Origin: Fastidiosipila sp.
GTDB lineage: Bacteria; Bacillota; Clostridia; Saccharofermentanales; DTU023
Reading direction: 5' to 3'
Length of the DNA: 64,000 nt
Assembly: GCA_012511175.1 (NCBI GenBank)
Contig: JAAZGO010000010.1
Span: forward strand, 69,563 to 133,562
A program made the position numbers and the translations under genes. How positions within the stretch are numbered: position 1 is the first letter of the stretch; every line of letters begins with the position of its first letter. Under the pieces are notes generated by a model, which saw only the letters and a program-made list of their open reading frames with translations, was not told the DNA's origin and searched no databases. Below are positions 1-64,000 of this stretch, one piece after another.

Positions 1-1717
1 CCCGATGCATCAGGATCTGGGGAGTGAGCCGGACCAGGCTTCCCCGATCGATCAGCAGGGACAAAATCTGCGCCCGGTCAACGCGCTTGCCCGCTTTAAG
101 TGGAAGCTGGCCGGGATCGGGGGGGGAATAGCCCGCCCGCAGGAAGGCTTCTTCCATCTCTTCGGCGGCTTCCACTTCTTCGCTGGAAAGCGAAACCGTG
201 TAGCCGTGAAGGGAAACCAGTCCCTTGGATACGTCAAGGATCTGCCGGTCACAGAGCCGGTCGATGACAAGATCGGACAGATGGATTTCTGTGCGCGGCA
301 TAAGCCGGGTTCTCAATTCTTCACGTCGCATGCCCTGTTCAAGCGGGCGCCGGCCATGAAAATCGCCAAGGAGGGCCGCAGCTTTCTTCCCAAGCGTTTC
401 CAGCGCTTCGCTGCTGACCGCGACAGCCTGATTCAGAAGGACAACTGAACCATCTGCAAGCAGGCCTTCGAGCAGGACATCAGCTTCTTCGGCCCTGATC
501 CCTGCCTTGTAGAAGGCTGTCTCCAGAGAAGCCAGCCTGTCGCTCCCCAGACCGATCGCCAGACGGAGGCGGGCTGACCGGTCGCTGCCCGCCATGATTT
601 CAAATTCTTCCTGGGTGGTCTCCCGCATGCGCCGCCTCCTGGCCGGAAGCGGGTCAACGATGACGCCGCCCCCCACCGTTTCAAGGGGTGAGTAAAAACG
701 GATGACAAAACGGTCGCCATATTTGGCAAAGACCTCCTCTTCAGGCCAGAGCTGGGCAGGCCCTTCATCCCCCGCTTCCAGAAGGTCGCGGTCAAGCAGC
801 ACGACACGGGCCAGCATTTCACGCGCACCGAGGAAGAGGTGGACGCGCATCTTATTGGTTATGGGGAAGCGCGTGCCGGGGAGCGCCGTCAGGGAGACAT
901 CGAACCGCCGGCTCCCCTGGAGGCTGCCAGGCGCTGTCAGCGTGTCTCCCCGTGTCAGATCATCTTTTTTGATTCCCGTCAGATTGAGGGCGACACGCTG
1001 GCCGGGCCAAGCGGTATCCACCGTCTTTTCGTGGACCTGGATGCCCCGGACGCGGGCGACTTGGTGCCCGGGGATGATTTCCACCTGGCTGCCCATCCGG
1101 ATGATCCCCTCGATGAGGGTGCCGGTTACGATGGTTCCGAAACCGCCAAGTGAAAAAACGCGATCAATGGGCAGCCGGAAGGGAAGGCTGTCTTTGGTAT
1201 GACCGCTGACATCGATTAATCCGAACAAGCTTGCCCGGAGGGCCTCAATGCCCTCTCCTGATACGCTGGACGTCCTGATGACGGGCGCGTCCTCCAGGAA
1301 AGTACCCCGGACCAAGTCTTTGAGATCCTCCTCGACAAGTTCAATTAATTCCTCGTCGGCCAGGTCACACTTGGTCAACGCGATGACACCGCGGGGAATG
1401 CCGAGGAGGGACAGGATCCCGAGGTGCTCACGTGTCTGCGGCATCACTCCCTCGTCAGCAGCAACGACCAGAAGCGCCAGGTCAATCCCCCCCGCCCCCG
1501 CCAGCATATTGCTGACAAACTTTTCATGTCCTGGAACATCGATGATGCCCGATCGCGAGCCATCGGGAAGGTCGAGCCAGGTGAAGCCCAGCTCGATGGT
1601 GATGCCCCTCTCTTTCTCCTCTGCCAGGCGGTCGGGGTCGCGGCCGGTCAAGGCGAGGATCAGGGAAGACTTGCCGTGGTCGACATGGCCGGCTGTGCCA
1701 ATAATGACATGCTTCAT
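1..1717 (-). CDS. selB: selenocysteine-specific translation elongation factor SelB (C-terminus cut by window edge)
   Basis: Absent from ORF track because it runs off nt 1. Hand translation of minus strand from ATG at 1717: MKHVIIGTAGHVDHGKSSLILALTG...IIDVPGHEKFVSNM...ALTKCDL (GTPase G1/G3/G4), then EF-Tu-like domain II (FGTIVTGTL) and long C-terminal tail; open to nt 1. ATG overlaps selA stop (ATGA 1714-1717). Confidence 0.9.
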   Translation of the reverse strand, partial: MKHVIIGTAGHVDHGKSSLILALTGRDPDRLAEEKERGITIELGFTWLDLPDGSRSGIIDVPGHEKFVSNMLAGAGGIDLALLVVAADEGVMPQTREHLGILSLLGIPRGVIALTKCDLADEELIELVEEDLKDLVRGTFLEDAPVIRTSSVSGEGIEALRASLFGLIDVSGHTKDSLPFRLPIDRVFSLGGFGTIVTGTLIEGIIRMGSQVEIIPGHQVARVRGIQVHEKTVDTAWPGQRVALNLTGIKKDDLTRGDTLTAPGSLQGSRRFDVSLTALPGTRFPITNKMRVHLFLGAREMLARVVLLDRDLLEAGDEGPAQLWPEEEVFAKYGDRFVIRFYSPLETVGGGVIVDPLPARRRRMRETTQEEFEIMAGSDRSARLRLAIGLGSDRLASLETAFYKAGIRAEEADVLLEGLLADGSVVLLNQAVAVSSEALETLGKKAAALLGDFHGRRPLEQGMRREELRTRLMPRTEIHLSDLVIDRLCDRQILDVSKGLVSLHGYTVSLSSEEVEAAEEMEEAFLRAGYSPPDPGQLPLKAGKRVDRAQILSLLIDRGSLVRLTPQILMHR

Positions 1718-3177
1718 GGCAGATCCGTCTCTTCGCTGAACGCGCGGGCCAGGGCGGAAAGGAGCAGCCGTTCCTCCTCCCCGGAAAGGGTTCGCAAGTC
1801 GAACAGGAGGGTATCAAGTGTGGTGCGGCAGAGAATGGGAGGGTCAAAGGCCCGCAGGTTCTGTTCCAGTGAGGAGATTGACCGTGTGCCGGATCTGACC
1901 GCCAGGGCCCAGGAGTGCAAGGGTATTTCCGGCGCCGACCCTCCCCCCATGATGATCTCGGAAGGGATGGCTTCTGCCATGATTCCGTGCCCCGAGAGAG
2001 ACAGAGCGGCTTCTTCCGTTCGCTGGCGGAGCGAATCGTTGTTGTAAAGGACTGAAACAAGCAGGGGGATACGCTCTTTTGCCCGGTCGGGATCCAGGTA
2101 GAGTGCCAAGGTCGCCTCAAGGGCAGCAAGAGTCATCTTGTCACAGCGAAAGGCCCGCATCAAGGGGTGAGCGGTCATTTTCCCCACCAGGTCAGCCCGG
2201 CCCATGAGGATGCCGGCCTGAGGACCTCCCAGGAGCTTGTCACCGGAAAAACAGATCAGGTCCGCGCCGGAGGCAAGGGCTCCACGGACAGTCGGTTCAT
2301 CAGGAAGCAGGGCCGACAGTTCCTCTGAAACAAGGCCGCTCCCCAAGTCATAAATCAAGGGGATCCCATGGCAGCGGGCCAGCTGTGAGAGCTCCGTATC
2401 GCTGACGTCCTCGGTGAAACCTGAAATCCGGAAGTTGCTGCGGTGAACTTTTAGTAGGGCTGCGGTCGAATCACTGATGGCGCGCTCATAGTCGGCCAGG
2501 CGGGTTTTATTGGTGGTGCCAACCTCCCGGAGGATGGCGCCGCTCTCCTCCATGATTTCAGGAACCCTGAATTTCCCCCCGATTTCCACCAGTTCGCCGC
2601 GGGAAACAAGGACCTCCCGGCCCCGGCACAAAGCTGATAGGGCCAGCATGACGGCAGCCGCATTGTTGTTGACCACTGTTGCGGCCTCAACATCAAACAG
2701 GCGGCAGAGCAGGGTTTCCAGGGGAGCTGTTCGTTGACCGCGTCTGTTTTCTGTAAGATCAAACTCCAGCGAGGCATAACCTTCGCTGCAGCGCTGGACG
2801 GCTGCAAGGGCCTCTTTTGCGAGGGGTGCCCGGCCGAGATTGGTGTGGAGGATGGCACCGGTGGCGTTGATGACTTTCCTGATCCCGGGTTTTGATTCGG
2901 TTTCAATTTTCAAAAGAATGGCCCGGAGGAGGACCTCTTCGGACAGCAAGATACTCCCGGCTGCCTGGCAATCTGCCCCAGCTGCTTTTTCAATGTAGGC
3001 AGCGTCAGCAAGGGGATCATCCGCCTTTTTTGTGAGAAAATGGCGTGCGGCCTCGAGGATCCCGCGCACGGCTTCCCTTACCGGATGATAGCCGTTCGAT
3101 TCCCTTGCGGCATCAAGGCGTGAATCACGCAGCAGTTGATCTACTTTCGGCAGGTCACGTGGATTTTCAATGATCAT
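1714..3177 (-). CDS. selA: L-seryl-tRNA(Sec) selenium transferase SelA
   Basis: ORF 1714..3213; SelA-like throughout (INATGAILHTNLGRAP, KVHRSNF, FSGDKLLGGPQAG). Start trimmed to ATG 3177 (MIIENPRDLPKVDQLLRD), which is preceded by GTGAGGAGG RBS. Confidence 0.93.
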   Translation of the reverse strand: MIIENPRDLPKVDQLLRDSRLDAARESNGYHPVREAVRGILEAARHFLTKKADDPLADAAYIEKAAGADCQAAGSILLSEEVLLRAILLKIETESKPGIRKVINATGAILHTNLGRAPLAKEALAAVQRCSEGYASLEFDLTENRRGQRTAPLETLLCRLFDVEAATVVNNNAAAVMLALSALCRGREVLVSRGELVEIGGKFRVPEIMEESGAILREVGTTNKTRLADYERAISDSTAALLKVHRSNFRISGFTEDVSDTELSQLARCHGIPLIYDLGSGLVSEELSALLPDEPTVRGALASGADLICFSGDKLLGGPQAGILMGRADLVGKMTAHPLMRAFRCDKMTLAALEATLALYLDPDRAKERIPLLVSVLYNNDSLRQRTEEAALSLSGHGIMAEAIPSEIIMGGGSAPEIPLHSWALAVRSGTRSISSLEQNLRAFDPPILCRTTLDTLLFDLRTLSGEEERLLLSALARAFSEETDLP

Positions 3178-3211
3178 CCTTTTGGCCTCCTCACCTGAGA
3201 GTCTCAAGATC

Positions 3212-3333
3212 ATCTTACCAAAAGGGAGTGGTAGAATAGTGCCGAATCAGCGGCGATCGCCGCGGCAGACAGAAGGGATGCCGGTCATGCGAAACAAACT
3301 GAAAAAAATCGTCCGGTCCTGGGTTTCTTTCCT
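3212..3333. repeat. left copy of 122-bp direct repeat (duplicated upstream region + first codons of the ATP-grasp gene)
   Basis: Hand-aligned base by base with 15348-15469: identical except one position (3328 t vs 15464 a). Contains the same TGgTAGAAT -10-like element and the MPVMRNKLKKIVRSWVSF coding start, here running into a stop at 3361. Confidence 0.9.
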
Positions 3334-3373
3334 CCCGACTTGTGAAGCAGTTCTAAGTTAACAGACCCACCGG

Positions 3374-4457
3374 ATGTCTAAATCGCCCGCCATTCGGGCT
3401 GCGATCCTTCAGATGCGCAGCTTTTTTGACAGCCAGGGCTTGCCTTTGGCCTATCATCTTTTCCCCGGCAACTCAAGCGAAAAATTATCCTTGTATCCTC
3501 TCAAGAACCGGATCCGGGAAGATTACAACCGGAGCCGCGTTGTGGTCGCCGCCGACAAGAGAATGAATTGCGGGGACAACATCAACAAGCAGCTGGCCCG
3601 GCAACGGTTACATCCACAGCCAGTCCATCTGCGGAGCCGACCGGGAATTTCAGCAGCTTGTCCTGAACAAGGAGGCCACCTAAAGAGGGGGAGTCTGGCA
3701 AGGCCAAATCGAGGATCTATCCGAAAAAGACTACCTTAACCAACCGGCATAGGAAAAGGAAAACTCTCCGTCCATCAAAAGCAGGTGGTTTTTTACAGCC
3801 AGGACTACGCGGACAAAGCGGCCTATAAGCGGGCCCGCGTTCTTGCCAAAGCCAGGCGGCTTTTGAAGAGCCCACAACTTCTCATGTGAGCCATCAACAA
3901 AGGTGCCGCAAGCTACATCAAGAGCCTTGAGTAAATCGAGGATGGTGAAATAGTCGAACCCGAGACCCTGCTTTATCTTGAATAAGAAAAAGATTAAACA
4001 GGAGGCCTGGCAGGACGGCCACTACGCCATCGTGACAAGTGAGCTCGATCTTGACGACAGCGAAGCGATCCGACTTAACCACGATTTTAGGAAGATCGAG
4101 GAGATATTCAAGATCTCCAAGTCGGAATTGAGGACACGGCCAGTCCACGTGTCTTTGGAATCATATATTGAGGTGCATTTTCTGACCTGCTTTGTGGCGC
4201 TTGTCCTTTTAAGAACTCTGGAGCTCAAACTGAACCGGGCCGGACTCGAAGGCGCGGGTGGTCCGCAGGTTTTTCAAAGCTTCGGTTTGCCGGACTTGTT
4301 TCGAAAATTCACCTGCAGCCATGTCCCGGAAAACTGCTACACCTTCCATTTCACTGGCAACAACATCAAGGAGATCGAACAAGCACTAGAATTGGAACTT
4401 GGCCGCAAGCACAGGAAGCGAGGTGAGATCCGGTCCGTGATCGCCGATGCCGATTAG
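3374..4457 (+). pseudogene. IS1634/IS4-superfamily DDE transposase, 5'-truncated and frameshifted
   Basis: Two ORF fragments in different frames (3374-3739, 3978-4457). C-terminal part (DGHYAIVTSELDLDDSEAI...KIEEIFKISKSELRTRPVHV...HFLTCFVALVLLRTLE) matches the conserved C-terminus of IS1634-type transposases. The N-terminal half is missing. Confidence 0.8.
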
Positions 4458-4588
4458 TAGTTTTTGCATAGTACATTTGCTTGTGTTTAGTTTCGAAGGT
4501 CAGGATTCTAGCAACGAACAGCCGATTCCAGTTACTTTGCCATTGGATCGGATTTATTGTGCTATCTCCCAAATACGGCGGTTTCTAG

Positions 4589-4617
4589 TTGACATTTTTT
4601 TAGCATAAGTCTAGACT
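4589..4617 (+). promoter_or_regulatory. candidate sigma-A promoter for the aminotransferase-dhaKL operon
   Basis: TTGACA (4589-4594), 17-nt spacer, TAGACT (4612-4617), about 90 nt upstream of the ATG at 4708. Confidence 0.4.
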
Positions 4618-4707
4618 TAACGGCATAATTGCGGTATTCAGCAGAGAGCGTTGCTGCGGGTACTCGACATGACTAATGTTGTTACCAAACACAAAGAGGA
4701 GGTCACT

Positions 4708-6156
4708 ATGCCGAACATCGAGAATCTTAGGGGTGTTGCTTTCAAGCAAAGAGAGAAATTGCGGGTTTCAAAGGAGCAAATGCTCCAACGCATTGAGGAT
4801 TCCCCTTTCGGCCCAAAAGGGAAGGAATTGGCAAGGCAAGCCTTAGAGAATGAGTCCTACGGTGCGATGGGTTGGCTTTTATGGAGTGTGCCTCCCATCA
4901 TTGAATACGCCAAAGGCTCTGTCATCTATGACGTCGATGGCAAAGACTATATTGATTTGCTGTCCGGTTTTTCGGTAAGTCAGTTTGGTAACTGTCAAGA
5001 AGAATTGACCAAGGTTATTCAGGATCAAGCAACAAAGCTTACCCATTATTTTGATCTATTTCATCCTGAAAGAGTTAAGTTAGGCAAAAAGCTGAGAGAA
5101 CATTCAGGCATTAGCCAGGACACCAAGGTGGTTTTTGGCGTTACCGGATCAGACGGGATTGAGCTCGCCGTTAGAGCAGCTCGTTACTACACGGGCAGGC
5201 AGTATATCCTTGTGGCACATGGGGATTACCACGGGGTTACTTACGGAACAATGGGTTTGACAGGGAAAGGTGGAATGCAACCGTATTTTTATCCTGTAGC
5301 GCCCGATCCTCATGTTGGACAATTCTATTTCCCGCATGAATATCGTTCGAGGGATGAAGAATATTCAGGCTTTGGAATGGAATCGATCAGGGATCTCGAA
5401 AGAGCACTTGAAGGTAAGGAAACGCCTTGGGCGGACGGGTATAGTGGCATTTGCAATGTTGCGGCGATTCTTGTTGAGCCTTTCCAAAGTTCAGCGGGGT
5501 ATTATGTCCCTCCCAAAGCATATTTACAGGAACTTCGCAGAATATGTGACAAATTTGGTATTTTGCTGATTACAGACGAAATTCAAGCCGGACTTGGAAG
5601 GAGTGGAAAGCTTTGGGCCTACCAATATTCGGATATCGAGCCCGATATGATTGTTACTTCCAAGGCGCTGGGTGGTGGATTGCCCATTTCAGCAGTTATC
5701 GCTAAAAGCGAGATTCTCACAGAATGGGGTCCCGGTGCACACGTGTCAACGCAGGCTGGAAACGTGCTGGCATGTGCAGCTGGCAACTATGTAATGGATG
5801 TTGTGACGGATCCGGCGTTCCTGGAAGAAGTCAATCGCATCGGTGATCGTTTCTATGAAGGATGGAAGGTTCTACAGGATAAACATCCGAGCATTGGGTA
5901 TATCGATCATATGGGACTGTATCTATCAATTGAGTATGTCAAAGACAGAAAAACGAAGGAACCTGCTGCAGATTTCACAACTTTTGTCCGCGATGAGGGT
6001 GTTGCAGAAGGTCTCGCATTTGAAAAAGGTGGTTACTGGCACAACAGAACACAAATGATTCCAGCTTTAAACATGCCGGATGATGTTATGGACGAAGCTT
6101 TCAGGCGTTTTGACAGGGTGTTGACAAAGGGCGAGAAATTATTTGGCATCGGATAA
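4708..6156 (+). CDS. class III (omega-type) pyridoxal-phosphate aminotransferase
   Basis: ORF 4651..6156 trimmed to ATG 4708 behind AGAGGAGG. Class III motifs: DEIQAGLGRSGKLWA and the PLP lysine context MIVTSKALGGGLP. Confidence 0.85.
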   Translation: MPNIENLRGVAFKQREKLRVSKEQMLQRIEDSPFGPKGKELARQALENESYGAMGWLLWSVPPIIEYAKGSVIYDVDGKDYIDLLSGFSVSQFGNCQEELTKVIQDQATKLTHYFDLFHPERVKLGKKLREHSGISQDTKVVFGVTGSDGIELAVRAARYYTGRQYILVAHGDYHGVTYGTMGLTGKGGMQPYFYPVAPDPHVGQFYFPHEYRSRDEEYSGFGMESIRDLERALEGKETPWADGYSGICNVAAILVEPFQSSAGYYVPPKAYLQELRRICDKFGILLITDEIQAGLGRSGKLWAYQYSDIEPDMIVTSKALGGGLPISAVIAKSEILTEWGPGAHVSTQAGNVLACAAGNYVMDVVTDPAFLEEVNRIGDRFYEGWKVLQDKHPSIGYIDHMGLYLSIEYVKDRKTKEPAADFTTFVRDEGVAEGLAFEKGGYWHNRTQMIPALNMPDDVMDEAFRRFDRVLTKGEKLFGIG

Positions 6157-6172
6157 ATTTGAGGCATGTATA

Positions 6173-6203
6173 CTCGGCCAGTCACCAGTGGTGACTGGCC
6201 GAG
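6173..6203 (+). promoter_or_regulatory. intercistronic perfect stem-loop (14-bp stem, 3-nt loop)
   Basis: CTCGGCCAGTCACC-agt-GGTGACTGGCCGAG between aminotransferase stop (6156) and dhaK start (6241). No U-tract follows. Confidence 0.6.
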
Positions 6204-6240
6204 TGAATCTGGGGATTTGAGTGGAGGAGGTTTGATACGA

Positions 6241-7251
6241 ATGAAGAAATTTATGAATAAAGCTGAAGATTTTGTCGACGATATGCTAAAAGGCATATAT
6301 GCAGCACATCCAGATGAAGTGACCATGGTGGGGGATGATTTGCGATGCCTGGTGACCATGAGGCCAAAGGAGAATAAAGTTGCCATTGTAACGGGAGGTG
6401 GCTCAGGTCATCTGCCCCTATTTTTAGGCTATGTGGGTAATGGTCTTTTACACGGTTGTGCTGTTGGCGGGGTGTTCCAATCCCCGAGCGCCGAACAAGT
6501 TTTAGAGGTAACGAAGGCGGCGCATCAAGGCCAGGGTGTCCTGTACATCTATGGCAACTACACGGGCGATATCATAAATTTTGACATGGCTGGTGAAATG
6601 GCTGAAATGGAAGGTATCGTCACCAAAACTGTCCTCGGTGCAGACGATGTCGCGAGTGCGCCTGCGGGAGAGGAAGGTAAGCGGCGGGGGGTTGCTGGCA
6701 TATTCTTCGTCTATAAGGTGGCTGGAGCAAAAGCAAATGAAGGCGCTACACTCGATGAAGTGTATCGCGTTGCGGACAAGGCAAGTTCAAATGTAAGAAC
6801 CATGGGAGTAGCACTTACGCCCTGTATTGTTCCTGAAGTTGGGAAACCATCCTTTACTCTTGGTGATGATGAGATGGAAATTGGGATGGGCATCCATGGA
6901 GAACCCGGTGTCCGTCGGGGGAAACTCGAATCGGCCGACAAAGTTGTCAAGGAGATGCTGACCCCTATCATGGATGATTTGGGTCTTGAGTCTGGTGATG
7001 AGGTGTCGATATTGATGAATGGCCTGGGGGCTACCTGTAAAGAAGAATTGTACATCTGTTTTTCCAAGGTAGCAGAGATGCTCCGTGACCGTGGCATTAA
7101 ACAGCATTCTGTCTATGTCGGCGAGTATGCGACATCCATGGAAATGATGGGCTTCTCCATATCGGTCTTCAAGCTCGATGAAGAGCTAAAGAGCTTGCTG
7201 GTTAAGCCTGCCAACACTCCCTTCATTACCTTGGCTGGTCTCAAAGATTAG
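6241..7251 (+). CDS. dhaK: dihydroxyacetone kinase-family subunit DhaK (substrate-binding)
   Basis: ORF 6166..7251 trimmed to ATG 6241 (MKKFMNKAEDFVDDMLKG) behind GGAGGAGG. Dak1 hallmarks: VAIVTGGGSGHLPLF and YGNYTGDIINFDMA. Confidence 0.85.
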   Translation: MKKFMNKAEDFVDDMLKGIYAAHPDEVTMVGDDLRCLVTMRPKENKVAIVTGGGSGHLPLFLGYVGNGLLHGCAVGGVFQSPSAEQVLEVTKAAHQGQGVLYIYGNYTGDIINFDMAGEMAEMEGIVTKTVLGADDVASAPAGEEGKRRGVAGIFFVYKVAGAKANEGATLDEVYRVADKASSNVRTMGVALTPCIVPEVGKPSFTLGDDEMEIGMGIHGEPGVRRGKLESADKVVKEMLTPIMDDLGLESGDEVSILMNGLGATCKEELYICFSKVAEMLRDRGIKQHSVYVGEYATSMEMMGFSISVFKLDEELKSLLVKPANTPFITLAGLKD

Positions 7252-7271
7252 AAGGTGGGAGAAAAACAATA

Positions 7272-7907
7272 ATGAGAATTTTCACCAGGGATGATCTGAC
7301 GAGGGCCGTAGTCATCACAAGCACCTTGATGGATGAGAATAAGTTCAGACTCATCGAGCTGGACAGCCAGATCGGTGACGCTGATCTGGGGTTGACAATG
7401 AGCAAAGGTTTTGCGGCTGCAAAAACTTGCGCACTGGAGCTTGAGGATGATGACATCTCCACATCCTTCAAAAAGATTGGGCTTGCCATAGCGAAAGCCG
7501 CACCTTCAACGATGGGCTCTCTGATGGCAACTGCCTTTATTGGTGTAGGCAAGGAAATAGGTCAAAAGGAATACTTGGATTTTTCTGACGTGGGGCTCAT
7601 GTATATGTCGATGGCCAGGTCCATCCAGGAACGTGGCAAAGCGAAGGAAGGGGACAAAACGCTTCTTGACGTACTTTTTCCCGTTGCGCGTGCCGTACAA
7701 TCTTCCAGGAGCCAGGATATTTGCGAACTGATGGAAATTGCTCATAAGGTATCGAAGGAGAGTCTTGAACGTACGAAAAACTTAATGAGCCAGCACGGCA
7801 AGGCAGCTGTATTTCGAGAAAAAACCATTGGGCTGGAAGACCCGGGAGGAGCAGCAGCGGTCTTGTTAATTGAAGGATTCTACAGAGCTTGTATCGGAGA
7901 TGAATGA
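7272..7907 (+). CDS. dhaL: dihydroxyacetone kinase-family subunit DhaL (nucleotide-binding, Dak2 domain)
   Basis: 211 aa. Dak2 motifs: LDSQIGDADLGLTM and GDKTLLDVLFP. Confidence 0.85.
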   Translation: MRIFTRDDLTRAVVITSTLMDENKFRLIELDSQIGDADLGLTMSKGFAAAKTCALELEDDDISTSFKKIGLAIAKAAPSTMGSLMATAFIGVGKEIGQKEYLDFSDVGLMYMSMARSIQERGKAKEGDKTLLDVLFPVARAVQSSRSQDICELMEIAHKVSKESLERTKNLMSQHGKAAVFREKTIGLEDPGGAAAVLLIEGFYRACIGDE

Positions 7908-8389
7908 TTATGATTATTAAGGCACAGGAATTGACGGTTGAATCATTCGCCCCTTATGGATCGTTTATAAATCCAATGAACGGATATGAGGGAGATGAAA
8001 CAATCGAGTTCACTCCCGATCGCATGATGTATCAAGTTGGCGGGCGAATTGGAAGCATGTCCAGTATCCGCATCAAGTGGCGGCCCATGGAGTTTGGAGT
8101 AACTGAATATCACGATGAATGCGAAGAAGTGTTTGGCGGTTTTGGCTGTGAGGTGGTCTTCCACGTTGGCCTTGTGTCCAGAACAAACCAACCGATTCCG
8201 GAAAGCTTTGCAGTTTTTCGGCTTCCAGCGGGGTGGTATGCACGCGTAAAACGCCGGGTGCTTCATCATGCCGGGTTCGTTGTAGGTAAAGATGACGTGG
8301 CTGCAGGAGTGGTTCTGCTGTCCCCTTCTGCCTACACGATTGACTGTCACGTTATTGAGCTGGAACAGCCGATTGGTATTGAAGTTTAA
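7904..8389 (+). CDS. ureidoglycolate lyase (AllA)-family cupin-like protein, function unknown here
   Basis: 161 aa. N-terminus QELTVESFAPYGSFINP resembles the AllA/ureidoglycolate lyase family signature. Start overlaps dhaL stop (ATGA), suggesting translational coupling. Confidence 0.6.
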   Translation: MIMIIKAQELTVESFAPYGSFINPMNGYEGDETIEFTPDRMMYQVGGRIGSMSSIRIKWRPMEFGVTEYHDECEEVFGGFGCEVVFHVGLVSRTNQPIPESFAVFRLPAGWYARVKRRVLHHAGFVVGKDDVAAGVVLLSPSAYTIDCHVIELEQPIGIEV

Positions 8390-8514
8390 ACAATATTATT
8401 TTTTTCTTGAGTTGCTGAGAATTAATCGTTATGGGCCGGTTTTCGGGACCGGAAACTGAAATAGTGGTTTACGCTCTAAGGGCGTAATAGAAGAAAGGCA
8501 CAAGGGAGGTTTCT

Positions 8515-9573
8515 ATGAAGAAGTCTAGGCTGCAAATATTCATGGTGTTGATCGTGACACTCATATTTGCGATGGGGTTGGTATTAACTGGATGCAGCAT
8601 GGAAGGAGATAAATCTGGTAACGCTCCTCCTGCTGCGGAAGACACTAAGAAGCCCGAATCTCCTTCAGGTGGAGAAAGTGGGGAAGGGAAGAAGATCGGT
8701 TTTTCGATTGCGATGCTAGCCGGCAGCCCCTTCTGGCAGATCATTTCAGATGAACTGGAAAGAGGATTCAAAGAATTGGGCTATGAGTTCGTTGTTCTCG
8801 ATGCTCAGGGAGATGCGGCAAAGCAGGCTTCAGACGTTGAAGATCTGATTGCGCAAAAGGTCGATATAATTCTTGTAAATCCGTATGACAGTGATGCGAT
8901 TGTGCCGGTCACACTGTCTGCACGAGATGCCGGTATCCCGGTGATGGCGGTGGATATCCCTGTGGCTGAGGCCGGATACAGCATAGCAACTTGTATTTGT
9001 GACAACGTCATGCTTGGGTACCAATTGGGCGAGTATGCGGCGGATAAGTTTAATACGCCTGAGGTTAAAGTGGTCGTAATCAGTGGCTATCCGAACGGTA
9101 TCGACAGTCGTCAGAGGCGTCACGGTTTCATTGAAGGCTTCCACGCAAAACAGTTGGAGAAATTTGCGCAAACGGGCTTGAGGATTGTTCACCATGGTTG
9201 GGGTGATTATGCACGTGAACCTGCAAATAAAACCATGGAAGACGCCATCACACGGACAAACGGTGACTTTGACATCGTATACTGCGAAAACGATGATATG
9301 GCCATCGGTGCCCTCCGCGCAATGGAAAGCGCCAACATCACAGGCAAGATGATTTTGGGTGTTGATGGTCTTAAAGAGATGTACGAACTGATACGTGACG
9401 GCTATACAACCGCTACAGGACGAAATTCACCGGTTGAGTTGGCAGCGGTATCCGTCCAAGCTACCCATGATTATCTGAACGGCAAGGAAATTCCTGAAAT
9501 CATTTTTACGACGCCGACCGTTGTGGAGAAGAAAAACATAGATGAATTCTACGATCCTGATTCAATCTTTTAG
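8515..9573 (+). CDS. sugar/polyol ABC transporter substrate-binding lipoprotein (ribose-type, PBP family 1)
   Basis: Signal peptide with lipobox LTGC, a Pro/Glu/Ser linker, then an RbsB-like body (GFSIAMLAGSPFW, DIILVNPYDSDA, VDGLKE). GGGAGG RBS. Confidence 0.85.
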   Translation: MKKSRLQIFMVLIVTLIFAMGLVLTGCSMEGDKSGNAPPAAEDTKKPESPSGGESGEGKKIGFSIAMLAGSPFWQIISDELERGFKELGYEFVVLDAQGDAAKQASDVEDLIAQKVDIILVNPYDSDAIVPVTLSARDAGIPVMAVDIPVAEAGYSIATCICDNVMLGYQLGEYAADKFNTPEVKVVVISGYPNGIDSRQRRHGFIEGFHAKQLEKFAQTGLRIVHHGWGDYAREPANKTMEDAITRTNGDFDIVYCENDDMAIGALRAMESANITGKMILGVDGLKEMYELIRDGYTTATGRNSPVELAAVSVQATHDYLNGKEIPEIIFTTPTVVEKKNIDEFYDPDSIF

Positions 9574-9600
9574 AACCAGGTGAGTAGAAACGTTTATGTG

Positions 9601-9637
9601 ATGGGCGAGACGATGATGTCATCATCGTTTCGCCCAT
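9601..9637 (+). promoter_or_regulatory. long stem-loop just after the binding-protein gene
   Basis: ATGGGCGAGACGATGATG / CATCATCGTTTCGCCCAT is near-perfectly complementary (one G-U). No clear U-tract follows. It resembles the mRNA-stabilising hairpins common after ABC binding-protein genes. Confidence 0.55.
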
Positions 9638-9907
9638 ATCATGATGTTAGTTCGTGAGATCATCGGTTGAAACACATCGCATCCGTTTCTGCTCTCGATT
9701 CAGCCGGGTCGAATGGGGTTCTTCCGTTTGAAGCGTTCAAATGGATCTCGCATGAGGGTATTCTTAATTGCATAGCGGCGTTCTTCTGAAAGAGAAGCAC
9801 TGACGGGGTCCCATCTATTTGGCATCACCTCGATTGTTAACCAACTGATATTGACTTCGAGGAGAGACAACAAAAGGAAAATTTTTGGTAAATGGAGTGA
9901 GTTTAGA

Positions 9908-11455
9908 ATGGGTGCTTTTAATCCAATTGTTGAAAAAACTGAAACAACAGAAACCCACGAAACTGACAACGTTATTCTTCGGGTCACGGGCTTGGTTAAA
10001 GATTTTCCGGGTGTTAGAGCGTTGGATAATGTCTCTTTTTCCCTGCGCCGGGGCGAGATCCACGGTTTGGTGGGTGAAAACGGAGCGGGCAAAACTACGT
10101 TATTGAAGATTCTCTCTGGCGTTTATGCTGCTGACAATGGTGAAATTGAATTGGAGGGGTCAAAAGTTCATCTGAAAAATCCGATCGATGCACAGAGCAA
10201 AGGTATTTGTATGGAATACCAGGAGAAAACTCTGTTCCCCAACTTAAGCGTTGCCGAAAATATCTGTGTAGGCAATTTAGGTTTGTATTCTGGCAGCCGT
10301 TCAATGGTTTCCTGGAAAAAAATCCACACAATCGCAAATGAAGTTCTCAATTGGTTGAATTTCGACATCGATACAACCTTGAATATTCGAGATTTGTCAC
10401 CTCAGTTGCAGCAAATAGTTCAAATAGCGCGGGCGATTGCACTCAAGGGAAAGATCATCATCTTGGACGAACCTACAGCTGCTATTTCTTTTAGCGAAGT
10501 CGACAATCTATTTGCTACGCTGAGAAGGTTAAAAGATGAAGGCTACTCGATCATCTATGTTTCTCACCATCTGAAAGAGGTCTTCCGAATAACTGACAGG
10601 GTTACGATCCTGAAGGATGGTCAGGGTGTCGGAACCTTCGAAACGGCAGCTCTTGACGAAAAAGCGATGACTCGTCTGATGATTGGGAGAGACATTATCC
10701 GCGAACGCCAAAGCAGAGACTTCTCAACAAGTGAGGTGGTATTTGAAACCAAATCGCTTACCACAGCGGATGAATCGATTTCTGACGTTTCAGTTAAAGT
10801 TCGAAAAGGAGAAATCCTGGGGATTGCAGGATTGTTAGGAAGTGGCAAAGACATCTTAGCCAGGGTCATCGCGGGATCAACGCCAATAAAATCGGGAGAA
10901 GTAATTCTAAACGGGGAAAGTTTTGTTCCAAAACGTCCAAAACAAGTGATCAACAAAGGCATAACAGTATTGCCGGCAGAAAGAACTCTTGAGGGCTTGA
11001 TCTTAAGGCAGTCGCTGAATTTTAACATGACACTTTCGTCTTTCAAGAGATTTTCCAAATTCGGCATCATGAATGCAAGAAAGGATTTCAGATTGGCCGA
11101 GAAAGCTGCCTCCGATGTCAATCTAAAATACGTCACACTGAGACAGCAGGCACTGTCTTTGTCAGGAGGCAACCAGCAAAGAGTCATGATTGCGCGTGCC
11201 CTTTTGACGAATGCAAAGATTATCGTTTTCAATGAACCCACGCAAGGTGTTGATGTGGGCGCAAAGCAGGAGATCCACAAACTGATCCGTTCCTATGTTT
11301 CACGGGGAGGGTCCGTGATTATCATCTCATCGGAACTTCCTGAGTTGCTGAGTACAAGTGATAACATTGCCGTTATGAGCAGGGGGAGAATCGTCGCCAA
11401 TTACACTGGCGACGAGGCTTCGGAGGAAACATTGCTTAAGCAAATGATTGGCTGA
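9908..11455 (+). CDS. sugar ABC transporter ATP-binding protein (duplicated ATPase, RbsA/MglA type)
   Basis: ORF 9851..11455 trimmed to ATG 9908. Two nucleotide-binding domains: Walker A GENGAGKTT, signature LSGGNQQRV and Walker B IIILDEPT/IVFNEPT. Confidence 0.9.
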   Translation: MGAFNPIVEKTETTETHETDNVILRVTGLVKDFPGVRALDNVSFSLRRGEIHGLVGENGAGKTTLLKILSGVYAADNGEIELEGSKVHLKNPIDAQSKGICMEYQEKTLFPNLSVAENICVGNLGLYSGSRSMVSWKKIHTIANEVLNWLNFDIDTTLNIRDLSPQLQQIVQIARAIALKGKIIILDEPTAAISFSEVDNLFATLRRLKDEGYSIIYVSHHLKEVFRITDRVTILKDGQGVGTFETAALDEKAMTRLMIGRDIIRERQSRDFSTSEVVFETKSLTTADESISDVSVKVRKGEILGIAGLLGSGKDILARVIAGSTPIKSGEVILNGESFVPKRPKQVINKGITVLPAERTLEGLILRQSLNFNMTLSSFKRFSKFGIMNARKDFRLAEKAASDVNLKYVTLRQQALSLSGGNQQRVMIARALLTNAKIIVFNEPTQGVDVGAKQEIHKLIRSYVSRGGSVIIISSELPELLSTSDNIAVMSRGRIVANYTGDEASEETLLKQMIG

Positions 11456-11510
11456 GGCATGAAGTGATGAACGTATCACATCTAAGAATGGAATTTGGAG
11501 ATAAAAGATT

Positions 11511-12488
11511 ATGGTGAAAAGTAATGCCGGCAGAACACTGGATAGGCAGAGACTTGGCCACCTTGCCAAAGAATATTTCCTGGTTATCGTTGTTGCCTTG
11601 TTAATAGTTGTATTCAGTTTTTTGAACCAAAATTTTTTGACAGGTGCCAATATTCAAAATATGTTAAGGCAAGCGGCAGCAAATGTGATCATCAGTATCG
11701 GGATGCTGGCTGTTGTTTTAACAGGGGGCATTGATCTTTCTGTCGGGGCAACCGCTGGTTTAGCTGGGGTGTTGGTGGCGGGCTTTATTAGAGACGGCAT
11801 GGGTGCTCTCAGCGCTTCCTTATTGGTACTTGTTATCGGAATTCTGGTTGGTACGTTCACCGGATTTTTGGTTGTGTACATGGGTCTGGCACCTTACATA
11901 GCCTCGATGTCCATGATGCTGATTGTGACAGGAATAAAACTCCTTTACAGTCACTCACTTTCAATTTCGATAGACATGAGCCAGAGTGGTTTTTTGATGG
12001 TCGGCCGTGGGAATTTTGCAAGCATCCCTATACCCATTTGGATGATGTTTGTTATGACTTTGATATTCCAATTCGTTATGTCGAAAACGACTTATGGTAG
12101 AAGTCTCTACGCTCTCGGCGGCAATCCGGAAGCGGCTTACCTTGCGGGTATCAATAGCAAATTTATGACGATGTCCGTCTACGTAATAAGTGGGTTTTGC
12201 AGCTTTGTTGCAGGGATTATGCTTGCATCAAGGCTGGCATCTGGTTCCCCTTCGACGGGTACGGGTTTCGATACAAACGCGATTGCATCAGTCGTTATCG
12301 GTGGAGGAAGTCTTGCCGGAGGACGGGGGAAGCCCATGCTGGTTCTGTTTGGCGCGATGGTGATCGCAATGCTGAGTAATTTCCTTAACCTGATGGGTGT
12401 GCAGAATTACATTCAGAGAATAATCACGGGCGGAATCATTATTCTCGCTGTATTCATCTCGGAACGGACTGGCACCAAGAAGCGATAA
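11511..12488 (+). CDS. sugar ABC transporter permease (RbsC/BPD type, single permease)
   Basis: 325 aa, about 9-10 hydrophobic spans, with an RbsC-like GGIDLSVGA motif. Confidence 0.88.
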   Translation: MVKSNAGRTLDRQRLGHLAKEYFLVIVVALLIVVFSFLNQNFLTGANIQNMLRQAAANVIISIGMLAVVLTGGIDLSVGATAGLAGVLVAGFIRDGMGALSASLLVLVIGILVGTFTGFLVVYMGLAPYIASMSMMLIVTGIKLLYSHSLSISIDMSQSGFLMVGRGNFASIPIPIWMMFVMTLIFQFVMSKTTYGRSLYALGGNPEAAYLAGINSKFMTMSVYVISGFCSFVAGIMLASRLASGSPSTGTGFDTNAIASVVIGGGSLAGGRGKPMLVLFGAMVIAMLSNFLNLMGVQNYIQRIITGGIIILAVFISERTGTKKR

Positions 12489-12524
12489 ACCTTGTCTCAC
12501 CGAACGGAAGAATGTGAGGGAAAA

Positions 12525-13598
12525 ATGGAAATGATCTTCGGAGCCCCCCAGTTTTACGTGCAGGGACCGGGCATTATTGCAAAGACAGGGAAATATCTGA
12601 CAGACCTCCAGCTTGATGGGAAACTCTTGCTCATGATTGATGTGGGGGTGAAAGAGGTGGTTAAGCCAATGTTGGTTTCTATCGAGGAGGCATCGATAGA
12701 CTACGATGTGCTGGACTTTGCTGATCAATACACCCTGAAAAAAATCGCATTAATCGCCGATGAGTCCAAACACAAGCAGTATTGCGCTGTTGTGGGCGTT
12801 GGTGGTGGCAAGCCGATAGATGCTTCCAAACGGGTTGGTTGGTCCCTGGGCATTCCTTTCTTATCGGTTCCTACGAGTATCGCCACAGATGCTGCAACGA
12901 GTAGAACATCGGTCGCCTATACAGATGATGGCGAGTTGGTTGAGGACAAGACGATTTTCAACCCTGCTGGAATTTTCGTCGATTCCGCCATTATTGTTCG
13001 GGCACCCATTCATCTATTCGGAGCTGGGATGGCCGATGCGCTATCCAAGAGATATGAATACAAACTGTCGTTAGCCTGTGGATTCCCAAATTGGTATGAC
13101 GCCTCTTCAGCCTATTTTATTGACGCAATTTCCAAAGAAATGCACGAACTGCTTTTGCGTAATGGTAGATATTTGAAGGAATGTTTTAGGGAGGGCGTGC
13201 TTAATGAGACAGTTGAACGGAGTATCACCGCCATGCTGCTCATGAGTCGTTTGGTGTGGGATTCAGGTGGTTTGCGGGGAGCTCATGACTTATTCGAGGA
13301 ATTCAATGATGCAGGTTATGGTAAGGATCACATGCATGGTGAAATAGTTGGCTATTTCGATCTTGTCCAACTATTGGTAGAACAGTACCCAGACAATGAG
13401 TTTTACGAACTCTACACTCTTTACCGTGATTTGGGTATCCCACTCAAAATTAGCGACTTTGGATTTCCTATCGGGGACGCTGATCAACTCGATGAGTTGA
13501 CGACGCGCTTTTCCAAGAAATGTGGTGAGTTCAACTGGCATCCAGGTGATGACGCGTTTAAAGATGCTTTACTTAAGCTCGAAAAGATGCAACTTTAA
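12525..13598 (+). CDS. iron-containing alcohol dehydrogenase, glycerol dehydrogenase (GldA)-like
   Basis: ORF 12492..13598 trimmed to ATG 12525 behind GTGAGGG. Contains VGVGGGKPIDASK (NAD-binding loop) and PTSIATDAATS, typical of the GldA/Fe-ADH family. Confidence 0.8.
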   Translation: MEMIFGAPQFYVQGPGIIAKTGKYLTDLQLDGKLLLMIDVGVKEVVKPMLVSIEEASIDYDVLDFADQYTLKKIALIADESKHKQYCAVVGVGGGKPIDASKRVGWSLGIPFLSVPTSIATDAATSRTSVAYTDDGELVEDKTIFNPAGIFVDSAIIVRAPIHLFGAGMADALSKRYEYKLSLACGFPNWYDASSAYFIDAISKEMHELLLRNGRYLKECFREGVLNETVERSITAMLLMSRLVWDSGGLRGAHDLFEEFNDAGYGKDHMHGEIVGYFDLVQLLVEQYPDNEFYELYTLYRDLGIPLKISDFGFPIGDADQLDELTTRFSKKCGEFNWHPGDDAFKDALLKLEKMQL

Positions 13599-13641
13599 AA
13601 AAGCAGACATATGATAATCGTTTGATATCGGAGATAATTCT

Positions 13642-14427
13642 ATGGAAAATGCAATCTGGAATCTATTCGATTTGACTGATAAAAACGCTGTCGTGACAGG
13701 GGCATCCGGTGGAATTGGTTATGCCTGCGCTATTGGCCTGGCCCAAGCGGGCGCAAATGTTGTTGCCCACTATAATACCAACAAAAAAACTGCGGATAAA
13801 CTTGTAGCAGAGATTAGAAAAATGGGAAAAGAAGCCTTCGCGGTGCAAGCAGATGTTTCCAATTACGAAGACGTTAACCGCATGGCAAAAGATATCGATG
13901 AGATGTGGGGAAAGGTTGACATATTGTTCAATAATGCCGGAATTGGGCTAACCGTCGATCCCGAAAAGAGCACAAAGGAAGAGTGGTTGAAGGTAATCGA
14001 CACGAATCTTAATGGCGTATTCTACTGCGCACAAGCTTTCGGTAAATTGATGATCCGGGATGGAGGTGGAGCCATTATCAATATGGGTTCCATGTCCGCA
14101 GAAATTATCAATAGACCCGAAGAGGTCTCCTACAGCACTTCAAAAGCCGGCGTCCACCTGATGACTAAAGGGCTTGCGGCATGCTGGGCAAAATATAAAA
14201 TACGTGTCAATGCTATAGCTCCGGGGTATATTGCAACTGAGATGTCACTTCCCATGATGCGCAGTGAGCCTGACTGGGTCAAAACGAATTGGACCGATTG
14301 GACGCCGCAACGACGGATTGCTGAACCTGAAGAACTGGTGGGCATGGTTGTTTATCTCGCGTCCGAAGCGTCGAGTTTCGTCACGGGTTCTTGTTTGATC
14401 ATCGACGGGGGATTCACGGTGTATTAA
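13642..14427 (+). CDS. SDR-family oxidoreductase (gluconate-5-dehydrogenase/3-oxoacyl reductase-like)
   Basis: 261 aa with TGASGGIGYA, NNAG and the YSTSKAG catalytic motif. Confidence 0.88.
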   Translation: MENAIWNLFDLTDKNAVVTGASGGIGYACAIGLAQAGANVVAHYNTNKKTADKLVAEIRKMGKEAFAVQADVSNYEDVNRMAKDIDEMWGKVDILFNNAGIGLTVDPEKSTKEEWLKVIDTNLNGVFYCAQAFGKLMIRDGGGAIINMGSMSAEIINRPEEVSYSTSKAGVHLMTKGLAACWAKYKIRVNAIAPGYIATEMSLPMMRSEPDWVKTNWTDWTPQRRIAEPEELVGMVVYLASEASSFVTGSCLIIDGGFTVY

Positions 14428-14511
14428 CGGGCAACCATTCTTTGGACAATTACAATTATGGCTTTCACAATTTCGAGTAATGTATGTTGAATGCGCCTGA
14501 ATGTATCCGAT

Positions 14512-15347
14512 TAAGTTTTCAAAATAAATCCGTGACGCGTCAACAAGACTGACAAAAGCGACAAGTTGATTGCCTGTCTCAATTTGGATAAAGCAGCATA
14601 AGTTTCGCGCAAATGAATTAGGAGGACATGACTCCCTCTACTCACTTGGAAAAATTGGTTTTGGAAAAAACAAACCAAGGAGAAAAAGGAACCAAGTCCG
14701 AAAAAAATATTCAGTTGAACGAAGGAATCATCAGAGAAGAGCTGGGCGAGATGGTGCATCAAAGTGTTGAAGATACTTTGAATACATTACCGGAAGAAGA
14801 GCCGACTGACTGACCAACGTCAAATGCAACAAAAGAATGGTCATACGAAAGATTCTTGACAGTACTCTTGCATCCATGAGAGATTTCGCTCTCCGAAGGC
14901 AGTCATGGACGCCATTTGTTACCATAGAACAACTGGGGAGGAGCACTGAAACTGCCAACAAACCTGAACATACTACAGGGAACAGCTGTGCAGAGGGATT
15001 GGCAGGTCATATCCTGGGCACCAGGTTCAAAATCCGTGAGAGCTGGTTCTGTCAGGGAGCGGCCGTGATGGTCGTTTCACGCGCCTTCGTGACGAAAGCA
15101 GGGGAGTTGACATCACTGCTGATCGAAAAGACACAAAAATTGGCTGTAGCCAGTATCCAGGAGCTTTCGGCAAATTTTCGGGAATACAGGTGATGCGGGT
15201 CGCCCACGATAGCCCGAAGGACCAACAAACGGGAGACACCGCCCTACCGTTTACGAAAAGTGAACGCCGTTAACAGCTTGGGGAGATTCCATTGATTCTT
15301 ACTCTGAGCTACAACAACTTGACACGGCCCCAGTTGCAAAAGTCAGG
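14512..15347 (+). mobile_element. decayed IS256-family (mutator-type) insertion sequence with internal deletions
   Basis: Fragments across frames resemble IS256-type transposase N-terminal parts (VEDTLNTLPEEE, ERKDS, and an AICYHRTTGEEH block in the position of the usual AIIERYRRRE block), plus a possible C-terminal remnant. The two ends look like imperfect inverted repeats: 14516 AGTTTTCAAA...CCGTGACGCGTCAA versus the reverse complement of 15315-15345, ACTTTTGCAA...CCGTGTCAAG. Only about 830 bp remain, against more than 1.3 kb for intact family members. Confidence 0.7.
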
Positions 15348-15469
15348 ATCTTACCAAAAGGGAGTGGTAGAATAGTGCCGAATCAGCGGCGATCGCCGCG
15401 GCAGACAGAAGGGATGCCGGTCATGCGAAACAAACTGAAAAAAATCGTCCGGTCCTGGGTTTCATTCCT
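15348..15469. repeat. right copy of 122-bp direct repeat (native 5' region of the ATP-grasp gene)
   Basis: Identical to 3212-3333 except one base. It starts immediately after the IS256-like right end. Confidence 0.9.
15365..15373 (+). promoter_or_regulatory. extended -10-like element (TGgTAGAAT) for the ATP-grasp gene, duplicated at 3229-3237
   Basis: TG-n-TAGAAT lies about 50 nt upstream of ATG 15423. The -35 position falls on the repeat boundary and is weak in both copies. Confidence 0.3.
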
Positions 15470-16502
15470 GAATAAACGGGCGGATGCTTCCATGACCCGC
15501 GCCATGATCTGGTCGATCCGGTCGGGCAGCAGAAAGGAATTCAAGCACCGTCAGTGCAGCATAAGCCTTGAAGAAAAAAAGGCCATCCAATCGTACTGGG
15601 GCCGCTACACGAAACAAAATCGCCCTTTCTTTCAGGCTTTGTACGCTTGCATGCATGGCACCTTCGATGTCAGATACCTGCCTGACGACCTCTATTTGAC
15701 CCGCATGCTCCGGCATTTAAACGACCGGGAATACAGCGTCCTGACCAATAAATGCCTTCAGCCGCTTTTATTTGACTGCCGGCAGCCGGAAACGGTTTTC
15801 ATGCGGATTAATGGATCCTACTGCGATGCGGCCTACCGGCCCATCAGCAGGGAGGAGGCAATCGAACTTTTTCTTGAGAGCGGCAAGGCGGTTGTCAAGC
15901 CGGCTGTGCGTACGCACAGCGGCAGGGGCATTCAGTTTCATGCCGCCCGGAGCGCGGAGGAAGTCTCAGAATTTCTGGAGCACTGCTTTGGGCAAGTTCC
16001 AAGCTACATCGTACAAAAGGTGGTGAAGCAACACGCCGGCCTTGCAGCCATCCATGAGCCTTCAGTCAACTGCCTGCGTGTCATGACACTCTTGATTGAC
16101 GGCCGGGCCGTTGCTCTTTCAACAGTTTTGAAGATGGGCGCCGGCGGAAGCCAGCTGGACAACCTGGGATTCGGCGGCATCGTCTGCGGTGTCAGGGAAG
16201 ATGGCACCCTGAGGGAAGTGGCCTTTTCGGCTAATGGCGACCGCTTCTACCAACACCCTCAGGGCTTTGACTTCAGCGGCTATCATGTCCCCTCCTATGA
16301 GGCGGTCAAAAAATTGGCTGTGAGCATGGCGGAACGCGTTCCCTACACGCGGCTGATTGCCTGGGATATCGCCGTGGCCGAGGACGGTGAACCGGTCCTG
16401 ATCGAATACAACGATATCGGGGAGCTGGGATTTATGCAATATGCCAACGGTCCCCTCTTCGGTGACTATACAGACAGGATTCTGTCAGAAATCTTTCTTT
16501 AG
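15423..16502 (+). CDS. ATP-grasp family protein (sugar-transfer-associated ATP-grasp type)
   Basis: ORF 15375..16502. ATG 15423 is preferred (AGAAGGG sits 9 nt upstream). The C-terminal IAWDIAVAEDGEPVLIEYN is typical of this ATP-grasp subfamily. Start choice is uncertain (15375, 15414 or 15423). Confidence 0.75.
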   Translation: MRNKLKKIVRSWVSFLNKRADASMTRAMIWSIRSGSRKEFKHRQCSISLEEKKAIQSYWGRYTKQNRPFFQALYACMHGTFDVRYLPDDLYLTRMLRHLNDREYSVLTNKCLQPLLFDCRQPETVFMRINGSYCDAAYRPISREEAIELFLESGKAVVKPAVRTHSGRGIQFHAARSAEEVSEFLEHCFGQVPSYIVQKVVKQHAGLAAIHEPSVNCLRVMTLLIDGRAVALSTVLKMGAGGSQLDNLGFGGIVCGVREDGTLREVAFSANGDRFYQHPQGFDFSGYHVPSYEAVKKLAVSMAERVPYTRLIAWDIAVAEDGEPVLIEYNDIGELGFMQYANGPLFGDYTDRILSEIFL

Positions 16503-17546
16503 TCAGATCACCCGGATGGCCACCCCCTGCCAGGGGGTCAGGCGTCCGATCGGCCAGGCTTTTTCACCCAATCGGCTCAGGGCGTCCAGATAGGGGTCGA
16601 CCTGATCTTCCCGCATAGCCAGCAGGAGACCGCCGGACGTCTGCGGGTCGAACATCAGATCCGTCAGAGCCAGCGGGATCTCTCCATCAAAGCGAACCCG
16701 GTCGCCAACGTAACGCCTGTTGCGGTAAGTTCCGCCCGGCAGCATGCCCTCTTTGGACATGTCCAGGGCACCGGGCAGCAGGGGAACGGACCGGCTGTCG
16801 ATTTCAACGGTCACTTTCCGGTCTCTCCCCGCCATTTCCCTCAGATGTCCCAGAAGGCCGAAACCCGTGATGTCAGTCGATGCCGATACATCGAGGCCGA
16901 CGGAAGCTTCAAAGGCATAGCGGTTGAGTTTCGCCATGGTGTCAATCATGCGCTGGACCGTCTCACCGTCCAGCAGGCCCGCCTTGGCGCCGGTTGCCAG
17001 AGCCCCGGTCCCCAGCGGTTTTGTCAGGACAAGGATATGGCCAGGATGGGGGGTATCATTTCGCCGGATCTGATCAGGGTGGCAGAGCCCCATGACAGAC
17101 AGGCCAAACTTGGGCTCTTCATCTTCGATGCTGTGGCCGCCCGCGACTGTGACACCGGCTTCCATGCATTTATCGGCCCCGCCCTCGAGAATCCTCCGAA
17201 CGACGGCCAAGTCAAGGCAGCTCGAAAAACAGAGGAGATTCAGGGCTGTTTTGGGGACCGCTCCCATAGCGTAGACGTCACTCAGGGCATTGGCCGCGGC
17301 GATCCGGCCGTAATCGAAGGGGTCGTCAACGATGGGCGGAAAGAAATCCACCGTCTGGATGATGGCGATATCATCAGAAACAAGGTAGACACAGGCATCA
17401 TCCTCGGTCTCATAACCGACCAGGAGGCGGTCATCTTTTTTGATCGGCAAGCCGGTCAGGAGCTCGGAAAGGACCCCCGGTCCCACTTTGGCCCCTCAGC
17501 CGCCGGCGCTGGTCAGCTGAGTCAGCCGGATTTCCTGGTCAGACAT
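16503..17546 (-). CDS. selD: selenide, water dikinase SelD, selenocysteine-containing (in-frame UGA at 17496-17498)
   Basis: The track ORF (16503..17486) starts at an internal GTG. Reading upstream through the TGA gives MSDQEIRLTQLTSAGG-U-GAKVGPGVLSEL from ATG 17546 behind AAGGAGGTG. U aligns with the catalytic Cys/Sec of the SelD glycine-rich loop. Confidence 0.9.
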
Positions 17547-17620
17547 GGTGACACCTCCTTTACCCTGGCGGGTAGAACCCGCCGTTTATCATAACACGAG
17601 GACGGCCGCAAAAAGGTCAA

Positions 17621-18709
17621 TCAAACAACGAGGCCGTAATAGTCGCCTTCCCTTCCGCCCGGCGGACGGTAATGATCCAGGGTGTAGGGGGTTAAAATGC
17701 CTGTGTCGGTGACTACTCCCGAAATGAGATGGGGCGGCGTAATGTCAAAAGCCGGGTAGTAACCTTTGACGCCCGGCCGTGTATTGCGAACACCCCCCGC
17801 CTCAAGCACTTGATTGGGATCACGCGCTTCGATGGGGACCTGGCTGATCCGGACCTGGTCCGGGATCCCTGTGACGAAGTAGGGCACACCGAAATATTTG
17901 GCCACCATGGCGATCTGGAGAGTACCGATCTTGTTGACCACATAGCCATCCAGTGTGATAGCATCGGCTGCTGTTGTAAAGAGATCCACCCGGTGGCGGG
18001 AGAAGACTTCGGCCGGCATGTTGTCAGTAATAACCGTGACGTCAGTGCCCATTTCAGCCGCGACACTGGCCGTGAGGCGGGCTCCCTGGAAATAGGGCCG
18101 GGTTTCAGGGCAAAAGAGCTTCAATGTCAGGCCCTTTTCCTGAGCAGCCCGGATCATGGTGCCGACAACAGTTTCGCCAAAGCAATGGGTCATGACGGTT
18201 GCCTCTTGGGGCAGGAGTGAAATAAGGTTCCTCCCGACCCGGGACATCCGTTCATAACGCCGCTCCAATGAGTTGTAAGCTGCCTGGAAAAGTGTCTGTG
18301 TCAGGTCTTTTTCACCTTGCTCAAGAGCCCGCAGGGCAGCTGTCAGAGCCCCCGCTGTTACCTGCCTCATCCTGGGTTCTGTTGTCGGCCTCGCCGTCGA
18401 CAGAAGCCCGGCTGCCTCTTCAAGCGCGGCCAGCTGCTTTTCCTTGCTCCGGCCCCTGACCTGATACGCGGCAAGTGCCATTCCCATGCCGGCCGCCGTG
18501 TAAGGGCCAGCGCTTTGTGTCACCATCCGGGTGATGGCATCGGCGACTTGTTCGACTGTCCGGCACTCTTGAAAAATAATTTCGGCGGGATAGACACGCC
18601 GGTCCAGGATCCGGACAAGGCCGTCCTCATACCAGGCGATATTTTCGTAGCGCAACAGGAACCCGAGGTCATGATCATGGCGTTTCCGGGTGTCATCACA
18701 TGCAGACAT
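17621..18709 (-). CDS. eIF-2B alpha/beta/delta-like isomerase (S-methyl-5-thioribose-1-phosphate isomerase family)
   Basis: ORF 17621..18730 trimmed to ATG 18709 behind AAGGAG. MtnA-like blocks: THCFGE, GARLTA, VGADAI-like TTAADAITLDGYVVNKIGT and PAFDITPP. Confidence 0.8.
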   Translation of the reverse strand: MSACDDTRKRHDHDLGFLLRYENIAWYEDGLVRILDRRVYPAEIIFQECRTVEQVADAITRMVTQSAGPYTAAGMGMALAAYQVRGRSKEKQLAALEEAAGLLSTARPTTEPRMRQVTAGALTAALRALEQGEKDLTQTLFQAAYNSLERRYERMSRVGRNLISLLPQEATVMTHCFGETVVGTMIRAAQEKGLTLKLFCPETRPYFQGARLTASVAAEMGTDVTVITDNMPAEVFSRHRVDLFTTAADAITLDGYVVNKIGTLQIAMVAKYFGVPYFVTGIPDQVRISQVPIEARDPNQVLEAGGVRNTRPGVKGYYPAFDITPPHLISGVVTDTGILTPYTLDHYRPPGGREGDYYGLVV

Positions 18710-18726
18710 GAAAACTCCTTTGTCGA

Positions 18727-19701
18727 TCAAGCCCGGGTGCCGGGCGCGGAGGGAACGCGAAGGCGGATGGCCTGCTTGATATTATTCAGCTCCCAATCAG
18801 TCCTCGAACCGCCGTACTCTCCGTCAACGGTAAAAGAAACGGGTTCCTTAAACCGGAAAATAATGTCGTGGGCCCGCCGACGGATCATGTCATCACTTGT
18901 TTTCCGCTGGAGGATGCGGGAGACAAGTTTGGCCGTCTGCCCAAGGTTCCGGGGTGGTTTGACCAGCAGAACTTCAAAGAGCCCGTCGTCGAAAACTACA
19001 TCATTCAGCTTAACCAGGCCGCCGACAGAAAAAGAGTTGAGGACGCCTCCAAAGATGTAGCTTCCTGAATAGTCAACTCCGTCGAGCAGGACGGTGGTTT
19101 CATGAGGGCGGATTCGGCCCACTGACTGGAGACCGGTCAGCAGGTAAGCGAAATGACCCAGTGCTTTTTTCAAATGGCGCCGTGTTGCGTAGGAGGTCTC
19201 CGTAAAGGCTCCGAAACTGGCGACATAGGTAAAGTAGGCGGGTAATTGTTCTGGCCTGCTGGGGCTGATGCCCTCCGGCAGGTCGTGGCGGATTTGCGGT
19301 TGACTTCCGTGGACCCGGCCGATGTCGATGGCGAAAGGGATCCCTGCCAGGATGCTGCGTGCTGCCTTCAGGGGCTCGGACGGCAGTTTGAAAGTCCGGG
19401 CCATATCACAGGTCGAACCAATCGGCAGGAAACCGACGTGGGGGGGAAAGCGGAGCCGCATAAGCCCCGAAACAACCTCAGAGAGTGTGCCGTCACCTCC
19501 GCAGGCAACGACAATGTCATGTGCGGGGCCCTGGGTGAATGCAATTTCACGGGCGTCACCGATTCCCGTGGTGAAAACTTCACGGACTGAAGATCCGGCC
19601 TTCCTGAGTTCACCGCAAAGTTTTCCGGCAAGCTCCGATGCGCCGTAGCGGCCGGCATTGGGATTGATGATCACCAGGATGTTTTGACCGACCCCATTCA
19701 T
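18727..19701 (-). CDS. diacylglycerol kinase-family lipid kinase (YegS/DagK type)
   Basis: 324 aa with ILVIINPNAGR and VVACGGDGTLSEV motifs. Confidence 0.85.
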   Translation of the reverse strand: MNGVGQNILVIINPNAGRYGASELAGKLCGELRKAGSSVREVFTTGIGDAREIAFTQGPAHDIVVACGGDGTLSEVVSGLMRLRFPPHVGFLPIGSTCDMARTFKLPSEPLKAARSILAGIPFAIDIGRVHGSQPQIRHDLPEGISPSRPEQLPAYFTYVASFGAFTETSYATRRHLKKALGHFAYLLTGLQSVGRIRPHETTVLLDGVDYSGSYIFGGVLNSFSVGGLVKLNDVVFDDGLFEVLLVKPPRNLGQTAKLVSRILQRKTSDDMIRRRAHDIIFRFKEPVSFTVDGEYGGSRTDWELNNIKQAIRLRVPSAPGTRA

Positions 19702-19755
19702 GCCAGTATCATAGCACGGTCGGTAAAAAAACGTGGTCAGGGTGGCGGTGACAGC

Positions 19756-20370
19756 CTATTTTCGAAGATGGTGGCTCAGGATGGCCAGGGCACAGGCCAT
19801 GTTTTCATTTTGCACGATGATGCCTTCCGGAACCTGCAGCAGAACGGGTGCGAAATTCCAGATGGCCTCCACGCCGGCTTCAACGAGCTGGTCACAAACG
19901 GCCTGGGCATTGGCGCCGTCAACGGTAATGATGCCCAGCCTGATTCCGCGTTCGCGGATTAGAGAATCAAGCTTTTCCATGGGGTAAAGCGGCGTTTGGT
20001 TCAGGTATTCCTCGCTGGCAATCCGGGTATCGAAGCCCGCGACAATTTTGAGTCCGTATTTTTCAAAGCCCGCGTAGTTGGCCAAGGCGGTTCCAAGATG
20101 GCCCACACCGACAATGACCGCTTCATCAACGTGGCCGTAGCCCAGGATGTCTTCAATATCCTTGATCAGTGCTTTTGTCGCAAAACCTTTTCTTGGCTGC
20201 CCAGCCTGCCGGCTCACCGAGGCCAGATCTTTGCGGACCTGCACTTCGTGCAGGCGGAATTCAGCGGCAATAGCGGTCGAGGAGACGTTCTCGGTTTCAA
20301 CTTCCCGCAGGTAGTCGAGGTAATAGGGCAACCTTTGCAAGGTTTGGAAAGAGAGAGAATTAGACGCCAT
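19756..20370 (-). CDS. rex: redox-sensing transcriptional repressor Rex
   Basis: 204 aa. Contains the RLPYYLDYL winged helix, a Rossmann motif VGVGHLGTALANY, and IWNFAP. Confidence 0.92.
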   Translation of the reverse strand: MASNSLSFQTLQRLPYYLDYLREVETENVSSTAIAAEFRLHEVQVRKDLASVSRQAGQPRKGFATKALIKDIEDILGYGHVDEAVIVGVGHLGTALANYAGFEKYGLKIVAGFDTRIASEEYLNQTPLYPMEKLDSLIRERGIRLGIITVDGANAQAVCDQLVEAGVEAIWNFAPVLLQVPEGIIVQNENMACALAILSHHLRK

Positions 20371-20386
20371 GAGAACCTCCTCAATA

Positions 20387-20404
20387 TCGATAATATATTA
20401 TTGA
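20387..20404. promoter_or_regulatory. 18-bp near-palindrome, candidate Rex-type operator in the rex/pdxS divergent region
   Basis: TCGATAATATATTATTGA (16/18 self-complementary) lies 17 nt upstream of the rex start. It loosely resembles TTGTTAA-n4-TTAACAA Rex boxes. Confidence 0.3.
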
Positions 20405-20597
20405 TTTAGAGGCCTGCTGTCAATCACCGTAACTGAATGCCTTTGACAGCCATTTTCTTGCGTTACCGCATGGGTGGGCGTATACTGAAAATGATTCAGG
20501 CGAAGGCCAGTATGATCGTGACAAACCTCCGCGACCGGGGGCTTTTTTGAGAAATATCTTTCTGTTTGTCCTGATAGGGATTGGAGGCATGATTCGA

Positions 20598-21461
20598 ATG
20601 AAGAAATTTGACCGTAATCTCGCGGAACAGCTGAGAGGCGGCGTCATCATGGATGTCGTCAATGTCGAGCAGGCCCGCATCGCAGAGGAAGCCGGGGCTG
20701 TTTCGGTTATGGCGCTGGAGCGTGTTCCTGCCGATATTCGTTCAGCGGGGGGCGTTTCAAGAATGAGTGACCCTGCCATGATCAAGGCCATCATGAAGGC
20801 GGTCAGGATTCCGGTGATGGCGAAAGTCCGTATCGGCCACTTTGTTGAAGCACAGATCCTTCAGGCGATCGGCGTTGATTTTGTGGATGAAAGCGAAGTG
20901 CTGACGCCTGCCGACGAAGTCTATCACATTGATAAAACCAAGTTCGAAGTACCTTTTGTTTGCGGCGCACGGGGCCTTGATGAGGCGTTGCGCCGCCTGG
21001 CCGAAGGAGCCATGATGATACGGACCAAGGGTGAGCCCGGCACGGGAGATGTGGTCCAGGCTGTCAGGCATATGCGCCGGATCAATCAGCAAATCCGTGA
21101 AGTGGCCTCCCTTCGCGAAGACGAGCTTTACGTCCGGGCACGGGATTTGGCCGTTCCTGTCGAACTTGTTCAATACGTCCACCAACATGGTAAACTGCCC
21201 GTTCCCAATTTTTCTGCCGGAGGCGTCGCGACGCCGGCTGATGCGGCGCTGATGCGCCAGCTCGGCGCCGAGGGCGTTTTTGTCGGATCCGGCATCTTCA
21301 AGTCCGGCGATCCGGTCCGGCGCGCCAGGGCCATCGTGGAGGCCTGTGAGCACTACGACGATCCCGAGCGGCTGGCCCATGTCTCTGAGAACCTGGGCGA
21401 GGCCATGGTGGGTTTGAATCCCGATCAGATTGAGCTGATTATGTCGGAAAGAGGGGTGTAG
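20598..21461 (+). CDS. pdxS: pyridoxal 5'-phosphate synthase lyase subunit PdxS
   Basis: ORF 20547..21461 trimmed to ATG 20598. Highly conserved PdxS sequence: [35 protein letters not shown] and [16 protein letters not shown]. Confidence 0.93.
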
Positions 21462-21468
21462 CCAGCCG

Positions 21469-22365
21469 ATGCCCATCAGACAAATTGGATTCGTCGGCAC
21501 AGGTGTCATGGGTTCAGCCATGGTCGCCCGGCTTTGCCGGCATGGTTATCAGGTAAAAGTCTTCAACAGGACAAGGGAAAAGGCGGAGGCAACCGCCTGC
21601 GCCACGGGGGCCACGTGTACAGATTCGATCGCTGAGGCGGTGCGCGGGGCAGATGCCGTGATCACCATGGTCGGCTATCCCGCCGATGTTGAAGAAGTCA
21701 TGCTGGGTCCGGAGGGGATCTTTGATACGGCCAGCCGGGATACCCTGGTGATCGATATGACCACCTCGTCGCCTTCCCTTGCTGTCAAACTCTATGATGA
21801 AGGCAGGAAAAAGGGCCTGTCCCTCCTGGATGCGCCCGTCTCGGGCGGCGACGTAGGTGCGCGTGATGGAACACTTTCCATTATGGTGGGAGGCGACCGC
21901 CAATCGTTTGACCGGGCACTCCCTGTTTTTTCAGTGCTGGGCAAAAATATTGTCTACATGGGTGCGGCGGGTAATGGCCAGCACACCAAGGCTGCCAACC
22001 AGATTGCGGTTGCGGGTGCCACGGCAGCCATGACAGAGGCCATCCTCTACGCAGAGCAGACGGGGCTCGACCCCGAAACCATGTTGCGGGCGATCGGCGC
22101 CGGCGCCGCGGGAAGCTGGCAGATTGCCAACATGGCGCCCAGGGTTCTGTCAGGAGATCATGATCCCGGTTTTTTTATCAAGCACTTCATCAAAGACATG
22201 CGAATCGTGGAAGAAGAGATGGCAGACCGCGGAACCGGACTTCCCATGTTACATACCGTTTTGGGTCTCTATGAAAAAATGGCAGGCCATGGTGATGGGG
22301 ATCTGGGGACCCAGGCCCTGATCCGCCTCTACCGGACTGAAAAAGACAAAATCAGCAAGAGTTGA
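21469..22365 (+). CDS. NAD(P)-dependent beta-hydroxyacid dehydrogenase (3-hydroxyisobutyrate / tartronate-semialdehyde reductase family)
   Basis: 298 aa with an N-terminal GFVGTGVMGSAM Rossmann motif and DAPVSGG. Confidence 0.85.
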   Translation: MPIRQIGFVGTGVMGSAMVARLCRHGYQVKVFNRTREKAEATACATGATCTDSIAEAVRGADAVITMVGYPADVEEVMLGPEGIFDTASRDTLVIDMTTSSPSLAVKLYDEGRKKGLSLLDAPVSGGDVGARDGTLSIMVGGDRQSFDRALPVFSVLGKNIVYMGAAGNGQHTKAANQIAVAGATAAMTEAILYAEQTGLDPETMLRAIGAGAAGSWQIANMAPRVLSGDHDPGFFIKHFIKDMRIVEEEMADRGTGLPMLHTVLGLYEKMAGHGDGDLGTQALIRLYRTEKDKISKS

Positions 22366-22455
22366 CCGTTTCCGGTCTCTGGGCGGTCCTTCCGGCCTTC
22401 GTTGCGGGCAGGTTTTTGTTATAGAATGGGAGCAAGAACAGGAGGACCTTTAGGG

Positions 22456-23394
22456 ATGAAGCGGACGGTTGGGGTCTTACTCTTACTCTTGGCGGTTTTC
22501 GCGATTTTTGTTTTCTCAGGCCCGCGCATTCACGCGGGTGCAGATTTTTACCCGGCTCCGGCCGATGCGGGTTTTTTTGGCGGGGACAGTGATTATGGCG
22601 GATCCTCCGGCGGTGGCTGGGACGACTCCTTTGGCGACAGCGACTGGGGCAGCGGCGGTTTTGGAAGCTCAGGGGGCTTGTCCTGTGTTGGGGGGCCTCC
22701 CGTCGGACTGATCATCTTTGTCATTATCGTCGTCTTTGTGATTCTCAAGGCCAAAAAAGGCGGCCAGACGGGCTCACCCCAGGTCCCGGCCGTACCGCCT
22801 GTCCAGTCAACAGCCGTTGCCGACCAGATCCGGCAGGTGGATCCTTTCTTCACGGAAGCGGAGATGCGCGAGAAAGTTTCCAATCTATACTCCGAGATGC
22901 AGCGGGCCTGGGAAAATCAGGATTGGGAACCCATGAGGGCCCGCATGACAGACGACCTTTACAACCAGATGTGGCGGCAGCTGCAGGAGCTGGTAGGCCG
23001 CAACCAGATCAACCGCGTGGAGCGGGTCGCCATTATCAGCGTCGCCTTGGTCAATTTTTATCAGGATGAGCAAAATGACAACCTGGCCATCAGGCTGACC
23101 ACCCGGATCACCGACTACATCATTGACCGGGCGACCGGCACGGTCGTCAGCGGTGACCCGCGCCGTGAGAAATTCATGACTTACGAGTGGACCATGATCC
23201 GCAGCCTGGGTGTCAAGACTCCGGCTCCCGGCATAGCGGGCAAAACAGAAATCAGCCGCAACTGCCCCCACTGCGGGGCGCCCATTGACCTGACCCAGTC
23301 CGCCCGCTGCAGCTACTGTGGCTCCATCGTGACGGCTCCCGAGTTTGACTGGGTTCTGTCCAATATCCGGGGAATCTCCCAGCAGACCATCTGA
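22456..23394 (+). CDS. Tim44-like domain membrane protein with C-terminal zinc ribbon
   Basis: ORF 22402..23394 trimmed to ATG 22456 behind AGGAGG. It has a signal/TM segment, a Gly/Ser/Asp-rich stretch, a second TM, a Tim44-like body, then CPHCGAP...CSYCGS. Confidence 0.7.
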   Translation: MKRTVGVLLLLLAVFAIFVFSGPRIHAGADFYPAPADAGFFGGDSDYGGSSGGGWDDSFGDSDWGSGGFGSSGGLSCVGGPPVGLIIFVIIVVFVILKAKKGGQTGSPQVPAVPPVQSTAVADQIRQVDPFFTEAEMREKVSNLYSEMQRAWENQDWEPMRARMTDDLYNQMWRQLQELVGRNQINRVERVAIISVALVNFYQDEQNDNLAIRLTTRITDYIIDRATGTVVSGDPRREKFMTYEWTMIRSLGVKTPAPGIAGKTEISRNCPHCGAPIDLTQSARCSYCGSIVTAPEFDWVLSNIRGISQQTI

Positions 23395-23415
23395 CCGCTT
23401 TTCTTTCATAATGAT

Positions 23416-23450
23416 GACGGGCCCGCTCAAAAGGCGGGCTCGTCTGCTTT
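23416..23450 (+). terminator. candidate intrinsic terminator
   Basis: GACGGGCCCGC-loop-GCGGGCTCGTC (11 bp including one G-U) followed by TGCTTT, 22 nt after the stop at 23394. Confidence 0.5.
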
Positions 23451-23590
23451 ATGCAGGATTAGAACCTGCGTTACAGGCCCGGCAACTTCAAATTCTGTTC
23501 AAATTAAAGCATTAGGCTGGCCGTAAATGGGGACTCGTCATGAGGAGTCAGTGTTGCCCGATGACTAATGGATAGATGGAGGATAGGGCA

Positions 23591-26500
23591 ATGAATAAAT
23601 CCATAAACAAGATGAAATACATCTATGTATTTCTATTGGTGCTATCGCTGTTGATGTATCTGGTGGCACCTGTATTCCCAAACAAAGTGAGCGCCGACAG
23701 TGAACCTCTGGTTTCACTGACACACACGAGTGAGATCGACCGGCTGATAGAGCTCTGTATCCGGACCATTAAGGGTGAAATTCACTTCACCCGGCCCCTT
23801 GTCGAGAAGAAGATCGACCTGGTGATCGTCCAGGATGCAAGCGGTTCATTTGAAAACACCATTGGTACCATGAAAGAAGGCCTGAAAGCGGTCGTCGACA
23901 AGCTGAAACCAAGCCGCGGCGACCGGGTCATGGTGACCACCTTCCGCGGCGGCCAGCGCTATCAATGGTATGAAAAGGTCAACGATTCACAGGTCAAGAA
24001 GGATGTGGGCGACGACGAAGGCCTTTATATCAGCACGGCCAGCAGCTTTATTCCCGTTGATACCCGGACCAGGTATGACCTTGGCAGTAACCTTGACATG
24101 GCCAAGTCCAGGATCGGCGCAATCACTGTTGACGGGGGAACTCCTACGGCCCGGGGCCTGCAATATGCTTTGCAGGAATACAACAGCAAGCGCGTTGCCT
24201 TGGGCGACGTGGGCGACCTTAAGAGGGAGACCATCTTCCTCTTGGTGACAGACGGTGTCGCCAATGTCAGGCTCCCGGACGGAAGTACCGGGGATGACGG
24301 GACCATCTGGCTGGACTGGAACTGGGCCTACACTCCCGACGGTCAGTCGCATGGCAGCACGACCGGCTTCAATGAGAAATACCAGGACTACGAGACGGCC
24401 ACCGACCAGGCATCCGCTCAGGCTGCGGCCATCAAGAATCAGGGTTATTACCTGATCTCCACTTTTATTGAAGACTTTGAGAAACAAAAAACCCAGTACG
24501 GTGGCGGCAGCTATTACCAGGATGAGGTCAGCCCCTACACGAAAACCGCCCTGGAGAACATGGCCAGCTCAAGCAGCTATTATCAAGTTTTTGACAGCCC
24601 GGACAACTTCGGGACCCGGGTAGGCAATCTCTTTGAAGCCCTGGTTGAGGAAATCAGCCAGGAGAGCATCGAGGTGGTCATCGAGCCCGGTTACCAGGTG
24701 ATGTCGTCAAGGCTGCTCAAGGACGGCATAGTGATCAACGCCAACTTAAACTTTCAAACGGGGATCAATATCGTTGAAGTTGAGCAGGAGGGCGACTATA
24801 CCATTGAATACGAGTTGAAAGAACTTGATTTCCATGGAGAAGATGAAACGCCCGTCACCGCGACCGGCCGGTCGGGACAAAAACGCTACCAGATCGATAA
24901 TCCGGTCGTTCCCGGCAATACCAACACGGTCTGTACACTGGAGCCGGCGGTTCCCGTCAAACGGGTCAACGGGCTTGAACATTATGACCTGGATGAAGTC
25001 CGGGAGGAAGTGACCTATACGGTTACCACCCATGTCGGCAATATTTTCGGCATGACCTCCTTCGGCTTTGAGGATCAGGTTGACGCTCTTTTGAAAATCA
25101 CGCCCGGTTCCGCCGATGTCAAGGTGGATGGTGTCAGCATTGTCAAGCCCGGAGAATTGACGGTACTTGCCAACAAGATCACCTTCAGCAAGACAAGCGA
25201 TTTCCAGCAGATCAAGGAAAAGGACGTGGTGCTGGAATTCAAGGCATCCATCGACGCCTGCGTGATCTGCGGTGAAGTCAAGGCGGCCTATGCGGACGGG
25301 AAAATTCCCAATACGGCCCAGCTGCTTTACAACCAGAGCAGGGTGGCCAGCAATACCGTGACCATCGCGCCTCCCGCCCCGGAGGATCCCCCGATTGCCA
25401 AGGATGTCAACGGAAAAACACATGAAAACCTGACTGCGGCAGACGATCTTTTTGACTACCATGTCAAGGTCTTGCTGCCGGAACTGGAAGAAGGCGAGCA
25501 TTACGAGACCCTGGTCATTGAGGATGCCTTGGTTCCCGTTTTGCAAATTGAGGGCACGGCGGTGCTGATTGACGGGTTGGCGGCACCGGCGCTGGATGCC
25601 TATGTGTCCGTGTCGGGCCAGACGGCAACCCTGACGCTCGATCAGGAGGATTTTGATTTTGATACCATCGTTGGCAAGGTAATTGCCCTGCAGTTCACTG
25701 CTTCAATCCGGCCCGGCGCCGACCTCTCCGTTTATGAGGGGGAGCTGGTGCCCAATGAAGGTGAATACGGAATCAACGGCGGTTCCAGGGTCAAGTCCAA
25801 TCAGGTGACGGTGGCGCTGCCGCCTGAAGAACCTGCCATTGACAAAGATGTCAACGGGAAAACGCATGAGGACCTGGGAACGAAACATGAGATCTTCACT
25901 TATCACATTAAGCTTGACATCCCCGAAAGTGTGCGTGGCTATGAGACGATCGTGGTCAGCGATACCCTGGAGGATGTGCTTGAGATTATTGACAGCGGCG
26001 TGACGGTGGGGGGTGACGATACTTCCCTGCTTCCCCTGCTGACCGTTTCGGGACAGACCGCAACCCTGGTGCTTGACAGCGAATTTGACTTCAGTCAGAT
26101 CGCGGGCCAGCAGATTGTGATCAGCTTGAGGGCAAGGATCAGGATCGGCGCCAATCTTGACGCTTATGTCAACGACACGGTACCCAACCAGGCGGCCATC
26201 GAATTCAATGGCGGACCCAAGGTCATGACGGCGCCCGTCACGGTGGCCCCGCCCGGGGAACCTCCTGTGATTGAGAAGGATGTCAATGGAAAAGATCATG
26301 AAGATCTGACGGCCTTTGACCAGAGTTTCACTTATCACGTCAAAGTGGAAATCCCCAACAATATCCGTGATTACGCTTCACTGCTCATCACCGATACCCT
26401 GGAGGATGTGCTGGAAATCACAGGCGCCTCAGTTCTTCTTGACGGCGGTGACGAACCGGCCTTGCTGTCCTACCTGAGTCTTGCGGGACAGACGGTCAGT

Positions 26501-27706
26501 CTCTCGTTTGGTGAAAGCTTTGATTTTGGCCTTCTGGCCAAAAAAACCATCACGCTGGTGATTGAGGCGAAAATCCGGGAAGGGGCCGACCTGTCAGCCT
26601 ATGAGGGTGAAACCATTCCCAACCAGGCAACCTATTGGATCAATGATCAGATCGGCCGGTATTCCAATGTCGTGACGGTGACGCCGCCCTTTGAGCCTCC
26701 CCTGATCAAAAAAGATGTCAATGGCAGGAAACATGAGGATCTGGCCGCAAGGGACGAAGTTTTCACCTATCATGTCCGTATTAATATGGCGGATTATGTA
26801 GGCCGCTATGAGTCCCTGATCATCCTCGACACCCTGGAGGATGTGCTCGAAAGCAAAGAGGCCGGCGTTATCCTTGACGGGGTTGAGAATCCCGGCCTGA
26901 CTGCCAGGCTCGCATTCCATGGCCAGACCATCCGGCTTGTCCTCGATAAGACTGACTTCAGTCAGCTTGCCGGCAAGACAATGATCCTCAGGATCAAAGC
27001 GAAAATCAGAGCAGGGGCGGATCTCAGTGCCTACCTGGATGAAACAGTTCCCAACGGAGCCCGGATCATCCTGAATGATGAAAGGGTGATCTTGTCCAAT
27101 ACCGTGACCGTTACCCCGCCGCTCGAAAAACCAGGTATTGAAAAGAAAATCAACGGCAAGGATCATGAAGAGCTGGAGGAACGGGATCAAGCCTTTGTCT
27201 ACCAGGTCACGGTGGATATCCCGGAAAATGTCCGTGGTTACGAATCCCTGGTTATCACCGATAGCCTGGAGGATGCGCTGGGAACCACGGGTGTCCGTGC
27301 ACTGATTGATGGCGTGGAGATGCCGGCTTTGACCGGCCGGATTACGATCGACGGCCGGCTGATCAGCCTGATTCTGGACAGGAGTGAAGACTTTGCCCTC
27401 CTGGCGGGGAAGACATTGACCCTGGAGATCGGGGCCCGGATACAGGAAGACGCGGATCTCAGCGGTTACACCGACGAGAGGATCCCCAACCGGGCGGTAC
27501 TGACCTTTAACCAGGAGCCGGGAGTTGAGTCCAATGAGGTAACGGTGACGCCGCCGATGGAACTGGTGGGCGGCGATACGGATGAACTGCCCAAGACAGG
27601 CTCTTTGGTTGACAGGACCTTGCTCTGGGTCCTCGGCATGTTGCTTATGGCGGCCGGCAGCCTGGTGTTGTTGCGGATCAGGTACGCAACCGTTAAAGAG
27701 AAGTAG
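23591..27706 (+). CDS. LPXTG-anchored surface adhesin: signal peptide, vWA domain, 5-6 tandem isopeptide-type (SpaA/CnaB-like) stalk domains
   Basis: ORF 23576..27706 trimmed to ATG 23591 behind GGAGGA. It has a signal peptide, a vWA MIDAS motif (VQDASGS) and repeated about 145-aa units (KDVNGK.HEDL...FTYHV...DTLEDVLE...GADLSAY...IPN.A...VTVTPP). The C-terminus is LPKTG followed by a hydrophobic span and RIRYATVKEK. Confidence 0.85.
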   Translation: MNKSINKMKYIYVFLLVLSLLMYLVAPVFPNKVSADSEPLVSLTHTSEIDRLIELCIRTIKGEIHFTRPLVEKKIDLVIVQDASGSFENTIGTMKEGLKAVVDKLKPSRGDRVMVTTFRGGQRYQWYEKVNDSQVKKDVGDDEGLYISTASSFIPVDTRTRYDLGSNLDMAKSRIGAITVDGGTPTARGLQYALQEYNSKRVALGDVGDLKRETIFLLVTDGVANVRLPDGSTGDDGTIWLDWNWAYTPDGQSHGSTTGFNEKYQDYETATDQASAQAAAIKNQGYYLISTFIEDFEKQKTQYGGGSYYQDEVSPYTKTALENMASSSSYYQVFDSPDNFGTRVGNLFEALVEEISQESIEVVIEPGYQVMSSRLLKDGIVINANLNFQTGINIVEVEQEGDYTIEYELKELDFHGEDETPVTATGRSGQKRYQIDNPVVPGNTNTVCTLEPAVPVKRVNGLEHYDLDEVREEVTYTVTTHVGNIFGMTSFGFEDQVDALLKITPGSADVKVDGVSIVKPGELTVLANKITFSKTSDFQQIKEKDVVLEFKASIDACVICGEVKAAYADGKIPNTAQLLYNQSRVASNTVTIAPPAPEDPPIAKDVNGKTHENLTAADDLFDYHVKVLLPELEEGEHYETLVIEDALVPVLQIEGTAVLIDGLAAPALDAYVSVSGQTATLTLDQEDFDFDTIVGKVIALQFTASIRPGADLSVYEGELVPNEGEYGINGGSRVKSNQVTVALPPEEPAIDKDVNGKTHEDLGTKHEIFTYHIKLDIPESVRGYETIVVSDTLEDVLEIIDSGVTVGGDDTSLLPLLTVSGQTATLVLDSEFDFSQIAGQQIVISLRARIRIGANLDAYVNDTVPNQAAIEFNGGPKVMTAPVTVAPPGEPPVIEKDVNGKDHEDLTAFDQSFTYHVKVEIPNNIRDYASLLITDTLEDVLEITGASVLLDGGDEPALLSYLSLAGQTVSLSFGESFDFGLLAKKTITLVIEAKIREGADLSAYEGETIPNQATYWINDQIGRYSNVVTVTPPFEPPLIKKDVNGRKHEDLAARDEVFTYHVRINMADYVGRYESLIILDTLEDVLESKEAGVILDGVENPGLTARLAFHGQTIRLVLDKTDFSQLAGKTMILRIKAKIRAGADLSAYLDETVPNGARIILNDERVILSNTVTVTPPLEKPGIEKKINGKDHEELEERDQAFVYQVTVDIPENVRGYESLVITDSLEDALGTTGVRALIDGVEMPALTGRITIDGRLISLILDRSEDFALLAGKTLTLEIGARIQEDADLSGYTDERIPNRAVLTFNQEPGVESNEVTVTPPMELVGGDTDELPKTGSLVDRTLLWVLGMLLMAAGSLVLLRIRYATVKEK
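25370..27550 (+). repeat. five in-frame tandem coding repeats (periods 450/429/435/432/435 nt), preceded by a divergent sixth unit (about 24955-25369)
   Basis: Unit boundaries were read at the recurring CCxCCx (PP) starts: 25370, 25820, 26249, 26684, 27116 and 27551. Conserved DNA blocks such as GATACCCTGGAGGATGTGCT recur at about 25966, 26392 and 26829. Confidence 0.85.
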
Positions 27707-27757
27707 GAAAGCCCGCCTGTCTTGCCGTCTGAAGGCTTGACAGGGATCGGAGCAGGT

Positions 27758-27786
27758 GCCGCCCGGGACAATTGTTCCCGGGCGGC
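27758..27786. terminator. bidirectional intrinsic terminator between convergent adhesin and GT2 genes
   Basis: GCCGCCCGGGA-caattgt-TCCCGGGCGGC is a perfect 11-bp stem, followed by TCTTCAATTT. Confidence 0.7.
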
Positions 27787-27795
27787 TCTTCAATT

Positions 27796-28779
27796 TCAAG
27801 CAGAGAAGATAAGTTCATCAAGGGCGGCATCGGCGAGGCCTGTCCGCTTGATAACCTTGACGGCAGCGCGAGTATTGCGGATCAGCCGGTCCCTATCCTT
27901 CCATGGCATGGTTCTTTTAGTCAAAAAGAGGGAAAAAAAGATCTGTGCCATGATCCGGTTAAGCCAGCGGCCATAAGGTTTTTCCCACTTTGCCCATTGG
28001 CCGGATGCCACGAAATGCCGGCGCAGCATGCCGGCGGATTCCAGGTAATCATGGACATGGCCGGATGCCACCCGGTGGGTCAGGCTTCCGGGATGCCGCA
28101 CGTAGTGGTAGCAGGCCTTCTTAAGTACAATTACTTCCCGGCAATGGAGGAGCAGAAGCGGAACAACAAAGGCATCTTCGTAGAGAATGGAGGGGAAGGA
28201 TATTTGGTGGTCGGTGAAAAGGCTGCGGCGAAAGAGCTTGTTCCACAGGAAGGTGGGGAAAAAAAGCAAGCGGAATGACTGTCTCACGGCCTGCTCGCCG
28301 CTCAATCTTTTGCGAAGAACGATGAAAGGGTAGGGAAGCCTCCAACCTCGCGGCAATTCCATGAAAAAATTAACGGCAACCGCGTCAATCTCCTTTGAAG
28401 CGAGAGCTGAGACCATGGTATGCACATGATCCCGATTGACGTAATCGTCGGCATCGACAAAACAGACCCACTCTCCTGTGGCCATTGACAGGCCCCGGTT
28501 GCGGGCGGCGCTGACCCCCTGGTTTTCCTGGCGGACATAGCGCACCCTCGGATCCCTGCTCACAAATTGGCGGACGATCCTGTCGGATCCGTCCGTCGAT
28601 CCGTCCGACACGACAATGATTTCAAGGGCAGGATAAGTCTGGCCGGTGACAGAATCCAGGCAGCGCGCGATCCAACGCTCGGCGTTGTAGCAGGGGATAA
28701 TGATGCTGATCAGCGGTTGGTCCAAGGCGGCCTCTCCTTGATTAATTTCGCCTATTCTCAAATTCATTATAACAGCCAT
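27796..28779 (-). CDS. family 2 glycosyltransferase
   Basis: ORF 27796..28908. GT2 N-terminus LISIIIPCYNAERW and DADD-type motif FVDADDY. Start set to ATG 28779 (MAVIMNL); 28767 and 28908 are alternatives. Confidence 0.8.
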   Translation of the reverse strand: MAVIMNLRIGEINQGEAALDQPLISIIIPCYNAERWIARCLDSVTGQTYPALEIIVVSDGSTDGSDRIVRQFVSRDPRVRYVRQENQGVSAARNRGLSMATGEWVCFVDADDYVNRDHVHTMVSALASKEIDAVAVNFFMELPRGWRLPYPFIVLRKRLSGEQAVRQSFRLLFFPTFLWNKLFRRSLFTDHQISFPSILYEDAFVVPLLLLHCREVIVLKKACYHYVRHPGSLTHRVASGHVHDYLESAGMLRRHFVASGQWAKWEKPYGRWLNRIMAQIFFSLFLTKRTMPWKDRDRLIRNTRAAVKVIKRTGLADAALDELIFSA

Positions 28780-28970
28780 GGAAATGCAATCGCCCGCTCC
28801 CGGGCCGCGTGGACCGGACGGGCAAATGTCACGCATCGAGCCAGCGGCAGGAATTGGGGGGTAAACGAATGAAGGTGCCTGCCGGTGATGGGTCAATCCG
28901 ATACGCAAAAATCGAGTTATAATGGGGCGATAGCCCGGCCCGACAAGCCAGGGTACCGGGCCGGATCAGG

Positions 28971-30332
28971 ATGATGAAACCAAAACACACATTCAATCTG
29001 CGCGGCGTCTTTCGCAATCCGCCTGTTTTAATCATTGCGGCGTATCTGGCTGTTCTGCTGCTCGGTACTTCTTTGCTGCTTTTACCTTTCGCGGTACAAT
29101 CCGGCGTTGCTGCCGATCCTGTCACTGCACTTTTTACGGCGACATCAGCCCTCTGCGTGACCGGTTTGACAACAGTGACAACACTCACTTACTGGTCGTT
29201 CTTCGGGCAAGCGGTTATCCTGTTCCTGATTCAGGTCGGCGGACTCGGGATCATGACTGCCGCCGGCGGCCTGGCCATGGTGCTTCGGAGGCGGATCTCC
29301 ATGCCCAATCGGATTGTGCTGGCAGAAGAAAAAAATGCCCCAAGGCCGGGCGGGATGGCCCGTTTGATCCATTTCGTTCTTGTTGCGACCTTTGCCATCG
29401 AATTGACGGGAACCTGTTTGCTTTCCTTCCGTTTCATCCCCATCTTTGGCTGGAAAAACGGTCTCTGGAAAGCAGTCTTTCAGGCGGTTTCCGCTTACTG
29501 TAACGCTGGCTTCGACCTTATCGGCGAAGCCTCTTTGATCAGCTGGAATAAAGATGTCCTGGTGCTATTCGCCACCGCTCTGCTCATCATTCTGGGCGGC
29601 TTGGGTTTTCCCGTTTACCGCGACATCATGAGGCAAAAACGCTGGCGCCGCTATCGGCTTCATTCCAAGATCACACTTCTGCTGACCGCATTCCTCCTCT
29701 TGTCCGGAACGTTCAGTTTCTGGCTGCTGGAACACCGAAATGCCGGCGGGGTGCTCCAAAGCCTGTCAATTCCCCGACAATGGATGAACGCCTTCTTCCA
29801 GTCTGTCACCTGCCGTACCGCCGGTTTCTACTCGATTCCGCAAAGCTCGCTGACACAGGCTTCCTGCCTGATAGCGATTGCCCTTATGTTTGTTGGCGGG
29901 TCTCCTGTTGGGACCGCAGGTGGTGTTAAAACAACGACTCTATTTACGCTGTTGCACAGTACCCGCAAGGAAATTGGCCGAAGACGGAATGCCTCGGTGT
30001 TTGACCGGCGGCTTCCGGCCGGGCTGATGACCCGGGCATCAGCCATTGTGATGATTGCCGCCCTCTGGTGCAGCGCGGGTGCCCTCATTTTGTCAATCGC
30101 CGAACCGCAAACCCCTTTTCTTGACTCGTTATTTGAGGTCATTTCCGCTTTTGGTACGGTTGGTCTGTCACGTGACTTGACGCCCTCTCTCGGTTATCTG
30201 AGCCAGTCGGTCCTGATCACGACCATGCTTTTTGGAAAAATCGGGCCCCTCACCGTTCTCTATGCACTCAGCGCGAAACCGGTAACGACAACGACTTTCG
30301 AGGACGCAGAGGAGTCCATACTGATCGGCTGA
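28971..30332 (+). CDS. ktrB: Trk/Ktr-type potassium transporter membrane subunit (TrkH/KtrB family)
   Basis: 453 aa and polytopic, with repeated selectivity-filter-like segments (CVTGL, NAGF, RTAGF, GTVGLS). Confidence 0.88.
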   Translation: MMKPKHTFNLRGVFRNPPVLIIAAYLAVLLLGTSLLLLPFAVQSGVAADPVTALFTATSALCVTGLTTVTTLTYWSFFGQAVILFLIQVGGLGIMTAAGGLAMVLRRRISMPNRIVLAEEKNAPRPGGMARLIHFVLVATFAIELTGTCLLSFRFIPIFGWKNGLWKAVFQAVSAYCNAGFDLIGEASLISWNKDVLVLFATALLIILGGLGFPVYRDIMRQKRWRRYRLHSKITLLLTAFLLLSGTFSFWLLEHRNAGGVLQSLSIPRQWMNAFFQSVTCRTAGFYSIPQSSLTQASCLIAIALMFVGGSPVGTAGGVKTTTLFTLLHSTRKEIGRRRNASVFDRRLPAGLMTRASAIVMIAALWCSAGALILSIAEPQTPFLDSLFEVISAFGTVGLSRDLTPSLGYLSQSVLITTMLFGKIGPLTVLYALSAKPVTTTTFEDAEESILIG

Positions 30333-30394
30333 ATACAGGCAGCACATCAATCGCATCCCCCGGGTGCGCCCCTGCTGATGGAGGAGGATTTTGA

Positions 30395-31063
30395 ATGAAA
30401 AAAGTGAAAGATGTCGCCGTCATCGGCTGTGGCCGCTTTGGCTACCATCTGGCGGTTACCTTAAGTCAGATGGGAAGGAACGTCATGGTGGTCGATGATG
30501 ATGAAGAAATCGTAAATGCCCTGGCTCATCAGGTCACCTACGCAGTTCGCGCTGATGTGACTCAGGAAAATGTGCTGGCGGAAATTGGCATTGGAAACTG
30601 TGATGCGGCGGTCATTGCCATAGGCGAGCATTTTGAGGCCGCCATGATGGCGACACTGGCATGCAAGGAAATGGGCATCCCCCGCATCATCGCCAAGGCG
30701 CGAAATGAATCAATGGGGCGTGTCCTGCTGAAAATCGGAGCCACCCAGGTCATGATTCCCGAACGTGATCAGGGAATTAAGCTTGCTCACGCGCTCGCGT
30801 CCCACAACATGTCAGAACTGATCGGGTTGTCCACGACACACGCCATCCTTGAAATCGGCTGTCCGGGAAGCTGGTCCGGAAAGAGCCTTGAAGAGCTTGA
30901 CATACGGTCCACCTATCGGGTCACCATTATCGGGATCGGGCGTGCAGGTGAACCGCTCATCTTCCCGCACGCGGAAGATGTCTTCAGAGAAGGCGACCGC
31001 ATCTTCGCGCTTGGCAGCAATGAAGACCTGGCGAGAATGGAAACGATTGTCGAGGATGAGTGA
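30395..31063 (+). CDS. ktrA: Trk/Ktr-type potassium transporter regulatory subunit (RCK domain, TrkA/KtrA family)
   Basis: 222 aa with VIGCGRFG Rossmann (RCK_N) and RCK_C domains. GGAGGA RBS. Confidence 0.88.
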   Translation: MKKVKDVAVIGCGRFGYHLAVTLSQMGRNVMVVDDDEEIVNALAHQVTYAVRADVTQENVLAEIGIGNCDAAVIAIGEHFEAAMMATLACKEMGIPRIIAKARNESMGRVLLKIGATQVMIPERDQGIKLAHALASHNMSELIGLSTTHAILEIGCPGSWSGKSLEELDIRSTYRVTIIGIGRAGEPLIFPHAEDVFREGDRIFALGSNEDLARMETIVEDE

Positions 31064-31173
31064 ACCCCAGGTGTTTTTTTTCACCTGACGGCACCCCGGC
31101 CCGACAGTGCTGGAATCATCCTGAACGGACGGTGGAAGAAACGAATGACCTGCCTGCGTGGTAGAATGACATC

Positions 31174-31980
31174 GTGCGCCACAAGCTACTTAGTCGAAGA
31201 CTGAAAGAAGACATGCCGATGATGACGGCACACGACCGATCCGGATCAAAAGTGAATATCGGTCACGCCTGCACTTTGTACGCGGCACGCCGCAGGCGGA
31301 TCTTTCAGCGTTCCCTGACGATCGGCATCCTGATTCTGACCCTTGTTGCCTCCGTGCTGATCTATCTTTACTGGGGTGAGGCAGCCATTGATTTTTTCTC
31401 CGACCCCATCAAGGTTCGCGCCATGGTTTCAAGGCATCCTGTTTCCAGCCGATTGGTTTTCTTTTTGGCCAACTTCATGCAGGTTGTGATCGCCATCATC
31501 CCGGGAGAACCCTTTGAATTGGCGGCAGGCTATGCTTTTGGCGTCGTTGAGGGGACACTGATTTGCATGGCCGCCATCTATGCAGCCAGTATCCTGATTT
31601 TCCTTCTGGTCAAGCGTTTTGGGCGGCCGGTGATCGAATTGTTTTTTGAGCCGGAAAAGATCGACCAGGTCCGCTTGTTCCGAAGACCGGGCCAACTCAA
31701 TATTTTGCTTTACATTCTTCTTTTCCTGCCGGGAACCCCCAAGGACATATTGACCTACCTGGCAGGGCTGACACCGATAAGGCTGTCAAGCTGGCTGATC
31801 ATTATTTCCGCCAGGCTCCTCTCCGTCGTCACATCGACTGTGAGCGGCGGCCTGCTCGGCTCTCAAAATTACATCTATGCGGTTCTTGTTTTCCTTGTCA
31901 CGGGATTGGTCGCGCTTGCGGGTATTCTCATGTACAACAGGCTCAACAGGCGTGCGCAGGAGGAAGAAATGACCGGGTGA
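31174..31980 (+). CDS. TVP38/TMEM64 (DedA-related) family membrane protein
   Basis: 268 aa. Contains the family-typical PGEPFELAAGYAFG motif and several TM spans. Start uncertain. Confidence 0.75.
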   Translation: MRHKLLSRRLKEDMPMMTAHDRSGSKVNIGHACTLYAARRRRIFQRSLTIGILILTLVASVLIYLYWGEAAIDFFSDPIKVRAMVSRHPVSSRLVFFLANFMQVVIAIIPGEPFELAAGYAFGVVEGTLICMAAIYAASILIFLLVKRFGRPVIELFFEPEKIDQVRLFRRPGQLNILLYILLFLPGTPKDILTYLAGLTPIRLSSWLIIISARLLSVVTSTVSGGLLGSQNYIYAVLVFLVTGLVALAGILMYNRLNRRAQEEEMTG

Positions 31981-32153
31981 GGGAATGGGCTTCAGAATCC
32001 CCGGGGATATGTAACAAATGCGCCTTAATTATTTGCATCGCCAGAGGCTGCTCTTTACTACAATATTATGTGCTATACTTTCTGAGGTTTGGGTTTTTGC
32101 GAAGATCCCGAGTCCCAATTATCATCAATCATCACTAAGCAAGGAGAGAAACA

Positions 32154-33629
32154 ATGATCGATCTCACGATCCATAAGGACGCGCTCGAAAACGCGGTAAA
32201 ACGCGCGCGCGAGAACAAAATTATCATCCCCACCTTCGCGCAGCTGCGCGATCCCGTTAAAAATGTACCCGACAAAATTAAAAAAGCGCTTCACCAGGTC
32301 GGGACCGATGAAGTCGATCCCCTCAACTTGTTCCGCATTACCTGGAAAAATGAACCCAGGCGCGACGGCGGTGAATACGGAGGGGTCAACTACATCGAAA
32401 TCCCCCGCGAACTCACGCGTGTCAAGGCCCGGGTCTTTACCATGGTCGGCAAGTGGTTCCCGACCGGCTGCCACAAAGTCGGTGCTTCATACGGCTGCCT
32501 GGTCCCCCGTCTTGTGACGGGTCAGTTCGACCCTTACCATAACTGGGCTGTCTGGCCGTCAACCGGCAACTACTGCCGCGGCGGCGCTTTTAACTCCAAA
32601 CTTCTGGGCTGCAAGTCAATCGCGATCCTTCCGGTCGAGATGAGTGTTGAGCGTTTCAACTGGCTTCAAAATATCGCTGACGAAGTGATCGGAACTCCCG
32701 GCTGTGAAAGTGACGTTTACGAAATCTTTGAAAAAGTCAAGGAAATCCGGCGGACCCGCCACGATGCCGTCATCTTCAACCAGTTTGAGGAGATGGGCAA
32801 TGTTCTTTGGCACTACCACGTAACGGGCCCGGCCCTCGAAGAAGTCTACGAAGAAGTCAAAACTGAAAACTCACGCCTTTTCGGGGTTTTCTTTACCAGC
32901 GGCAGCGCAGGCACCATGAGCGCAGGCGACTATCTGAAGGACCATTATCCGCGCATCAAAGTGGCCGTGGGCGAGGCGTTGCAGTGCCCCACCATCCTCA
33001 ACAATGGTTTCGGCCGTCACCGCATCGAGGGAATCGGCGACAAGCACATCCCCTTTGTCCACAACATAAAAAATACTGATCTGGTCGCTGCCATTGACGA
33101 CAATAATTCGCAGAATCTGCTCCGCCTCTTCAACGAGGAAGTCGGGCACGAATACCTCAGGAAACAATCCGGACTGACGGACGAATTTTTGAAGCAGCTG
33201 CCCCTGCTGGGCATCAGCGGGATCGCCAACATTCTCGGCGCCATCAAGATGGCCAAGTACTATGAACTCACGGAGAATGACGTTCTGCTCACGGTGGCGA
33301 CCGACTCGGCCGAGATGTACCAGTCCCGCCTGGTCGAGCTCGAAGAGGCGGAGGGACCTTACACCGAGGAATTGGCAGCGCGCGATTACTGGCACAACCT
33401 CATGTCCATGAAAACAGATAACATGGAGGAATTCACTTACATCACCCGCAAGCGCGTCCACAATCTCAAGTACTACACCTGGGTCGAGCAGCAGGGCCGC
33501 ACCTTGGAAGAACTGAACGCGCAGTGGTATGACGAACATTACTGGGACGATCTCCATAAGCAGGCCGATGAAATCGACCGGCTGACCATGGAGTTCAACG
33601 AACGCACCGGCGTGCTCGCCAACATGTGA
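32154..33629 (+). CDS. fold-type II (Trp-synthase-beta-like) PLP-dependent enzyme, first gene of the selenium-linked purine cluster
   Basis: 491 aa behind AAGGAGAG. Candidate PLP lysine in PTGCHKVGA and a glycine loop FFTSGSAGTMSAG. The sequence is not similar to E. coli diaminopropionate ammonia-lyase YgeX as I recall it. Confidence 0.75.
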   Translation: MIDLTIHKDALENAVKRARENKIIIPTFAQLRDPVKNVPDKIKKALHQVGTDEVDPLNLFRITWKNEPRRDGGEYGGVNYIEIPRELTRVKARVFTMVGKWFPTGCHKVGASYGCLVPRLVTGQFDPYHNWAVWPSTGNYCRGGAFNSKLLGCKSIAILPVEMSVERFNWLQNIADEVIGTPGCESDVYEIFEKVKEIRRTRHDAVIFNQFEEMGNVLWHYHVTGPALEEVYEEVKTENSRLFGVFFTSGSAGTMSAGDYLKDHYPRIKVAVGEALQCPTILNNGFGRHRIEGIGDKHIPFVHNIKNTDLVAAIDDNNSQNLLRLFNEEVGHEYLRKQSGLTDEFLKQLPLLGISGIANILGAIKMAKYYELTENDVLLTVATDSAEMYQSRLVELEEAEGPYTEELAARDYWHNLMSMKTDNMEEFTYITRKRVHNLKYYTWVEQQGRTLEELNAQWYDEHYWDDLHKQADEIDRLTMEFNERTGVLANM

Positions 33630-33665
33630 TCCAGCAAGCCTGATTTGGGAGGAATGAATCAGAAA

Positions 33666-34862
33666 ATGAAAATCAATGAACTGATCAAAGAGCTGGAAGG
33701 CTACGACTACAAGGGATTGTACCAGGATGATTTCTTTTTGACCTGGGATAAATCCCAGGATGAGATTATGGCTCTCTTCACGGTCGCCGACGCCCTGCGT
33801 GAGCTCCGTGAGAACAATAGAAGCGCCCGGATTTTTGACTCGGGCCTGGGCATCTCCCTCTTCCGCGACCAGTCGACGAGGACCAGGTTCTCTTTCGCCT
33901 CGGCCTGCAATTTCCTGGGCCTGCAAGTCCAGGACTTCGACGAGGGTAAATCACAGATCGCGCACGGTGAGACTGTCAAAGAGACAGCCAATATGATTTC
34001 TTTTATGGCGGACGTCATTGGCATCCGCGATGACATGTACATTGGCAAAGGCCATACCTACATGAAGAGCGTTTCGGAATATGTCAGGGAAGGCTATGAG
34101 GATGGCGTGCTGGAGCAGCGGCCGACCCTGGTCAACCTGCAATGTGACATTGACCACCCGACCCAGTCCATGGCCGATGCCCTCCACATCATCCACGAAT
34201 TCGGCGGTGTCGAAAATCTGAGAGGTAAAAAGCTTGCCATGACCTGGGCCTATTCGCCTTCCTATGGCAAACCCCTGTCGGTTCCCCAGGGAATCGTCGG
34301 CCTTATGACCCGCTTTGGCATGGAGGTGGTGCTGGCGCATCCGGAAGGCTATGACATCATGGACGATATTGAAGATGTTGCCAGACGAAATGAAGAACTT
34401 TACGGCGGCAAGTTCACACGTGCCGCATCCATGGAGGAAGCCTTCAAAGATGCCGATATTGTCTATCCGAAAAGCTGGGCACCTTTCAAGGCCATGGAAA
34501 TCCGCACCGACCTTTACGCCAAGGGCGATCAGGCGGGGATCAAGGCCCTGGAACAGGAGCTGCTGGCCCAAAACGCGCAGCACAAGGACTGGGCCTGCAC
34601 AGAAGACATGATGAAGCTGACCCGCGGTGGCAAGGCACTTTACATGCACTGCCTGCCGGCGGATATTTCCGGGGTCTCATGCGAGGAAGGCGAAGTGGAC
34701 GCTTCCGTCTTCGACCGCTACCGGATTCCCCTCTACAAAGAGGCCAGCTACAAGCCTTACATCATCGCGGCCATGATTTTCCTCCAGAAGATCAGGCACC
34801 CCGGCGCGAAGCTCGAAGAACTCTGGAACAGTGCCTCCCCCCGCTGGGCCGACAAGGGTTGA
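33666..34862 (+). CDS. ygeW: knotted carbamoyltransferase YgeW
   Basis: ORF 33645..34862 trimmed to ATG 33666. Long blocks match E. coli YgeW as recalled: GLGISLFRDQSTRTRFSFASA, EGKSQIAHGETV, NLQCDIDHPTQSMAD, AYSPSYGKPLSVPQG, LYMHCLPADISGVSC. Confidence 0.92.
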   Translation: MKINELIKELEGYDYKGLYQDDFFLTWDKSQDEIMALFTVADALRELRENNRSARIFDSGLGISLFRDQSTRTRFSFASACNFLGLQVQDFDEGKSQIAHGETVKETANMISFMADVIGIRDDMYIGKGHTYMKSVSEYVREGYEDGVLEQRPTLVNLQCDIDHPTQSMADALHIIHEFGGVENLRGKKLAMTWAYSPSYGKPLSVPQGIVGLMTRFGMEVVLAHPEGYDIMDDIEDVARRNEELYGGKFTRAASMEEAFKDADIVYPKSWAPFKAMEIRTDLYAKGDQAGIKALEQELLAQNAQHKDWACTEDMMKLTRGGKALYMHCLPADISGVSCEEGEVDASVFDRYRIPLYKEASYKPYIIAAMIFLQKIRHPGAKLEELWNSASPRWADKG

Positions 34863-34953
34863 AACAATTGTTTAATGACTGCCCCGGGAATGACAAAGAA
34901 GCCGGGGCAGTCGTCAATCAAGTCAAATTACTGAAATAAGGAGAATACCCAAG

Positions 34954-36177
34954 ATGGCAAAAACTGCAATTGATTACGATCGCATACGTCAAGTAGCTGA
35001 GAGCTACAAAGAAGATATGGTTAAATTCCTTCGCGACCTGATCAGGATCCCCGGTGAGAGCTGCGGAGAAGAAGGCGTGGCGCGCCGGATTAAAGAAGAG
35101 ATGGAAAAACTGGGCTATGACAAAGTCGAGTTTGACCAGCTTGGCAACGTACTCGGCTGGATGGGGACGGGCGACCGCATCATTGCCTACGACGGCCACA
35201 TTGACACGGTTGGCATCGGTGAGATTACCAACTGGAAATTTGATCCCTACGAGGGCTATGAGAATGAGACCGAGGTCGGTGGACGCGGTGCTTCAGATCA
35301 GCTGGGCGGTGTGGTGTCCTCTGTGTATGGTGTCCGCATGGCCAAGGACCTGGGCCTGATCGATGATGACGTGACGCTGCTGGTCACCGGCACCGTCCAG
35401 GAGGAAGATTGCGACGGCATGTGCTGGCTCCACCTGATCGAAAACGAAAAGATTAAACCCGAGTTTGTCGTTTCGACCGAGCCGACCGACATGCATGTCT
35501 ACCGGGGCCACCGCGGGCGGATGGAAATCCGTGTCGAAGTCAAGGGTATTTCCTGTCACGGCTCTGCGCCGGAGCGCGGTGAAAATGCCATTTACAAGAT
35601 GGCCGATATCCTGAAGGAAATCGAAGAACTGAACAACCATCTGAAGGATGACCCCTTCCTGGGCAAGGGAACGGTCACCACCTCTCAGATTTTCTACACC
35701 TCGCCTTCCCGCTGTGCGGTTGCGGACAGCTGCGCCATCTCGCTGGACCGCCGCCTGACCTGGGGAGAGACCTGGGAATCGGCAATCGCTGAGATTGAAG
35801 CCCTGCCCTCGGTCAAAAAGCACGGCGCTGTCGTCACCATGTACAAGTATGACCGCCCGTCCTGGACCGGTTTTGTTTACGAGCAGGAATGCTTCTTCCC
35901 CACCTGGGTCATTCCCGGGGACGCCCCCCAGACCCGGGCGCTTGTGGATGCCTACACCGAACTCTACGGTGCTCCCAAAGTCGACAAGTGGACTTTCTCA
36001 ACCAACGGCGTGGCCATCATGGGCCGGCATGGCATACCCTGCATCGGCTTGGGCCCCGGCAAGGAAGCCCAGGCACACGCACCCAACGAAATCACCTGGA
36101 AAGAGGATCTGGTCCGCTGCGCGGCCATCTACAGCGTCATGCCCAAGCTGTACGTGGACATCACCAAAGAAGCCTGA
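34954..36177 (+). CDS. ygeY: YgeY-family selenium-metabolism-linked M20 peptidase/hydrolase
   Basis: 407 aa. M20 metal ligands are in context ([17 protein letters not shown]) and the gene sits next to ygeW as in E. coli. Confidence 0.88.
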
Positions 36178-36339
36178 GGCAGATTGCCTTTCGAAACCCG
36201 GAGCCGGGACTTCCGCAGTGAAGTCCCGGCTTCTTCATCCGGATAGGGTGGGGCAAAACTGGTAAACTAAAGACCAGCCGCTTTGTCTCCGGAACAGGCA
36301 GCTGTACAAAAAATTCCAACCAGGGAGGGGTGGCCAATC

Positions 36340-39300
36340 ATGAGCGACATAATGAGACCCATCAGTTTTGCCAATCTAATCGAGTGGAGCCTCAGCGAAT
36401 ACAAAAAACAGGGAAGGGTTTTCGGACTTGACAAGAGCAAGTTCTATGAAAACCGGTCGGGGAACCGTTTTGTCACCCCCTTTGGTGACCGGATCGCGTC
36501 CGCGATCGGGCCGGCCGCAGGCCCCCATTCACAGCTGGCCCAAAATATCATTGTTTCCTACTTGGCAGGCGCGCGCTTCATTGAATTGAAAACGGTTCAA
36601 AAAATGGACGGTGAAGAGATCCGTCAAGCGGTGGCCAAGCCCTGCATCAATGCAGAGGACGAGTGCTACAACTGCGAATGGTCAACGGAACTGACCGTTG
36701 AGCAGGCCTTTGACGAATACGTCAAGGCCTGGATTGCCATCAAGGTGCTGGCACTTGAATTCGGCCTGTCCGACGGTAATGATTTTGCTTTCAACATGAG
36801 TGTGGGCTACGACCTGGAGGGCATCAAACTTCCAAAAATGGATGCTTTTATCGAGGGCTTGAAAGACGCCTCACAGATTCCTCTTTTCCGGGAATCCATC
36901 GGCTACCTGAAAGACCACCCGGGTCTGTTTGAGAGAGTGGTTGAAAAAGATCTCGATGCAATTTCCCCGCATATCTGCCGCCAGGCAACCCTGTCAACCC
37001 TCCACGGCTGTCCGCCGGATGAGATTGAACGGATTGCCCATTACCTGCTGACCGAAAAAAAGGTTCACACCTTTGTCAAGTGCAATCCCACCATGCTGGG
37101 TTATGAATTTGTGCGCCGGACCTTGGATGACCTCGGCTACGACTATATTGCCTTTCCAGATAAACACTTCCTGGCCGATCTGCAGTATCCCGACGCGGTG
37201 GGGATTTTCACCCGCATGCTGGCTGTGGCTGAAGAAGAAAAGCTGGCTTTCGGCGTCAAGCTCTCCAATACCTGCCCGGTCGATGTGGCGCGCGGCGAGG
37301 TGCCGTCTGAGGAAATGTATATGTCGGGCCGGGCCCTCATGCCTTTGACCATCAATCTGGCCCTCAAACTGTCGCGCGCCTTTGAAGGCAGACTGCCGGT
37401 CTCCTTCGCGGGCGGCGCCGATGCCTTCAATCTGCAGGACCTGCTGGAGGTGGGGATCGGCCCCGTCACCGTCGCGACGACACTCCTAAAACCAGGCGGT
37501 TACATGCGCTTGGGCCAGATGGCCCGTCAAACGGAAAATCTGCTGGGCCCGGGCGGCAGGATTGACCTGTTCAAGCTGGAGAAACTGGCGGCGAAAATGG
37601 TGGCCGACCCCCGCATGCAAAAACGCTGGCGGGAAAAAGTTGCCTCCAGAAAAACGGCATCTGAACTGCCGCTCTATGATTGCTACAAGGCGCCCTGCAA
37701 GGACGGCGGCTGCCCGATCGGACAGCAGATTCCCGAGTACAATACCCTGGTTGCCAGGGGCGAATACGATCAGGCCATGCAGGTTATCGCCATTGACAAT
37801 GCCTGCCCGACCATTACGGGAGTTCTGTGTGCCCAGCCCTGCAGGGAAAAATGTACCCGGCTGGATTACGATGTCTCCCTTCACATGAGAGAAATCAAAC
37901 TGGAGGCGGCGGATGAGGCCCAGGACGCTTACATCGAAAAAATGACCGTCAACCCTTTGAGAACCGGCAGTAAAGCCTGTGTGATCGGGGCGGGTCCCGG
38001 CGGCATGGCCGCAGCTTATTATCTGAGGCGAAACGGAATCGAAACCCATGTCTACGAAAAGCGGGCCGCCTCCCACGGTATTGTCCGCTATGCCATTCCC
38101 TCCTTCCGGATCAGCGAAGAGGAAATTGACCGCGACTTCCGTCTGGTTGAAGCAACGGGCGTCACTTTCCATTTCGGCGCCAGCCCGGATTTCGATCTGC
38201 ATCAACTGAAAAAAAGCTATGACTATGTCATTGTCGCGACTGGGGCCTGGGCCGAAGGCCGTCCGCCCGTCAAAGAAGGCGGAGAGCTGGTGCTGGATGC
38301 CCTGGACTTTTTGACCGCTGTCAAGGAAAAAGGGCCCCGCAGCCTGGGCAGACGGATTGCAGTCATCGGGGCGGGCGATGTCGCCATGGATACGGCACGG
38401 CTCGCCAAACGGATGCCGGGGGATCCGGAGGTGATCATCGTCTACCGCCGGACGGAAATGTCCGCGCCCGCCAGTCAAGACGAATTCGATGAGGCCATGA
38501 AAGAGGGCGTCGGCTGGCTGGAACTCCTGGCTCCAGTCAGCTATGACGGGAAAAATCTGGTCTGTGAAAGACAAAAATTGGGTGCCTTCGACGAATCGGG
38601 CCGCCGTTCCTCGATCGGCACAGGTGAATTTGAAACCCTGGAGTTTGATACGGTGATCGGGGCTACCGGCGCCCGCGTCGACAAGGGTCTTTTTGAAAAA
38701 TTGGGCGTGGCCACGGACCGTGACGGCAACCCCCGGTTGTCGGAATACATGGAATCCTCCATCGATGGCGTCTACCTGGCCGGTGACTGCCGCCGGGGAC
38801 CCTCGACCGTTGTGGCTGCGATGGGAGACGCCAAAAAAGCGGCTCTCCACATTCTGGCCAGGGAAGGTCTGGATCACGACTTCATCCATGTCCCGGTTCC
38901 TGTTGACGAGGCAGTCATTCTCGAGCGCCGCGGGGAACTTGCGTCGGCACGATTGCCTTCCGAAGAAGGCCTCCGCTGCCTGATCTGCGACCAGGTCTGC
39001 CGTATCTGTACGGAAGTTTGCCCCAACCGGGCCAATGTGGCCATACCGGTTGCCGGTTTTGTCAACGCGGAACAGATCGTCCATATTGACGGCATGTGCA
39101 ACGAATGCGGCAATTGCGCCACCTTCTGCCCCCATGCCGGCAAACCTTACAAGGATAAGTTAACAGTTTTCTGGAACGGGGCGGATTTTGCCGATTCAGA
39201 CAATACGGGCTTCCTGCAGCTTGAACAAGGCCTGTATCGGATCCGTGACGACCGGGGCCGTGTTTATGATGTGGGGCAGGATGAACTGGCGGCCAAGGCA

Positions 39301-39387
39301 GGTGACCGGATGGCAGCGGTTGTAACGGCTGTTGCCAACAAATTTCCCTGGTTATTGAAGAATGAACAGGATTGCAGGCAGCCCTGA
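36340..39387 (+). CDS. ygfK: YgfK-type multidomain Fe-S flavoprotein (annotated elsewhere as putative selenate reductase subunit YgfK)
   Basis: ORF 36283..39387 trimmed to ATG 36340 behind AGGGAGGGG. It has a GltD-like 4Fe-4S segment (CYKAPCKDGGCP...CAQPCREKC), two dinucleotide folds (VIGAGPGGMAAAYYL, IAVIGAGDVAMD) and a C-terminal 2x[4Fe-4S] ferredoxin (CLICDQVCRICTEVCP, CNECGNCATFCP). Confidence 0.88.
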   Translation: MSDIMRPISFANLIEWSLSEYKKQGRVFGLDKSKFYENRSGNRFVTPFGDRIASAIGPAAGPHSQLAQNIIVSYLAGARFIELKTVQKMDGEEIRQAVAKPCINAEDECYNCEWSTELTVEQAFDEYVKAWIAIKVLALEFGLSDGNDFAFNMSVGYDLEGIKLPKMDAFIEGLKDASQIPLFRESIGYLKDHPGLFERVVEKDLDAISPHICRQATLSTLHGCPPDEIERIAHYLLTEKKVHTFVKCNPTMLGYEFVRRTLDDLGYDYIAFPDKHFLADLQYPDAVGIFTRMLAVAEEEKLAFGVKLSNTCPVDVARGEVPSEEMYMSGRALMPLTINLALKLSRAFEGRLPVSFAGGADAFNLQDLLEVGIGPVTVATTLLKPGGYMRLGQMARQTENLLGPGGRIDLFKLEKLAAKMVADPRMQKRWREKVASRKTASELPLYDCYKAPCKDGGCPIGQQIPEYNTLVARGEYDQAMQVIAIDNACPTITGVLCAQPCREKCTRLDYDVSLHMREIKLEAADEAQDAYIEKMTVNPLRTGSKACVIGAGPGGMAAAYYLRRNGIETHVYEKRAASHGIVRYAIPSFRISEEEIDRDFRLVEATGVTFHFGASPDFDLHQLKKSYDYVIVATGAWAEGRPPVKEGGELVLDALDFLTAVKEKGPRSLGRRIAVIGAGDVAMDTARLAKRMPGDPEVIIVYRRTEMSAPASQDEFDEAMKEGVGWLELLAPVSYDGKNLVCERQKLGAFDESGRRSSIGTGEFETLEFDTVIGATGARVDKGLFEKLGVATDRDGNPRLSEYMESSIDGVYLAGDCRRGPSTVVAAMGDAKKAALHILAREGLDHDFIHVPVPVDEAVILERRGELASARLPSEEGLRCLICDQVCRICTEVCPNRANVAIPVAGFVNAEQIVHIDGMCNECGNCATFCPHAGKPYKDKLTVFWNGADFADSDNTGFLQLEQGLYRIRDDRGRVYDVGQDELAAKAGDRMAAVVTAVANKFPWLLKNEQDCRQP

Positions 39388-39413
39388 ACTGCCGGCAGAC
39401 AGGAGGGAGCAAA

Positions 39414-40736
39414 ATGATTATCGGTAATGGAAGACTGGTGACCAATGACCCGGATCACCCCTATTTTGAAAAAGGCGCCGTGCGTGTAGCCGGTGAGCTT
39501 ATCGACGCGGTCGGCAACTTTGACGACCTGAAAGAACAATACCCCGATGACGAGGTGCTGGACGCGGAGGGACGCGTCATTATGCCGGGCATGATCAACG
39601 CCCACACACACATTTACAGTTCCTACGCCCGGGGAATGGGCGTGTCCAAGCCGACACGGAACTTTCCTGAGATTCTGAAAAACCTCTGGTGGGCGCTGGA
39701 CCGCAGCCTGACCATGGAAGACAATGAACTGTCTGCCTATACGACCTACATTGACAGTATTCGCAACGGTGTGACGACCCTCTTTGATCATCACGCCAGC
39801 CCCCATGCCGTGGAGGGTTCACTTTTCACCTTGGCTGAAGCGGCAAAGACCATTGGCATCCGCGGCTCTTTTTCCATGGAACTTTCCGACCGCGACGGCG
39901 TCAAAGTAGCCGAACAGGAAATCAAGGAAAATGTCGATTTCATCAAAGCCATGAACACGGACGAACAGGATATGGTCAAAGGCATGTTCGGCATGCATGC
40001 CTCCTTCACGATTTCAGACAAGACCATGGAAAAGGTCAGGACCGCCATGGAAGGCATTGATGCAGGATACCACATCCATGTCGGTGAGGGCCGGGAGGAC
40101 CAGTATGACAGCCTGAAGAAGTACGATATGCGAGTGACGGAGCGGCTGTTGGGCTGGGGTCTGCTGGGCCCCAGGTCAATCGCGGTTCACGCCGTTAATG
40201 TCAACGGACGTGAACTCGATATCCTGGCGGAAACAGATACGACGGTTGTCCACAATCCCATGTCCAACATGGGCAATGCGGTCGGGGCCACTCCGGTTCT
40301 CGGCATGCTGCGCCGCGGGATCCGCCTGGGTTTGGGCACAGATGCCTACACCCACGATATGTTTGAGTCCATCAAGGTCTCAAAGATCCTGCAGTCGCAC
40401 CGTCTGTCCGATCCGACGGTCGGTTTTGCCCAGGCCCTGAAACTGCAATATGAAGGCAACCCGGCCATCGCTGCCCTCCACTTCAGGCGGCCACTCGGTG
40501 TTTTAAAGGAAGGGGCTTATGCCGATCTGATTACACTCGACTATTATCCCTTCACACCTTTCGGCGCTGACAACTGGAAAGGCCACCTGCTCTTTGGCGG
40601 CTACGGCCGTATGACCCGCGACGTGATGATCAACGGCAGGATTGTCATGAGAAACCGCGAAATCCTGACGGTCGACGAAGAGAAGATCTTCGCCCATGCG
40701 GCAGAACGGGCCGCGGCTATCTGGCCCAAGCTGTAG
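39414..40736 (+). CDS. ssnA: SsnA-type amidohydrolase (chlorohydrolase/aminohydrolase family)
   Basis: ORF 39372..40736 trimmed to ATG 39414 behind AGGAGGGAG. Contains the metal-binding PGMINAHTHIY and HVGEG, and follows ygfK as in E. coli. Confidence 0.85.
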   Translation: MIIGNGRLVTNDPDHPYFEKGAVRVAGELIDAVGNFDDLKEQYPDDEVLDAEGRVIMPGMINAHTHIYSSYARGMGVSKPTRNFPEILKNLWWALDRSLTMEDNELSAYTTYIDSIRNGVTTLFDHHASPHAVEGSLFTLAEAAKTIGIRGSFSMELSDRDGVKVAEQEIKENVDFIKAMNTDEQDMVKGMFGMHASFTISDKTMEKVRTAMEGIDAGYHIHVGEGREDQYDSLKKYDMRVTERLLGWGLLGPRSIAVHAVNVNGRELDILAETDTTVVHNPMSNMGNAVGATPVLGMLRRGIRLGLGTDAYTHDMFESIKVSKILQSHRLSDPTVGFAQALKLQYEGNPAIAALHFRRPLGVLKEGAYADLITLDYYPFTPFGADNWKGHLLFGGYGRMTRDVMINGRIVMRNREILTVDEEKIFAHAAERAAAIWPKL

Positions 40737-40790
40737 AAAACCGGGGCACCCCGGATCCACGGGGTGCCTGATCAATCCAAGAGGATAAGA

Positions 40791-42194
40791 ATGGAAGAAT
40801 CTGTATTGCTCAAGGACGGCTTTATTGTCCTTCCCGACGAGACCCTGCGGGGCAGTATCCGGATCAAAGGCGAATCCATTGAGGCAATCGGTGACTTGAC
40901 CCCGGAAGATCAGGAAGAGGTCCTCGACTGCCGCGGTCTTTATCTGCTGCCGGGCGGCATCGAGACCCATACACACCTCCAGCTGGAATCCATGGGTACC
41001 GTGACCGCTGATGATTTTGCCAGCGGCACCCGGGCAGCCCTGGCCGGGGGAACGACCACAGTCATTGATTTTGCCACCCAGTTTCACGGCGAAACCATGG
41101 CAGAGGGCTTAAGGTGCTGGCACCAGAAGGCGGACGGCAAGTGTGCCATCGACTACGGCTTTCATATGGCCCTGACCGAATGGAACCAGGGCCTGAAAGA
41201 AGAAATGGAATCGGTCGTCGAGGGGGGTGTCACTTCCTTCAAGATGTATATGGCCTACAAAAACAACATGATGGTCCAGGAAGACCAGATTTATGATGCC
41301 CTGGAGGAGGCGCAGCGGTTGGGGGCCACCATCGGTTTTCATTGTGAAAACGGACTGCTGATCGATGTGCTGGTCCGCCGTGAACGTGAACTGGGGCACC
41401 TGTCGCCTTATTACCATCAAATCACCCGGCCGCCTGAACTGGAGGAGGAAGCCATTGTCCGGCTGGAGGCAGTCAATCATCTCCTCCATGCCAATCACCA
41501 CATCGTCCATCTTTCAACCGCCAGGGGCCTCGGCGCCGTCCGGCGGTCCAGGGACCGCGGCATTCATGTTATTGTCGAGACCTGTCCGCAGTACCTGCTT
41601 CTGGATTCTTCCCGCTACGGCGGCCCGTCCAATGATGACTTTGAGGCGGCCAAGTTTGTCATGAGCCCGCCGCTGCGTGAGCGCCGGGACCAGGAGGCCC
41701 TCTGGAGCGGGTTGGCCTCCGGTGAAATTCAGTTCGTCGGCACCGATCACTGCTCCTTCAACTTCAAAGGCCAAAAAGAGATGGGCAGGGGCGATTTCTC
41801 GAAAATTCCCAATGGCGCGCCGGGTATTGAGCTGCGCTATCATCTGCTCTACAGTTTTGGCGTCGCCCGCGGCCGGATGGACATCAACCGTTTTTCCGAG
41901 ATCACTTCAACCAACGCGGCCAAATATTTCGGTCTGTACCCGCGCAAGGGCATTCTGCAGCCGGGCAGTCATGCCGATATTGTCGTCTTCGACCCCGAGC
42001 CGGAATGGACGGTCAGGTCGGAGGATCTTCACGAAAACTGCGACTACACCCCCTACGAAAACTTCCCGCTCAAGGGCAGGGTGCGGGACGTATTCCTGCG
42101 GGGCTGCCGCAAAGTTGTTTCTGGTAAGATTGTGAGGGAGGAAGCGGATGGCCGGTACCTCAGAAGGCAGCTGCCCGACATGGACATCCACTGA
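40791..42194 (+). CDS. hyuA: cyclic amidohydrolase: D-hydantoinase/dihydropyrimidinase (HyuA/YgeZ type)
   Basis: ORF 40764..42194 trimmed to ATG 40791. Contains PGGIETHTHL, a carboxylated-lysine context SFKMYMAYK and VGTDHCSF. Confidence 0.88.
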   Translation: MEESVLLKDGFIVLPDETLRGSIRIKGESIEAIGDLTPEDQEEVLDCRGLYLLPGGIETHTHLQLESMGTVTADDFASGTRAALAGGTTTVIDFATQFHGETMAEGLRCWHQKADGKCAIDYGFHMALTEWNQGLKEEMESVVEGGVTSFKMYMAYKNNMMVQEDQIYDALEEAQRLGATIGFHCENGLLIDVLVRRERELGHLSPYYHQITRPPELEEEAIVRLEAVNHLLHANHHIVHLSTARGLGAVRRSRDRGIHVIVETCPQYLLLDSSRYGGPSNDDFEAAKFVMSPPLRERRDQEALWSGLASGEIQFVGTDHCSFNFKGQKEMGRGDFSKIPNGAPGIELRYHLLYSFGVARGRMDINRFSEITSTNAAKYFGLYPRKGILQPGSHADIVVFDPEPEWTVRSEDLHENCDYTPYENFPLKGRVRDVFLRGCRKVVSGKIVREEADGRYLRRQLPDMDIH

Positions 42195-42245
42195 TTCAAA
42201 GAGCAAGAGTTATGGTATGAAGGACCAACGAAGGAGGAAGCAAAC

Positions 42246-44816
42246 ATGCCTTGGACTTTAACCGTCAACCGGCAAAATTACAGCCTTTCACAAGACAAGC
42301 GGCTGATCGATTTCCTGCGGGACGACCTGGGCCTGACGTCTGTCAAGGATGGTTGCAGTGAAGGCACCTGCGGCACCTGTTCGGTCATCGCGGATGGAAA
42401 ACTTGTCAAATCCTGCATCATGAATGTGTCGCGCTTTGATGGATCCGGCATTACCACAGTCGAAGGATTGTCTCCCCGTGAAAAAGAAGTTTACGTTCAC
42501 GCCTTTGCCGAGTGCGGTGCGGTCCAGTGCGGTTTTTGCACACCCGGCATGGTCCTGGCTGCCAAGGTTCTCCTCGATAACAACCTCAACCCCAGCCGGG
42601 ATGAGATTAAAAAGGCCATCACAGGCAATCTCTGCCGCTGCACCGGCTATAAAAAAATCATCGATGCCATTGGGATGGCGGCTGAGTTTTTCCGGGAGGA
42701 CAAAGCGGTTCCCGCCGCCGATACTGAGATCCGGGTCGGCGACCGGTCCCAGCGCATTGATGTCATGGAGAAAGTTCTGGGGACCGGCAGGTTTCCTGAT
42801 GATTACCGATTTGACGATATGGTCTACGGACGGGCACTGCGCACACCTTACCCGCGTGCCCGCGTCAACCGGATCGATATTTCGAAGGCATTGGAGCACC
42901 CTGACTGCATCACTGTTCTGACCGCGGCCGACGTGCCCAACAACACCATCGGTCACATCGTCCGGGATTGGGATGTCATGATTCCGGAAGGGGGAGTGAC
43001 GCGCTATATCGGTGACTCGGTTGCCCTGGTCGCCACAGGTAAACGCGAAAGCCTCCAGGAGGTCCTCGATCTGATTGAAGTTGATTACACCGAGCTGGAA
43101 CCAATTCTGGATCCCTTTGAGGCCATGAAGGAGGATGCCCCGAAAATCCACGAAAAAGGCAACATCCTGTCAAGCGAACGGCTGATTCGCGGAGATGCCC
43201 ACAAGGCCGTTGCCGAGGCGGCGCATGTGGTGACGGAGACCTACCGTGTTTCCTGGCAGGAACATGCCTTCCTGGAGCCGGAATGCGCCATCGGATGGCC
43301 TTCCGAAGACGGCGGAGTCCATCTGATTACCGCCTCCCAATCGATCTATGATGAGCAGCGTGAAGTGTCGGAGATGCTGATGATCGAACCGGAGCGCGTG
43401 CATATTCAGTCAGGCCTGGTCGGCGGCGCTTTTGGAGGCCGCGAGGACATGAGCGTGCAGCACCATGCCGCCCTGCTGGCCTGGAAAACGGGACGCCGTG
43501 TCAATGTGAGGCTGTCACGCTATGAGAGCACCATCGTCCACACGAAGCGGCACCCCATGACCATGAAGATGACTACCTCCTGTGATGAAAAAGGACGGAT
43601 CACGGCCCTGATCGCAGAGATTGTCGCCGATACCGGAGCCTATGCCTCACTGGGAGGCCCCGTCACCCAGCGGGCCTGCACCCACGCAGCCGGACCCTAC
43701 AATTTCCAGAATATCGATATTTCGGGCAAGGCCGTCTACACCAACAATGTTGTATCAGGCGCCTTCCGGGGTTTTGGCGTCACCCAAAGCTGCTACGCCA
43801 TGGAATGCAACCTGAATCTGCTGGCGGAAAAGTGCGGCATGGATCCCTGGGAATTCCGCTATCTCAATGTGGTCAGGCCGGGAGATGTGCTGCCCAACGG
43901 CCAGATTGTGGATCCAAGCTGCGGTATTGCTGAATGCCTGGAAGCGGTCAAGGAAGCCTATCAATCCAGCCCCTATGCGGGCATCGCCTGCAGCTTTAAG
44001 AACAGCGGCCTGGGTGTCGGGGTTCCTGACTTCGGTCGCTGCACGCTGTCAGTTGAAAAGGGGAAGGTCCATATCCGCACCTCTGCTGCCTGCTCGGGGC
44101 AGGGAGTCGCCCAGGTGGTGACCGCCGTCGTCTGTCAGACACTGGGCTGCGACGTGACCGACACAGTTTTCGAACTGCCCAACACGGACCGTACCCCGGA
44201 CGCCGGAACCAGCACGGCCTCCCGCCAGACTCTTTTTACCGGGGAAGCAACCCGGCAGGCGGCCCAGGACTTGAAAAGAGCGCTTGACGCGGTCGGGGGC
44301 GATCTGTCCAAGATGGAAGGCATGGAATTCTTCGGTGAGTTCGGCCCTCCCACGGATCCGCTGGGCTCACCCAAGGAGCACCCGATCAGCCACATTGGCT
44401 ACAGCTACGGCTGCGAAGTGGCCATACCGGATGAAAAAGGTGAAATTCAGAAGATGGTAGGAGCCTACGATGTCGGAACACCGGTCAATATCACCGCCGT
44501 GGAGGGACAGATCGAAGGCGGCTGTGTCATGGGACTGGGATATGCCCTGACCGAGGATTTCGTCAACCCGGGCGGTATTCCCAAGTTCAAGCTGGGCACC
44601 TACGGTCTTTTCCGGGCCAACCGGATTCCTGAAATCGAGACGTATGTGGTCAAGGGACCGGGATACGTTGATGTCGCCTACGGTGCCCGCGGAATCGGTG
44701 AGCTGGCCTGCATCCCCATCGCACCGTCAGTCGCCCATGCCTATTTCAGGCTGGACGGCCGGATGAGGACCAGTCTTCCCATGGAGGATACCTTCTACCG
44801 GAAGAAGAAGGCATGA
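42246..44816 (+). CDS. molybdopterin hydroxylase large protein with fused N-terminal [2Fe-2S] domains (selenium-dependent xanthine dehydrogenase type)
   Basis: 856 aa. The N-terminus has CSEGTCGTCSV and CGFCTPGM...CRCTGY (two 2Fe-2S clusters), followed by an aldehyde oxidase/xanthine dehydrogenase Moco body (GGAFGGRED, GFGVTQ, GQIEGG). No FAD domain is present. Confidence 0.88.
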   Translation: MPWTLTVNRQNYSLSQDKRLIDFLRDDLGLTSVKDGCSEGTCGTCSVIADGKLVKSCIMNVSRFDGSGITTVEGLSPREKEVYVHAFAECGAVQCGFCTPGMVLAAKVLLDNNLNPSRDEIKKAITGNLCRCTGYKKIIDAIGMAAEFFREDKAVPAADTEIRVGDRSQRIDVMEKVLGTGRFPDDYRFDDMVYGRALRTPYPRARVNRIDISKALEHPDCITVLTAADVPNNTIGHIVRDWDVMIPEGGVTRYIGDSVALVATGKRESLQEVLDLIEVDYTELEPILDPFEAMKEDAPKIHEKGNILSSERLIRGDAHKAVAEAAHVVTETYRVSWQEHAFLEPECAIGWPSEDGGVHLITASQSIYDEQREVSEMLMIEPERVHIQSGLVGGAFGGREDMSVQHHAALLAWKTGRRVNVRLSRYESTIVHTKRHPMTMKMTTSCDEKGRITALIAEIVADTGAYASLGGPVTQRACTHAAGPYNFQNIDISGKAVYTNNVVSGAFRGFGVTQSCYAMECNLNLLAEKCGMDPWEFRYLNVVRPGDVLPNGQIVDPSCGIAECLEAVKEAYQSSPYAGIACSFKNSGLGVGVPDFGRCTLSVEKGKVHIRTSAACSGQGVAQVVTAVVCQTLGCDVTDTVFELPNTDRTPDAGTSTASRQTLFTGEATRQAAQDLKRALDAVGGDLSKMEGMEFFGEFGPPTDPLGSPKEHPISHIGYSYGCEVAIPDEKGEIQKMVGAYDVGTPVNITAVEGQIEGGCVMGLGYALTEDFVNPGGIPKFKLGTYGLFRANRIPEIETYVVKGPGYVDVAYGARGIGELACIPIAPSVAHAYFRLDGRMRTSLPMEDTFYRKKKA

Positions 44817-45817
44817 CCCCGGTCCGCCCCCTGCGCGCCGCCGCGGTTATCGTGGCATCCAAGCCGCTTGACCCGGCTGATGCCGTGGAGGGTTTCGGCG
44901 GGGAGAGAGGCCGCATGCTGCCGGCCATGATCCGGGCGGGACAGGTGACCTTTATTGAACGGGTGATCATCCGCTTCCAGCTTGCCGGGGCCGCTCCCAT
45001 TATTGTTATTACGGGATTTGAAAATGACCGGCTGGAGCGCCATCTGGCCAGGATGAGCGTTGTTTGCCTGAATCAATCCGGCTGGAAAGAATCAACGGTT
45101 TTTGACGACGCCATGCTGGGTCTCCGCTATGTGGAAAGAAGCTGCCGGGGATGTGAAAAGGTGCTGCTCACCACTCCTTTGATTCCTTCCGTCAAGGAGG
45201 AAACCCTGGCGGCACTGCTGGACTCGACGGAAGCCATCGCTGTTCCCGTTTATGAGGGAATCGAGGGGCTTCCCCTGGCCATCCGGCGCGAACTTATTTC
45301 TGAAATTCCGCTAAAAGCGCCAGGCAAAAACCTGGCTGATCTCGCCGGCTGGTCACCGGGACAGCCGGAAAAGATCGAGGTTGGCGACCAGGGGATTCTA
45401 ACCCGCCTTGACGGTCGGGATGCCATTGCGGACCTGGAGTTTTTGCAGGGTGAAAAACACGGCCTGCCCATGCGCGTCCGGCTGAAGCTGAATCTTGCCA
45501 GGGAATCGGTATTTTTCGGCCCGGGCCCCGCGACCCTCCTGCGCCTGATCGATGAGACGGGATCAGTCCGGACCGCCTGCGTTCGCATGAAGCTTTCCTA
45601 CAGCAAGGGCTGGCAGATCCTGAATCTTCTGGAGGAAGAGCTTGGCGCGGTGGTGGTTGAAAGGAAACCGGGCGGCCAGGAGGGAGGAAGCAGCAAGCTG
45701 ACGGCTGTAGGCCTTGATCTTTTGCACCGTTACGAACAGCTGACCTCGGAGACGCAGAAGAGCGTCAATCAGCTTTTTGATCAGATCTTTGGGGATTTTC
45801 CTCAAAAAAAAGCTTAG
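44813..45817 (+). CDS. fusion protein: MobA/MocA(YgfJ)-like nucleotidyltransferase domain + ModE-N/LysR-type winged-helix domain
   Basis: Start overlaps the xdh stop (ATGA 44813-44816). The N-terminal about 200 aa is MocA-like but with an atypical glycine loop (VIVASKPLDPADAVEGFGGERGRM). The C-terminal GPGPATLLRLIDETGSVRTACVRMKLSYSKGWQILNLLEEELG matches the ModE N-terminal HTH pattern. Confidence 0.65.
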   Translation: MTPVRPLRAAAVIVASKPLDPADAVEGFGGERGRMLPAMIRAGQVTFIERVIIRFQLAGAAPIIVITGFENDRLERHLARMSVVCLNQSGWKESTVFDDAMLGLRYVERSCRGCEKVLLTTPLIPSVKEETLAALLDSTEAIAVPVYEGIEGLPLAIRRELISEIPLKAPGKNLADLAGWSPGQPEKIEVGDQGILTRLDGRDAIADLEFLQGEKHGLPMRVRLKLNLARESVFFGPGPATLLRLIDETGSVRTACVRMKLSYSKGWQILNLLEEELGAVVVERKPGGQEGGSSKLTAVGLDLLHRYEQLTSETQKSVNQLFDQIFGDFPQKKA

Positions 45818-45949
45818 GCCGGTTTCCGGATCGATTTTTCTGTCCGATTCATTTGTGACCGCTGTCAAAGGACACGCTTCCGCCATATTTCTGTGAGATA
45901 ATACCCGCATGTATCGAATCGGCCTCAGGCATTCAGAAAGGAATATGTC

Positions 45950-46447
45950 ATGAAAGAAGAGACCTATCAACCTGACCAGGGTCATTTGACGGGTGTCTCC
46001 CCAGCCCCGGCCCAGGTTCCCGAACCGCCTGTTCAGGCTGTTCCGGCCGTGGCGGTTCAACCACCAGCACTGCAGGAGAAACAGAAAAAGGCCCGGATCG
46101 GGGTGCCGGGTGTTACCGCCTTCGGCTTCACCCTAAGCATGCTCAGCCTCTTTCTTGTCCCTTTCTATAAGGAAGCATTCACCAACTATTTAACCTATGA
46201 AGGCGCCAGGGAACTTTTCCTTCATTATTACTTTTACGCTACCATCGGCCTGGGAAGTGGAAGTGCCCTCTTCGCCCTTCTCGGTTTAATACTGACTCCT
46301 GTAGGCATCCACCTTTCCCGGCGCCATAAAAGAGACGGCGCATCGCTTGGCGTTTCAGGAGTTCTCATCGCCATTGTTGCCATCATTCTGATTGCCGCCG
46401 TGACCGCTTCACATCTGATGCTCTACGGCATGATCTATCCCCACTAA
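45950..46447 (+). CDS. small membrane protein, Pro-rich N-terminus, unknown function
   Basis: 165 aa. It has a PAPAQVPEPPVQAVPAVAVQPP stretch, then 3-4 hydrophobic spans. No recognisable catalytic motif. Confidence 0.5.
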   Translation: MKEETYQPDQGHLTGVSPAPAQVPEPPVQAVPAVAVQPPALQEKQKKARIGVPGVTAFGFTLSMLSLFLVPFYKEAFTNYLTYEGARELFLHYYFYATIGLGSGSALFALLGLILTPVGIHLSRRHKRDGASLGVSGVLIAIVAIILIAAVTASHLMLYGMIYPH

Positions 46448-46467
46448 TCCTAGGAGTGTGAAACTGA

Positions 46468-48384
46468 ATGACAAAAATTGAATCGCCCTTGAAGCCGGAT
46501 CCGGACACAAGCGGTGCAGACCGGAAGCTTCAGATTGTCAGGGGCAAAACCTGGTACGACGTGCCGCCCATCAAGCTGTTGCGGGATCTTGTTTTACGGG
46601 GCTATAACCTGTACGGCGACCGCGAAGCGGTTCGATGGCGCGTCAGTCCGCGCGACGTTGCAATTGTTTCCAGGACTTACAGTGAGCTGGCCCGTGATGT
46701 GTCAAAAATGCAAAAATGGCTCCGGACCCAGCTGGAGCCCGGCAGCAGGATCGCCCTGATCGGTGACAACAGTTACCTGTGGATGGTGACCTGGCTGGCC
46801 GTGGCCTCGGGTTTTGGTGTCATTGTGCCCATTGACCGTCTTTTGAAGCCTGACGAGGTGGAGCCGATTCTCGAGCGCAGCCAGGCCGTCATGTTCGTTT
46901 ATGACGCTTCCTGGCACCCGTACGTCAGTGCCGTCTCTGACAATCTCCCTGATCTGACCCACCGTGTCGTCATGGATCGGGGCACCGTCTCCCAAGCAAC
47001 CCGCGACTCCCTGGAAATGGAACAGTCGGCTGACCGCAAGCTCTTTATCCTTGATGATCTGCTCAGCCAAATGCCGGATCCTGAAGGCGAACCTAAACTC
47101 ATGATGCCTGCTGATGCATCGGATGACGCAGCCATTCTCTTCACTTCGGGGACAAGTGCCAGCTCGAAAGCGGCCATTTTGACCAATCGATCGATTGTGG
47201 CCGATCTGCGGGCGCTGCTGGGTTCAGTGTCTTTCCCCGACCCGCTTTATACCCTGTCAATCCTGCCCTTGCATCACGCCTTCGAGAATACCTGCGGTTT
47301 TCTGACGGTTTTAGCTTTCGGCGGAACCATCCATGTATTTGACGGCTTACGCTACATCGGCAAAAACCTTGAAGAATTCAGGGTTCACCTGATTGTCGCG
47401 GTGCCGGCCATCCTCGATGCCATTCACCGACGTGTGATCAGTGAGGCGGCAAAAACAGGACAGGATAAAAAACTCAAGCTGGGAATGAAGCTGGCTACCG
47501 CCCTCTACAAAATGGGGATCGACGTCCGGCGCAGGCTGATGAAAGATGTTCTGAAGAAGCTGGGCGGCCGCCTGCAATATATCATTTGCGGCGCGGCGCC
47601 GGTTGAGCTTGAAACCCTGAAGTTTTTCAGGGCAATCGGCATTGAGGTACTGGCCGGTTACGGCCTGACGGAGGCCTCTCCCGTCGTAAGCGGCGGCAAC
47701 ACCCGTGTCAATGAATTCGCGACCGTCGGACAGCCGCTTTCCGGTGTGGAAGTGGCCATTGCCAATGACGGCAAAGGGGAAGGCGAGATCCTGGTCCGGT
47801 CCGATATTGTCATGAAGGGCTACCTGGATGATCCCCAGGCGACCGCAGAAGCAATCGACCGGGAGGGATGGCTCCATACGGCTGATATCGGGCGTTTTAC
47901 GAGAAAGAAGAGTCTTGTGATCACGGGACGAAGCAAGTCCATGATCGTCCTCTCTTCCGGCAAGAAAGTCTTTCCAGAAGAAATCGAAGCCCTTCTTTAT
48001 CGCCACGGAATGGTCAGGGACGCCCTTGTCTTTGGCCATCAGGGGGCGGGCGGCGACGTGGTGATCACGGCCAAGGTGGTCGTCAACCAGGAGAAAATGC
48101 GCGAAGAACTCCAGCGTGACCCGACGGAAGACGAGATGTCCCAGGCCCTTGCGGCCATCATTGCGGAAATCAACCGCGGTTTGCCGTCTTTCAAAGAGAT
48201 CCGTTCCTATTTTTTCAGCCTTCATGACATGGTCAAGACGACCACCCTCAAGATTCGCCGTGGTGTCGAGCTGGCCGCCATTGATGACTATTTCGCCCGC
48301 TCAAAAGCATCCTGGCAGTCCCTGAGAGGAAAAAACATTGACACGATTATGGTCCTCAGACAGCAGGAAGGACTTTCCTGTTAA
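46468..48384 (+). CDS. AMP-forming long-chain acyl-CoA synthetase family protein
   Basis: 638 aa. AMP-binding motif ILFTSGTSASSKAA, plus GYGLTE and TGDIG-like HTADIGRF. Confidence 0.85.
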   Translation: MTKIESPLKPDPDTSGADRKLQIVRGKTWYDVPPIKLLRDLVLRGYNLYGDREAVRWRVSPRDVAIVSRTYSELARDVSKMQKWLRTQLEPGSRIALIGDNSYLWMVTWLAVASGFGVIVPIDRLLKPDEVEPILERSQAVMFVYDASWHPYVSAVSDNLPDLTHRVVMDRGTVSQATRDSLEMEQSADRKLFILDDLLSQMPDPEGEPKLMMPADASDDAAILFTSGTSASSKAAILTNRSIVADLRALLGSVSFPDPLYTLSILPLHHAFENTCGFLTVLAFGGTIHVFDGLRYIGKNLEEFRVHLIVAVPAILDAIHRRVISEAAKTGQDKKLKLGMKLATALYKMGIDVRRRLMKDVLKKLGGRLQYIICGAAPVELETLKFFRAIGIEVLAGYGLTEASPVVSGGNTRVNEFATVGQPLSGVEVAIANDGKGEGEILVRSDIVMKGYLDDPQATAEAIDREGWLHTADIGRFTRKKSLVITGRSKSMIVLSSGKKVFPEEIEALLYRHGMVRDALVFGHQGAGGDVVITAKVVVNQEKMREELQRDPTEDEMSQALAAIIAEINRGLPSFKEIRSYFFSLHDMVKTTTLKIRRGVELAAIDDYFARSKASWQSLRGKNIDTIMVLRQQEGLSC

Positions 48385-48408
48385 TCGTTAAGTAAACAAG
48401 GAGGTCAA

Positions 48409-49611
48409 ATGATGACAAAAGCAGTTTGGCTGGTGAAAGCCCCTGACGATAACCGCGATCCCAACCTGGCAGCTTCATGCGCCGCTTTTCTGGAAGAGAT
48501 TGCCGGAGCGCTCGGCGAACCGCTGGTCTTTACAGAAGATCAGCATGTGTTCTCGCGACAGTCCGTCCATCTCTTTTTTATCGGATCGGGCGGATCGGAG
48601 CAGGTCTTCAAGGCAGTCTATGAAAGAGTGCCCGGCCCCTACATCCTCTTGACGACACGCTCCCACAATTCTCTGGCAGCCTCCATGGAGATTCTCTCCT
48701 ATCTGAACGAACAGGGCCAGAGGGGCGAAATACTTCACGGAAGCCCACAGGAAATGGCTGCCCGGCTGCGCACCCTGATCCGGGTCGCGGAAACACGCGA
48801 CAGGCTCCGCGGTATGAGGCTGGGCGTGACGGGTGAATCCGACTGGCTGATCAGCCGCCCGGTTGACGCAGATCTTTTGCGTGAACGTTCCGGCATGGAG
48901 CTCATTCATATACCCATGCCGGAGGTGACGGAAGAGATCGCCAAGGAAACCTACGAGGACAATGAATGGACACTCCAGCTCAAAGCCAGGGGATATGACA
49001 GCGGGGAGATGGAGCGGGCACTTCAAGTCTACGGCGCCTGCAGGCGGCTGGTTGACAAGTATATGCTGGACGGTTTTACCCTGCGGTGTTTTGATCTTCT
49101 GGAACCTTTTTGCATTACCGGCTGTCTGGCACTTGGCATTCTGAATGCGGAGGGAATCTGGGCAGCCTGTGAGGGAGACAGCCGCTCACTTGTCTCCATG
49201 GCGGTCATCGGGGAGCTGACCGGCCAGCCGGTTTTTATGGCCAACCCGTCGCGCCTCTACCCGGCAGAAAATAAAATTGTCTTCGCGCATTGCATTCTGC
49301 CGCTCAACATGTCCAAAGACTATGGCTTGACCACTCACTTTGAAAGTGGTTTGGGGATTTCCGTAAGTGCTGATTTTGATCCCCAGGCCTGCACCGTATT
49401 CAAATGCCGGGACGATTTTGATACCTATTACGCAGCGGATGCCCGCCTTCTTGAAAGCATGCATGAGGGAAATCTTTGCCGCACGCAGATGAAGCTTGAG
49501 ATTCCCTCCGGACTGGACTATTTTACCAGCCGCCCCATTGCCAATCACCATATGATTGTTCTCGGCCATCATCAGGATCTGGTTGATGAGTTCTTCCATT
49601 CCTATCGTTAG
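48409..49611 (+). CDS. L-fucose/L-arabinose isomerase-like family protein (function unclear)
   Basis: 400 aa. The segment GIWAACEGDSRSLVSMAVIGELTGQPVFMANP resembles the sugar-isomerase C-terminal core. Assigned by pattern recognition only. Confidence 0.5.
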   Translation: MMTKAVWLVKAPDDNRDPNLAASCAAFLEEIAGALGEPLVFTEDQHVFSRQSVHLFFIGSGGSEQVFKAVYERVPGPYILLTTRSHNSLAASMEILSYLNEQGQRGEILHGSPQEMAARLRTLIRVAETRDRLRGMRLGVTGESDWLISRPVDADLLRERSGMELIHIPMPEVTEEIAKETYEDNEWTLQLKARGYDSGEMERALQVYGACRRLVDKYMLDGFTLRCFDLLEPFCITGCLALGILNAEGIWAACEGDSRSLVSMAVIGELTGQPVFMANPSRLYPAENKIVFAHCILPLNMSKDYGLTTHFESGLGISVSADFDPQACTVFKCRDDFDTYYAADARLLESMHEGNLCRTQMKLEIPSGLDYFTSRPIANHHMIVLGHHQDLVDEFFHSYR

Positions 49612-49636
49612 CCGGGTTTAGCTGATTACCGGGCTG

Positions 49637-49668
49637 GAAACGGCGTCCCCGCAGGACGCCGTTTCTTT
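49637..49668 (+). terminator. intrinsic terminator
   Basis: GAAACGGCGTCC-ccgca-GGACGCCGTTTC is a perfect 12-bp stem followed by TTT, 26 nt after the stop at 49611. Confidence 0.7.
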
Positions 49669-49758
49669 GATGGCGGGTATGTTATGATGGGCTTGCCAAA
49701 CGCCCGGCCGATGGTTCGCCGGGATGGAAATCTTGTGTTAATCCAAGGGGGTATCGCG

Positions 49759-50961
49759 ATGAAAGTATCGGACCGAAGTGCCGCCATGCAGGCGTCACCG
49801 ATTCGCAAGCTCGTTCCTTACGCCAATGAGGCAAAAAAGCGCGGAACAAAAGTTTACCATTTGAATATCGGGCAACCGGATATCGAGACGCCCCAAATCT
49901 TTTTGGAGACGGTCAAAAAAACGGATGTCAAGGTGCTCGCTTATGCGGACTCCAACGGATGGGAGCCGCTTCGTGAAAGCATTTCACGCTATTACAAAAG
50001 AATCGGCCTGCCCTATGAGACGGAGGACATCATCATCACAAACGGGGGCAGCGAAGCACTCCAATGGGCCATGTTGATCGCCTGCGACCCAGGCGAAGAG
50101 ATCCTGGTCCCTGAGCCTTTCTATACCAACTACCGTGGTTTTGCCGCCCCCTACCTGGTCGAGCTGAAACCGATTACGACCTATCCGCAGGATGGTTTCG
50201 CCCTGCCGGACCGCCAGACCATCGAAGCGCTCGTTACAGAAAAAACGCGCGCCTTCGTCCTGTCGAATCCGGGCAACCCGGCGGGCGCTGTCTACAGCCG
50301 GGAAGAGGTTCGGCGCGTCGCGGACATCGCGCGCGACCGCAATCTGTTTATCATTGCCGATGAAGTCTACCGCGAGTTTTGCTACGACGGAAAAACAGCG
50401 ACAAGCTTCGGCTCAATGACGGATGTTCTTGACCGCGTCATTCTGGTTGACAGCGTTTCCAAGCGCTTCTCGGCCTGCGGCGCGCGCATCGGCTCACTGA
50501 CAAGCAAGAACAGGGATGTCATGACAGCGGCACTGAAGCTTGGTCAGGCCCGCCTGTGCGTGCCAACCCTTGAAATGATCGGTGCCAAAGCCCTCTTCGA
50601 CCTTGACCCGGATTACTTCATCCCCATTCGCGAGGAATATGAAAAGAGAAGAAACCTCATGATCCACGCACTCCAGAAGATGGAGGGGGTGCTCTGCGAA
50701 ACACCGGGCGGGGCTTTCTACGCGACAGCCAAATTGCCGGTTGAAAATGCAGAGGACTTCGCTGTCTGGCTTTTAACTGACTTTGAACATGAAGGCAAGA
50801 CCGTCATGCTGGCACCTGTTGAAAATTTCTATCAGACGCCTGGCATGGGACGCGACGAGGTCCGCCTCGCCTACGTGCTCAAGGCAGATGACATCGAAGA
50901 CGCCATGCGCATCCTGGAGATCGCGCTCGAACAATACCCGGGGCGAAAAAGCAAGGGATAA
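49759..50961 (+). CDS. class I PLP aminotransferase (aspartate aminotransferase type)
   Basis: ORF 49684..50961 trimmed to ATG 49759 (MKVSDRSAAMQASPIRKL). Contains NIGQPD, NPGNPAG and SVSKRFSACGARIG (PLP lysine). Confidence 0.9.
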   Translation: MKVSDRSAAMQASPIRKLVPYANEAKKRGTKVYHLNIGQPDIETPQIFLETVKKTDVKVLAYADSNGWEPLRESISRYYKRIGLPYETEDIIITNGGSEALQWAMLIACDPGEEILVPEPFYTNYRGFAAPYLVELKPITTYPQDGFALPDRQTIEALVTEKTRAFVLSNPGNPAGAVYSREEVRRVADIARDRNLFIIADEVYREFCYDGKTATSFGSMTDVLDRVILVDSVSKRFSACGARIGSLTSKNRDVMTAALKLGQARLCVPTLEMIGAKALFDLDPDYFIPIREEYEKRRNLMIHALQKMEGVLCETPGGAFYATAKLPVENAEDFAVWLLTDFEHEGKTVMLAPVENFYQTPGMGRDEVRLAYVLKADDIEDAMRILEIALEQYPGRKSKG

Positions 50962-51020
50962 AAGATTCGACCAAACCATCGCCGGGCGCCGCAGGACGCC
51001 CGGCGGTATCCCAACCGGGA

Positions 51021-51047
51021 AGCGCCAAATTGGCGCTTTGTTATTTG
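51021..51047 (+). terminator. intrinsic terminator (second of two hairpins after the aminotransferase)
   Basis: AGCGCCA-aat-TGGCGCT is followed by TTGTTATTTGT. An additional GC hairpin lies at 50981-51004 (GCCGGGCG...CGCCCGGC). Confidence 0.6.
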
Positions 51048-51088
51048 TGCATACCGCCTTATAATTGAGGCGCTCCATCTGTGTATGT

Positions 51089-52099
51089 ATGAAGAATAGA
51101 GGCAGTATGGCGGAACCCAGCGGGCATGTTCTTTGCTCAGCCGACGGGCTGATCCGATTGAAGGATCGGTTGAACAGGATTGACAAGTTGCGTGGCTGGA
51201 GTATCGGCGATTGTCATGCCCGGCAGGTGGAGCGGGACTGCGTTATCTACGAAGCCTTCGACAGGGAGGACCGCCCTCACTGGCTGCTGGCGGGTCCTTG
51301 GCGCGAGTGGCAACGTGTCGCCGATTTATGGGATCATCTTTGCTGGGTAGGCGAAATCGTAGAAAATTCATCCCATATCTTCCGTTTTATGGGAAATATG
51401 GTTCCCGAAATTGTTTGGGAAGGTGTCGAAGAGGGATACGTCGGCTATTCGGAGAAAAGAGAGGCCGCCTCTTTTTTTCAAACCATCACCCTTGCCAATC
51501 CGCCCCGCTTCGAAAATCTGGTCCAGTTAACCGGCTTTTTGCGCCTGCTTCAAACAGGCGAAAATTCTTTTGGAACGGAAGGAAGCGGCCTGATCCTTGC
51601 CGGTGCGGAGTCCCGGGCCATGGACCTTGTGGAGAGTCTTTCGGCGAGAATACCCCAAAAACCTGTATTCAGGAACTGGCAATCATTTTATCTGCAGAAC
51701 GCCCGGAGCATCTCACGATCGGCAAATTTCCGCCTGGCGCTCTCCTTCGGTTCTTATGCCACCCGATGCTTCACCTGTACCGATCGCGGGGCATTGCGGG
51801 TTGATTTGCCCTTTTTCCTCTGTGAAAAGATTGCTGATACGGATTTATGCCGGATCCTGCTTGAAATGCCGGACGCCAGCGTCCAGGATCGCCAGTACCT
51901 GGTCGACCTTTACTTCAATATGGCCATTCCATCCCATTTCTTTACGCTTCTGACGCATCACGCCATGACCTCAATTCTTCAGGATCTGATGAAATCAACG
52001 AAAGGCTCCACGGGTGAACTCCGCAATTTGAATCGCTTCGCCTCCTTGTCGCGTCAGCACGATCTCTTTCGGACTCCCGTTCCCTCATGGTATTTGTAA
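51089..52099 (+). CDS. hypothetical protein (no family recognised)
   Basis: ORF 51065..52099 with coding-like composition. Start is ambiguous (51089 or 51107). No motif I can name. Confidence 0.5.
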   Translation: MKNRGSMAEPSGHVLCSADGLIRLKDRLNRIDKLRGWSIGDCHARQVERDCVIYEAFDREDRPHWLLAGPWREWQRVADLWDHLCWVGEIVENSSHIFRFMGNMVPEIVWEGVEEGYVGYSEKREAASFFQTITLANPPRFENLVQLTGFLRLLQTGENSFGTEGSGLILAGAESRAMDLVESLSARIPQKPVFRNWQSFYLQNARSISRSANFRLALSFGSYATRCFTCTDRGALRVDLPFFLCEKIADTDLCRILLEMPDASVQDRQYLVDLYFNMAIPSHFFTLLTHHAMTSILQDLMKSTKGSTGELRNLNRFASLSRQHDLFRTPVPSWYL

Positions 52100-52272
52100 C
52101 GCACATTGTATTATTAATAACATAATATCCGCTATTATTACCACAAATACAGGTTTTGGCCGAAAAATTTCTGTTTATTGTGCCAGCAAAAGTCAATTGC
52201 CACAGGATATCAGCTTTGTGTATTGTTATGTAAAGACACGATTGGGTCGGGGCGCAAAGAAGAGTAAAGAAG

Positions 52273-52707
52273 GTGAACGCAGTGAATGGGATCCGCTTTT
52301 TTAGAAGAAAGAATCATATGACGCAAAGTGAACTGGCGGAAGTGCTCGGCGTCACACAAACCTCCGTCAGCCAATGGGAGGGCGGAAGGAACTACCCTGA
52401 TATCAAGACAGCCAAGCGGATGGCTGAAATGTTTGGGGCAACGCTTGATCAAATCCTCGGCGCGGAGGAGATGGATGACGCGCTGCTGAGTCCAGTGGCC
52501 TCCATCTGGCTGGATGATACATGGAACTCCGAAGACGGCGGGGATCTCTTTCCCCTCGAGCAGAAGGCGCGGCTGCTCGCGATCATGAACCGCCTCTCAC
52601 CGCTTGCCCGACAGCGAATCCTGGATCGTGCGGAGATCTATTTGGAGATTGAGACGCTCGACGCCCAAAAGGAGCAGGCCTCGGACAATGAATCTTCAGG
52701 CACATAA
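52273..52707 (+). CDS. XRE-family helix-turn-helix transcriptional regulator
   Basis: HTH_3 pattern RRKNHMTQSELAEVLGVTQTSVSQWEGGRNYPD. GTG start at 52273 or 52282. Confidence 0.8.
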   Translation: MNAVNGIRFFRRKNHMTQSELAEVLGVTQTSVSQWEGGRNYPDIKTAKRMAEMFGATLDQILGAEEMDDALLSPVASIWLDDTWNSEDGGDLFPLEQKARLLAIMNRLSPLARQRILDRAEIYLEIETLDAQKEQASDNESSGT

Positions 52708-52731
52708 ACATTCATTCAGCCCGGATAAATA

Positions 52732-52760
52732 TTGACAGATTTTTGGCGGTGTGCTACGAT
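52732..52760 (+). promoter_or_regulatory. strong sigma-A-type promoter (extended -10) feeding the mnmA leader
   Basis: TTGACA (52732-52737), 17-nt spacer ending in TGc, then TACGAT (52755-52760). Confidence 0.55.
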
Positions 52761-52766
52761 TACCAC

Positions 52767-53173
52767 AACCTCGATTGGATTACATAGACGGGAATGTGCA
52801 TCCGGAAACACCGGATTCACCGGAAAGTTGAAAGTAATCAAACAATGGAGTGTCCCGAGGACCGCGCAAGTGCGTGTGCAGTTGCGGTAGCTGAAGCCAG
52901 GGGTGCGTAACCCTTTCAATTGAAAAAGCAGGCTGACCGCAACAGAAACGCACCAAATCGTATTCTTGGAGCCGGAATCGTTCATGGGGTCGTCTGACTT
53001 TGACCGGCAAAGCGGCCAGGACGGGACAGGAAAGGAGGCGTACTTTGAAAGTACACCTCGGAGGAACGGGCAGTTGATTCCCCGGTCAGATAGGGAATCC
53101 TGCCCGTTTCGTGTTGGCACCTTCCGGAACCGTCAACCTCGACAGGCCGGGCTTTGTTTCCTAGACTGTAAGC
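52767..53173 (+). promoter_or_regulatory. about 400-nt highly structured 5' leader / unclassified cis-regulatory RNA upstream of mnmA
   Basis: There is no credible ORF. Hairpins read directly: 52800-52816 (ATCCGG/CCGGAT); a nested stem at 52870-52953 (GTGCGT..GTTGCGGT...ACCGCAAC..ACGCAC); 53035-53059; and a 16-bp terminator-like hairpin at 53065-53108 followed by TCGTGTT. mnmA has no obvious SD. Confidence 0.45.
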
Positions 53174-54262
53174 ATGGAAAAGAATGGGAAAAAGAATGGC
53201 AGCCCGGAAACTTCCGGCCGCGGTGTCCTGCTGGGTCTTTCCGGCGGCGTTGACAGCGCGGCCGCCGCGATTCTTCTTAAGGGGCAAGGTTGCCATGTCA
53301 CCGCGGTGACATTGAGAACCTGGCAGGAAGACGGGACGGATGGCCCGAGGGTTGAGCGGGCAGTCAACCTGGCCCGGCTGCTTGAAATTCCGCACAGGGT
53401 TGTTGACGCCAGACAGGCCTTTTACGAGCAGGTGGTCCTGCCATTCATGGAAGGCTGGAAGCGCGGCCTGACGCCCAATCCCTGCGTCATGTGCAACCCC
53501 GGCTTCAAATTTGCCTTGATGAGTGAACTGGCGGATGAGCTGGGCATTCAATACCTGGCGACCGGCCATTACGCGCGAATTTTCGAGACCGCCCAGGGGA
53601 TCCGGCTCGGTCGCGCCGGTTGCAGGCGTCACGATCAGAGCTATTTCCTTTACCGGCTCAATTCTTCAATGTTGAGGCGGATTCTTTTCCCCCTTGGGGA
53701 GTTGTCCAAAGAGGACGCGCGCCGGCTGGCGGGTGACTTGCAGGGCCCCCTGTCAGAAGTCAGGGACAGCCAGGACATCTGTTTTATCGAAAAAAACCAG
53801 CTGAAGGCCTTTCTCCGCCGCCAGGGCATGGAAGAGAAAAGTGGGTTTTTTCTCGATCCGGCGGGAGAAGTGATTGGCGAACACAAGGGCAGCTGGCAGT
53901 ATACGATCGGTCAGCGCCGTCATCTTGGACAGTCTTTTGGCAGGCGCATGACCGTGCTTGCCGCGGACCACCTGCTAAATACGGTGACGCTTGGCGGAGA
54001 AGATGAAGCCTTGATGAAGCAAGTCCATTTGGTTGACCTGGTTCTGGCTGATCCCCGGACAGATTCCTTCCGCGCCGAGGTTCAGCTCCGGTCTCAAGGC
54101 AGGCCGCATGGCGCGACAGTTGAGGCAGTACCGGATGCCGGAGAGGCGACCGTCCGCTTTGATATGCCGGTGCGGATCACGGCGCCGGGGCAGTCGGCTG
54201 TATTTTACGATGGCGACCTGGTTTTGGGCGGCGGCCTTGTGGCCGGAATGACTCTGGAATAG
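53174..54262 (+). CDS. mnmA: tRNA 2-thiouridine(34) synthase MnmA
   Basis: 362 aa. It has a PP-loop LLGLSGGVDSAAAA, the catalytic Cys context NPCVMCN, and GHYAR. Confidence 0.92.
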   Translation: MEKNGKKNGSPETSGRGVLLGLSGGVDSAAAAILLKGQGCHVTAVTLRTWQEDGTDGPRVERAVNLARLLEIPHRVVDARQAFYEQVVLPFMEGWKRGLTPNPCVMCNPGFKFALMSELADELGIQYLATGHYARIFETAQGIRLGRAGCRRHDQSYFLYRLNSSMLRRILFPLGELSKEDARRLAGDLQGPLSEVRDSQDICFIEKNQLKAFLRRQGMEEKSGFFLDPAGEVIGEHKGSWQYTIGQRRHLGQSFGRRMTVLAADHLLNTVTLGGEDEALMKQVHLVDLVLADPRTDSFRAEVQLRSQGRPHGATVEAVPDAGEATVRFDMPVRITAPGQSAVFYDGDLVLGGGLVAGMTLE

Positions 54263-54284
54263 GCTTCCGCGGGGCCTTTTTGCC

Positions 54285-54313
54285 TTGAATTTTTTGGCTT
54301 TTCAAGGTATAAT
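54285..54313 (+). promoter_or_regulatory. veg promoter (near-consensus sigma-A)
   Basis: TTGAAT (54285-54290), 17-nt spacer, TATAAT (54308-54313). Confidence 0.6.
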
Positions 54314-54369
54314 GCGGTTTGATGGACACATGTGTGCCTTTGACATATTTTCTGGAGGAGTAAACGCAA

Positions 54370-54654
54370 TTGATTGCAAAATCTGAGTTGGCTTCATGCC
54401 GAGCTGAACTGGAAGAACGCCTTGGACAACGTATCATGCTTAAGTCAAACGGAGGGCGTCGCCGCACGGTTATACACGAAGGATATCTTGAAAACTGCTC
54501 AGCCAACGTTTTTACTGTTTGCTGCCCTGTAAGCCCAACCTACAGCGAACATGTCTGCTTCAGCTACATCGACCTCCTGACCAAGGTGGTCGAGATCGCT
54601 TTTGATGATGACAGTCTCGAAAGGCTGCTTCTTCAGACAGAGGACAGCCCCTAA
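54370..54654 (+). CDS. veg: Veg family protein
   Basis: 94 aa with a TTG start behind GGAGGAG. Veg/DUF1021 pattern: LGQRIMLKSNGGRRRTVIHEGYLENCSANVF. Confidence 0.85.
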   Translation: MIAKSELASCRAELEERLGQRIMLKSNGGRRRTVIHEGYLENCSANVFTVCCPVSPTYSEHVCFSYIDLLTKVVEIAFDDDSLERLLLQTEDSP

Positions 54655-54657
54655 ACT

Positions 54658-55638
54658 GTGATCGCAATTCATCCCTGCCGGTCGATCGAAATTGCCCGGG
54701 CCAAGGTTAATCTGTCCTTGACGGTTTTGTTTCGCCGGCAGGACGGCTACCACGAGCTCACCGGCCTGATGGCGACAACCGGTCTTGCTGATCGTCTCCA
54801 CCTGTCGCTGGAAGGGGCAGTCAAGCCGGGTCACAGCTGGGAGATTACTGTCGATGCCGGAAATCTTCCCGCCGGTGAGGGAAACCTGTGCCACAAGGCA
54901 GCCCGTCTGTTTTTTGAGGCGGCCGGTATTGATCCGGCCTCCATCATTTTTGTTTGCCGCCTTGAAAAAAAGATTCCAACGGCCGCCGGTCTTGGCGGCG
55001 GAAGCGCTGATGCCGCGGCGGTTTTGCGTTTCCTTTGGAGGAGCTGGTGGCAGGGTTTGGCCCAATCACTCCGCATTGACCCCGGAAGGCTTACCAGGGA
55101 CAGCCTTGAGCGCATAGCCTTGGCCTGCGGTGCTGATGTACCTTTCTGTCTTCAAGGCGGTATTCGTTTTTGCGAGGGGGTGGGTGAGCGGATGTCCCCT
55201 TCCATTGCCAGCCCCGCCTATCCACTTTTGCTGGCCCTGCCCCCCCTGGAGATCCGTACTGCCAACGCTTTCAGCCTGCTCGATGAAAGCAGACAGGCCG
55301 GAGCCGGTCAAAGGGTGTCTGACCGCCAGCCGGCCGCTCTATCGAAGTGGGTGGAGGTACTCGAGAAGGATGACCGGCCCGCACTGGGAGTGATGGTACA
55401 AAACGATTTTCTTGAAATTCATGAGGGCCGCGCAAGCGACATACCGCTGATCATCCGGGATCTGCGCCGGGCGGGCGCATTCGCAGCCTCCATGACCGGA
55501 AGCGGTCCCGCCTGTTTCGGGCTCTTCGAGAGTCAGGCGGAAATGAAAAGGGCCCGGGAGATTCTGACCGTGAAACATCCGGCAATCAGCTGGATCATGA
55601 CGGCACTGTCGCCTTCAACCGAAGACCTGATTCGCTAA
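54658..55638 (+). CDS. ispE: 4-diphosphocytidyl-2-C-methyl-D-erythritol kinase IspE
   Basis: Contains AKVNLSLTVLFRRQDGYHEL and the GHMP kinase motif IPTAAGLGGGSADAAA. GTG start. Confidence 0.88.
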   Translation: MIAIHPCRSIEIARAKVNLSLTVLFRRQDGYHELTGLMATTGLADRLHLSLEGAVKPGHSWEITVDAGNLPAGEGNLCHKAARLFFEAAGIDPASIIFVCRLEKKIPTAAGLGGGSADAAAVLRFLWRSWWQGLAQSLRIDPGRLTRDSLERIALACGADVPFCLQGGIRFCEGVGERMSPSIASPAYPLLLALPPLEIRTANAFSLLDESRQAGAGQRVSDRQPAALSKWVEVLEKDDRPALGVMVQNDFLEIHEGRASDIPLIIRDLRRAGAFAASMTGSGPACFGLFESQAEMKRAREILTVKHPAISWIMTALSPSTEDLIR

Positions 55639-56081
55639 AATTGATCGGTGTCGAGCCAGATGGTGAAAGGGCCGTCGTTGGTCAGGCTGACTTTCATCTC
55701 AGCGCCGAAGGAACCGGTCCGGACAATGGGAACGTCCCGTTTTGCCAGTTCGACAAAATAGAGGTAAAGTTCCTCACCTCTGCCGGGCGGCGCCGCCCGG
55801 GTGAAGCTGGGCCGGTTTCCCTTCCTCGTGTCAGCCATCAGAGTAAACTGCGAAACCACCATGATCTGCCCCTCCACGGCTGCCAGATCGAGATTGGTTT
55901 TTCCCTCCTGATCTTTGAAGATCCTCAGTTTGTTGATCTTTTGCCAAAGGCGCGCGCAGCTTTCCTCATCATCCCCGGCTCCGACGCCAAGGAGAATGAG
56001 AAAACCCGGCCCGATGGCCGATTCGAAACCGTTATCGCAATGGACGGAGGCCTCGCTTACCCGTTGGATCAGTGCGCGCAC
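55635..56081 (-). CDS. dtd: D-aminoacyl-tRNA deacylase
   Basis: 148 aa. Contains MRALIQRVSEASV, SQFTLMADTRKGNRPSF and GAEMKVSLTNDGP. Confidence 0.93.
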   Translation of the reverse strand: MRALIQRVSEASVHCDNGFESAIGPGFLILLGVGAGDDEESCARLWQKINKLRIFKDQEGKTNLDLAAVEGQIMVVSQFTLMADTRKGNRPSFTRAAPPGRGEELYLYFVELAKRDVPIVRTGSFGAEMKVSLTNDGPFTIWLDTDQF

Positions 56082-56324
56082 GTCTTTTACCTCTTTTCTT
56101 TGATCAAATCAGTGCATAAACACCCATTTCATGGTAGCATGCTCCTACATCATTAAGCTGTATTCCGAACAGGAAGATTTCGGGTAGCAGATTTTTTTCA
56201 CCGTGACGGACAGGATTTCAAGCTTGCGAAGGCAAATATACACAAAAAATTGCAAGGTTATGGGACTGTAACTGCTTGTAAAGGGGCTTAATGCCTGCTA
56301 TTTTGCAATAAATATTCAGATAGG

Positions 56325-56353
56325 TTGATTTCTCATAAACAATAAGTTATACT
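56325..56353 (+). promoter_or_regulatory. candidate promoter of the type IV pilus operon
   Basis: TTGATT (56325-56330), 17-nt spacer, TATACT (56348-56353), within a 330-bp AT-rich gap. Confidence 0.4.
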
Positions 56354-56410
56354 TTTCGAACAGTTAGTATTACGACATCATGACCTAACCAGTACGAAGG
56401 GGCGAATGAA

Positions 56411-58012
56411 GTGTCATCAGAGGATCGCATCAGCAGCGATAAGCTGGAAGAAATTATCGCGCTGGAAGGCATGGTCGATAATGGCAAGCTTAATCTGGCG
56501 ATTGCCAGCCAGATGGGCATCCCCCTGGTCGACCTGAAAACGCAGCGCCTGGACGATTCCGTTGGCGGGCTGATTCCCGAGTCAATCGCCAGACGCTACA
56601 CCGTTTTTCCCATCGCCGTCAAAGATAACGACATTACCATCGCTGTTCATGACCCACGGGATATTATGGCCATTGACGATGTCCAGCTGGCGACAGGCAA
56701 GCGCGTATCGGTTGTTCTTTCCGAGAAGGCGGACATCATCAATCTGATCAACCGCTTTTACGACTACAGTGATGAGGCCAGCCAGGCCGTTGAGGAGTAC
56801 TCGGCTGATCTGAAGCAGGACATCAAGGAGTTCACGGAAAGTGAGGACGTCAGCGCCTCCCCTGTGGTGCGCCTTGTCAACACCGTGATTATCCAGGCCA
56901 GCAAAATGAGGGCCAGTGATATCCACCTGGAACCCCTTGAGCACGATGTGCGGATCCGTTACCGGATTGACGGCGAGCTGCGCGAGATCATGAAGGTCAA
57001 CAAGGCCATGTACAATTCCATGGTGATCCGGATCAAGGTGATCGGGGGCATGGATATCTCAGAGCGGAGAAAACCGCAGGACGGCCGCGTGGAGACCACG
57101 GTGGACGGCAAAATCCTTGACCTGCGGATCTCCATCCTGCCGACTGTTTTCGGCGAGAAGGTGGTCCTCCGTCTGCTTGACCGCAGCTCGACCCTGATGA
57201 CCAAGCAAGAACTGGGTTTCAGCCAGACCAATATTGACCGCTTCAACCAGATTATCAGCGCCCCGGAGGGAATTATCCTCTTGACAGGCCCGACGGGGAG
57301 CGGCAAGACGACAACGCTTTATGCGGTTCTTGCGGAAATGAACGCAATAACGAAAAACATCATTACCGTGGAAGATCCGGTCGAGTACCGGCTTGACGGA
57401 ATCAATCAGGTTCAGGTCAATATCCGGGCCGGCCTTACCTTTGCCTCGGGCCTGCGTTCCATTTTGCGGCAGGACCCCGACATTGTCATGGTGGGTGAGA
57501 TCCGGGATACGGAAACGGCCCAGATCGCCTTCCGGGCCGCCATCACCGGCCACGTGGTCTTATCCACCCTGCACACCAATGACACGGTCAGCTCCCTGAC
57601 CCGGCTGGTCGATATGGAAGTTCCCGCCTACCTGGTCTCAACGGCGGTCGTGGGCATTGTGGCCCAGCGGCTGGTAAAAAAACTTTGCAATCACTGCAAG
57701 CAGCCTTATCAAACCAGTCAGGCCGAGATGTCCCTGCTGGGGATTACGGAGCCTGTGACCATCTACCGCCATAAGGGCTGCAATGAATGCGGCCAGACCG
57801 GTTATCAGGGCCGGACGGCCATTCACGAGGTGCTGGTCATGAACCGGCATATCAGGGATATGATCACTCAGAACAAGTCGGTCGACGAGGTCAAGGATGC
57901 CGCCATGAAGGATGGCATGCATACCCTTCACCAGTCGTGCGCGGAATTGGTCCTGAACGGCAAAACGACCATTGACCAGCTGATCAGGGTCACCCAGGCA
58001 GAGGACGATTAA
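56411..58012 (+). CDS. pilB: type IV pilus assembly (extension) ATPase PilB / GspE family
   Basis: 533 aa. It has an N-terminal T2SSE_N-like domain, Walker A GPTGSGKTT, and a tetracysteine motif CNHC...CNEC. Confidence 0.9.
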   Translation: MSSEDRISSDKLEEIIALEGMVDNGKLNLAIASQMGIPLVDLKTQRLDDSVGGLIPESIARRYTVFPIAVKDNDITIAVHDPRDIMAIDDVQLATGKRVSVVLSEKADIINLINRFYDYSDEASQAVEEYSADLKQDIKEFTESEDVSASPVVRLVNTVIIQASKMRASDIHLEPLEHDVRIRYRIDGELREIMKVNKAMYNSMVIRIKVIGGMDISERRKPQDGRVETTVDGKILDLRISILPTVFGEKVVLRLLDRSSTLMTKQELGFSQTNIDRFNQIISAPEGIILLTGPTGSGKTTTLYAVLAEMNAITKNIITVEDPVEYRLDGINQVQVNIRAGLTFASGLRSILRQDPDIVMVGEIRDTETAQIAFRAAITGHVVLSTLHTNDTVSSLTRLVDMEVPAYLVSTAVVGIVAQRLVKKLCNHCKQPYQTSQAEMSLLGITEPVTIYRHKGCNECGQTGYQGRTAIHEVLVMNRHIRDMITQNKSVDEVKDAAMKDGMHTLHQSCAELVLNGKTTIDQLIRVTQAEDD

Positions 58013-58015
58013 GGC

Positions 58016-59125
58016 ATGAATCACAGGGAAATGGAAAAGTCAGTCAACGGCCACGCCGGCCCCGTCATCCCCATCCTGGACCGGGCCATTGCCGCGGGCG
58101 CCTCGGATATCCACTTGAGGCCGGAGCGTTCCCCCAGAATCCGGGTCAATACCATCTTGAACCCGCTCAAGGATTTTTTCCTGACAAGTGAGGAAATCCT
58201 GGATTTTGGCAAATCCTTCCTGACCGACTACAAGCTTGATGAGCTGCGGGACAAGGGCGAGGTGGATGCGTCGCTCGGCTACCGGGACAGGCGTTTCCGG
58301 GCCAACCTTTTTGCCCAGAAGGACGGCTACACCCTGGCCCTCCGCATGATCCCCATGGAAATTCCGTCCATGGAGGACCTCAATCTGCCGGAAGTCCTAA
58401 AAGATCTCTGCGAGAAAAAACGCGGTCTCATCCTGGTGACGGGACCGACCGGTTCCGGCAAGACAACGACCCTGGCCGCCATGATCAACTACATCAACGC
58501 GCGGCGCAAGGAGAATATTGTCACCATCGAGGATCCGATTGAATACCTCTACAAGGAACAGGAGTCCATGATCAGCCAGCGGGAACTGGGCGCCCACACG
58601 CGCTCCTTTGCCAACGCCCTGCGGGCATCCCTGAGGCAGGACCCCGACATCATCCTGGTCGGCGAGATGCGCGACCTGGATACGATTTCGGTTGCCCTGA
58701 CGGCGGCCGAGACGGGGCATGTGGTTCTCTCCACCCTTCATACGGTTGGAGCAGCCAATTCCATGGACCGGATCATTGACGTCTTTCCCGCCCATCAGCA
58801 GGCCCAGGTCCGCACCCAGCTGTCCAATGTCATCGAGGCCGTTGTCTCCCAGCAGCTGATGGCGTCCATTTCAGGCAATGAGATGATCCCCGCCATTGAG
58901 GTTATGCTGGGAACGCCGGCGGTCCGCAACGTCATCCGGGAGGGCAAGACCCATCAGATTCTTTCCATCCAGGAAGGCAGCGCCGCCCAGAAGATGATCA
59001 CCATGGACCGCGCCCTGGTCAATCTCTACCGCAGGGGTCTGATCTCCAAGGATACCGCCCTTCAGTACTCGGTCGACCGGACAGCCATCAGCCGGGAAAT
59101 CGGCATGCAAGTGAGGAACGGCTAA
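58016..59125 (+). CDS. pilT: type IV pilus retraction ATPase PilT
   Basis: 369 aa with GASDIHL, GPTGSGKTTT and VLSTLHT. It lacks the long N-terminal domain of PilB. Confidence 0.9.
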   Translation: MNHREMEKSVNGHAGPVIPILDRAIAAGASDIHLRPERSPRIRVNTILNPLKDFFLTSEEILDFGKSFLTDYKLDELRDKGEVDASLGYRDRRFRANLFAQKDGYTLALRMIPMEIPSMEDLNLPEVLKDLCEKKRGLILVTGPTGSGKTTTLAAMINYINARRKENIVTIEDPIEYLYKEQESMISQRELGAHTRSFANALRASLRQDPDIILVGEMRDLDTISVALTAAETGHVVLSTLHTVGAANSMDRIIDVFPAHQQAQVRTQLSNVIEAVVSQQLMASISGNEMIPAIEVMLGTPAVRNVIREGKTHQILSIQEGSAAQKMITMDRALVNLYRRGLISKDTALQYSVDRTAISREIGMQVRNG

Positions 59126-60340
59126 GTGGAAACTCTCTTTACTTACAGAGCGCTGACATCAGAGGGCACTGTTCAAGCAGGTGAGATGACAGCCAAGAGC
59201 GAATCCGAGGCCCTGGCCAAGATCCGGGCCCTGGGTCACACGCCCATCAAGGTCGAGGAAAAGGCCCAGACCTCACGCAAGGTGGGCGGTTCCCTGACGC
59301 GTCAGAAGGTCAAGCTGGATCACCTGAAAATTTTCTGTAAGCAGCTTGAAACCATGCTGAACGCAGGTTTATCGCTTCACAGCTCCCTCGATATCCTGGC
59401 CGAGCAGACGGAAAGCAAACAATTCGCCGAAATAATCAAGGAAGTCAATATCGCCATCCTGAAAGGCTCTTCGCTGTCCGAAGCCATGAAGAAGTACCCC
59501 AAAGTCTTCCCTGAGCTCATGGTCAGCCTGACCGCGGCCGGTGAAAAAAGCGGCCGCCTGGATGAAGTCATGGGAAGGCTGGCCGTCCAGTATGAGCGGG
59601 AGGCCAAGGTTAAGAACAAGATGCGGAACGCCATGATCTACCCGGCCATCCTGGGTATCATTACCGTCATCGCCATGGCTGTCATCATGATTTTTGTGGT
59701 ACCGACCTTTGTCGACATCTTTGAAAGCAATAATGTCCCCCTGCCCATGATCACCAAGATCGTCATCGCCATCAGCAGTTTCCTGGCCCAATACTGGTGG
59801 CTGCTTTTAACCCTGATCATCCTTGCAACAATTGCCTTGCGGTCGTATTATAAGACCCCGGGAGGACGGCGTTTCTTCGATCAAAGAAAGATGTCCTTCT
59901 TTCTAATTAAAAAGTCCATTGTGCGCATCAACGCCGCCCTCTTCACAAGGACTTTGTCAACACTTCTGGCCTCGGGCGTTCCCCTGATCGAATCTTTGGT
60001 ATCGGCGGGAGCGACTACCTCCAACATGATCATCGTGGATGCCATGGAGGAGATAACATCCGAACTTCGAAAGGGAGGCAGTCTCAGCAAGCTTTTGGAA
60101 AAATCCAAACTCTTCCCCTCCATGATGACCAGCATGATTGCTGTGGGAGAGGAATCGGGCGCCCTGGACGACATGTTGTTAAAAACGGCAGATTTCTACG
60201 ATGAAGAACTGGAGGATGCCATGCAAAGACTGGTGGCCTCCATCGAACCGGTCATGATTGTTGTCATGGGTGCCATCATCGGTTTTTTGGTTGCAGCTGT
60301 TATGCTCCCCATCTTCGGGATGAGCAGCACAGTTCAATAA
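59126..60340 (+). CDS. pilC: type IV pilus platform protein PilC (GspF family)
   Basis: 404 aa with two T2SSF repeats and three TM spans. GTG start immediately after the pilT stop. Confidence 0.9.
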   Translation: METLFTYRALTSEGTVQAGEMTAKSESEALAKIRALGHTPIKVEEKAQTSRKVGGSLTRQKVKLDHLKIFCKQLETMLNAGLSLHSSLDILAEQTESKQFAEIIKEVNIAILKGSSLSEAMKKYPKVFPELMVSLTAAGEKSGRLDEVMGRLAVQYEREAKVKNKMRNAMIYPAILGIITVIAMAVIMIFVVPTFVDIFESNNVPLPMITKIVIAISSFLAQYWWLLLTLIILATIALRSYYKTPGGRRFFDQRKMSFFLIKKSIVRINAALFTRTLSTLLASGVPLIESLVSAGATTSNMIIVDAMEEITSELRKGGSLSKLLEKSKLFPSMMTSMIAVGEESGALDDMLLKTADFYDEELEDAMQRLVASIEPVMIVVMGAIIGFLVAAVMLPIFGMSSTVQ

Positions 60341-60372
60341 TATAACCCCAAATAAACAGGAGGAAAAGAACA

Positions 60373-60786
60373 ATGAAGGGACTTCAAAAGAAAAGAAAGG
60401 GTTTCACCCTGGTCGAGTTGGTGGTGGTCATCGTTATCATTGCCATTCTGGCAGCGGTGGCCCTGCTGAGCTTCGGTGACTTCACCAAGACGGCAAGGGA
60501 TTCGAGAATTAGATCGGAGCATGCGCAACTGGTTAGTGCCGGCAACATGTGGCGGGCAGCCAATGCTCATGATCCTGATGCGGGAGTACCAGACATCTAT
60601 GATCTTTTGGAATTCATGGATACTCATAAACCAATACTGGGATATGAGTACAATGAAACTACAGACAAATGGGGTGAAAAGGGGGCTGATAGGCCACATA
60701 CAATCGACGAACACGGTATGCTAAAATCGGTCACTTCAGACGATAATGAAGTGCTTGAGTATTCATTCGAAGCGGTAACACCATAA
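60373..60786 (+). CDS. pilA: prepilin-type major pilin
   Basis: MKGLQKKRKG/FTLVELVVVIVIIAILAA is a class III signal peptide with Glu at +5. 137 aa, AGGAGG RBS. Confidence 0.85.
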   Translation: MKGLQKKRKGFTLVELVVVIVIIAILAAVALLSFGDFTKTARDSRIRSEHAQLVSAGNMWRAANAHDPDAGVPDIYDLLEFMDTHKPILGYEYNETTDKWGEKGADRPHTIDEHGMLKSVTSDDNEVLEYSFEAVTP

Positions 60787-60931
60787 GAAGAACCAGGAAA
60801 GCCATAAGGATGAGATTAGTGGTTAGGCTTGGCAATTTGGGAGAATCCTAGCGACCGTTGCTGAGTTTATGTTACTCTCACAGGCTATCGTCATTTGAGG
60901 AAAACGTGTGATCGATCGGAAGGAACACGGA

Positions 60932-61405
60932 ATGAAGATGTACCGTTCCAGACGCAAGGGCATGGTCCTGGCCATGGTCGTTGTCTTAATGGTCGTCATT
61001 TCCGTGTTCTTTTTGATCGCCATGAACCTGCTTCAGACCAACACCAAGATCTCCCAGGCCCAATATGAGATCTCCAAGGCTTATTACCTGGCCCGGGCGG
61101 GTGCCGAGATGGGCTACGGCGCCCTTCAGGCGGACGGCCATGAGATGTTTTATGCTCAAAAGACTGTAGCAGAAAACTGTGTCAGCCGGAAGATTGACCC
61201 ACCCAGTACTTACACGACCGATACCCTCGTCTTCGACGGCCACGACGTGGAAGTCAAGATGCGGCTCATCAGGCAGGGAAGTGAACAGATCCTGGAGAAC
61301 TACTTTATTGAGATTATTTCTTCAGCCACACTTCCGGACGCTTCCAAGACAGTCAGTATTTTGGTCAGCGTCAGCGATATTAATCTCAAATGGATGAGTG
61401 GATAA
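60932..61405 (+). CDS. PilX-N-like minor pilin/pilus assembly protein
   Basis: ORF 60908..61405 trimmed to ATG 60932. KGMVLAMVVVLMVVISVFFLIAMNLL...AYYLARAGAEMG matches the PilX N-terminal pattern. Confidence 0.55.
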   Translation: MKMYRSRRKGMVLAMVVVLMVVISVFFLIAMNLLQTNTKISQAQYEISKAYYLARAGAEMGYGALQADGHEMFYAQKTVAENCVSRKIDPPSTYTTDTLVFDGHDVEVKMRLIRQGSEQILENYFIEIISSATLPDASKTVSILVSVSDINLKWMSG

Positions 61406-61409
61406 GACC

Positions 61410-62855
61410 ATGAAAACGAATATGAAAAGACGAAGGGGCTTTACCCTGGTCGAACTGATTATCACGATTGTGGTGGTTGGGATCATTCTTTTGACCCTGA
61501 CCGGTTTTTTAACGAATGGCCTTTCCTACCACGCCTATAACTCCAGAGAATTTTCGGTTCAAACCGATGTCAAGTATGTTGCGACCCACGTGGGTCAGCA
61601 GATTAAAAACGCCACCGTCACTTTTATTGTAACTGCCGACGACTATTCAGGCCGGGCCGAGGGGCTTACTCCGGGCTGGAACTACATCGGCCAGAATGAG
61701 GCGGGCACTCAGCTGGTCGAGTTTATCTACAACAAGAATACGGGGAAACATGATAAGCGTGTCCTGACCCAGGGTGCCCCCGGCATGAAATATGAAGTTA
61801 TTTTTGACAAGGACAATGAAACAGACGATAAATTAGTTGCGTTTGATGTCACCGGCTGGCTGGAACAGCGTACATCATCAGCGGGGGGTGACCACCGTTA
61901 TTCTTTAAACTCACGGGTCAGCGCGGACAGATCCAACATGGTCTTCAGCAGGGCGACACCGACGAAACCGGGAATTGCCCTGGCCCACAGGAGCGATCCC
62001 ATTCCCAAGGGCCTGCAAATCAATCTGACCATGGTTCTGGACAATTCCGGCAGCATGGCCTGGGATATGTACGGCAATGATGGGAGGGGCGCCGGTACCA
62101 GGCGGATTGAAATTCTTAAAGAAGAAACCCATAAATTGATTGACGATTTTGCCTCCATTGGTTTCGTCAATATCGTCCTGTCACCCTTCGGTTCAGAGGC
62201 GCGCCATACTTCTCGGAGGCTTTACAACATCGTCAGCGATCGGGAGACCATTGATAACGCGATTGACGCCATGAACGCGGACGGAGGAACCAATGTGGGG
62301 GACGGCATGCGGACCGGCTTTCACAAGATGTTTGACTCAAGCGGCCGTGATCCGCTGCTTGAGCAAAAAGACTACGCCATCATCCTGACGGATGGGGCGG
62401 CCAATGGCTACACCATCAAGTCTGAATATGCGCCAACCAAGGGTCAAGGCAAAGGTTCAGGTCCGGGTCATGGTCATGGCGGCGGAGGTGGGCAATATCA
62501 GGATCCCTATAAAGGGAGAGACTACCCCGAAGACGCCTATCCCATTGGTCCGACCTTGCCTCAAGGCGCTCAAACCGGAGGCGGTTATAACGATGAACCC
62601 GATCCGACACGAGCCAAGACTTATATCAGGCTGGTTTATAACCATTTCGGCGACCGGCTTGACAAGGTCTTTGTGATTGGATTTTCTGCCCTCCGTAACG
62701 ACAAAATCATGGGCAATACCATCGGAACCCTGACAGGCGGCGGGAACCCCGCTTCCAACTACTATGACGCTTCCAGCTCGGATGAACTGCGCGCCATCTA
62801 CAAATCCATCCGTGATGAGATCACGAGGGAACTTTGGTATGTCATGGGTCCCTAA
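61410..62855 (+). CDS. modular type IV minor pilin with C-terminal vWA domain
   Basis: The prepilin signal is MKTNMKRRRG/FTLVELIITIVVVG. The vWA MIDAS motif is MVLDNSGSM, followed by ADGGTNVGDG and IILTDGAANG. A Gly/His-rich insert (GKGSGPGHGHGGGGGQ) is present. The ORF in the track starts at 61398. Confidence 0.85.
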   Translation: MKTNMKRRRGFTLVELIITIVVVGIILLTLTGFLTNGLSYHAYNSREFSVQTDVKYVATHVGQQIKNATVTFIVTADDYSGRAEGLTPGWNYIGQNEAGTQLVEFIYNKNTGKHDKRVLTQGAPGMKYEVIFDKDNETDDKLVAFDVTGWLEQRTSSAGGDHRYSLNSRVSADRSNMVFSRATPTKPGIALAHRSDPIPKGLQINLTMVLDNSGSMAWDMYGNDGRGAGTRRIEILKEETHKLIDDFASIGFVNIVLSPFGSEARHTSRRLYNIVSDRETIDNAIDAMNADGGTNVGDGMRTGFHKMFDSSGRDPLLEQKDYAIILTDGAANGYTIKSEYAPTKGQGKGSGPGHGHGGGGGQYQDPYKGRDYPEDAYPIGPTLPQGAQTGGGYNDEPDPTRAKTYIRLVYNHFGDRLDKVFVIGFSALRNDKIMGNTIGTLTGGGNPASNYYDASSSDELRAIYKSIRDEITRELWYVMGP

Positions 62856-64000
62856 AAAATTCGTTAAAAGACCGGGTTTTACCTTGCTGGAGGTGACCAT
62901 CGCCATTGTCTTGATTGCCATGATCCTGGTGATCACCATTATTGCCTTCGCAGGAACGGTTGACAGCTCATTCTGGCTTCGCGACTACAGTCAAAAATCC
63001 TTCCTGAATCAACAGGCTATGGAGGAGCGCATCACTGAAGTCAAGCATAACGGAGGTGGCGAAGTTGCCTACGGAACTCTTTTCGGCAAGACGGTGGAAG
63101 GCTACCTGGTATCCGAAGTCATGGAAGGGACAGCCAAGCACCTGAAGACTTTTGTGATTCAGGACAGAGCACTGGAACTCCTGCTGCCCAATGTCGACGT
63201 TGTCACCAACAAGGGGAAACCTTATCTCTATCTGAATGAAATGACCGGGCCCATGGATTACACCATTTCAGGCCCGACAGACGACCTGTCCCTCTGGTAT
63301 ACCCAATGGTTTGTTGCCGAACCTTATCTGATAGGCTGGAACCTCAACCAAGACAGGATGGTTCAACGGGACTTCAGCATTCCCCAGATGTTCAGTTACG
63401 GCGGAGGGGTCACCTCTACAGAAGATCTTTACCCTACCTATCCCAATCATTTCACGGGTACCAAGATTGTCGGCGACCGGCTTACGGTGACCGGGGCCTA
63501 TCTGGGCCGGCATCTGGTCTACCATGTTCAACCTGTCGGCCACTACGGCATCACCGGTCTGGGGAATCAATCCGACTATATTTATGTCATGGGCGTTCCC
63601 GTCCTATCCGGTCTTAAACACCATTTTGACATGAATTTCTTTGGCAAATCTGATGGCAACAATCTGGAATTGGGTGAGATTGTGAATGTCGACAAAGTTC
63701 AGGACATGTACAATGGCGGGAGCAATACGCGGCCAGCCAACATCATGATTTCAAATGATGGCTCCGATTCGGTCAAAAGTGTTTCCAAGGAAATCATGGA
63801 GCTGGATGACGGTAAACTGGAGCGCAACCAGAAAATTCTCCGCTTGAAAAATGCCCATGTTACTCTTGGCGCCGCCAACAATGTGACCTTATTCATGAAT
63901 ATCTTTTACGAGGAAGATTTGGACGCCCTCCTGTTTTTGCAAAAACAAGGGAAGGGTTCAACAGTCACCCGATGTGAAGTCCGTATTGAGGACGGCAAGG
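62839..64000 (+). CDS. large prepilin-type protein (modular minor pilin), 3' end beyond window
   Basis: Absent from the ORF track because it runs off the end. Hand translation from ATG 62839 gives MSWVPKKFVKRPG/FTLLEVTIAIVLIAMILVI..., open for 387 codons to nt 64000. It overlaps the previous gene by 17 nt. Confidence 0.75.
   Translation, partial: MSWVPKKFVKRPGFTLLEVTIAIVLIAMILVITIIAFAGTVDSSFWLRDYSQKSFLNQQAMEERITEVKHNGGGEVAYGTLFGKTVEGYLVSEVMEGTAKHLKTFVIQDRALELLLPNVDVVTNKGKPYLYLNEMTGPMDYTISGPTDDLSLWYTQWFVAEPYLIGWNLNQDRMVQRDFSIPQMFSYGGGVTSTEDLYPTYPNHFTGTKIVGDRLTVTGAYLGRHLVYHVQPVGHYGITGLGNQSDYIYVMGVPVLSGLKHHFDMNFFGKSDGNNLELGEIVNVDKVQDMYNGGSNTRPANIMISNDGSDSVKSVSKEIMELDDGKLERNQKILRLKNAHVTLGAANNVTLFMNIFYEEDLDALLFLQKQGKGSTVTRCEVRIEDGK

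Follow-up and report, generated by a model that had tools for sequence, protein, structure and literature searches.

A 12-kb foreign island with IS1634-family ends, flanked by a 122-bp direct repeat that is probably a long target-site duplication

Most insertion sequences (IS) of the IS1634 family produce target duplications of 5-6 bp, and two members, IS1634 and IS1549, produce variable direct repeats of 8-514 bp through a mechanism that was unexplained at the time of a 2008 review (PMC2266710). The published consensus for the ends of the family is C-----YT (PMC2266710). In the window analysed here (i.e., the whole stretch of DNA, 64 kb in length), a 122-bp direct repeat encloses an island of 12,014 bp (3334-15347) between selA and an ATP-grasp gene; when the window was searched, this was the sole long dispersed repeat. 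The initial annotation held that 122 bp was longer than any transposase target duplication, and that another mechanism was therefore needed. Neither the premise nor the inference was borne out, given the range described for IS1634 and IS1549 (PMC2266710) and the IS1634-family inverted repeats that abut both copies exactly. Because the island terminates in inverted repeats that belong to a family known for long duplications, the 122-bp repeat is likely to be a transposition footprint, and it is probably a long target-site duplication resulting from one IS1634-family transposition event. The features of the locus were as follows.

1714-3177, minus strand: selA (L-seryl-tRNA(Sec) selenium transferase), left host flank; Pfam SelA, E = 1.6e-132
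3212-3333, no strand: 122-bp direct repeat, left copy; conserved across sister lineages
3287-3361, plus strand: chimeric ORF of 24 codons, MRNKLKKIVRSWVSFLPTCEAVLS*, in which the N-terminus of ATP-grasp runs on into IS sequence; read from the sequence
3334-3350, plus strand: IRL of the island, CCCGACTTGTGAAGCAG; inverted-repeat match to the right end, and family end consensus
3334-4504, plus strand: defective IS1634-family element; NCBIfam NF033559 transpos_IS1634, E = 7e-12 and 2.8e-25
4488-4504, minus strand: IRR internal to the defective IS, ...TTCGAAGGTCAGG; 13/16 match to the 15347 end
4589-4617, plus strand: promoter-like site for the cargo operon, TTGACA-17-TAGACT; 10/12 consensus positions, a consensus match only
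4708-14427, plus strand: cargo of nine genes; Pfam and NCBIfam
14628-14870, plus strand: transposase gene of the IS256 family (Mutator type), 5' fragment; 52 aa aligned, at 50% identity, with the N-terminus of a PF00872 protein
14871-15330, no strand: non-coding filler that separates the IS256 fragment from the terminal repeat; without Pfam or NCBIfam matches
15331-15347, minus strand: right terminal inverted repeat of the island, a solo IS1634-type IRR, ...CAGTTGCAAAAGTCAGG; terminal 11 nt as in the IRR of two related IS copies (L105/L106)
15348-15469, no strand: 122-bp direct repeat, right copy
15423-16502, plus strand: ATP-grasp gene (ATPgrasp_ST), right host flank, intact; Pfam PF14397, E = 1.1e-38

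The two copies of the repeat were identical at 121 of 122 positions, and the longest perfect stretch common to both was 116 nt; the sole mismatch (3328 T vs. 15464 A) was a synonymous change in a serine codon. This agreed with the single differing base reported in the initial annotation, which had also read the contents of the repeat correctly as the upstream region of the ATP-grasp gene plus some 15-30 of its codons; each copy spans 75 nt upstream of the start and 15.7 codons of the gene, the start being placed at ATG 15423 because homologues are 359 aa in length. Its placing of the left copy 35 nt upstream of selA was likewise accurate (selA starts at ATG 3177, with a GGAGG ribosome-binding site before it), as was the chimeric ORF ending at 3361. 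The left copy carries an extended -10 element, TGGTAGAAT, at 3229-3237, which is kept in sister lineages, while the right copy provides a working promoter and 5' end for the ATP-grasp gene. The duplicated stretch therefore comprises the shared divergent promoter region together with the 5' codons of the ATP-grasp gene, such that selA and the ATP-grasp gene are both intact; each retains its upstream DNA through its own copy of the repeat, as had been proposed. One insertion point falls within coding sequence, 15.7 codons into the ATP-grasp gene. When inspected by eye, neither the island ends nor the IS256 fragment showed target duplications of 5-9 bp, and no microhomology was found at the insertion junctions.

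Three sister lineages (L100-L104) show the empty site that the initial annotation had anticipated in relatives; selA adjoins the ATP-grasp gene across a 109-nt spacer, identical in all three, with a single copy of the repeat. Clostridiales bacterium DTU023, which was the nearest species representative in a scan of a genome collection with SelA (66% identity), was rejected as an empty site for being too distant; it has a YedE-like gene in place of the ATP-grasp gene. Metagenomes were also scanned for an empty allele of this species, in which the selA and ATP-grasp flanks would lie 110-134 nt apart; the scan produced 0 hits, and had little power since the positive-control repeat 40-mer found only one contig there.

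The island is bounded at both ends by terminal inverted repeats of the IS1634 family. The left end at 3334 begins CCCGACTTGTGAAGC, while the right end at 15347 is the reverse complement of CCTGACTTTTGCAAC; both termini abut the 122-bp copies exactly. When compared at positions fixed beforehand by the repeat boundaries, 3334-3350 and the reverse complement of 15331-15347 matched at 12 of 17 positions (empirical P = 1.4e-4). Two independent, related IS copies (L105 and L106) were 95.6% identical up to ...CAAAAGTCAGG, with flanks that diverged immediately afterwards, and so defined the true IS end. The last 11 nt before 15348 reproduced all 11 terminal bases of this IRR (CAAAAGTCAGG), and the 3334 end matched its reverse complement at 13 of 15 positions (P about 2e-6 to 1e-5). 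The ends at 3334 (CCCGACTT...), 15347 (reverse complement, CCTGACTT...) and 4504 (reverse complement, CCTGACCT...) all agreed with the family consensus; they can be summarized as CCYGACTT...AAGTCAGG, with an IRL of CCCGACTTGTGAAGC and an IRR of GCTTCAAAAGTCAGG.

The left IS remnant has kept both of its ends, the internal IRR at 4488-4504 being the best match among 193 positions scanned. About 224 N-terminal codons of its transposase gene are deleted, and there are stops and a frameshift in the rest, which aligned (tblastn) to residues 225-510 of a transposase of 583 aa that is annotated as IS1634-family. Its NF033559 score was under the curated cutoff for full-length proteins, and the gene is a dead remnant. 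Conceivably, the 40 nt at 3334-3373 are diverged coding sequence, rather than an IRL plus a deletion scar. The defective IS also lies beside different flanking sequence in at least two further cases (L105, L106), a distribution that is consistent with a non-autonomous element copied in trans. There was no intact IS1634-family transposase within the 64-kb window; a database search for an intact IS with the 159-aa remnant returned fragments of 159-224 aa only, the best identity among plasmids was 46% (tblastn), and a scan of viral contigs with the IRR gave 0 matches.

Base composition marked the island as foreign. Its G-C content was 46% (0.43-0.49 in sliding windows), against 55-60% (0.55-0.61 in sliding windows) in the flanks, and GC3 was 0.44-0.52 in cargo genes against 0.63-0.70 in host genes; thus, the AT-richness first judged by eye was confirmed. 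The nine cargo genes encode a class-III aminotransferase, DhaK, DhaL, a 161-aa protein without assignment, an RbsB-like binding protein, an ABC ATPase, a permease, a GldA-like Fe-alcohol dehydrogenase and an SDR. They constitute a sugar/amine-catabolism operon, which is self-contained and occurs also in other organisms (e.g., L108). The initial annotation had counted two dead IS elements and nine cargo genes; the nine genes stood, as did the left remnant, now assigned to the IS1634 family, while the 'IS256-like right end' at 15347 did not. That terminus is an IS1634-type IRR, and the IS256 sequence is a 5' fragment nearby, of approximately 250 bp, with homology confined to some 50 N-terminal codons and none further on. 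With this N-terminal fragment only, and no IS256-type terminal repeat at 15347, an IS256-family element was rejected as the right boundary. All plus-strand frames of 14430-15350 were without Pfam or NCBIfam matches, and the right-hand 920 bp bore no similarity to the IS1634 body apart from the terminal bases; the right end is a solo IRR of about 11-17 nt without an IS1634 body. It might descend from a second IS copy or represent a surrogate end; its 11/11 match to a genuine IRR suggests that it may be a second-copy relic, rather than a chance surrogate.

Under a single transposition event, the transposed unit would be 3334-15347 as a whole: the defective IS, the foreign nine-gene operon, the IS256-family scrap and the solo IRR at 15347. 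A related transposase supplied in trans would recognize the outermost IRL and IRR and so mobilize a non-autonomous 12-kb unit in one step. The ends would then be joined to the target, in staggered or uncoupled fashion, at two positions separated by 122 bp (3211/3212 and 3333/3334, numbered on the empty site), and repair synthesis would afterwards copy the segment between them on both sides. The precedent for such long duplications comes from IS1634 and IS1549, and is carried over by analogy to the IS clade seen here. The IS is heavily decayed, but the 122-bp copies are one base apart, which requires either that an already-dead element was mobilized, or that selection and gene conversion have acted on the repeat.

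Other origins for the repeat can be envisaged. In a Campbell-type event, a circle with one 122-bp host segment between IS ends would recombine with the chromosomal copy in a RecA-dependent manner. Homologous recombination is possible with 122 bp, the copies are 121/122 identical, and one contig from sample ERZ22827919, in which a right-type repeat runs into 3 nt of selA flank, hints at repeat-repeat recombination or an island-free allele. However, this leaves unexplained why, on either side, the homology should stop just where an IS1634-type inverted repeat begins, and it requires that exactly this host's 122 bp had previously, and for no evident reason, been placed between IRR and IRL. Such a circle would most simply arise by excision of an island already inserted and duplicated; we regard the event as unlikely. 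It is similarly improbable that the 1.2-kb defective IS inserted alone with its 122-bp duplication, and that cargo and distal IRR joined later at its right end, either by recombination between IS copies or by a second transposition. Such a history would draw on the IRR that the defective IS owns at 4504, on its presence without cargo at other loci (L105, L106), and on mosaic IS sequences that indicate recombination among copies; yet the second step must stop precisely at the old IS/repeat junction and remake an IRR there. Moreover, no cargo-free strain with the order selA-repeat-IS-repeat-ATP-grasp was seen, and the right flank of L105 is a YfbR-like gene, not the repeat.

Where an island enters the end of a gene and rebuilds it from sequence of its own, direct repeats remain that measure tens to hundreds of bp. 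One mechanism suggested in the initial annotation was site-specific integration at the start of the ATP-grasp gene; the repeat copies would then be attL and attR. This is without support because no integrase is present; neither tyrosine nor serine recombinases were found among all ORFs of at least 70 aa in 3334-15347. Furthermore, both repeat copies consist of host sequence and differ by a single base, and the island ends are transposon-type inverted repeats, so that an integrase-driven origin is effectively refuted by gene content and highly improbable. Lastly, the source is evidently a metagenome-derived genome, and several assemblies are interrupted at the edges of the repeat (L007, L011, L017, L018), as might be expected were the repeat collapsed or mis-joined. 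Against this, each junction was spanned at 100% identity by independent k127, k141 and SPAdes metagenome contigs of 68-142 kb from several studies, where k=127 and k=141 both exceed the 116-nt exact match between copies; the copies differ by one base, and a strain 0.4% diverged (L107) has the identical right junction. The repeat is not an assembly artefact, and there is scarcely any probability left to the contrary view. A long target-site duplication, made in one IS1634-family transposition, remains the preferred reading.

If correct, this provides a clean natural case in a host other than Mycoplasma or Mycobacterium, for which the empty site is verified and the end sequences are exactly defined, and it indicates that one such event can bring in a whole 12-kb catabolic operon. 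Amid a selenocysteine gene cluster, selA and the ATP-grasp gene would have been preserved by the duplication, despite a joint in coding sequence. For annotation, it follows that where IS1634-type ends are present, flanking repeats of at least 100 bp do not argue against transposition. A more general proposition, which is tentative and on balance doubtful, is that the IS1634 clade seen here habitually joins its ends to target points some 100 bp apart, even when the unit is 12 kb long, its transposase gene is dead and its distal end is minimal. Were this true, the duplication would act as a built-in repair, regenerating promoters and gene starts on both sides, and insertions into regulatory or 5'-coding DNA would be tolerated; the IRL and IRR would also offer a natural, sequence-defined system in which to study the mechanism of long variable duplication.

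The locus resembles integrase-borne islands with att repeats in being a foreign island with direct repeats that restore the target gene, and in its possible loss by repeat-repeat recombination; unlike these, it has no integrase, its ends are IS inverted repeats and its repeat is duplicated host DNA. As in compound transposons (Tn5/Tn10), cargo would have moved between IS-derived inverted ends, and the DDE transposase belongs to a wider IS4-related group. However, there is one IS body here rather than two, two complete flanking copies being absent; the duplication is 122 bp, rather than 9 bp, and the unit is not self-mobile. Mobilization by ISEcp1 or IS1247 with a surrogate end is comparable in that one IS and a short, distal IRR-like sequence bound a larger unit with neighbouring genes, although here all 11 terminal bases of the distal end coincide with those of a genuine IRR. 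To our knowledge, mobilization of that kind has not been documented for the IS1634 family. IS1634 and IS1549 themselves differ from the present case in host, which here is an uncultured, high-GC Clostridia lineage of anaerobic digesters, and in structure, the unit here being 12 kb long with a nine-gene operon, a defective transposase gene and a solo-IR right end; the long duplication is known from one site in this clade. Nevertheless, the transposase family (NF033559) and the C-----YT ends are the same, and 122 bp lies inside the range of 8-514 bp (PMC2266710). On the preferred reading, the locus is a new example of a known, mechanistically unexplained behaviour, i.e., the long and variable duplications of this family.

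Pairwise alignment and an independent repeat search both recovered a 122-nt direct repeat (3212–3333 and 15348–15469) with a single mismatch, exactly as the initial annotation had claimed; no further dispersed repeats of this kind were found by the search of the 64-kb window. The mismatch (3328 T versus 15464 A) falls at the third position of a serine codon in the ATP-grasp frame and is synonymous. The selA start is at 3177, preceded by a GGAGG site, and the left copy opens 35 nt upstream of it. Since ATP-grasp homologues are 359 aa long, the start of that gene was placed at ATG 15423, and the repeat therefore comprises 75 nt of upstream DNA plus the initial 15.7 codons. In the left copy, the latter continue into a chimeric ORF of 24 codons with its stop at 3361. 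That ORF and the 35-nt distance were as previously described, and so was the retention of the shared upstream region by both divergent genes: upstream DNA is kept by selA and by the ATP-grasp gene, the latter also keeping its start despite a joint in the 16th codon. The TGGTAGAAT element of the left copy faces into the dead IS. By eye, both inferred target joints fell within short palindromes (3206–3216, AAGATC/ATCTT; 15464–15473, ATTCCT/GAAT, imperfect; slashes mark the joints), which may be due to chance.

Misassembly of the repeat is scarcely credible, being excluded by independent assemblies. Exact-protein look-ups retrieved many matching anaerobic-digester and sewage metagenome contigs, the product of separate studies and of more than one assembler (k=127, k=141, SPAdes), with 100% identity to the window over 13–21 kb and each crossing one or other junction; a strain diverged by 0.4% (contig L107) had an identical right junction. 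The repeat edges were breakpoints of some assemblies. Recombination between the repeat copies could delete the island precisely, the sole sign of which came from one contig of sample ERZ22827919 (L011/L014), where the right-type repeat was followed by 3 nt of selA-side flank (ATC, not AGG), which hints, weakly, at a co-occurring island-free allele in that sample. A metagenome scan for the empty allele found none, and had little power because its positive control matched one contig.

Among genomes in the collection, the nearest species representative was Clostridiales bacterium DTU023, but with a SelA of 66% identity and a gene order (DAGK-IF2B-selD-YedE-selA-selB) that lacks the ATP-grasp gene, it was too distant to serve as an empty-site comparison. 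ATP-grasp homologues on contigs L100, L101 and L102–L104 (82%, 82% and 72% identity) lay in synteny with the window but for the absent island:

Gene order at the empty site (L100, L101, L102–L104)
addB, selB, selA (-), 109-nt spacer, ATP-grasp (+), selD, IF-2B-like, DAGK

When 3178–3333 of the window was spliced to 15470 onward, the spacer was likewise 109 nt, and each relative (L100–L104) had one homologue of the repeat, including a near-invariant block, AAGATCATCTTACC(A)AAAGGGAGTGGTAGAATA, that carries the extended -10. The predicted empty site, with selA beside the ATP-grasp gene and one repeat copy, was thereby borne out.

In the window, the selD frame (16503–17546, minus strand) extends upstream beyond the called ORF, across a TGA (17496–17498) that lies in frame within the motif SAGG-U-GAKVGPG, to an ATG at 17546; gene callers shorten it to 327 aa. 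The gene thus encodes a selenoprotein, and the selenocysteine gene cluster (selB-selA / ATP-grasp / selD) therefore has the island in its middle. In DTU023, whose selenium cluster genes are all co-directional, a YedE/Sulf_transp-like gene (L019, 5068–6177) stands between selD and selA, where the window has the ATP-grasp gene; the latter is therefore itself a lineage-specific replacement.

The insert had been called AT-richer by eye, and computed values agreed: GC was 0.43–0.49 between the repeat copies versus 0.55–0.61 in the flanks, while GC3 was 0.44–0.52 in the nine cargo genes versus 0.63–0.70 in selA, the ATP-grasp gene, selD and neighbours.

Cargo operon
4708–14427: class-III aminotransferase, DhaK/DhaL, RbsB-type ABC uptake, GldA-like dehydrogenase, SDR

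The cargo has the look of an operon for amine/polyol catabolism, so far uncharacterised; our guess is that an amino-polyol is deaminated to a ketose, which is then phosphorylated by DhaKL. Homologous operons were found on L108 (aminotransferase 79% identical, plus an extra alanine dehydrogenase) and L109 (a TRAP transporter in place of the ABC system), and a 161-aa cargo protein (7904–8389) had no family match. The cargo has a good promoter match of its own at 4589–4617. In several other samples, otherwise identical sequence departed at 4650/4651 into an IS481-like element (L003 1–1311, L004–L006, L099) with a 386-aa rve transposase (NF033577, E=6e-13); the apparent explanation is an IS insertion, immediately ahead of the cargo promoter, that is polymorphic among strains; it was seen from one side only. 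Elsewhere in the window, GC fell again to 0.49–0.51 at the right end (60001–64000), possibly another foreign segment, and three to four tandem repeats of ~432–435 bp (25890–27331; 63–74% identical, each with ...GATACCCTGGAGGATGTGCT...) probably represent domain repeats within a large surface protein.

The left IS remnant (3374–4457) matched positions 166–456 of 483 in the NCBIfam IS1634-family transposase model and aligned to residues 225–510 of an annotated 583-aa family member, with several stops and a frameshift; it lacks ~224 N-terminal codons. The island start (3334, CCCGACTTGTGAAGCAG) is an inverted copy of the island end (reverse complement of 15331–15347, CCTGACTTTTGCAACTG) at 12/17 positions, for which the empirical chance was 1.4e-4, the positions having been fixed beforehand by the repeat boundaries. 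A third inverted end (4488–4504), right behind the transposase stop codon, matched the 15347 end at 13/16, the best of 193 positions scanned. Two related IS copies, found through a 159-aa remnant (L105 and L106), were 95.6% identical up to ...TAGCTTCAAAAGTCAGG, beyond which their flanks were wholly different; the true right end of the IS therefore lies there. Its last 11 bases (CAAAAGTCAGG) are the 11 bases preceding 15348, and its reverse complement (CCTGACTTTTGAAGC) matched 3334–3348 at 13/15 (P ~2e-6 binomial, 1e-5 empirical). All ends fitted the published family consensus, C-----YT (PMC2266710). The right end, previously annotated as IS256-like, is instead a solo IS1634-type inverted repeat, since 14430–15350 matched no family, nor the IS1634 body, outside ~50 codons (14628–14870) that share homology with the amino-terminal part of an IS256-family (PF00872) transposase. 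Neither an intact transposase nor a second complete copy of this IS1634 clade was found. The defective copies were mosaic (L105 1059–2287 and L106 1–1129 against 3334–4504), with blocks 100% identical to the window interleaved with ~80–85% blocks and mismatches clustered at 3817–3850 and 4208–4455, a pattern suggestive of chimeric assembly or of exchange between copies, by recombination or gene conversion.

A unit with IS1634-type left and right inverted repeats thus abuts the 122-bp duplication directly, leaving neither a gap nor a short duplication, and empty sites have the duplicated DNA in one copy. As the most economical reading, we consider it likely that the whole unit of 12,014 bp transposed once, giving rise to the repeat; the ends of the unit would have joined the target 122 bp apart, at 3211/3212 and 3333/3334, and repair would then have duplicated the interval. 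The earlier argument that 122 bp demands a mechanism other than transposition is unsupported, given the ends that abut the repeat. Homologous integration of a circle already carrying the 122 bp is improbable, since it leaves unexplained why homology stops exactly at the transposon ends and would require that the host segment had been picked up in an earlier event. A history in two steps, with the IS arriving before the cargo, is possible, if doubtful, for the second event would need to have ended precisely where the old joint lay. Integration by an integrase, the site-specific option raised initially, is very improbable, being excluded by gene content.

If the unit moved by a single transposition, transposase was probably supplied in trans, because a single substitution separates the repeat copies, whereas the resident gene is badly decayed; divergence of the repeat, which bears the promoter, may also have been held back by selection. 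The same defective IS lies beside other flanks, in L105, which across selA and the left repeat copy matches the window at 100%, next to a YfbR-like gene that the window lacks, and in L106 elsewhere; this fits a copied non-autonomous element. Duplications by IS1634-family members are usually 5–6 bp (2008 survey of IS4-related families, PMC2266710), although direct repeats of 8–514 bp are given there for IS1634 and IS1549. The locus is a new, well-documented instance of this known long-duplication behaviour, and its unusual feature is the 12-kb operon that it carries, with a defective IS on one side and a solo end on the other.

Follow-up and report, generated by a model that had tools for sequence, protein, structure and literature searches.

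The island and its genes

The window, the whole 64-kb stretch of DNA that was analysed, contains a 12.1-kb island of low GC content (0.43-0.49 within it vs 0.55-0.62 around it). The island is flanked by two 122-nt direct repeats that are 99% identical and spaced 12136 nt apart. It carries nine genes between 4708 and 14427, all on the + strand, and each of them lies where the sequence-only reading had placed it. The features are as follows.

3212..3333, no strand: left copy of the 122-nt direct repeat; repeats the promoter-proximal 5' end of the ATP-grasp gene at 15375
3374..4457, +: decayed mobile-element remnants (ORFs 3374-3739 and 3978-4457), just inside the left end
4589..4629, +: candidate promoter, TTGACA-17-TAGACT, overlapping TTAGCA-18-CATAAT
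4708-6156, +: class-III PLP aminotransferase, AT (PF00202, E 2e-86); AGGAGG ribosome-binding site before the ATG
6172..6204, no strand: perfect palindrome, 16+16 nt, in the spacer between AT and DhaK
6241-7251, +: DhaK, substrate-binding subunit (PF02733, E 1e-120), GHLPLF subfamily
7272-7907, +: DhaL, nucleotide-binding subunit (PF02734, E 1.5e-39)
7904-8389, +: 161-aa metal cupin of the AllA/DUF4867 superfamily, with no Pfam match above cut-off
8515-9573, +: lipoprotein substrate-binding protein, CUT2/RbsB-like (Peripla_BP_4)
9601..9637, +: perfect 17-bp stem-loop directly after the binding-protein gene, without a T-run downstream
9911-11455, +: ABC ATPase with two nucleotide-binding domains (ABC_tran twice); alternative start TTG at 9851
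11511-12488, +: ABC permease (BPD_transp_2)
12525-13598, +: GldA-like Fe-ADH (Fe-ADH families; GldA-family polyol dehydrogenase)
13642-14427, +: SDR oxidoreductase (adh_short families)
15348..15469, no strand: right copy of the 122-nt direct repeat, overlapping the start of the intact ATP-grasp gene (15375-16502)

The evidence supports horizontal acquisition of the island, with its co-directional gene set, in Fastidiosipila. GC contrast, direct repeats and a weak transposase remnant agree, as had been claimed when the region was called an island. The remnant's match to DDE_Tnp_1 (E 0.023) does not reach the cut-off. A Pfam search with the 159-aa remnant ORF gave no match; this ORF is present at the same position in four NCBI MAGs. 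The mobile-element remnants sit where relatives have a divergent GntR regulator.

The nine-gene arrangement is not a product of chance. The complete set is also found in locus L007, at 56-74% protein identity, and the AT-DhaK-DhaL core is found in 23 non-redundant loci.

Transcription and regulation

The genes had been read as two apparent operons, with the break after the cupin gene. This split is not demonstrable. The 125-nt gap between the cupin and binding-protein genes contains neither a terminator-like site nor a significant fold, and gene order is shuffled in relatives (in L036 it is AT-SBP-ATPase-permease-DhaK-DhaL-GldA-SDR). Because relatives reorder the same genes, the set appears to act as one functional unit.

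The candidate promoter is a consensus match only, and such sites are no more numerous in the region than expected from shuffled sequence. The palindrome has been seen only in the window and in an identical copy, L001. The gap carrying the stem-loop folds with a z of -2.78 and none of 100 shuffles folds as well. This element is probably a stabiliser or attenuator that tunes the ratio of binding protein to transporter.

Another part of the earlier reading was that both a regulator and DhaM are missing from the island. For the island ORFs this stands, as their profile matches include no transcription-factor family and no PTS/EIIA family. Nor did tblastn match anything in the 64-kb window to the GntR and LacI regulators that related loci carry. 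As a general trait the lack of a regulator fails, because in relatives a divergent GntR regulator, or a LacI regulator, adjoins the AT gene. For example, GntR lies upstream of AT in L004, L007 and L037 and is absent from the window. The window copy lacks a regulator, so its expression is probably either constitutive or under the control of a host factor.

The aminotransferase and DhaKL travel together

Co-occurrence of this AT clade with dhaKL had been set as a test beforehand, and the outcome is positive. Of 72 non-redundant AT loci, 33 have an AT at least 62.5% identical to that of the window, and the flanks retrieved for 21 of these include DhaK, vs 2 of the 39 less similar loci. Most of the closer loci without DhaK are on contigs too short to tell. 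In a neighbour-joining tree the DhaKL-linked ATs form a nearly contiguous block. The pairing occurs in MAGs labelled Spirochaetota, Clostridia/Bacillota and Actinomycetota, and it is kept with four transporter types (CUT2, CUT1, NMT1-type ABC and TRAP, the last in L002). Functional coupling of AT and DhaKL is thus supported.

AT-DhaK-DhaL, found in at least 23 distinct non-redundant loci, is the sole invariant core. Loci with long flanks have at least one of a cupin, an Fe-ADH, a GldA-like protein plus SDR, or two SDRs, and it is proposed that the cupin and the dehydrogenases are alternatives to each other across loci. The spirochaete loci additionally carry RraA-like or HpcH aldolases, transketolase and 2-hydroxyacid dehydrogenases.

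The GldA-like protein keeps the zinc ligands (equivalents of D173, H256 and H274) and scores 192 against PRK09423, where the cut-off is 336. Among the compared loci, its gene occurs in the window, L007 and L036-38 alone. The SDR has a sub-threshold match to the GolD/DthD family and is more conserved than any other protein of the set, with 72-74% identity to its counterparts in L007 and L036. The two occur together in 3/23 non-redundant DhaK-linked loci, and are therefore accessory rather than the core route to a ketose.

These numbers also bear on the idea that the island serves ordinary polyol use, with glycerol or a tetritol imported, oxidised by the GldA-like protein or SDR and phosphorylated by DhaKL, and with AT as a passenger or in an unrelated nitrogen role. 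GldA plus DhaK is the classic oxidative branch of glycerol metabolism, the SDR is so well conserved, and the nearest solved relatives of the binding protein are CUT2 sugar/polyol-type proteins. However, the two dehydrogenases are found together in few of the 23 loci, in which AT is, by construction, always present, the AT-DhaK adjacency persists across all four transporter types, an alanine dehydrogenase travels with the cluster, and the GldA-like score is far under its cut-off. This makes an ordinary polyol quite unlikely.

A DhaM-less kinase subfamily

Both kinase subunits fall below their equivalog cut-offs (DhaK 381.6 against 406.25 for TIGR02363; DhaL 126.3 against 138.3 for TIGR02365). 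The DhaL translation has the DxxxGDxDxG motif. The best NCBIfam match of DhaK is PRK14479, a fused "dihydroxyacetone kinase family" (436.6 bits), and not PTS-type DhaK. Equivalents of E. coli H56, D109 and H218 are kept in 19/19 DhaKs examined from AT-carrying loci. GGGSGHLPLF replaces the canonical GGGSGHEPxH in 119 of the 120 top DhaK homologs. Relative to canonical kinases, the subfamily differs beside the catalytic His (L or K for E, F for H and YGNY for IKNY), and therefore its true substrate may not be DHA or glyceraldehyde.

Split DhaK/DhaL kinases had been said to normally need DhaM. This rule does not transfer to the kinase of the island. EIIA-Man, HPr and PEP-utilising domains are absent from the 10 Pfam-annotated loci and from the island ORFs, which together with the 64 kb covered of this genome are the basis for the absence of DhaM. 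Judged by its motif, the kinase is a member of a large, putatively DhaM-less subfamily. DhaKL of this subfamily is also found without AT in ordinary sugar loci, so it looks like a generic plug-in module. DhaKs from AT-less loci are intermixed with AT-linked ones, and the kinase therefore probably accepts a common small intermediate.

The aminotransferase reaction

AT is a member of an uncharacterised sugar-operon family and is proposed to be an amine:pyruvate transaminase. It lies outside the GABA, ornithine and other housekeeping clades, as it scores below every NCBIfam cut-off (at best 304 bits vs 552) and its GabT-type substrate residues are replaced. K319, D290 and R447 are invariant across the family, which fits a PLP transaminase. 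V177, which aligns with the PuuE Arg in "FHGRT", stands in place of the GabT-type carboxylate-binding Arg, so the substrate should have no omega-carboxylate. The family's genomic setting is sugar-type operons (LacI/GntR regulators, CUT1/CUT2 importers, DhaKL/PfkB/FGGY kinases). This fits amino-polyol or amino-sugar substrates, and the earlier idea of an amino-polyol-type substrate is consistent with it. Of the 31 DhaK-linked loci listed, 11 have an alanine dehydrogenase homolog, and the one in L003 is above the alaDH equivalog cut-off (492.6 vs 391.85). A bona fide alanine dehydrogenase so often alongside AT points to an amine:pyruvate transaminase.

Another type of reaction may nonetheless apply, because the closest solved structures are alpha-amino-acid racemases/epimerases (isoleucine 2-epimerase and archaeal racemases) and the canonical C-terminal Arg is shifted by two residues (R447-x-Q449, with Q449 in its place). 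Perhaps AT is a PLP-dependent lyase, racemase or epimerase for an amino compound, working either ahead of the kinase or behind it. The structural matches and the unusual motifs (QSSAG for QGEGG, and R447-x-Q449) would suit such an enzyme. Class-III phospho-lyases are known, with a precedent in an amino-alcohol kinase paired with one, and PbfA is among the NCBIfam matches of AT. Nevertheless, a genuine alanine dehydrogenase that is repeatedly adjacent is sensible only if there is an alanine/pyruvate cycle, and DhaK retains the carbonyl-binding histidine, which makes amino-alcohol phosphorylation unlikely. A non-transaminase role is accordingly very doubtful indeed.

The same racemase/epimerase relatives could be taken to indicate a hydroxy-amino acid (serine, isoserine or a 4-hydroxy amino acid), converted to a hydroxy-keto acid such as hydroxypyruvate, with DhaKL acting directly or on an aldehyde after aldolase cleavage. 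The TRAP transporter of L002 and the aldolases and 2-hydroxyacid dehydrogenases of the spirochaete loci are in line with this. However, most loci, including the window, have neutral-sugar-type importers and no aldolase, LacI/GntR sugar regulators are present in most, and the residues that hold the carboxylate in GabT-type enzymes are replaced. A hydroxy-amino acid is highly unlikely.

A proposed route from amino-polyol to triose phosphate

By family, the importer is of the CUT2 ABC type. Ribose is ruled out as the predicted ligand of the binding protein by a score of 135 against the RbsB equivalog cut-off of 337 and by altered ribose-contact positions. A signature is shared with the AT-linked SBPs of L003, L007 and L036.

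It is proposed that the island is a self-contained operon that converts a small amino-polyol, via a carbonyl, to triose phosphate for glycolysis, a reading for which confidence and doubt are evenly matched. By family, the lipoprotein binding protein and ABC transporter would take up the amine. Gene context suggests that AT would then move the amino group to pyruvate, leaving a hydroxy-aldehyde or hydroxy-ketone besides L-alanine. Pyruvate would be restored and ammonium freed by an adjacent alanine dehydrogenase in many relatives and by a host enzyme in the window. DhaK, given its family and catalytic residues, would bind the carbonyl via the conserved histidine, and DhaL would phosphorylate it to a glycolytic triose phosphate, in a reaction that most likely uses ATP and does not involve DhaM. 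More speculatively, the cupin, or the one or two dehydrogenases found elsewhere, would interconvert aldose, ketose and polyol forms of the triose. The cupin may, at a guess, interconvert or handle free triose for DhaKL, and the window's GldA-like protein and SDR would interconvert free triose forms and balance redox.

The most economical guess at the substrate is a C3 amino-diol, either 3-amino-1,2-propanediol, which would give glyceraldehyde, or serinol, which would give dihydroxyacetone. Serinol is plausible as one candidate among several. One reason to favour a C3 product is that AT-DhaK-DhaL is all that stays constant between loci, with no other phosphate-sugar enzyme as a conserved companion. 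A second is the common small intermediate that the kinase probably accepts, and a third is L117, where a DhaK-DhaL-cupin module without AT is preceded by a DHDPS-type aldolase and a beta-hydroxyacid dehydrogenase that would free a triose; a route from L-threonate to DHA and DhaK has been discussed (PMC12994016) and was compared with this locus. The spirochaete aldolases, transketolase and 2-hydroxyacid dehydrogenases could signal a longer substrate or extra steps. The TRAP transporter found in one locus is of a type that usually takes acids. The searchable literature yielded no documentation of C3 amino-diol abundance in digesters or sediments.

What if the substrate is larger? By the same logic, a C4 to C6 amino-polyol or amino-sugar would yield a ketose or aldose such as erythrulose, DhaKL would be an erythrulose-type kinase, and the cupin, dehydrogenases and host enzymes would process the sugar phosphate. 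The PRK14479 match and the altered residues beside the catalytic His of DhaK are compatible with this. In sister AT subclades the neighbours are PfkB/FGGY kinases, TIM-barrel isomerases and HAD phosphatases, as is usual for C5 and C6 sugars, a TIM-barrel protein or transketolase is present in some DhaKL-linked loci, and CUT2 binding proteins usually need several hydroxyls. Nevertheless, no tetrulose- or pentulose-phosphate isomerase, epimerase or aldolase is conserved with the core, the window and L002 are without any such enzyme, and the presence of the same DhaK subfamily in unrelated sugar loci favours a common small intermediate. A larger substrate is unlikely.

The combination had been put forward as one not known as a described pathway, and the literature searched indeed held no published description of AT with DhaKL as a pathway. 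If the proposed C3 route is true, it is an amine-to-triose catabolic route without a published description found.

Comparison with known systems

The taurine module consists of Tpa and Ald with a TauABC or TRAP importer, to which anaerobes add the Fe-ADH sulfoacetaldehyde reductase SarD. The AT-DhaKL loci resemble it in pairing a class-III AT with a bona fide alanine dehydrogenase, in the SsuA/TauA-like NMT1 binding protein or TRAP importer of some loci, in the Fe-ADH that adjoins AT in spirochaetes and in the reaction proposed for AT (amine + pyruvate to aldehyde + alanine). However, the carbonyl product would go to DhaK/DhaL, the regulators and most importers are sugar-type, and AT is above no taurine/beta-alanine transaminase cut-off.

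The dha regulon of E. coli and L. lactis combines the glycerol dehydrogenase GldA/DhaD with PTS-dependent DhaK-DhaL-DhaM. The window shares split Dak1/Dak2 subunits with the conserved catalytic His, Asp and His, and a GldA-family dehydrogenase with intact zinc ligands. In contrast, no DhaM or DhaR is seen in the island, both subunits are below equivalog cut-offs, DhaK has GHLPLF for GHEPxH and YGNY for IKNY, and the conserved partner of the kinase is AT, not GldA.

Catabolism of tetritols (erythritol, D-/L-threitol) in Mycobacterium smegmatis uses CUT2 binding proteins, SDR/polyol dehydrogenases and Dak-family erythrulose kinases. A CUT2 importer, SDR and Dak-family kinase in a single cluster are common to both systems, and the window SDR is a sub-threshold match to GolD/DthD. 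However, the mycobacterial kinases are fused single chains that need downstream tetrulose-phosphate isomerases, and the pathway has no aminotransferase.

In the mycobacterial microcompartment for aminopropanol/aminoacetone utilisation, an amino-alcohol kinase works with a class-III phospho-lyase. As proposed for the window, a kinase and a class-III PLP enzyme jointly break down a small amino-alcohol, but in the mycobacterial system the order is reversed (phosphorylation, then elimination), the kinase is of a different family and alanine dehydrogenase is not required, whereas the window DhaK is predicted to need a carbonyl group.

The cupin scores 13 bits against PF04115 and is below both Pfam cut-offs of AllA/DUF4867. 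Its predicted structure (pLDDT 95) matches 2bdr and 1xsq best (E 8e-6 to 5e-5, TM 0.55), then 9gyy (E 1.6e-4), so the label AllA-like is confirmed by fold. Its invariant residues are H70, E74, H121 and H122. A solved DUF4867 protein is without known activity, has the metal ligands His99, Glu103 and His150 and is encoded in neighbourhoods with a ketose or kinase (SftX/SqvB, sulfoglycolysis; PMC11968277). The window cupin differs in length (161 aa vs ~220 aa), and ureidoglycolate is an implausible substrate for it. It nevertheless has the fold common to 2bdr, 1xsq and 9gyy, and the spacing of H70/E74/H121 is that of His99/Glu103/His150.

Gene content and co-occurrence

The nine-gene set belongs to a Fastidiosipila sp. 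metagenome-assembled genome (MAG; Bacillota). Identical proteins are found in four NCBI assemblies with consecutive accession numbers. The genes are co-directional, all on the plus strand within 4708-14427.

Genes of the nine-gene set (position, strand, product, family)
4708-6156, plus, class-III aminotransferase (AT), PF00202
6241-7251, plus, DhaK, PF02733
7272-7907, plus, DhaL, PF02734
7904-8389, plus, 161-aa protein (the cupin), without significant family match
8515-9573, plus, lipoprotein binding protein (SBP), Peripla_BP_4
9911-11455, plus, ABC ATPase with two ABC_tran domains
11511-12488, plus, permease, BPD_transp_2
12525-13598, plus, GldA-like dehydrogenase, Fe-ADH families
13642-14427, plus, short-chain dehydrogenase (SDR), adh_short families

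The link between AT and the two-subunit kinase DhaK/DhaL (DhaKL) emerges from the relatives of AT, which number in the hundreds at 55-87% identity. A total of 114 loci from genomes and metagenomes (L001 and so on) were compared by tblastn and ORF clustering, giving 72 non-redundant AT loci. DhaK, nearly always with DhaL, occurs in the retrieved flanks of 21 of the 33 ATs that are at least 62.5% identical to the window AT, and in those of only 2 of the 39 below that threshold. Most of the DhaK-less loci above 62.5% are contigs too short to judge. In a neighbour-joining tree the DhaKL-linked ATs form a nearly contiguous block. The AT-DhaK-DhaL core is present in MAGs labelled Clostridia/Bacillota, Spirochaetota and Actinomycetota, where it is accompanied by four types of transporter (CUT2, CUT1, NMT1/SsuA-type ABC and TRAP). 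One locus, L007, has all nine genes at 56-74% identity to the window set, and three others (L036-L038) have eight of the nine in permuted order. Because AT and DhaKL recur together well beyond this strain, which had been posed as a check on the module, their coupling is real. A rival reading is that of a plain polyol operon in which AT is a passenger. It has the dehydrogenases of the window in its favour and the recurrence of AT with DhaKL against it. AT and DhaKL are the only invariant core of the compared loci, and no conserved sugar-phosphate isomerase or aldolase accompanies them there.

The aminotransferase

AT is a class-III (fold type I) PLP aminotransferase by its match to PF00202 (Aminotran_3; 290.7 bits). 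The Schiff-base lysine K319 and the pyridine-nitrogen aspartate D290 are invariant in 38 family members and align with those of PuuE and isoleucine 2-epimerase. However, all 69 NCBIfam matches fall far below their cut-offs (the best is 304 against 552). Neither these scores nor the substrate-residue set places AT with the GABA, ornithine or acetylornithine aminotransferases, and the expectation of the sequence-only reading that AT lies outside the housekeeping clades was borne out. The closest solved structures (phmmer E 1e-66 to 1e-59) are isoleucine 2-epimerase, archaeal amino-acid racemases and PuuE. In an alignment to PuuE and the racemases the Asp of DEIQ is retained as D290. V177 stands at the Arg of "FHGRT", which in GabT presumably grips the distal carboxylate of the substrate, "EPFQSSAG" stands in place of "EPIQGEGG", and Q449 aligns with the C-terminal Arg, with an invariant R447 two residues before it. 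AT represents a distinct family, for which an omega-carboxylated amine would be an unlikely substrate. A hydroxy-amino acid is a rival candidate, and some of the nearest solved structures do act on amino acids; the gene neighbourhoods of the family are of the sugar type (see below).

The same structural relatives bring in another rival, namely that AT is a PLP enzyme other than a transaminase. The strongest functional clue comes from an adjoining alanine dehydrogenase. Of the 31 listed DhaK-linked loci, 11 have a homolog of this enzyme, and the one in L003 scores 492.6 on the alaDH equivalog, whose cut-off is 391.85. Taurine:pyruvate aminotransferase and Ald have the same arrangement. With an alanine dehydrogenase beside it to recycle the co-substrate, AT is predicted to be an amine:pyruvate transaminase.

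Which amine might this be? Family-wide, the neighbours of AT include LacI or GntR regulators, CUT1 or CUT2 importers, SDRs, xylose-isomerase-like TIM barrels and HAD phosphatases, and the kinase partner is one of three: DhaKL, PfkB or FGGY. An M20 peptidase or gamma-glutamyltranspeptidase is often nearby. These sugar-type neighbourhoods support the general idea, put forward from the sequence alone, of amino-polyol or amino-sugar substrates.

Sister subclades of AT at 55-62% identity (L020, L022, L023, L029, L031, L087-L096 and others) lack DhaKL. They lie beside PfkB or FGGY kinases, M20 peptidases, gamma-glutamyltranspeptidase, TIM-barrel isomerases, HAD phosphatases and CUT1 or CUT2 importers, and their sources include some marine metagenomes and two Virgibacillus isolates. 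The sister subclades may belong to a set of amine-sugar pathways that run in parallel, their substrates possibly N-acylated or gamma-glutamylated.

The kinase

DhaK and DhaL are members of the Dak1/Dak2 superfamily (PF02733, 403 bits; PF02734, 136 bits). The DhaK motifs GGGSGH, NYTGD and GIHGEPG align with the E. coli and L. lactis proteins, and DhaK retains the equivalents of E. coli H56, D109 and H218, which we take to be the residues that bind and activate the carbonyl substrate. Both subunits score below the PTS-type equivalogs (DhaK 381.6 bits against a cut-off of 406.25 for TIGR02363; DhaL 126.3 against 138.3 for TIGR02365). Nor is this a single-chain kinase of the Citrobacter/eukaryote type, as DhaK and DhaL are separate ORFs 20 nt apart. 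The best match of DhaK is to the fused-family model PRK14479, yet it reaches 436.6 against a cut-off of 492.

All 19 DhaK sequences examined from AT-carrying loci depart from the canonical motifs. After the catalytic His, the canonical GGGSGHEPxH is replaced by GGGSGH(L/K)P(L/A)F, and before the catalytic Asp the canonical IKNY is mostly YGNY (with I/F variants). GHLPLF was found in 119 of the 120 best DhaK homologs in a database search, which makes this a large subfamily. Four GHLPLF loci that were picked solely for their long contigs have DhaK-DhaL without AT, in other carbohydrate settings, and none contains the PTS phosphotransfer subunit DhaM.

Neighbours of GHLPLF DhaK-DhaL in four loci without AT
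L115, GH95, AraA-like isomerase, DeoR; assembly shared with the AT locus L036
L116, SusC/SusD, sugar permease; Cyclobacteriaceae MAG
L117 (4873-12074), LacI-TctC-DHDPS-TctB-TctA-DhaK-DhaL-beta-hydroxyacid dehydrogenase-cupin (PF04115/DUF4867); Rectinema subterraneum MAG
L118, short Peripla_BP_4 protein

The assembly shared by L115 and L036 (GCA_900198705.1) has two paralogous GHLPLF DhaK/DhaL pairs, one in the AT operon and one between the GH95 glycosidase and the AraA-like isomerase. A DhaK clade specific to AT was considered and ruled out, because DhaKs from AT-less loci are interspersed among the AT-linked ones in the tree.

DhaM is absent from the island and from 10 Pfam-annotated related loci. 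The sequence-only reading had remarked on a split kinase that lacks this subunit. The absence itself stands, but it is a trait of the subfamily rather than an oddity of the island, since it extends to the annotated AT loci and to L115-L118. With GHLPLF DhaKL found in AT-less sugar loci and DhaM never seen in the annotated loci, DhaKL is a generic plug-in module that lacks DhaM, and ATP as its putative phosphoryl donor is the natural inference. Since one type of kinase serves many upstream enzymes, it probably acts on some small hydroxy-carbonyl common to them, with free dihydroxyacetone (DHA) and glyceraldehyde as candidates. The L117 cluster agrees with this, as free triose would be released there by an aldolase or by an enzyme like threonate-3-dehydrogenase (compare PMC12994016). 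The cluster may encode a route for a sugar acid, such as one of the threonate type.

The cupin, the transporter and the dehydrogenases

The 161-aa protein had been called an AllA-like cupin. At the level of fold this is apt. An AlphaFold model built from a homolog alignment (pLDDT 95) has as its best PDB matches by Foldseek the ureidoglycolate hydrolase/lyase structures 2bdr, 1xsq and 1yqc (probability 1.00, TM about 0.55), followed by CA_C3497, the DUF4867 protein 9gyy, and cupin-type sugar-phosphate isomerases. Membership of PF04115 did not hold for the window protein (13.3 bits against a cut-off of 23), although some of its homologs and the spirochaete version do match PF04115 or PF16161. 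Thirty homologs share invariant R60, E68, H70, E74, E75, H87, H121, H122 and D147, and H70, E74 and H121 are spaced exactly as His99, Glu103 and His150, which bind the metal in DUF4867. DUF4867 has a solved structure, no known activity and an association with ketose metabolism (PMC11968277). The cupin follows DhaKL both with AT (the window, L003-L007, L009 and L018) and without it (L117), which places it on the kinase side of the pathway. Loci that lack the cupin tend toward Fe-ADH, GldA-like plus SDR, or two SDRs. Perhaps the cupin and the dehydrogenases are alternative means of interconverting the aldose, ketose and polyol forms of a free triose, although this is a guess.

In the sequence-only reading the GldA-like enzyme and the SDR were one possible route to the ketose. 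They turned out to be accessories and not the central route, found together with the core only in the window, L007 and L036-38. The GldA-like enzyme is a remote relative of GldA, scoring 192.4 bits on PRK09423, whose cut-off is 336. It keeps the GldA zinc ligands, with D, H and H aligned to them in an alignment to 1jpu (Asp173, His256 and His274 in B. stearothermophilus numbering).

The importer has the general features of the CUT2 type, namely a Peripla_BP_4 SBP, a tandem-domain ATPase and a BPD_transp_2 permease. The SBP is RbsB-like rather than RbsB, as its 135 bits fall short of the RbsB cut-off of 337. The positions aligned with RbsB R90, N13 and Q235, which we take to be ribose contacts, are changed, and judged by these residues the protein is not a ribose binder. 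Its signature is common to the AT-linked SBPs of L003, L007 and L036, which suggests that all four would bind one ligand. No mark of an amine site was found in the binding-site residues of the SBP.

Immediately upstream of the AT cluster in L003 (1-8671) lie genes for transaldolase/FSA, ABC components, Amidohydro_2, an SDR and a split transketolase, a separate set that resembles branched-pentose (apiose-type) catabolic clusters.

The island and its regulation

Island cargo was a fair description of the set. The GC content is 0.43-0.49 in the island stretch against 0.55-0.62 around it, direct repeats of 122 nt (99% identical; 3212-3333 and 15348-15469) flank a 12.1-kb insert, and a DDE-transposase remnant (a weak match) lies just inside the left end. 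A target duplication made by a transposase would be far shorter than these repeats. Their length suggests another mode of integration, Campbell-type or site-specific, of a circular element; no integrase gene is encoded in the island. On its left the insert borders selA (1714-3213, minus strand), and on its right an ATP-grasp gene with selD after it. The promoter-proximal start of the ATP-grasp gene is duplicated in the left repeat.

Some other features of the surroundings can be recorded here. The island parts selA from selD. The latter (16503-17546, minus strand) has an in-frame TGA at codon 17 (context MSDQEIRLTQLTSAGG*GAKVGPG...), the usual selenocysteine position, which is why the ORF list truncates selD at 17486. 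Just inside the right end of the island, a 61-aa ORF (14628-14813) has no Pfam match and resembles, by eye alone, the N-terminus of an IS256/mutator-type transposase. Further away, 23576-27706 encodes a 1376-aa protein named by sources as isopeptide-forming fimbrial (pilin-like) and unrelated to the operon.

A division of the nine genes into two operons was proposed but found no support: the gap at 8390-8514 contains neither a terminator nor a significant fold. Two other spacers are structured. The spacer that separates AT from DhaK contains a perfect 16+16-nt GC-rich palindrome (6172-6204; ACTCGGCCAGTCACCA G TGGTGACTGGCCGAGT) that is not followed by a T-run. Apart from L001, which is an identical contig, no related locus has it. 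An operator, an RNA-processing site and a REP-like element are possible readings of this palindrome. A perfect 17-bp stem-loop (9601-9637) lies 3' of the binding-protein gene, in an unusually long 337-nt gap before the ATPase gene. An Rfam scan of the whole window found no riboswitch or other RNA, and no conserved operator emerged upstream of AT when the window, L007, L037 and L004 were aligned.

Family searches found no transcription factor or PTS protein among the nine genes, and the window contains no GntR or LacI gene or remnant of either. The claim that the island has no regulator therefore holds for this copy. Relatives do have one: a GntR gene divergent from AT in L004, L007 and L037, and a LacI gene in the spirochaete and actinobacterial loci. 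Transposase debris in the window occupies the place of the GntR gene, and the missing regulator looks like a loss that accompanied transfer.

A proposed pathway

How might these components work together? In the proposed scheme, the ABC system would import a compound that AT would transaminate with pyruvate. DhaKL would then phosphorylate the resulting hydroxy-carbonyl, probably with ATP, and the product would enter glycolysis. An alanine dehydrogenase, in this strain that of the host, would close the nitrogen cycle and free ammonium. We consider the general order of amine, hydroxy-carbonyl and DhaKL somewhat better than an even bet.

The identity of the substrate is a more tentative matter. 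With an invariant core of only AT and DhaKL and no conserved isomerase or aldolase, a C3 amino-diol would be the most economical choice: 3-amino-1,2-propanediol would give glyceraldehyde, and serinol would give DHA. A C3 substrate is a possibility that we rate well short of even. Its rival is a longer amino-polyol or amino-sugar, which the sugar-type neighbourhoods of the AT family would accommodate and the economy of the core disfavours.

A broader reading has three parts which, taken jointly, we regard as rather doubtful. The first is that AT would belong to an unrecognised family of sugar-amine:pyruvate transaminases (motifs EPFQSSAGYY, YHGVT and HNRxQ) that would open amino-polyols and amino-sugars to glycolysis by passing their carbonyl products to one of three interchangeable kinases, DhaM-less DhaKL, PfkB or FGGY. 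The second is that GHLPLF DhaKL would form, with the small AllA-like cupin, a unit that salvages free triose at the expense of ATP, with the cupin as an isomerase of unphosphorylated glyceraldehyde and DHA. If true, this would be the first function for DUF4867-type cupins. The third is that a natural pool of amino-polyols, an overlooked nutrient, would feed carbon and nitrogen to bacteria of anaerobic digesters, sediments, the gut and the sea.

Significance and comparison with known systems

The co-occurrence evidence for AT and DhaKL is solid. If the scheme is correct, bacteria labelled Spirochaetota, Clostridia/Bacillota and Actinomycetota would obtain carbon and nitrogen from small amino-polyols, by a route for which a transporter, a single transaminase and a single kinase would suffice. 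To our knowledge, the usual maps of microbial nutrition leave such compounds out. The finding also gives access to two protein groups that are large and mis-annotated: the AT family is labelled "4-aminobutyrate aminotransferase-like", and the DhaK subfamily "PEP-dependent DhaK" even though DhaM is absent from the annotated loci. In addition, there is now a testable context for the orphan AllA/DUF4867 cupins, which have a crystal structure and no known activity. A use in biocatalysis is possible, given the applied interest in transaminases for serinol or aminopropanediol.

A full-text literature search found no description of an AT-DhaKL pathway, and as far as that search shows the AT-DhaKL pairing, the AT family and the DhaM-less GHLPLF subfamily are undescribed. 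Every component nevertheless belongs to a known superfamily, and the logic of the operon is similar to that of taurine degradation (Tpa and Ald) and of the DhaK branch of glycerol metabolism.

Follow-up and report, generated by a model that had tools for sequence, protein, structure and literature searches.

Two studies from 2025 (Liu et al., bioRxiv 10.1101/2025.04.24.650524; Li et al., Life Metab, PMC12507026) rebuilt every step of the anaerobic route for urate degradation in vitro. In the upper part of the reconstituted route, a Se/Mo enzyme working in reverse converts urate into 2,8-dioxopurine, which is reduced by YgfK, with ring opening by SsnA and HyuA. In the lower part, phosphorolysis by YgeW yields carbamoyl phosphate and, from it, ATP, YgeY forms 2,3-diaminopropionate, and YgeX converts the latter into pyruvate. 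The closest known system to the one described here is the cluster of Clostridium sporogenes (Liu et al. 2023/2025), which comprises XdhAC (DOPDH), YgfK (DOPOR), SsnA, HyuA, YgeW, YgeY, YgeX, and PbuX, and where the dependence of DOPDH on SelD has been shown. The Escherichia coli set, ygeW-ygeX-ygeY-hyuA-yqeA ... mocA-ygfK-ssnA-ygfM-xdhD (Li et al. 2025), follows the same reaction logic, and in the Clostridioides difficile variant UacX takes the place of YgfK, and UacY that of YgeW and YqeA. As the C. difficile variant shows, non-orthologous replacement of single steps is a recurring theme in this pathway.

The locus described here lies in a 64-kb stretch of DNA (the window) from an uncultured Mageeibacillus/Saccharofermentanales-like Clostridium, an organism known from metagenome assemblies only. 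It consists of eight full-length, co-directional genes on the plus strand, forming a 13.7-kb operon at positions 32154-45817 (Table 1), which very probably encodes the anaerobic reductive urate (2,8-dioxopurine) pathway, with gene 1 proposed as the terminal lyase in place of YgeX. Since the pathway has already been solved, the locus adds another member to it, from an uncultured Clostridium; what is new here is gene 1, named PLP490, in the place of YgeX, the pathway itself being already known. Such a replacement is described in neither of the 2025 papers (10.1101/2025.04.24.650524; PMC12507026), and Li et al. (PMC12507026) scored gene neighbourhoods by PF00291, so that YgeX and PLP490 were lumped together. 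Compared with C. difficile, whose molybdenum enzyme is FAD-less as in the window, the operon keeps YgfK and YgeW, and the replaced step would be that of the terminal PLP lyase.

Table 1. Features of the window, with the profile or signal on which each assignment rests.
Feature	Coordinates	Strand	Evidence
selA	1714-3213	-	TIGR00474, 528 bits
selB	starts 1717, runs off window	-	572-aa open frame beginning MKHVIIGTAGHVDHGKSSL; GTPase motif only
selD (selenophosphate synthetase)	16503..17546	-	TIGR00476, 358 bits
Candidate sigma-70-type promoter TTGCGA-17-TATCAT	32097..32125	+	29 nt 5' of gene 1; consensus scan, 9/12 matches
Gene 1, PLP490, 491-aa CysK/CBS-fold, fold-type II PLP enzyme	32154..33629	+	PF00291 only
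Gene 2, YgeW, knotted carbamoyltransferase	33666..34862	+	TIGR03316, 762 bits (cut-off 500)
Gene 3, YgeY, M20 hydrolase	34954..36177	+	TIGR03526, 650 bits (cut-off 321.5)
14-bp GC-rich stem-loop, then UUCUUCAU	36200..36233	+	in 162-nt ygeY-ygfK spacer
Gene 4, YgfK (DOPOR), Fe-S/FMN/FAD NAD(P)H-dependent reductase	36340..39387	+	TIGR03315, 1293.5 bits (cut-off 835)
Gene 5, SsnA, amidohydrolase	39414..40736	+	NF005540, 585 bits (cut-off 444)
Gene 6, HyuA-type D-hydantoinase	40791..42194	+	TIGR02033, 551 bits (cut-off 393)
Gene 7, fused 2Fe-2S + molybdopterin hydroxylase	42246..44816	+	TIGR03311 "Se-dependent XDH", 1271 bits (cut-off 830)
Gene 8, MocA/MobA-like + wHTH fusion	44813..45817	+	PF12804, 31 bits

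An earlier sequence-only reading had described eight co-directional genes separated by 26-162 nt plus one ATGA overlap, and all of these open reading frames were recovered, with gaps of 36, 91, 162, 26 (between the neighbouring ygfK and ssnA), 54, and 51 nt and a 4-nt overlap between genes 7 and 8. The gene identities and operon structure proposed there were borne out, the profile scores of gene 8 staying below the equivalog cut-offs. A GGAG-type ribosome-binding site precedes each of the eight genes. The independent MAGs L003-L005, L084, and L086 have the eight genes in the same order, their proteins being 73-93% identical, so the arrangement is more than chance. Support for the candidate promoter upstream of gene 1 is weak, the count of sigma-70-type sites in the region not exceeding the shuffled expectation. 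In the ygeY-ygfK spacer, the RNA of positions 36178-36300 folds at -52.4 kcal/mol (z = -3.3; 0/200 shuffles fold as well), and the hairpin may act as a partial terminator or processing site between a lower module (genes 1-3) and an upper module (genes 4-8). Comparable hairpins are present 3' of ygeW (z = -4.8) and of ssnA (z = -4.0).

Families were called by comparing NCBIfam profile scores with the curated cut-offs. Named-family matches were obtained for seven of the eight genes, six of them above the cut-off and covering essentially the full model; the match of YgfK to TIGR03315, for instance, spans residues 2-1004, and SsnA is also recognized by a second model (TIGR03314, 528 bits, cut-off 455.5). 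Identity to the E. coli proteins amounts to 66% for both YgeW and YgeY, 43% for YgfK, 38% for HyuA, and 34% for SsnA. The roles given here to these five proteins are carried over from published work on the orthologous families. As in C. sporogenes, these families occur together with an FAD-less fused 2Fe-2S/Moco enzyme bearing DOPDH residues, with no carbamate kinase in the cluster, and with a probable SelD-dependent selenium trait in the genome. Unlike C. sporogenes, the window carries the 491-aa CysK/CBS-fold enzyme in place of YgeX, has no purine permease in the operon, adds a MocA-like/ModE-HTH fusion, and gathers its eight genes in one co-directional array. A MocA-like gene accompanies both this operon and the locus of E. 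coli, whose molybdenum enzyme XdhD (TIGR03313 type, 26% identical) works with the FAD subunit YgfM and NADH, whereas that of the window is of the TIGR03311 type and lacks an FAD partner; YgeX, YqeA, YqeB/YqeC, and a sigma-54 regulator, YgeV, are further encoded in cis in E. coli and are all missing from the window.

Gene 7 is a predicted 2,8-dioxopurine dehydrogenase (DOPDH), which would convert urate into 2,8-dioxopurine. It is of the same type as XdhAC from C. sporogenes, with no FAD domain or subunit, and its homologs at 48-60% identity lie within the urate clusters of, among others, Clostridium, Enterococcus, and Acetobacterium. The comparison of TIGR03311 (1271 bits) with the aldehyde-oxidoreductase model (457 bits), set beforehand as a refuting test, places the protein in the Se-dependent XDH family, as had been expected from the sequence; the nearest structures are the D. 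gigas AOR and the Se-dependent nicotinate dehydrogenase from E. barkeri. Counterparts of the bovine residues E802, R880, and F914 are kept, and two further positions carry T657 at bovine A1078 and V591 at F1009 (placed by the register of the GxGVG motif), matching the signature substitutions reported for DOPDH, F1009V and A1078T/S. Both residues are kept in 29/29 cluster-linked homologs and are not found in XdhA-type enzymes, the XdhA-like enzymes of related loci having Y at the A1078 position.

According to this assignment, the FAD-less, Se-dependent product of gene 7 would reduce urate to 2,8-dioxopurine, that is, it would run in reverse instead of feeding the pathway by purine hydroxylation. 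YgfK would then dearomatise 2,8-dioxopurine with NAD(P)H, SsnA would form ureidomethyl-hydantoin by opening the six-membered (pyrimidine) ring of the resulting dihydro-2,8-dioxopurine, and the hydantoinase encoded by gene 6 would open the remaining five-membered hydantoin ring to give 2,3-diureidopropionate. One ureido group of this compound would be phosphorolysed by YgeW to carbamoyl phosphate, yielding ATP through a carbamate kinase encoded outside the window, and the other would be hydrolysed by YgeY to leave 2,3-diaminopropionate. As the last step, we infer that PLP490 would catalyse an alpha,beta-elimination via aminoacrylate, producing pyruvate and 2 NH3. The six steps before it are assigned by homology to the reconstituted enzymes, genetics and in-vitro reconstitution having been published for each of their orthologous families, and urate induction, selenium dependence, and the activities themselves are inferred for this host. 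The steps had earlier been called mostly unassigned, a statement outdated by the 2025 reconstitution; the reductive logic read from the sequence by likeness to pyrimidine catabolism (a DPD-like YgfK, two cyclic amidohydrolases, an M20 decarbamoylase, carbamoyl phosphate formation by YgeW, and a terminal PLP deaminase) is essentially the route since shown experimentally.

Two other readings concern the substrate of the operon. Gene 7 might be a true selenium-dependent xanthine dehydrogenase, feeding urate from hypoxanthine or xanthine instead of reducing it, as suggested by the name 'selenium-dependent xanthine dehydrogenase' borne by the equivalog TIGR03311 and by the catalytic Glu, Arg, and Phe of xanthine oxidoreductases being kept. 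This is very unlikely, given the DOPDH substitutions in the protein and the situation in C. sporogenes, where the cluster-encoded FAD-less XdhAC is the DOPDH and the XDH is a separate XdhA-like enzyme; moreover, if gene 7 were not a DOPDH, the operon would be left with no enzyme for the first step. It is barely conceivable that the operon serves another N-heterocycle, be it pyrimidines, nicotinate, or purines by the Rabinowitz formiminoglycine route. The DPD-like, dihydropyrimidinase-like, and decarbamoylase-like enzymes, and the presence of nicotinate dehydrogenase among the solved molybdenum enzymes nearest to gene 7, would fit such a role, but all the specific urate-pathway families are matched at equivalog level, YgeW and YgeY are as close to E. 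coli as stated above, and the Rabinowitz pathway relies on a different gene set.

The selenium trait is represented upstream of the operon by selD, selA, and selB, as read earlier from the sequence and now recognized by profiles for the first two and by the GTPase motif for selB. selA and selB constitute the selenocysteine-insertion machinery, and selD itself encodes a selenoprotein, with an in-frame TGA at codon 17 (17498-17496) in the motif SAGG-U-GAK. By analogy with C. sporogenes, selD is proposed to supply the selenium donor for DOPDH. A scan of the 64-kb window for yqeB, yqeC, carbamate kinase, and an FAD subunit, as suggested with the sequence-only reading, returned none of them, and the window likewise encodes no urate permease and no electron donor to serve the FAD-less molybdenum enzyme. 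The earlier claim that YgeW makes carbamoyl phosphate for ATP agrees with the 2025 work as regards the route, but the carbamate kinase it calls for is encoded neither in the operon nor in the window. Its absence is not disqualifying, since C. sporogenes and Collinsella also encode their carbamate kinase outside the cluster.

Gene 8 combines an NTP-transferase domain (around residues 36-208) with a ModE-N-type winged HTH (around residues 224-324). It scores 60 bits with TIGR00637 (ModE repressor domain) and 62 bits with the DVU_1551-family NTP transferase model, both below the NCBIfam cut-offs, and 26 bits with the MocA model TIGR03310 (cut-off 186). In a weak alignment with E. coli MocA (17% identity), TTPLIP of gene 8 stands opposite THGDMP, whereby the Mg-binding Asp may have been lost. 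The HTH part has stand-alone homologs of 128-140 aa in clusters L007 and L014. The ATGA overlap with the xdh gene suggests translational coupling, and gene 8 would provide or regulate Moco-related functions. It would be a Moco cytidylyltransferase that bears a DNA-binding tail, or else a regulator whose sensor domain has degenerated.

PLP490 represents the departure from the described systems. The ygeX-type set implied by the sequence-only reading does not apply to gene 1, which shows no BLASTP similarity to E. coli YgeX (E = 0.55) and no match to diaminopropionate ammonia-lyase models, and no ygeX homolog was found by tblastn in the 64-kb window. The protein is weakly CysK-like (TIGR01139, 83 bits, cut-off 351; TIGR01138, 25 bits, cut-off 394), and the cysteine synthases are its nearest PDB sequences (E = 1e-16). 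A CysK/CysM equivalog was rejected on these scores, far below the cut-offs, and on the length of 491 aa versus the expected 300-330 aa or so; the protein has extensions of about 80 aa (N-terminal) and 100 aa (C-terminal) that are absent from CysK. Its AF2 model is confident (pLDDT 86, pTM 0.89) and shows the fold of the beta-substituted-alanine synthases; Foldseek searches with it return beta-cyanoalanine synthase, OASS, and CBS as best matches, at 20-25% identity. Thirty-three homologs invariantly keep the catalytic Lys108, the S136-T-G-N-Y140 loop, the S249-G-S-x-G253 phosphate loop, and S355 (N1-Ser). PLP490 has the fold-type II scaffold in common with both YgeX/DpaL and OASS/CBS/beta-cyanoalanine synthase, and the Lys, Asn-loop, Gly-loop, and Ser motifs in common with the CysK/CBS branch, both branches acting via an aminoacrylate intermediate. 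Within the superfamily of fold-type II PLP enzymes it belongs to a separate branch, a large, highly conserved, unnamed family that is uncharacterised.

Among 80 YgeW-anchored genomes, YgeX alone occurs in 47 and PLP490 alone in 12, and the two never occur together (Fisher p = 5.9e-6), so that PLP490 stands instead of YgeX in 12 of the 59 clusters with an identifiable PLP gene, about one in five, often accompanied by a second PLP enzyme. It holds the position of YgeX in the lower module, which consists of a PLP enzyme, YgeY, and YgeW and, in most other lineages, also a carbamate kinase, and the same YheO-like regulator adjoins both variants. Urate-pathway genes flank PLP490 in approximately 49 of 80 PLP490-anchored metagenome loci (some 60%). 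In 47 of these 80, PLP490 is followed by a threonine-synthase-like PLP enzyme with a Zn-ribbon, on the same strand and 15-130 nt away; a following YgeX is rare (L132 and L151, with overlapping reading frames; divergent in L152), and L107 has PLP490, the ThrC-like enzyme, and YgeX. Because PLP490 is usually followed by a ThrC-like enzyme and rarely by YgeX, its reaction may complement that of a DAP lyase rather than duplicate it. For some PLP490/ThrC-like pairs (L087, L088, L095, L103, L104, L129, and L136), the flanking 10 kb contain no urate genes, and the same is true of L001, where PLP490 lies alone beside an amino-acid permease. In the lineage of the window, the operon encodes every other step, and PLP490 is the sole candidate for the terminal one.

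We give about even chances to PLP490 being an undescribed, widespread alternative to YgeX, paired with the ThrC-like enzyme in most other lineages, whose substrate (the enantiomer or a ureido-amino acid) or product may differ. CysK-fold enzymes are typically L-specific and perform beta-replacement, and the pathway intermediates have been proposed to be of the R (D) configuration, which counts against PLP490 as the terminal lyase. It is plausible, if somewhat unlikely, that PLP490 carries out a distinct step in concert with another PLP enzyme (ThrC-like or YgeX) whose gene lies elsewhere in the genome, the candidates being racemisation of DAP, beta-elimination of urea from 3-ureidoalanine (albizziin), and beta-replacement of DAP to serine or cysteine. 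The Zn-ribbon enzyme directly 3' of PLP490 in most loci, the presence of YgeX in that partner slot at L132 and L151, the co-occurrence of all three at L107, and the beta-replacement chemistry favoured by the CysK fold speak for it; on the other hand, the partner is missing from the operon in the window lineage (L003-L007, L084-L086), where all other steps are encoded, YgeX by itself is enough in E. coli and C. sporogenes, PLP490 and YgeX are strictly exclusive in the 59 YgeW-anchored clusters, and, as YgeY is retained, direct urea elimination by PLP490 is not required. That PLP490 would be a general amino-acid enzyme (cysteine synthase, cysteine desulfhydrase, or serine dehydratase) merely adjoining the operon, with a ygeX elsewhere performing the last step, is quite unlikely: even though its sole family-level matches are cysteine synthase and CBS, and homologs occur in loci devoid of purine genes such as L001, L087, L088, and L095, the gene is the first of the operon, 36 nt from ygeW, the family is anticorrelated with YgeX (p = 6e-6) and accompanied by urate-pathway genes in the majority of its loci, and the protein scores far below the CysK/CysM cut-offs and has terminal extensions that CysK lacks.

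The pathway is relevant to host urate homeostasis and gout, and published screens for urate degraders either demand ygeX/dpaL or take every PF00291 protein for YgeX. If PLP490 is an alternative to YgeX, surveys based on ygeX/dpaL miss a set of degraders, human gut metagenome contigs included. Characterisation of PLP490 would complete the enzymology of the pathway variants and could bear on the order in which the ureido groups are cleaved and on the stereochemistry. It would also provide a function for a very large, highly conserved family whose present annotation goes no further than "PLP-dependent enzyme" or "cysteine synthase".

The operon is made up of eight ORFs running in one direction, each with a GGAG-type ribosome-binding site ahead of it, with intergenic gaps of 36, 91, 162, 26, 54 and 51 nt and a 4-nt ATGA overlap shared by the last two genes. 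When scored against the NCBIfam profiles, six of its proteins exceed the curated cut-offs with full-length model coverage: YgeW (762 bits, cut-off 500), YgeY (650, cut-off 321.5), YgfK (1293.5, cut-off 835), SsnA (585, cut-off 444), the D-hydantoinase (551, cut-off 393), and the Mo enzyme, which scores 1271 bits (cut-off 830) on TIGR03311, "selenium-dependent xanthine dehydrogenase". The gene order recurs identically in independent MAGs at 73-93% amino-acid identity, the closest locus being that of an uncultured Mageeibacillus sp. (YgeW 91% identical), and the neighbours are unrelated: TrkH, TrkA and a DedA/VTT protein upstream, and an MFS fragment, an acyl-CoA ligase and an aminotransferase downstream. 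The ORFs, their spacing, the profile scores and the recurring order thus bear out the eight-gene operon proposed by the sequence-only reading. Judged by homology, this operon is a true member of the known gene cluster family for the 2,8-dioxopurine, or reductive uricolytic, pathway, and the functions assigned to it in this organism are predicted from homology and gene context. Directly 3' of the operon lies a 165-aa ORF matching, weakly, only the C-terminal half of MFS transporters, which may be a transporter-gene remnant; the locus otherwise has no urate or purine permease.

The full pathway was reconstituted in 2025 by Liu et al. (bioRxiv 10.1101/2025.04.24.650524) and Li et al. (Life Metab, PMC12507026), so that the earlier description of its steps as mostly unassigned is outdated, and the pathway logic inferred in the sequence-only reading agrees with the route demonstrated in these studies. 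The route starts with a selenium-dependent Mo hydroxylase working in reverse to convert urate into 2,8-dioxopurine, a direction and a product that had not been recognised in the sequence-only reading; C. sporogenes uses XdhAC, the 2,8-dioxopurine dehydrogenase (DOPDH), for this step, and E. coli uses XdhD-YgfM. YgfK then dearomatises the ring at the expense of NAD(P)H. Ring opening by SsnA leads to ureidomethyl-hydantoin, from which HyuA forms 2,3-diureidopropionate. YgeW removes one ureido group by phosphorolysis, yielding carbamoyl phosphate and, via the carbamate kinase YqeA, ATP, whereas YgeY hydrolyses the second to leave 2,3-diaminopropionate (DAP), which is finally split by YgeX into pyruvate and ammonia. 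Liu et al. and Li et al. do not agree on which ureido group is taken off by YgeW.

The Mo enzyme of the window is an 856-aa fusion of 2Fe-2S and Moco domains that lacks an FAD domain and has no FAD subunit nearby. Its closest solved structures are the D. gigas aldehyde oxidoreductase and the Se-dependent E. barkeri nicotinate dehydrogenase, the same kinship that Liu et al. give for DOPDH (bioRxiv 10.1101/2025.04.24.650524), whereas E. coli XdhD is only 26% identical to it. In the phmmer alignment, E802, R880, F914 and A1078 of bovine XOR correspond to E400, R476, F510 and T657, respectively; V591 is placed at the F1009 position by the register of the GxGVG motif, the phmmer alignment having F1009 opposite a gap. 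Liu et al. describe F1009V and A1078T/S as DOPDH-specific substitutions (bioRxiv 10.1101/2025.04.24.650524). Both motifs are kept in all 29 cluster-linked homologs (48-100% identity), and the A1078 position is Tyr in the XdhA-type enzymes of related loci. The window enzyme is, as far as its residues tell, a DOPDH ortholog, the TIGR03311 name being a historical label. In pairwise alignment, E. coli XdhD has lost most of the cluster-binding cysteines of its N-terminal 2Fe-2S domain; the window enzyme keeps them, in the motifs CSEGTCGTCSV, CGFCTPG and CRCTGY.

The selenium genes selD, selA and selB, earlier placed in the same window, were all located (see table). The selD gene itself encodes a selenoprotein with the motif TSAGG-U-GAKVG, and the mechanical ORF list begins it only past the TGA. 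Between selA and selD lies a stretch of low GC and strongly positive GC skew that starts at a transposase fragment. Its genes encode an aminotransferase, DhaK/DhaL, a ribose-type ABC transporter, a glycerol dehydrogenase and an SDR, and it resembles a sugar/glycerone island gained by horizontal transfer. The window also encodes a Gram-positive pilus/adhesin subunit, whose six fimbrial domains are of the isopeptide-forming RrgB type (TIGR04226, 386 bits), and a type IV pilus/type II secretion set consisting of a PilB/GspE ATPase, a PilT ATPase and a PilC/GspF platform protein.

Coordinates of the features discussed, in the window or in homologous loci from other genomes and metagenome contigs (L handles)
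Feature	Sequence	Positions	Strand	Remark
selB	window	starts 1717	-	runs past window edge
selA	window	1714-3213	-	present
IS1634-family transposase fragment	window	3978-4457
Low-GC stretch	window	3978-15000		GC 0.45-0.49 (about 0.55 elsewhere)
selD	window	16503-17546	-	in-frame TGA at codon 17 (17498-17496)
Pilus/adhesin subunit	window	23576-27706	+	1376 aa
Operon	window	32154-45817	+	eight ORFs
Mo enzyme (gene 7)	window	42246-44816	+
ORF 3' of operon	window	45950-46447	+	165 aa
Type IV pilus/type II secretion set	window	56411-60340	+
YheO-like regulator	L122	4017-4697	+	also about 57 other loci, many Firmicutes
ThrC-like gene	L140	12077-13318	+	also 52 other loci including L037, L041, L043, L065, L067

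Several expected partners are missing from the vicinity of the operon. The scan for yqeB/yqeC, carbamate kinase and an FAD subunit proposed in the sequence-only reading was run with NCBIfam on all large ORFs and with E. coli proteins by tblastn, and found none of these (YgfM/XdhB in the case of the FAD subunit), nor an XdhA-type XDH or ygeX, in the 64-kb window, which is also without a urate permease. Carbamate kinase is encoded directly after ygeW in most other loci, but it is unlinked to the cluster in C. sporogenes and Collinsella too. Rfam, run over the whole window at gathering thresholds, had no hits, riboswitches included, so that neither a purine nor a Moco riboswitch lies upstream of the operon, and no tRNA genes were found in the window, hence no selC. 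Since matches in the promoter/terminator consensus scan were not above shuffled expectation, the transcription-unit boundaries rest on spacing. Stable hairpins follow ygeW (z = -4.8), ygeY (z = -3.3) and ssnA (z = -4.0). The one in the 162-nt ygeY-ygfK spacer, which is followed by a U-rich tract, may mark the boundary between genes 1-3 as a lower module and genes 4-8 as an upper one, a division that parallels the lower/upper split of other genomes.

Gene 8, the last of the operon, fuses a MobA-like NTP-transferase (MocA-like) domain to a ModE-N-type winged HTH, and stand-alone HTH versions are found in two other clusters (L007 and L014). A global MAFFT alignment with MocA is uninformative and the BLASTP alignment marginal; this weak alignment suggests that the Mg-binding Asp of MocA has been lost, so that gene 8 may have a regulatory role in place of cytidylyltransferase activity.

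Gene 1 encodes a 491-aa fold-type II PLP enzyme (PF00291), here called PLP490. It is not YgeX, since BLASTP finds no similarity to the E. coli protein (E = 0.55) and no DAP-lyase model matched; an OrtB-like thiolase was likewise rejected, NCBIfam giving no match. On the CysK model it reaches 83 bits (cut-off 351), and the closest sequences in the PDB belong to cysteine synthases and CBS (E = 1e-16 at best). Its confidently predicted AF2 structure (pLDDT 86, pTM 0.89) fits onto those of beta-cyanoalanine synthase, OASS and CBS, with a sequence identity of 20-25%, and has extensions of about 80 aa at the N-terminus and 100 aa at the C-terminus that no fold-search match accounts for, the matches being generic CysK, CBS and beta-cyanoalanine synthase ones. 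The enzyme looks catalytically competent, as 33 homologs show no variation at the PLP lysine K108, the N1-serine S355, the substrate-carboxylate loop S136-T-G-N-Y140 or the phosphate loop S249-G-S-x-G253. It belongs to a very large family that evolves slowly: the 8000 candidates scored all had E <= 1e-10, and the best 120 share at least 66% identity along their full length. Its members are annotated only as "PLP-dependent enzyme" or "cysteine synthase". The literature search returned no characterised PLP490-type enzyme and no mention of a cysteine-synthase-like YgeX substitute; neither the two 2025 papers nor the 2022/2023 discovery papers mention PLP490. Li et al. score neighbourhoods by PF00291, by which PLP490 is lumped with YgeX (PMC12507026), and Kasahara et al. 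require dpaL for calling a purine degrader.

The role of gene 1 was weighed on its genomic context. Among 80 YgeW-anchored loci (one genome per species, pathway proteins located by tblastn), 47 have only YgeX, 12 only PLP490, none both, and 21, mostly truncated contigs, neither, an anticorrelation with p = 5.9e-6 in Fisher's exact test. Because of this anticorrelation, because all other steps are encoded in the operon, and because gene 1 lies 36 nt upstream of ygeW, in the usual module of YgeX, the most economical reading, which we hold with moderate confidence, is that of an isofunctional DAP lyase: PLP490 would perform the terminal alpha,beta-elimination, from DAP through aminoacrylate to pyruvate and NH3. 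An unrelated housekeeping enzyme seems improbable. PLP490 does stand alone in one locus (L001), and some of its pairs with the threonine-synthase-like enzyme described below are likewise free of urate genes within 10 kb, but about 49 of a further 80 PLP490-anchored loci, from metagenome contigs, have at least one urate-pathway gene in their flanks. The commonest layout there is divergent, with ygeY, ygeW and yqeA, in this order, leading away on one side and a yheO-like gene followed by PLP490 on the other. The YheO-like protein (PAS_6 + HTH_22, about 225 aa), absent from the window, adjoins both YgeX-type and PLP490-type lower modules; it is probably the regulator of the lower module (PLP enzyme, YgeY, YgeW, YqeA), and its presence beside both argues that the two variants share a regulon.

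That gene 1 catalyses a complementary step instead is rather unlikely, though it has its own evidence in the partners of PLP490. Neighbour clustering, from which clusters 3, 5, 7, 12 and 14 were left out as antisense-ORF artefacts in GC-rich loci, brought up a 413-aa threonine-synthase-like (ThrC-like) PLP enzyme that has a Cys4 zinc ribbon at its N-terminus (NF006050 'threonine synthase', 329 bits, cut-off 303). In 47 of the 80 metagenome loci, and in 5 of the 12 genome loci, its gene follows that of PLP490 at a distance of 15-130 nt; the window and its closest relatives lack it. Its neighbouring genes point to a function in the catabolism of purines or C3 amino acids, not in threonine synthesis. 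YgeX itself directly follows PLP490 in L132 and L151, with overlapping reading frames, adjoins it divergently in L152, and occurs with both PLP490 and the ThrC-like enzyme in L107. Since PLP490 is often paired with a second PLP enzyme, and rarely with YgeX, its exact substrate may differ; it could use another enantiomer or a ureido-amino acid (albizziin, for example), or catalyse a beta-replacement. Eight loci (L114, L118, L124, L125, L131, L135, L138 and L145) carry a variant cluster in which PLP490 and the ThrC-like enzyme have as neighbours a carbamoyltransferase only distantly related to YgeW (30-33%), an amidohydrolase resembling SsnA (40-43%) and a Mo hydroxylase that shares just 31-33% identity with that of the window; this cluster may serve a different purine or heterocycle pathway.

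With the pathway itself reconstituted elsewhere, what is new here is the variant architecture only, namely a non-orthologous PLP enzyme for YgeX, plus the MocA-HTH fusion. The operon as a whole is of moderate to low interest, and the PLP490 family is a concrete and testable lead.
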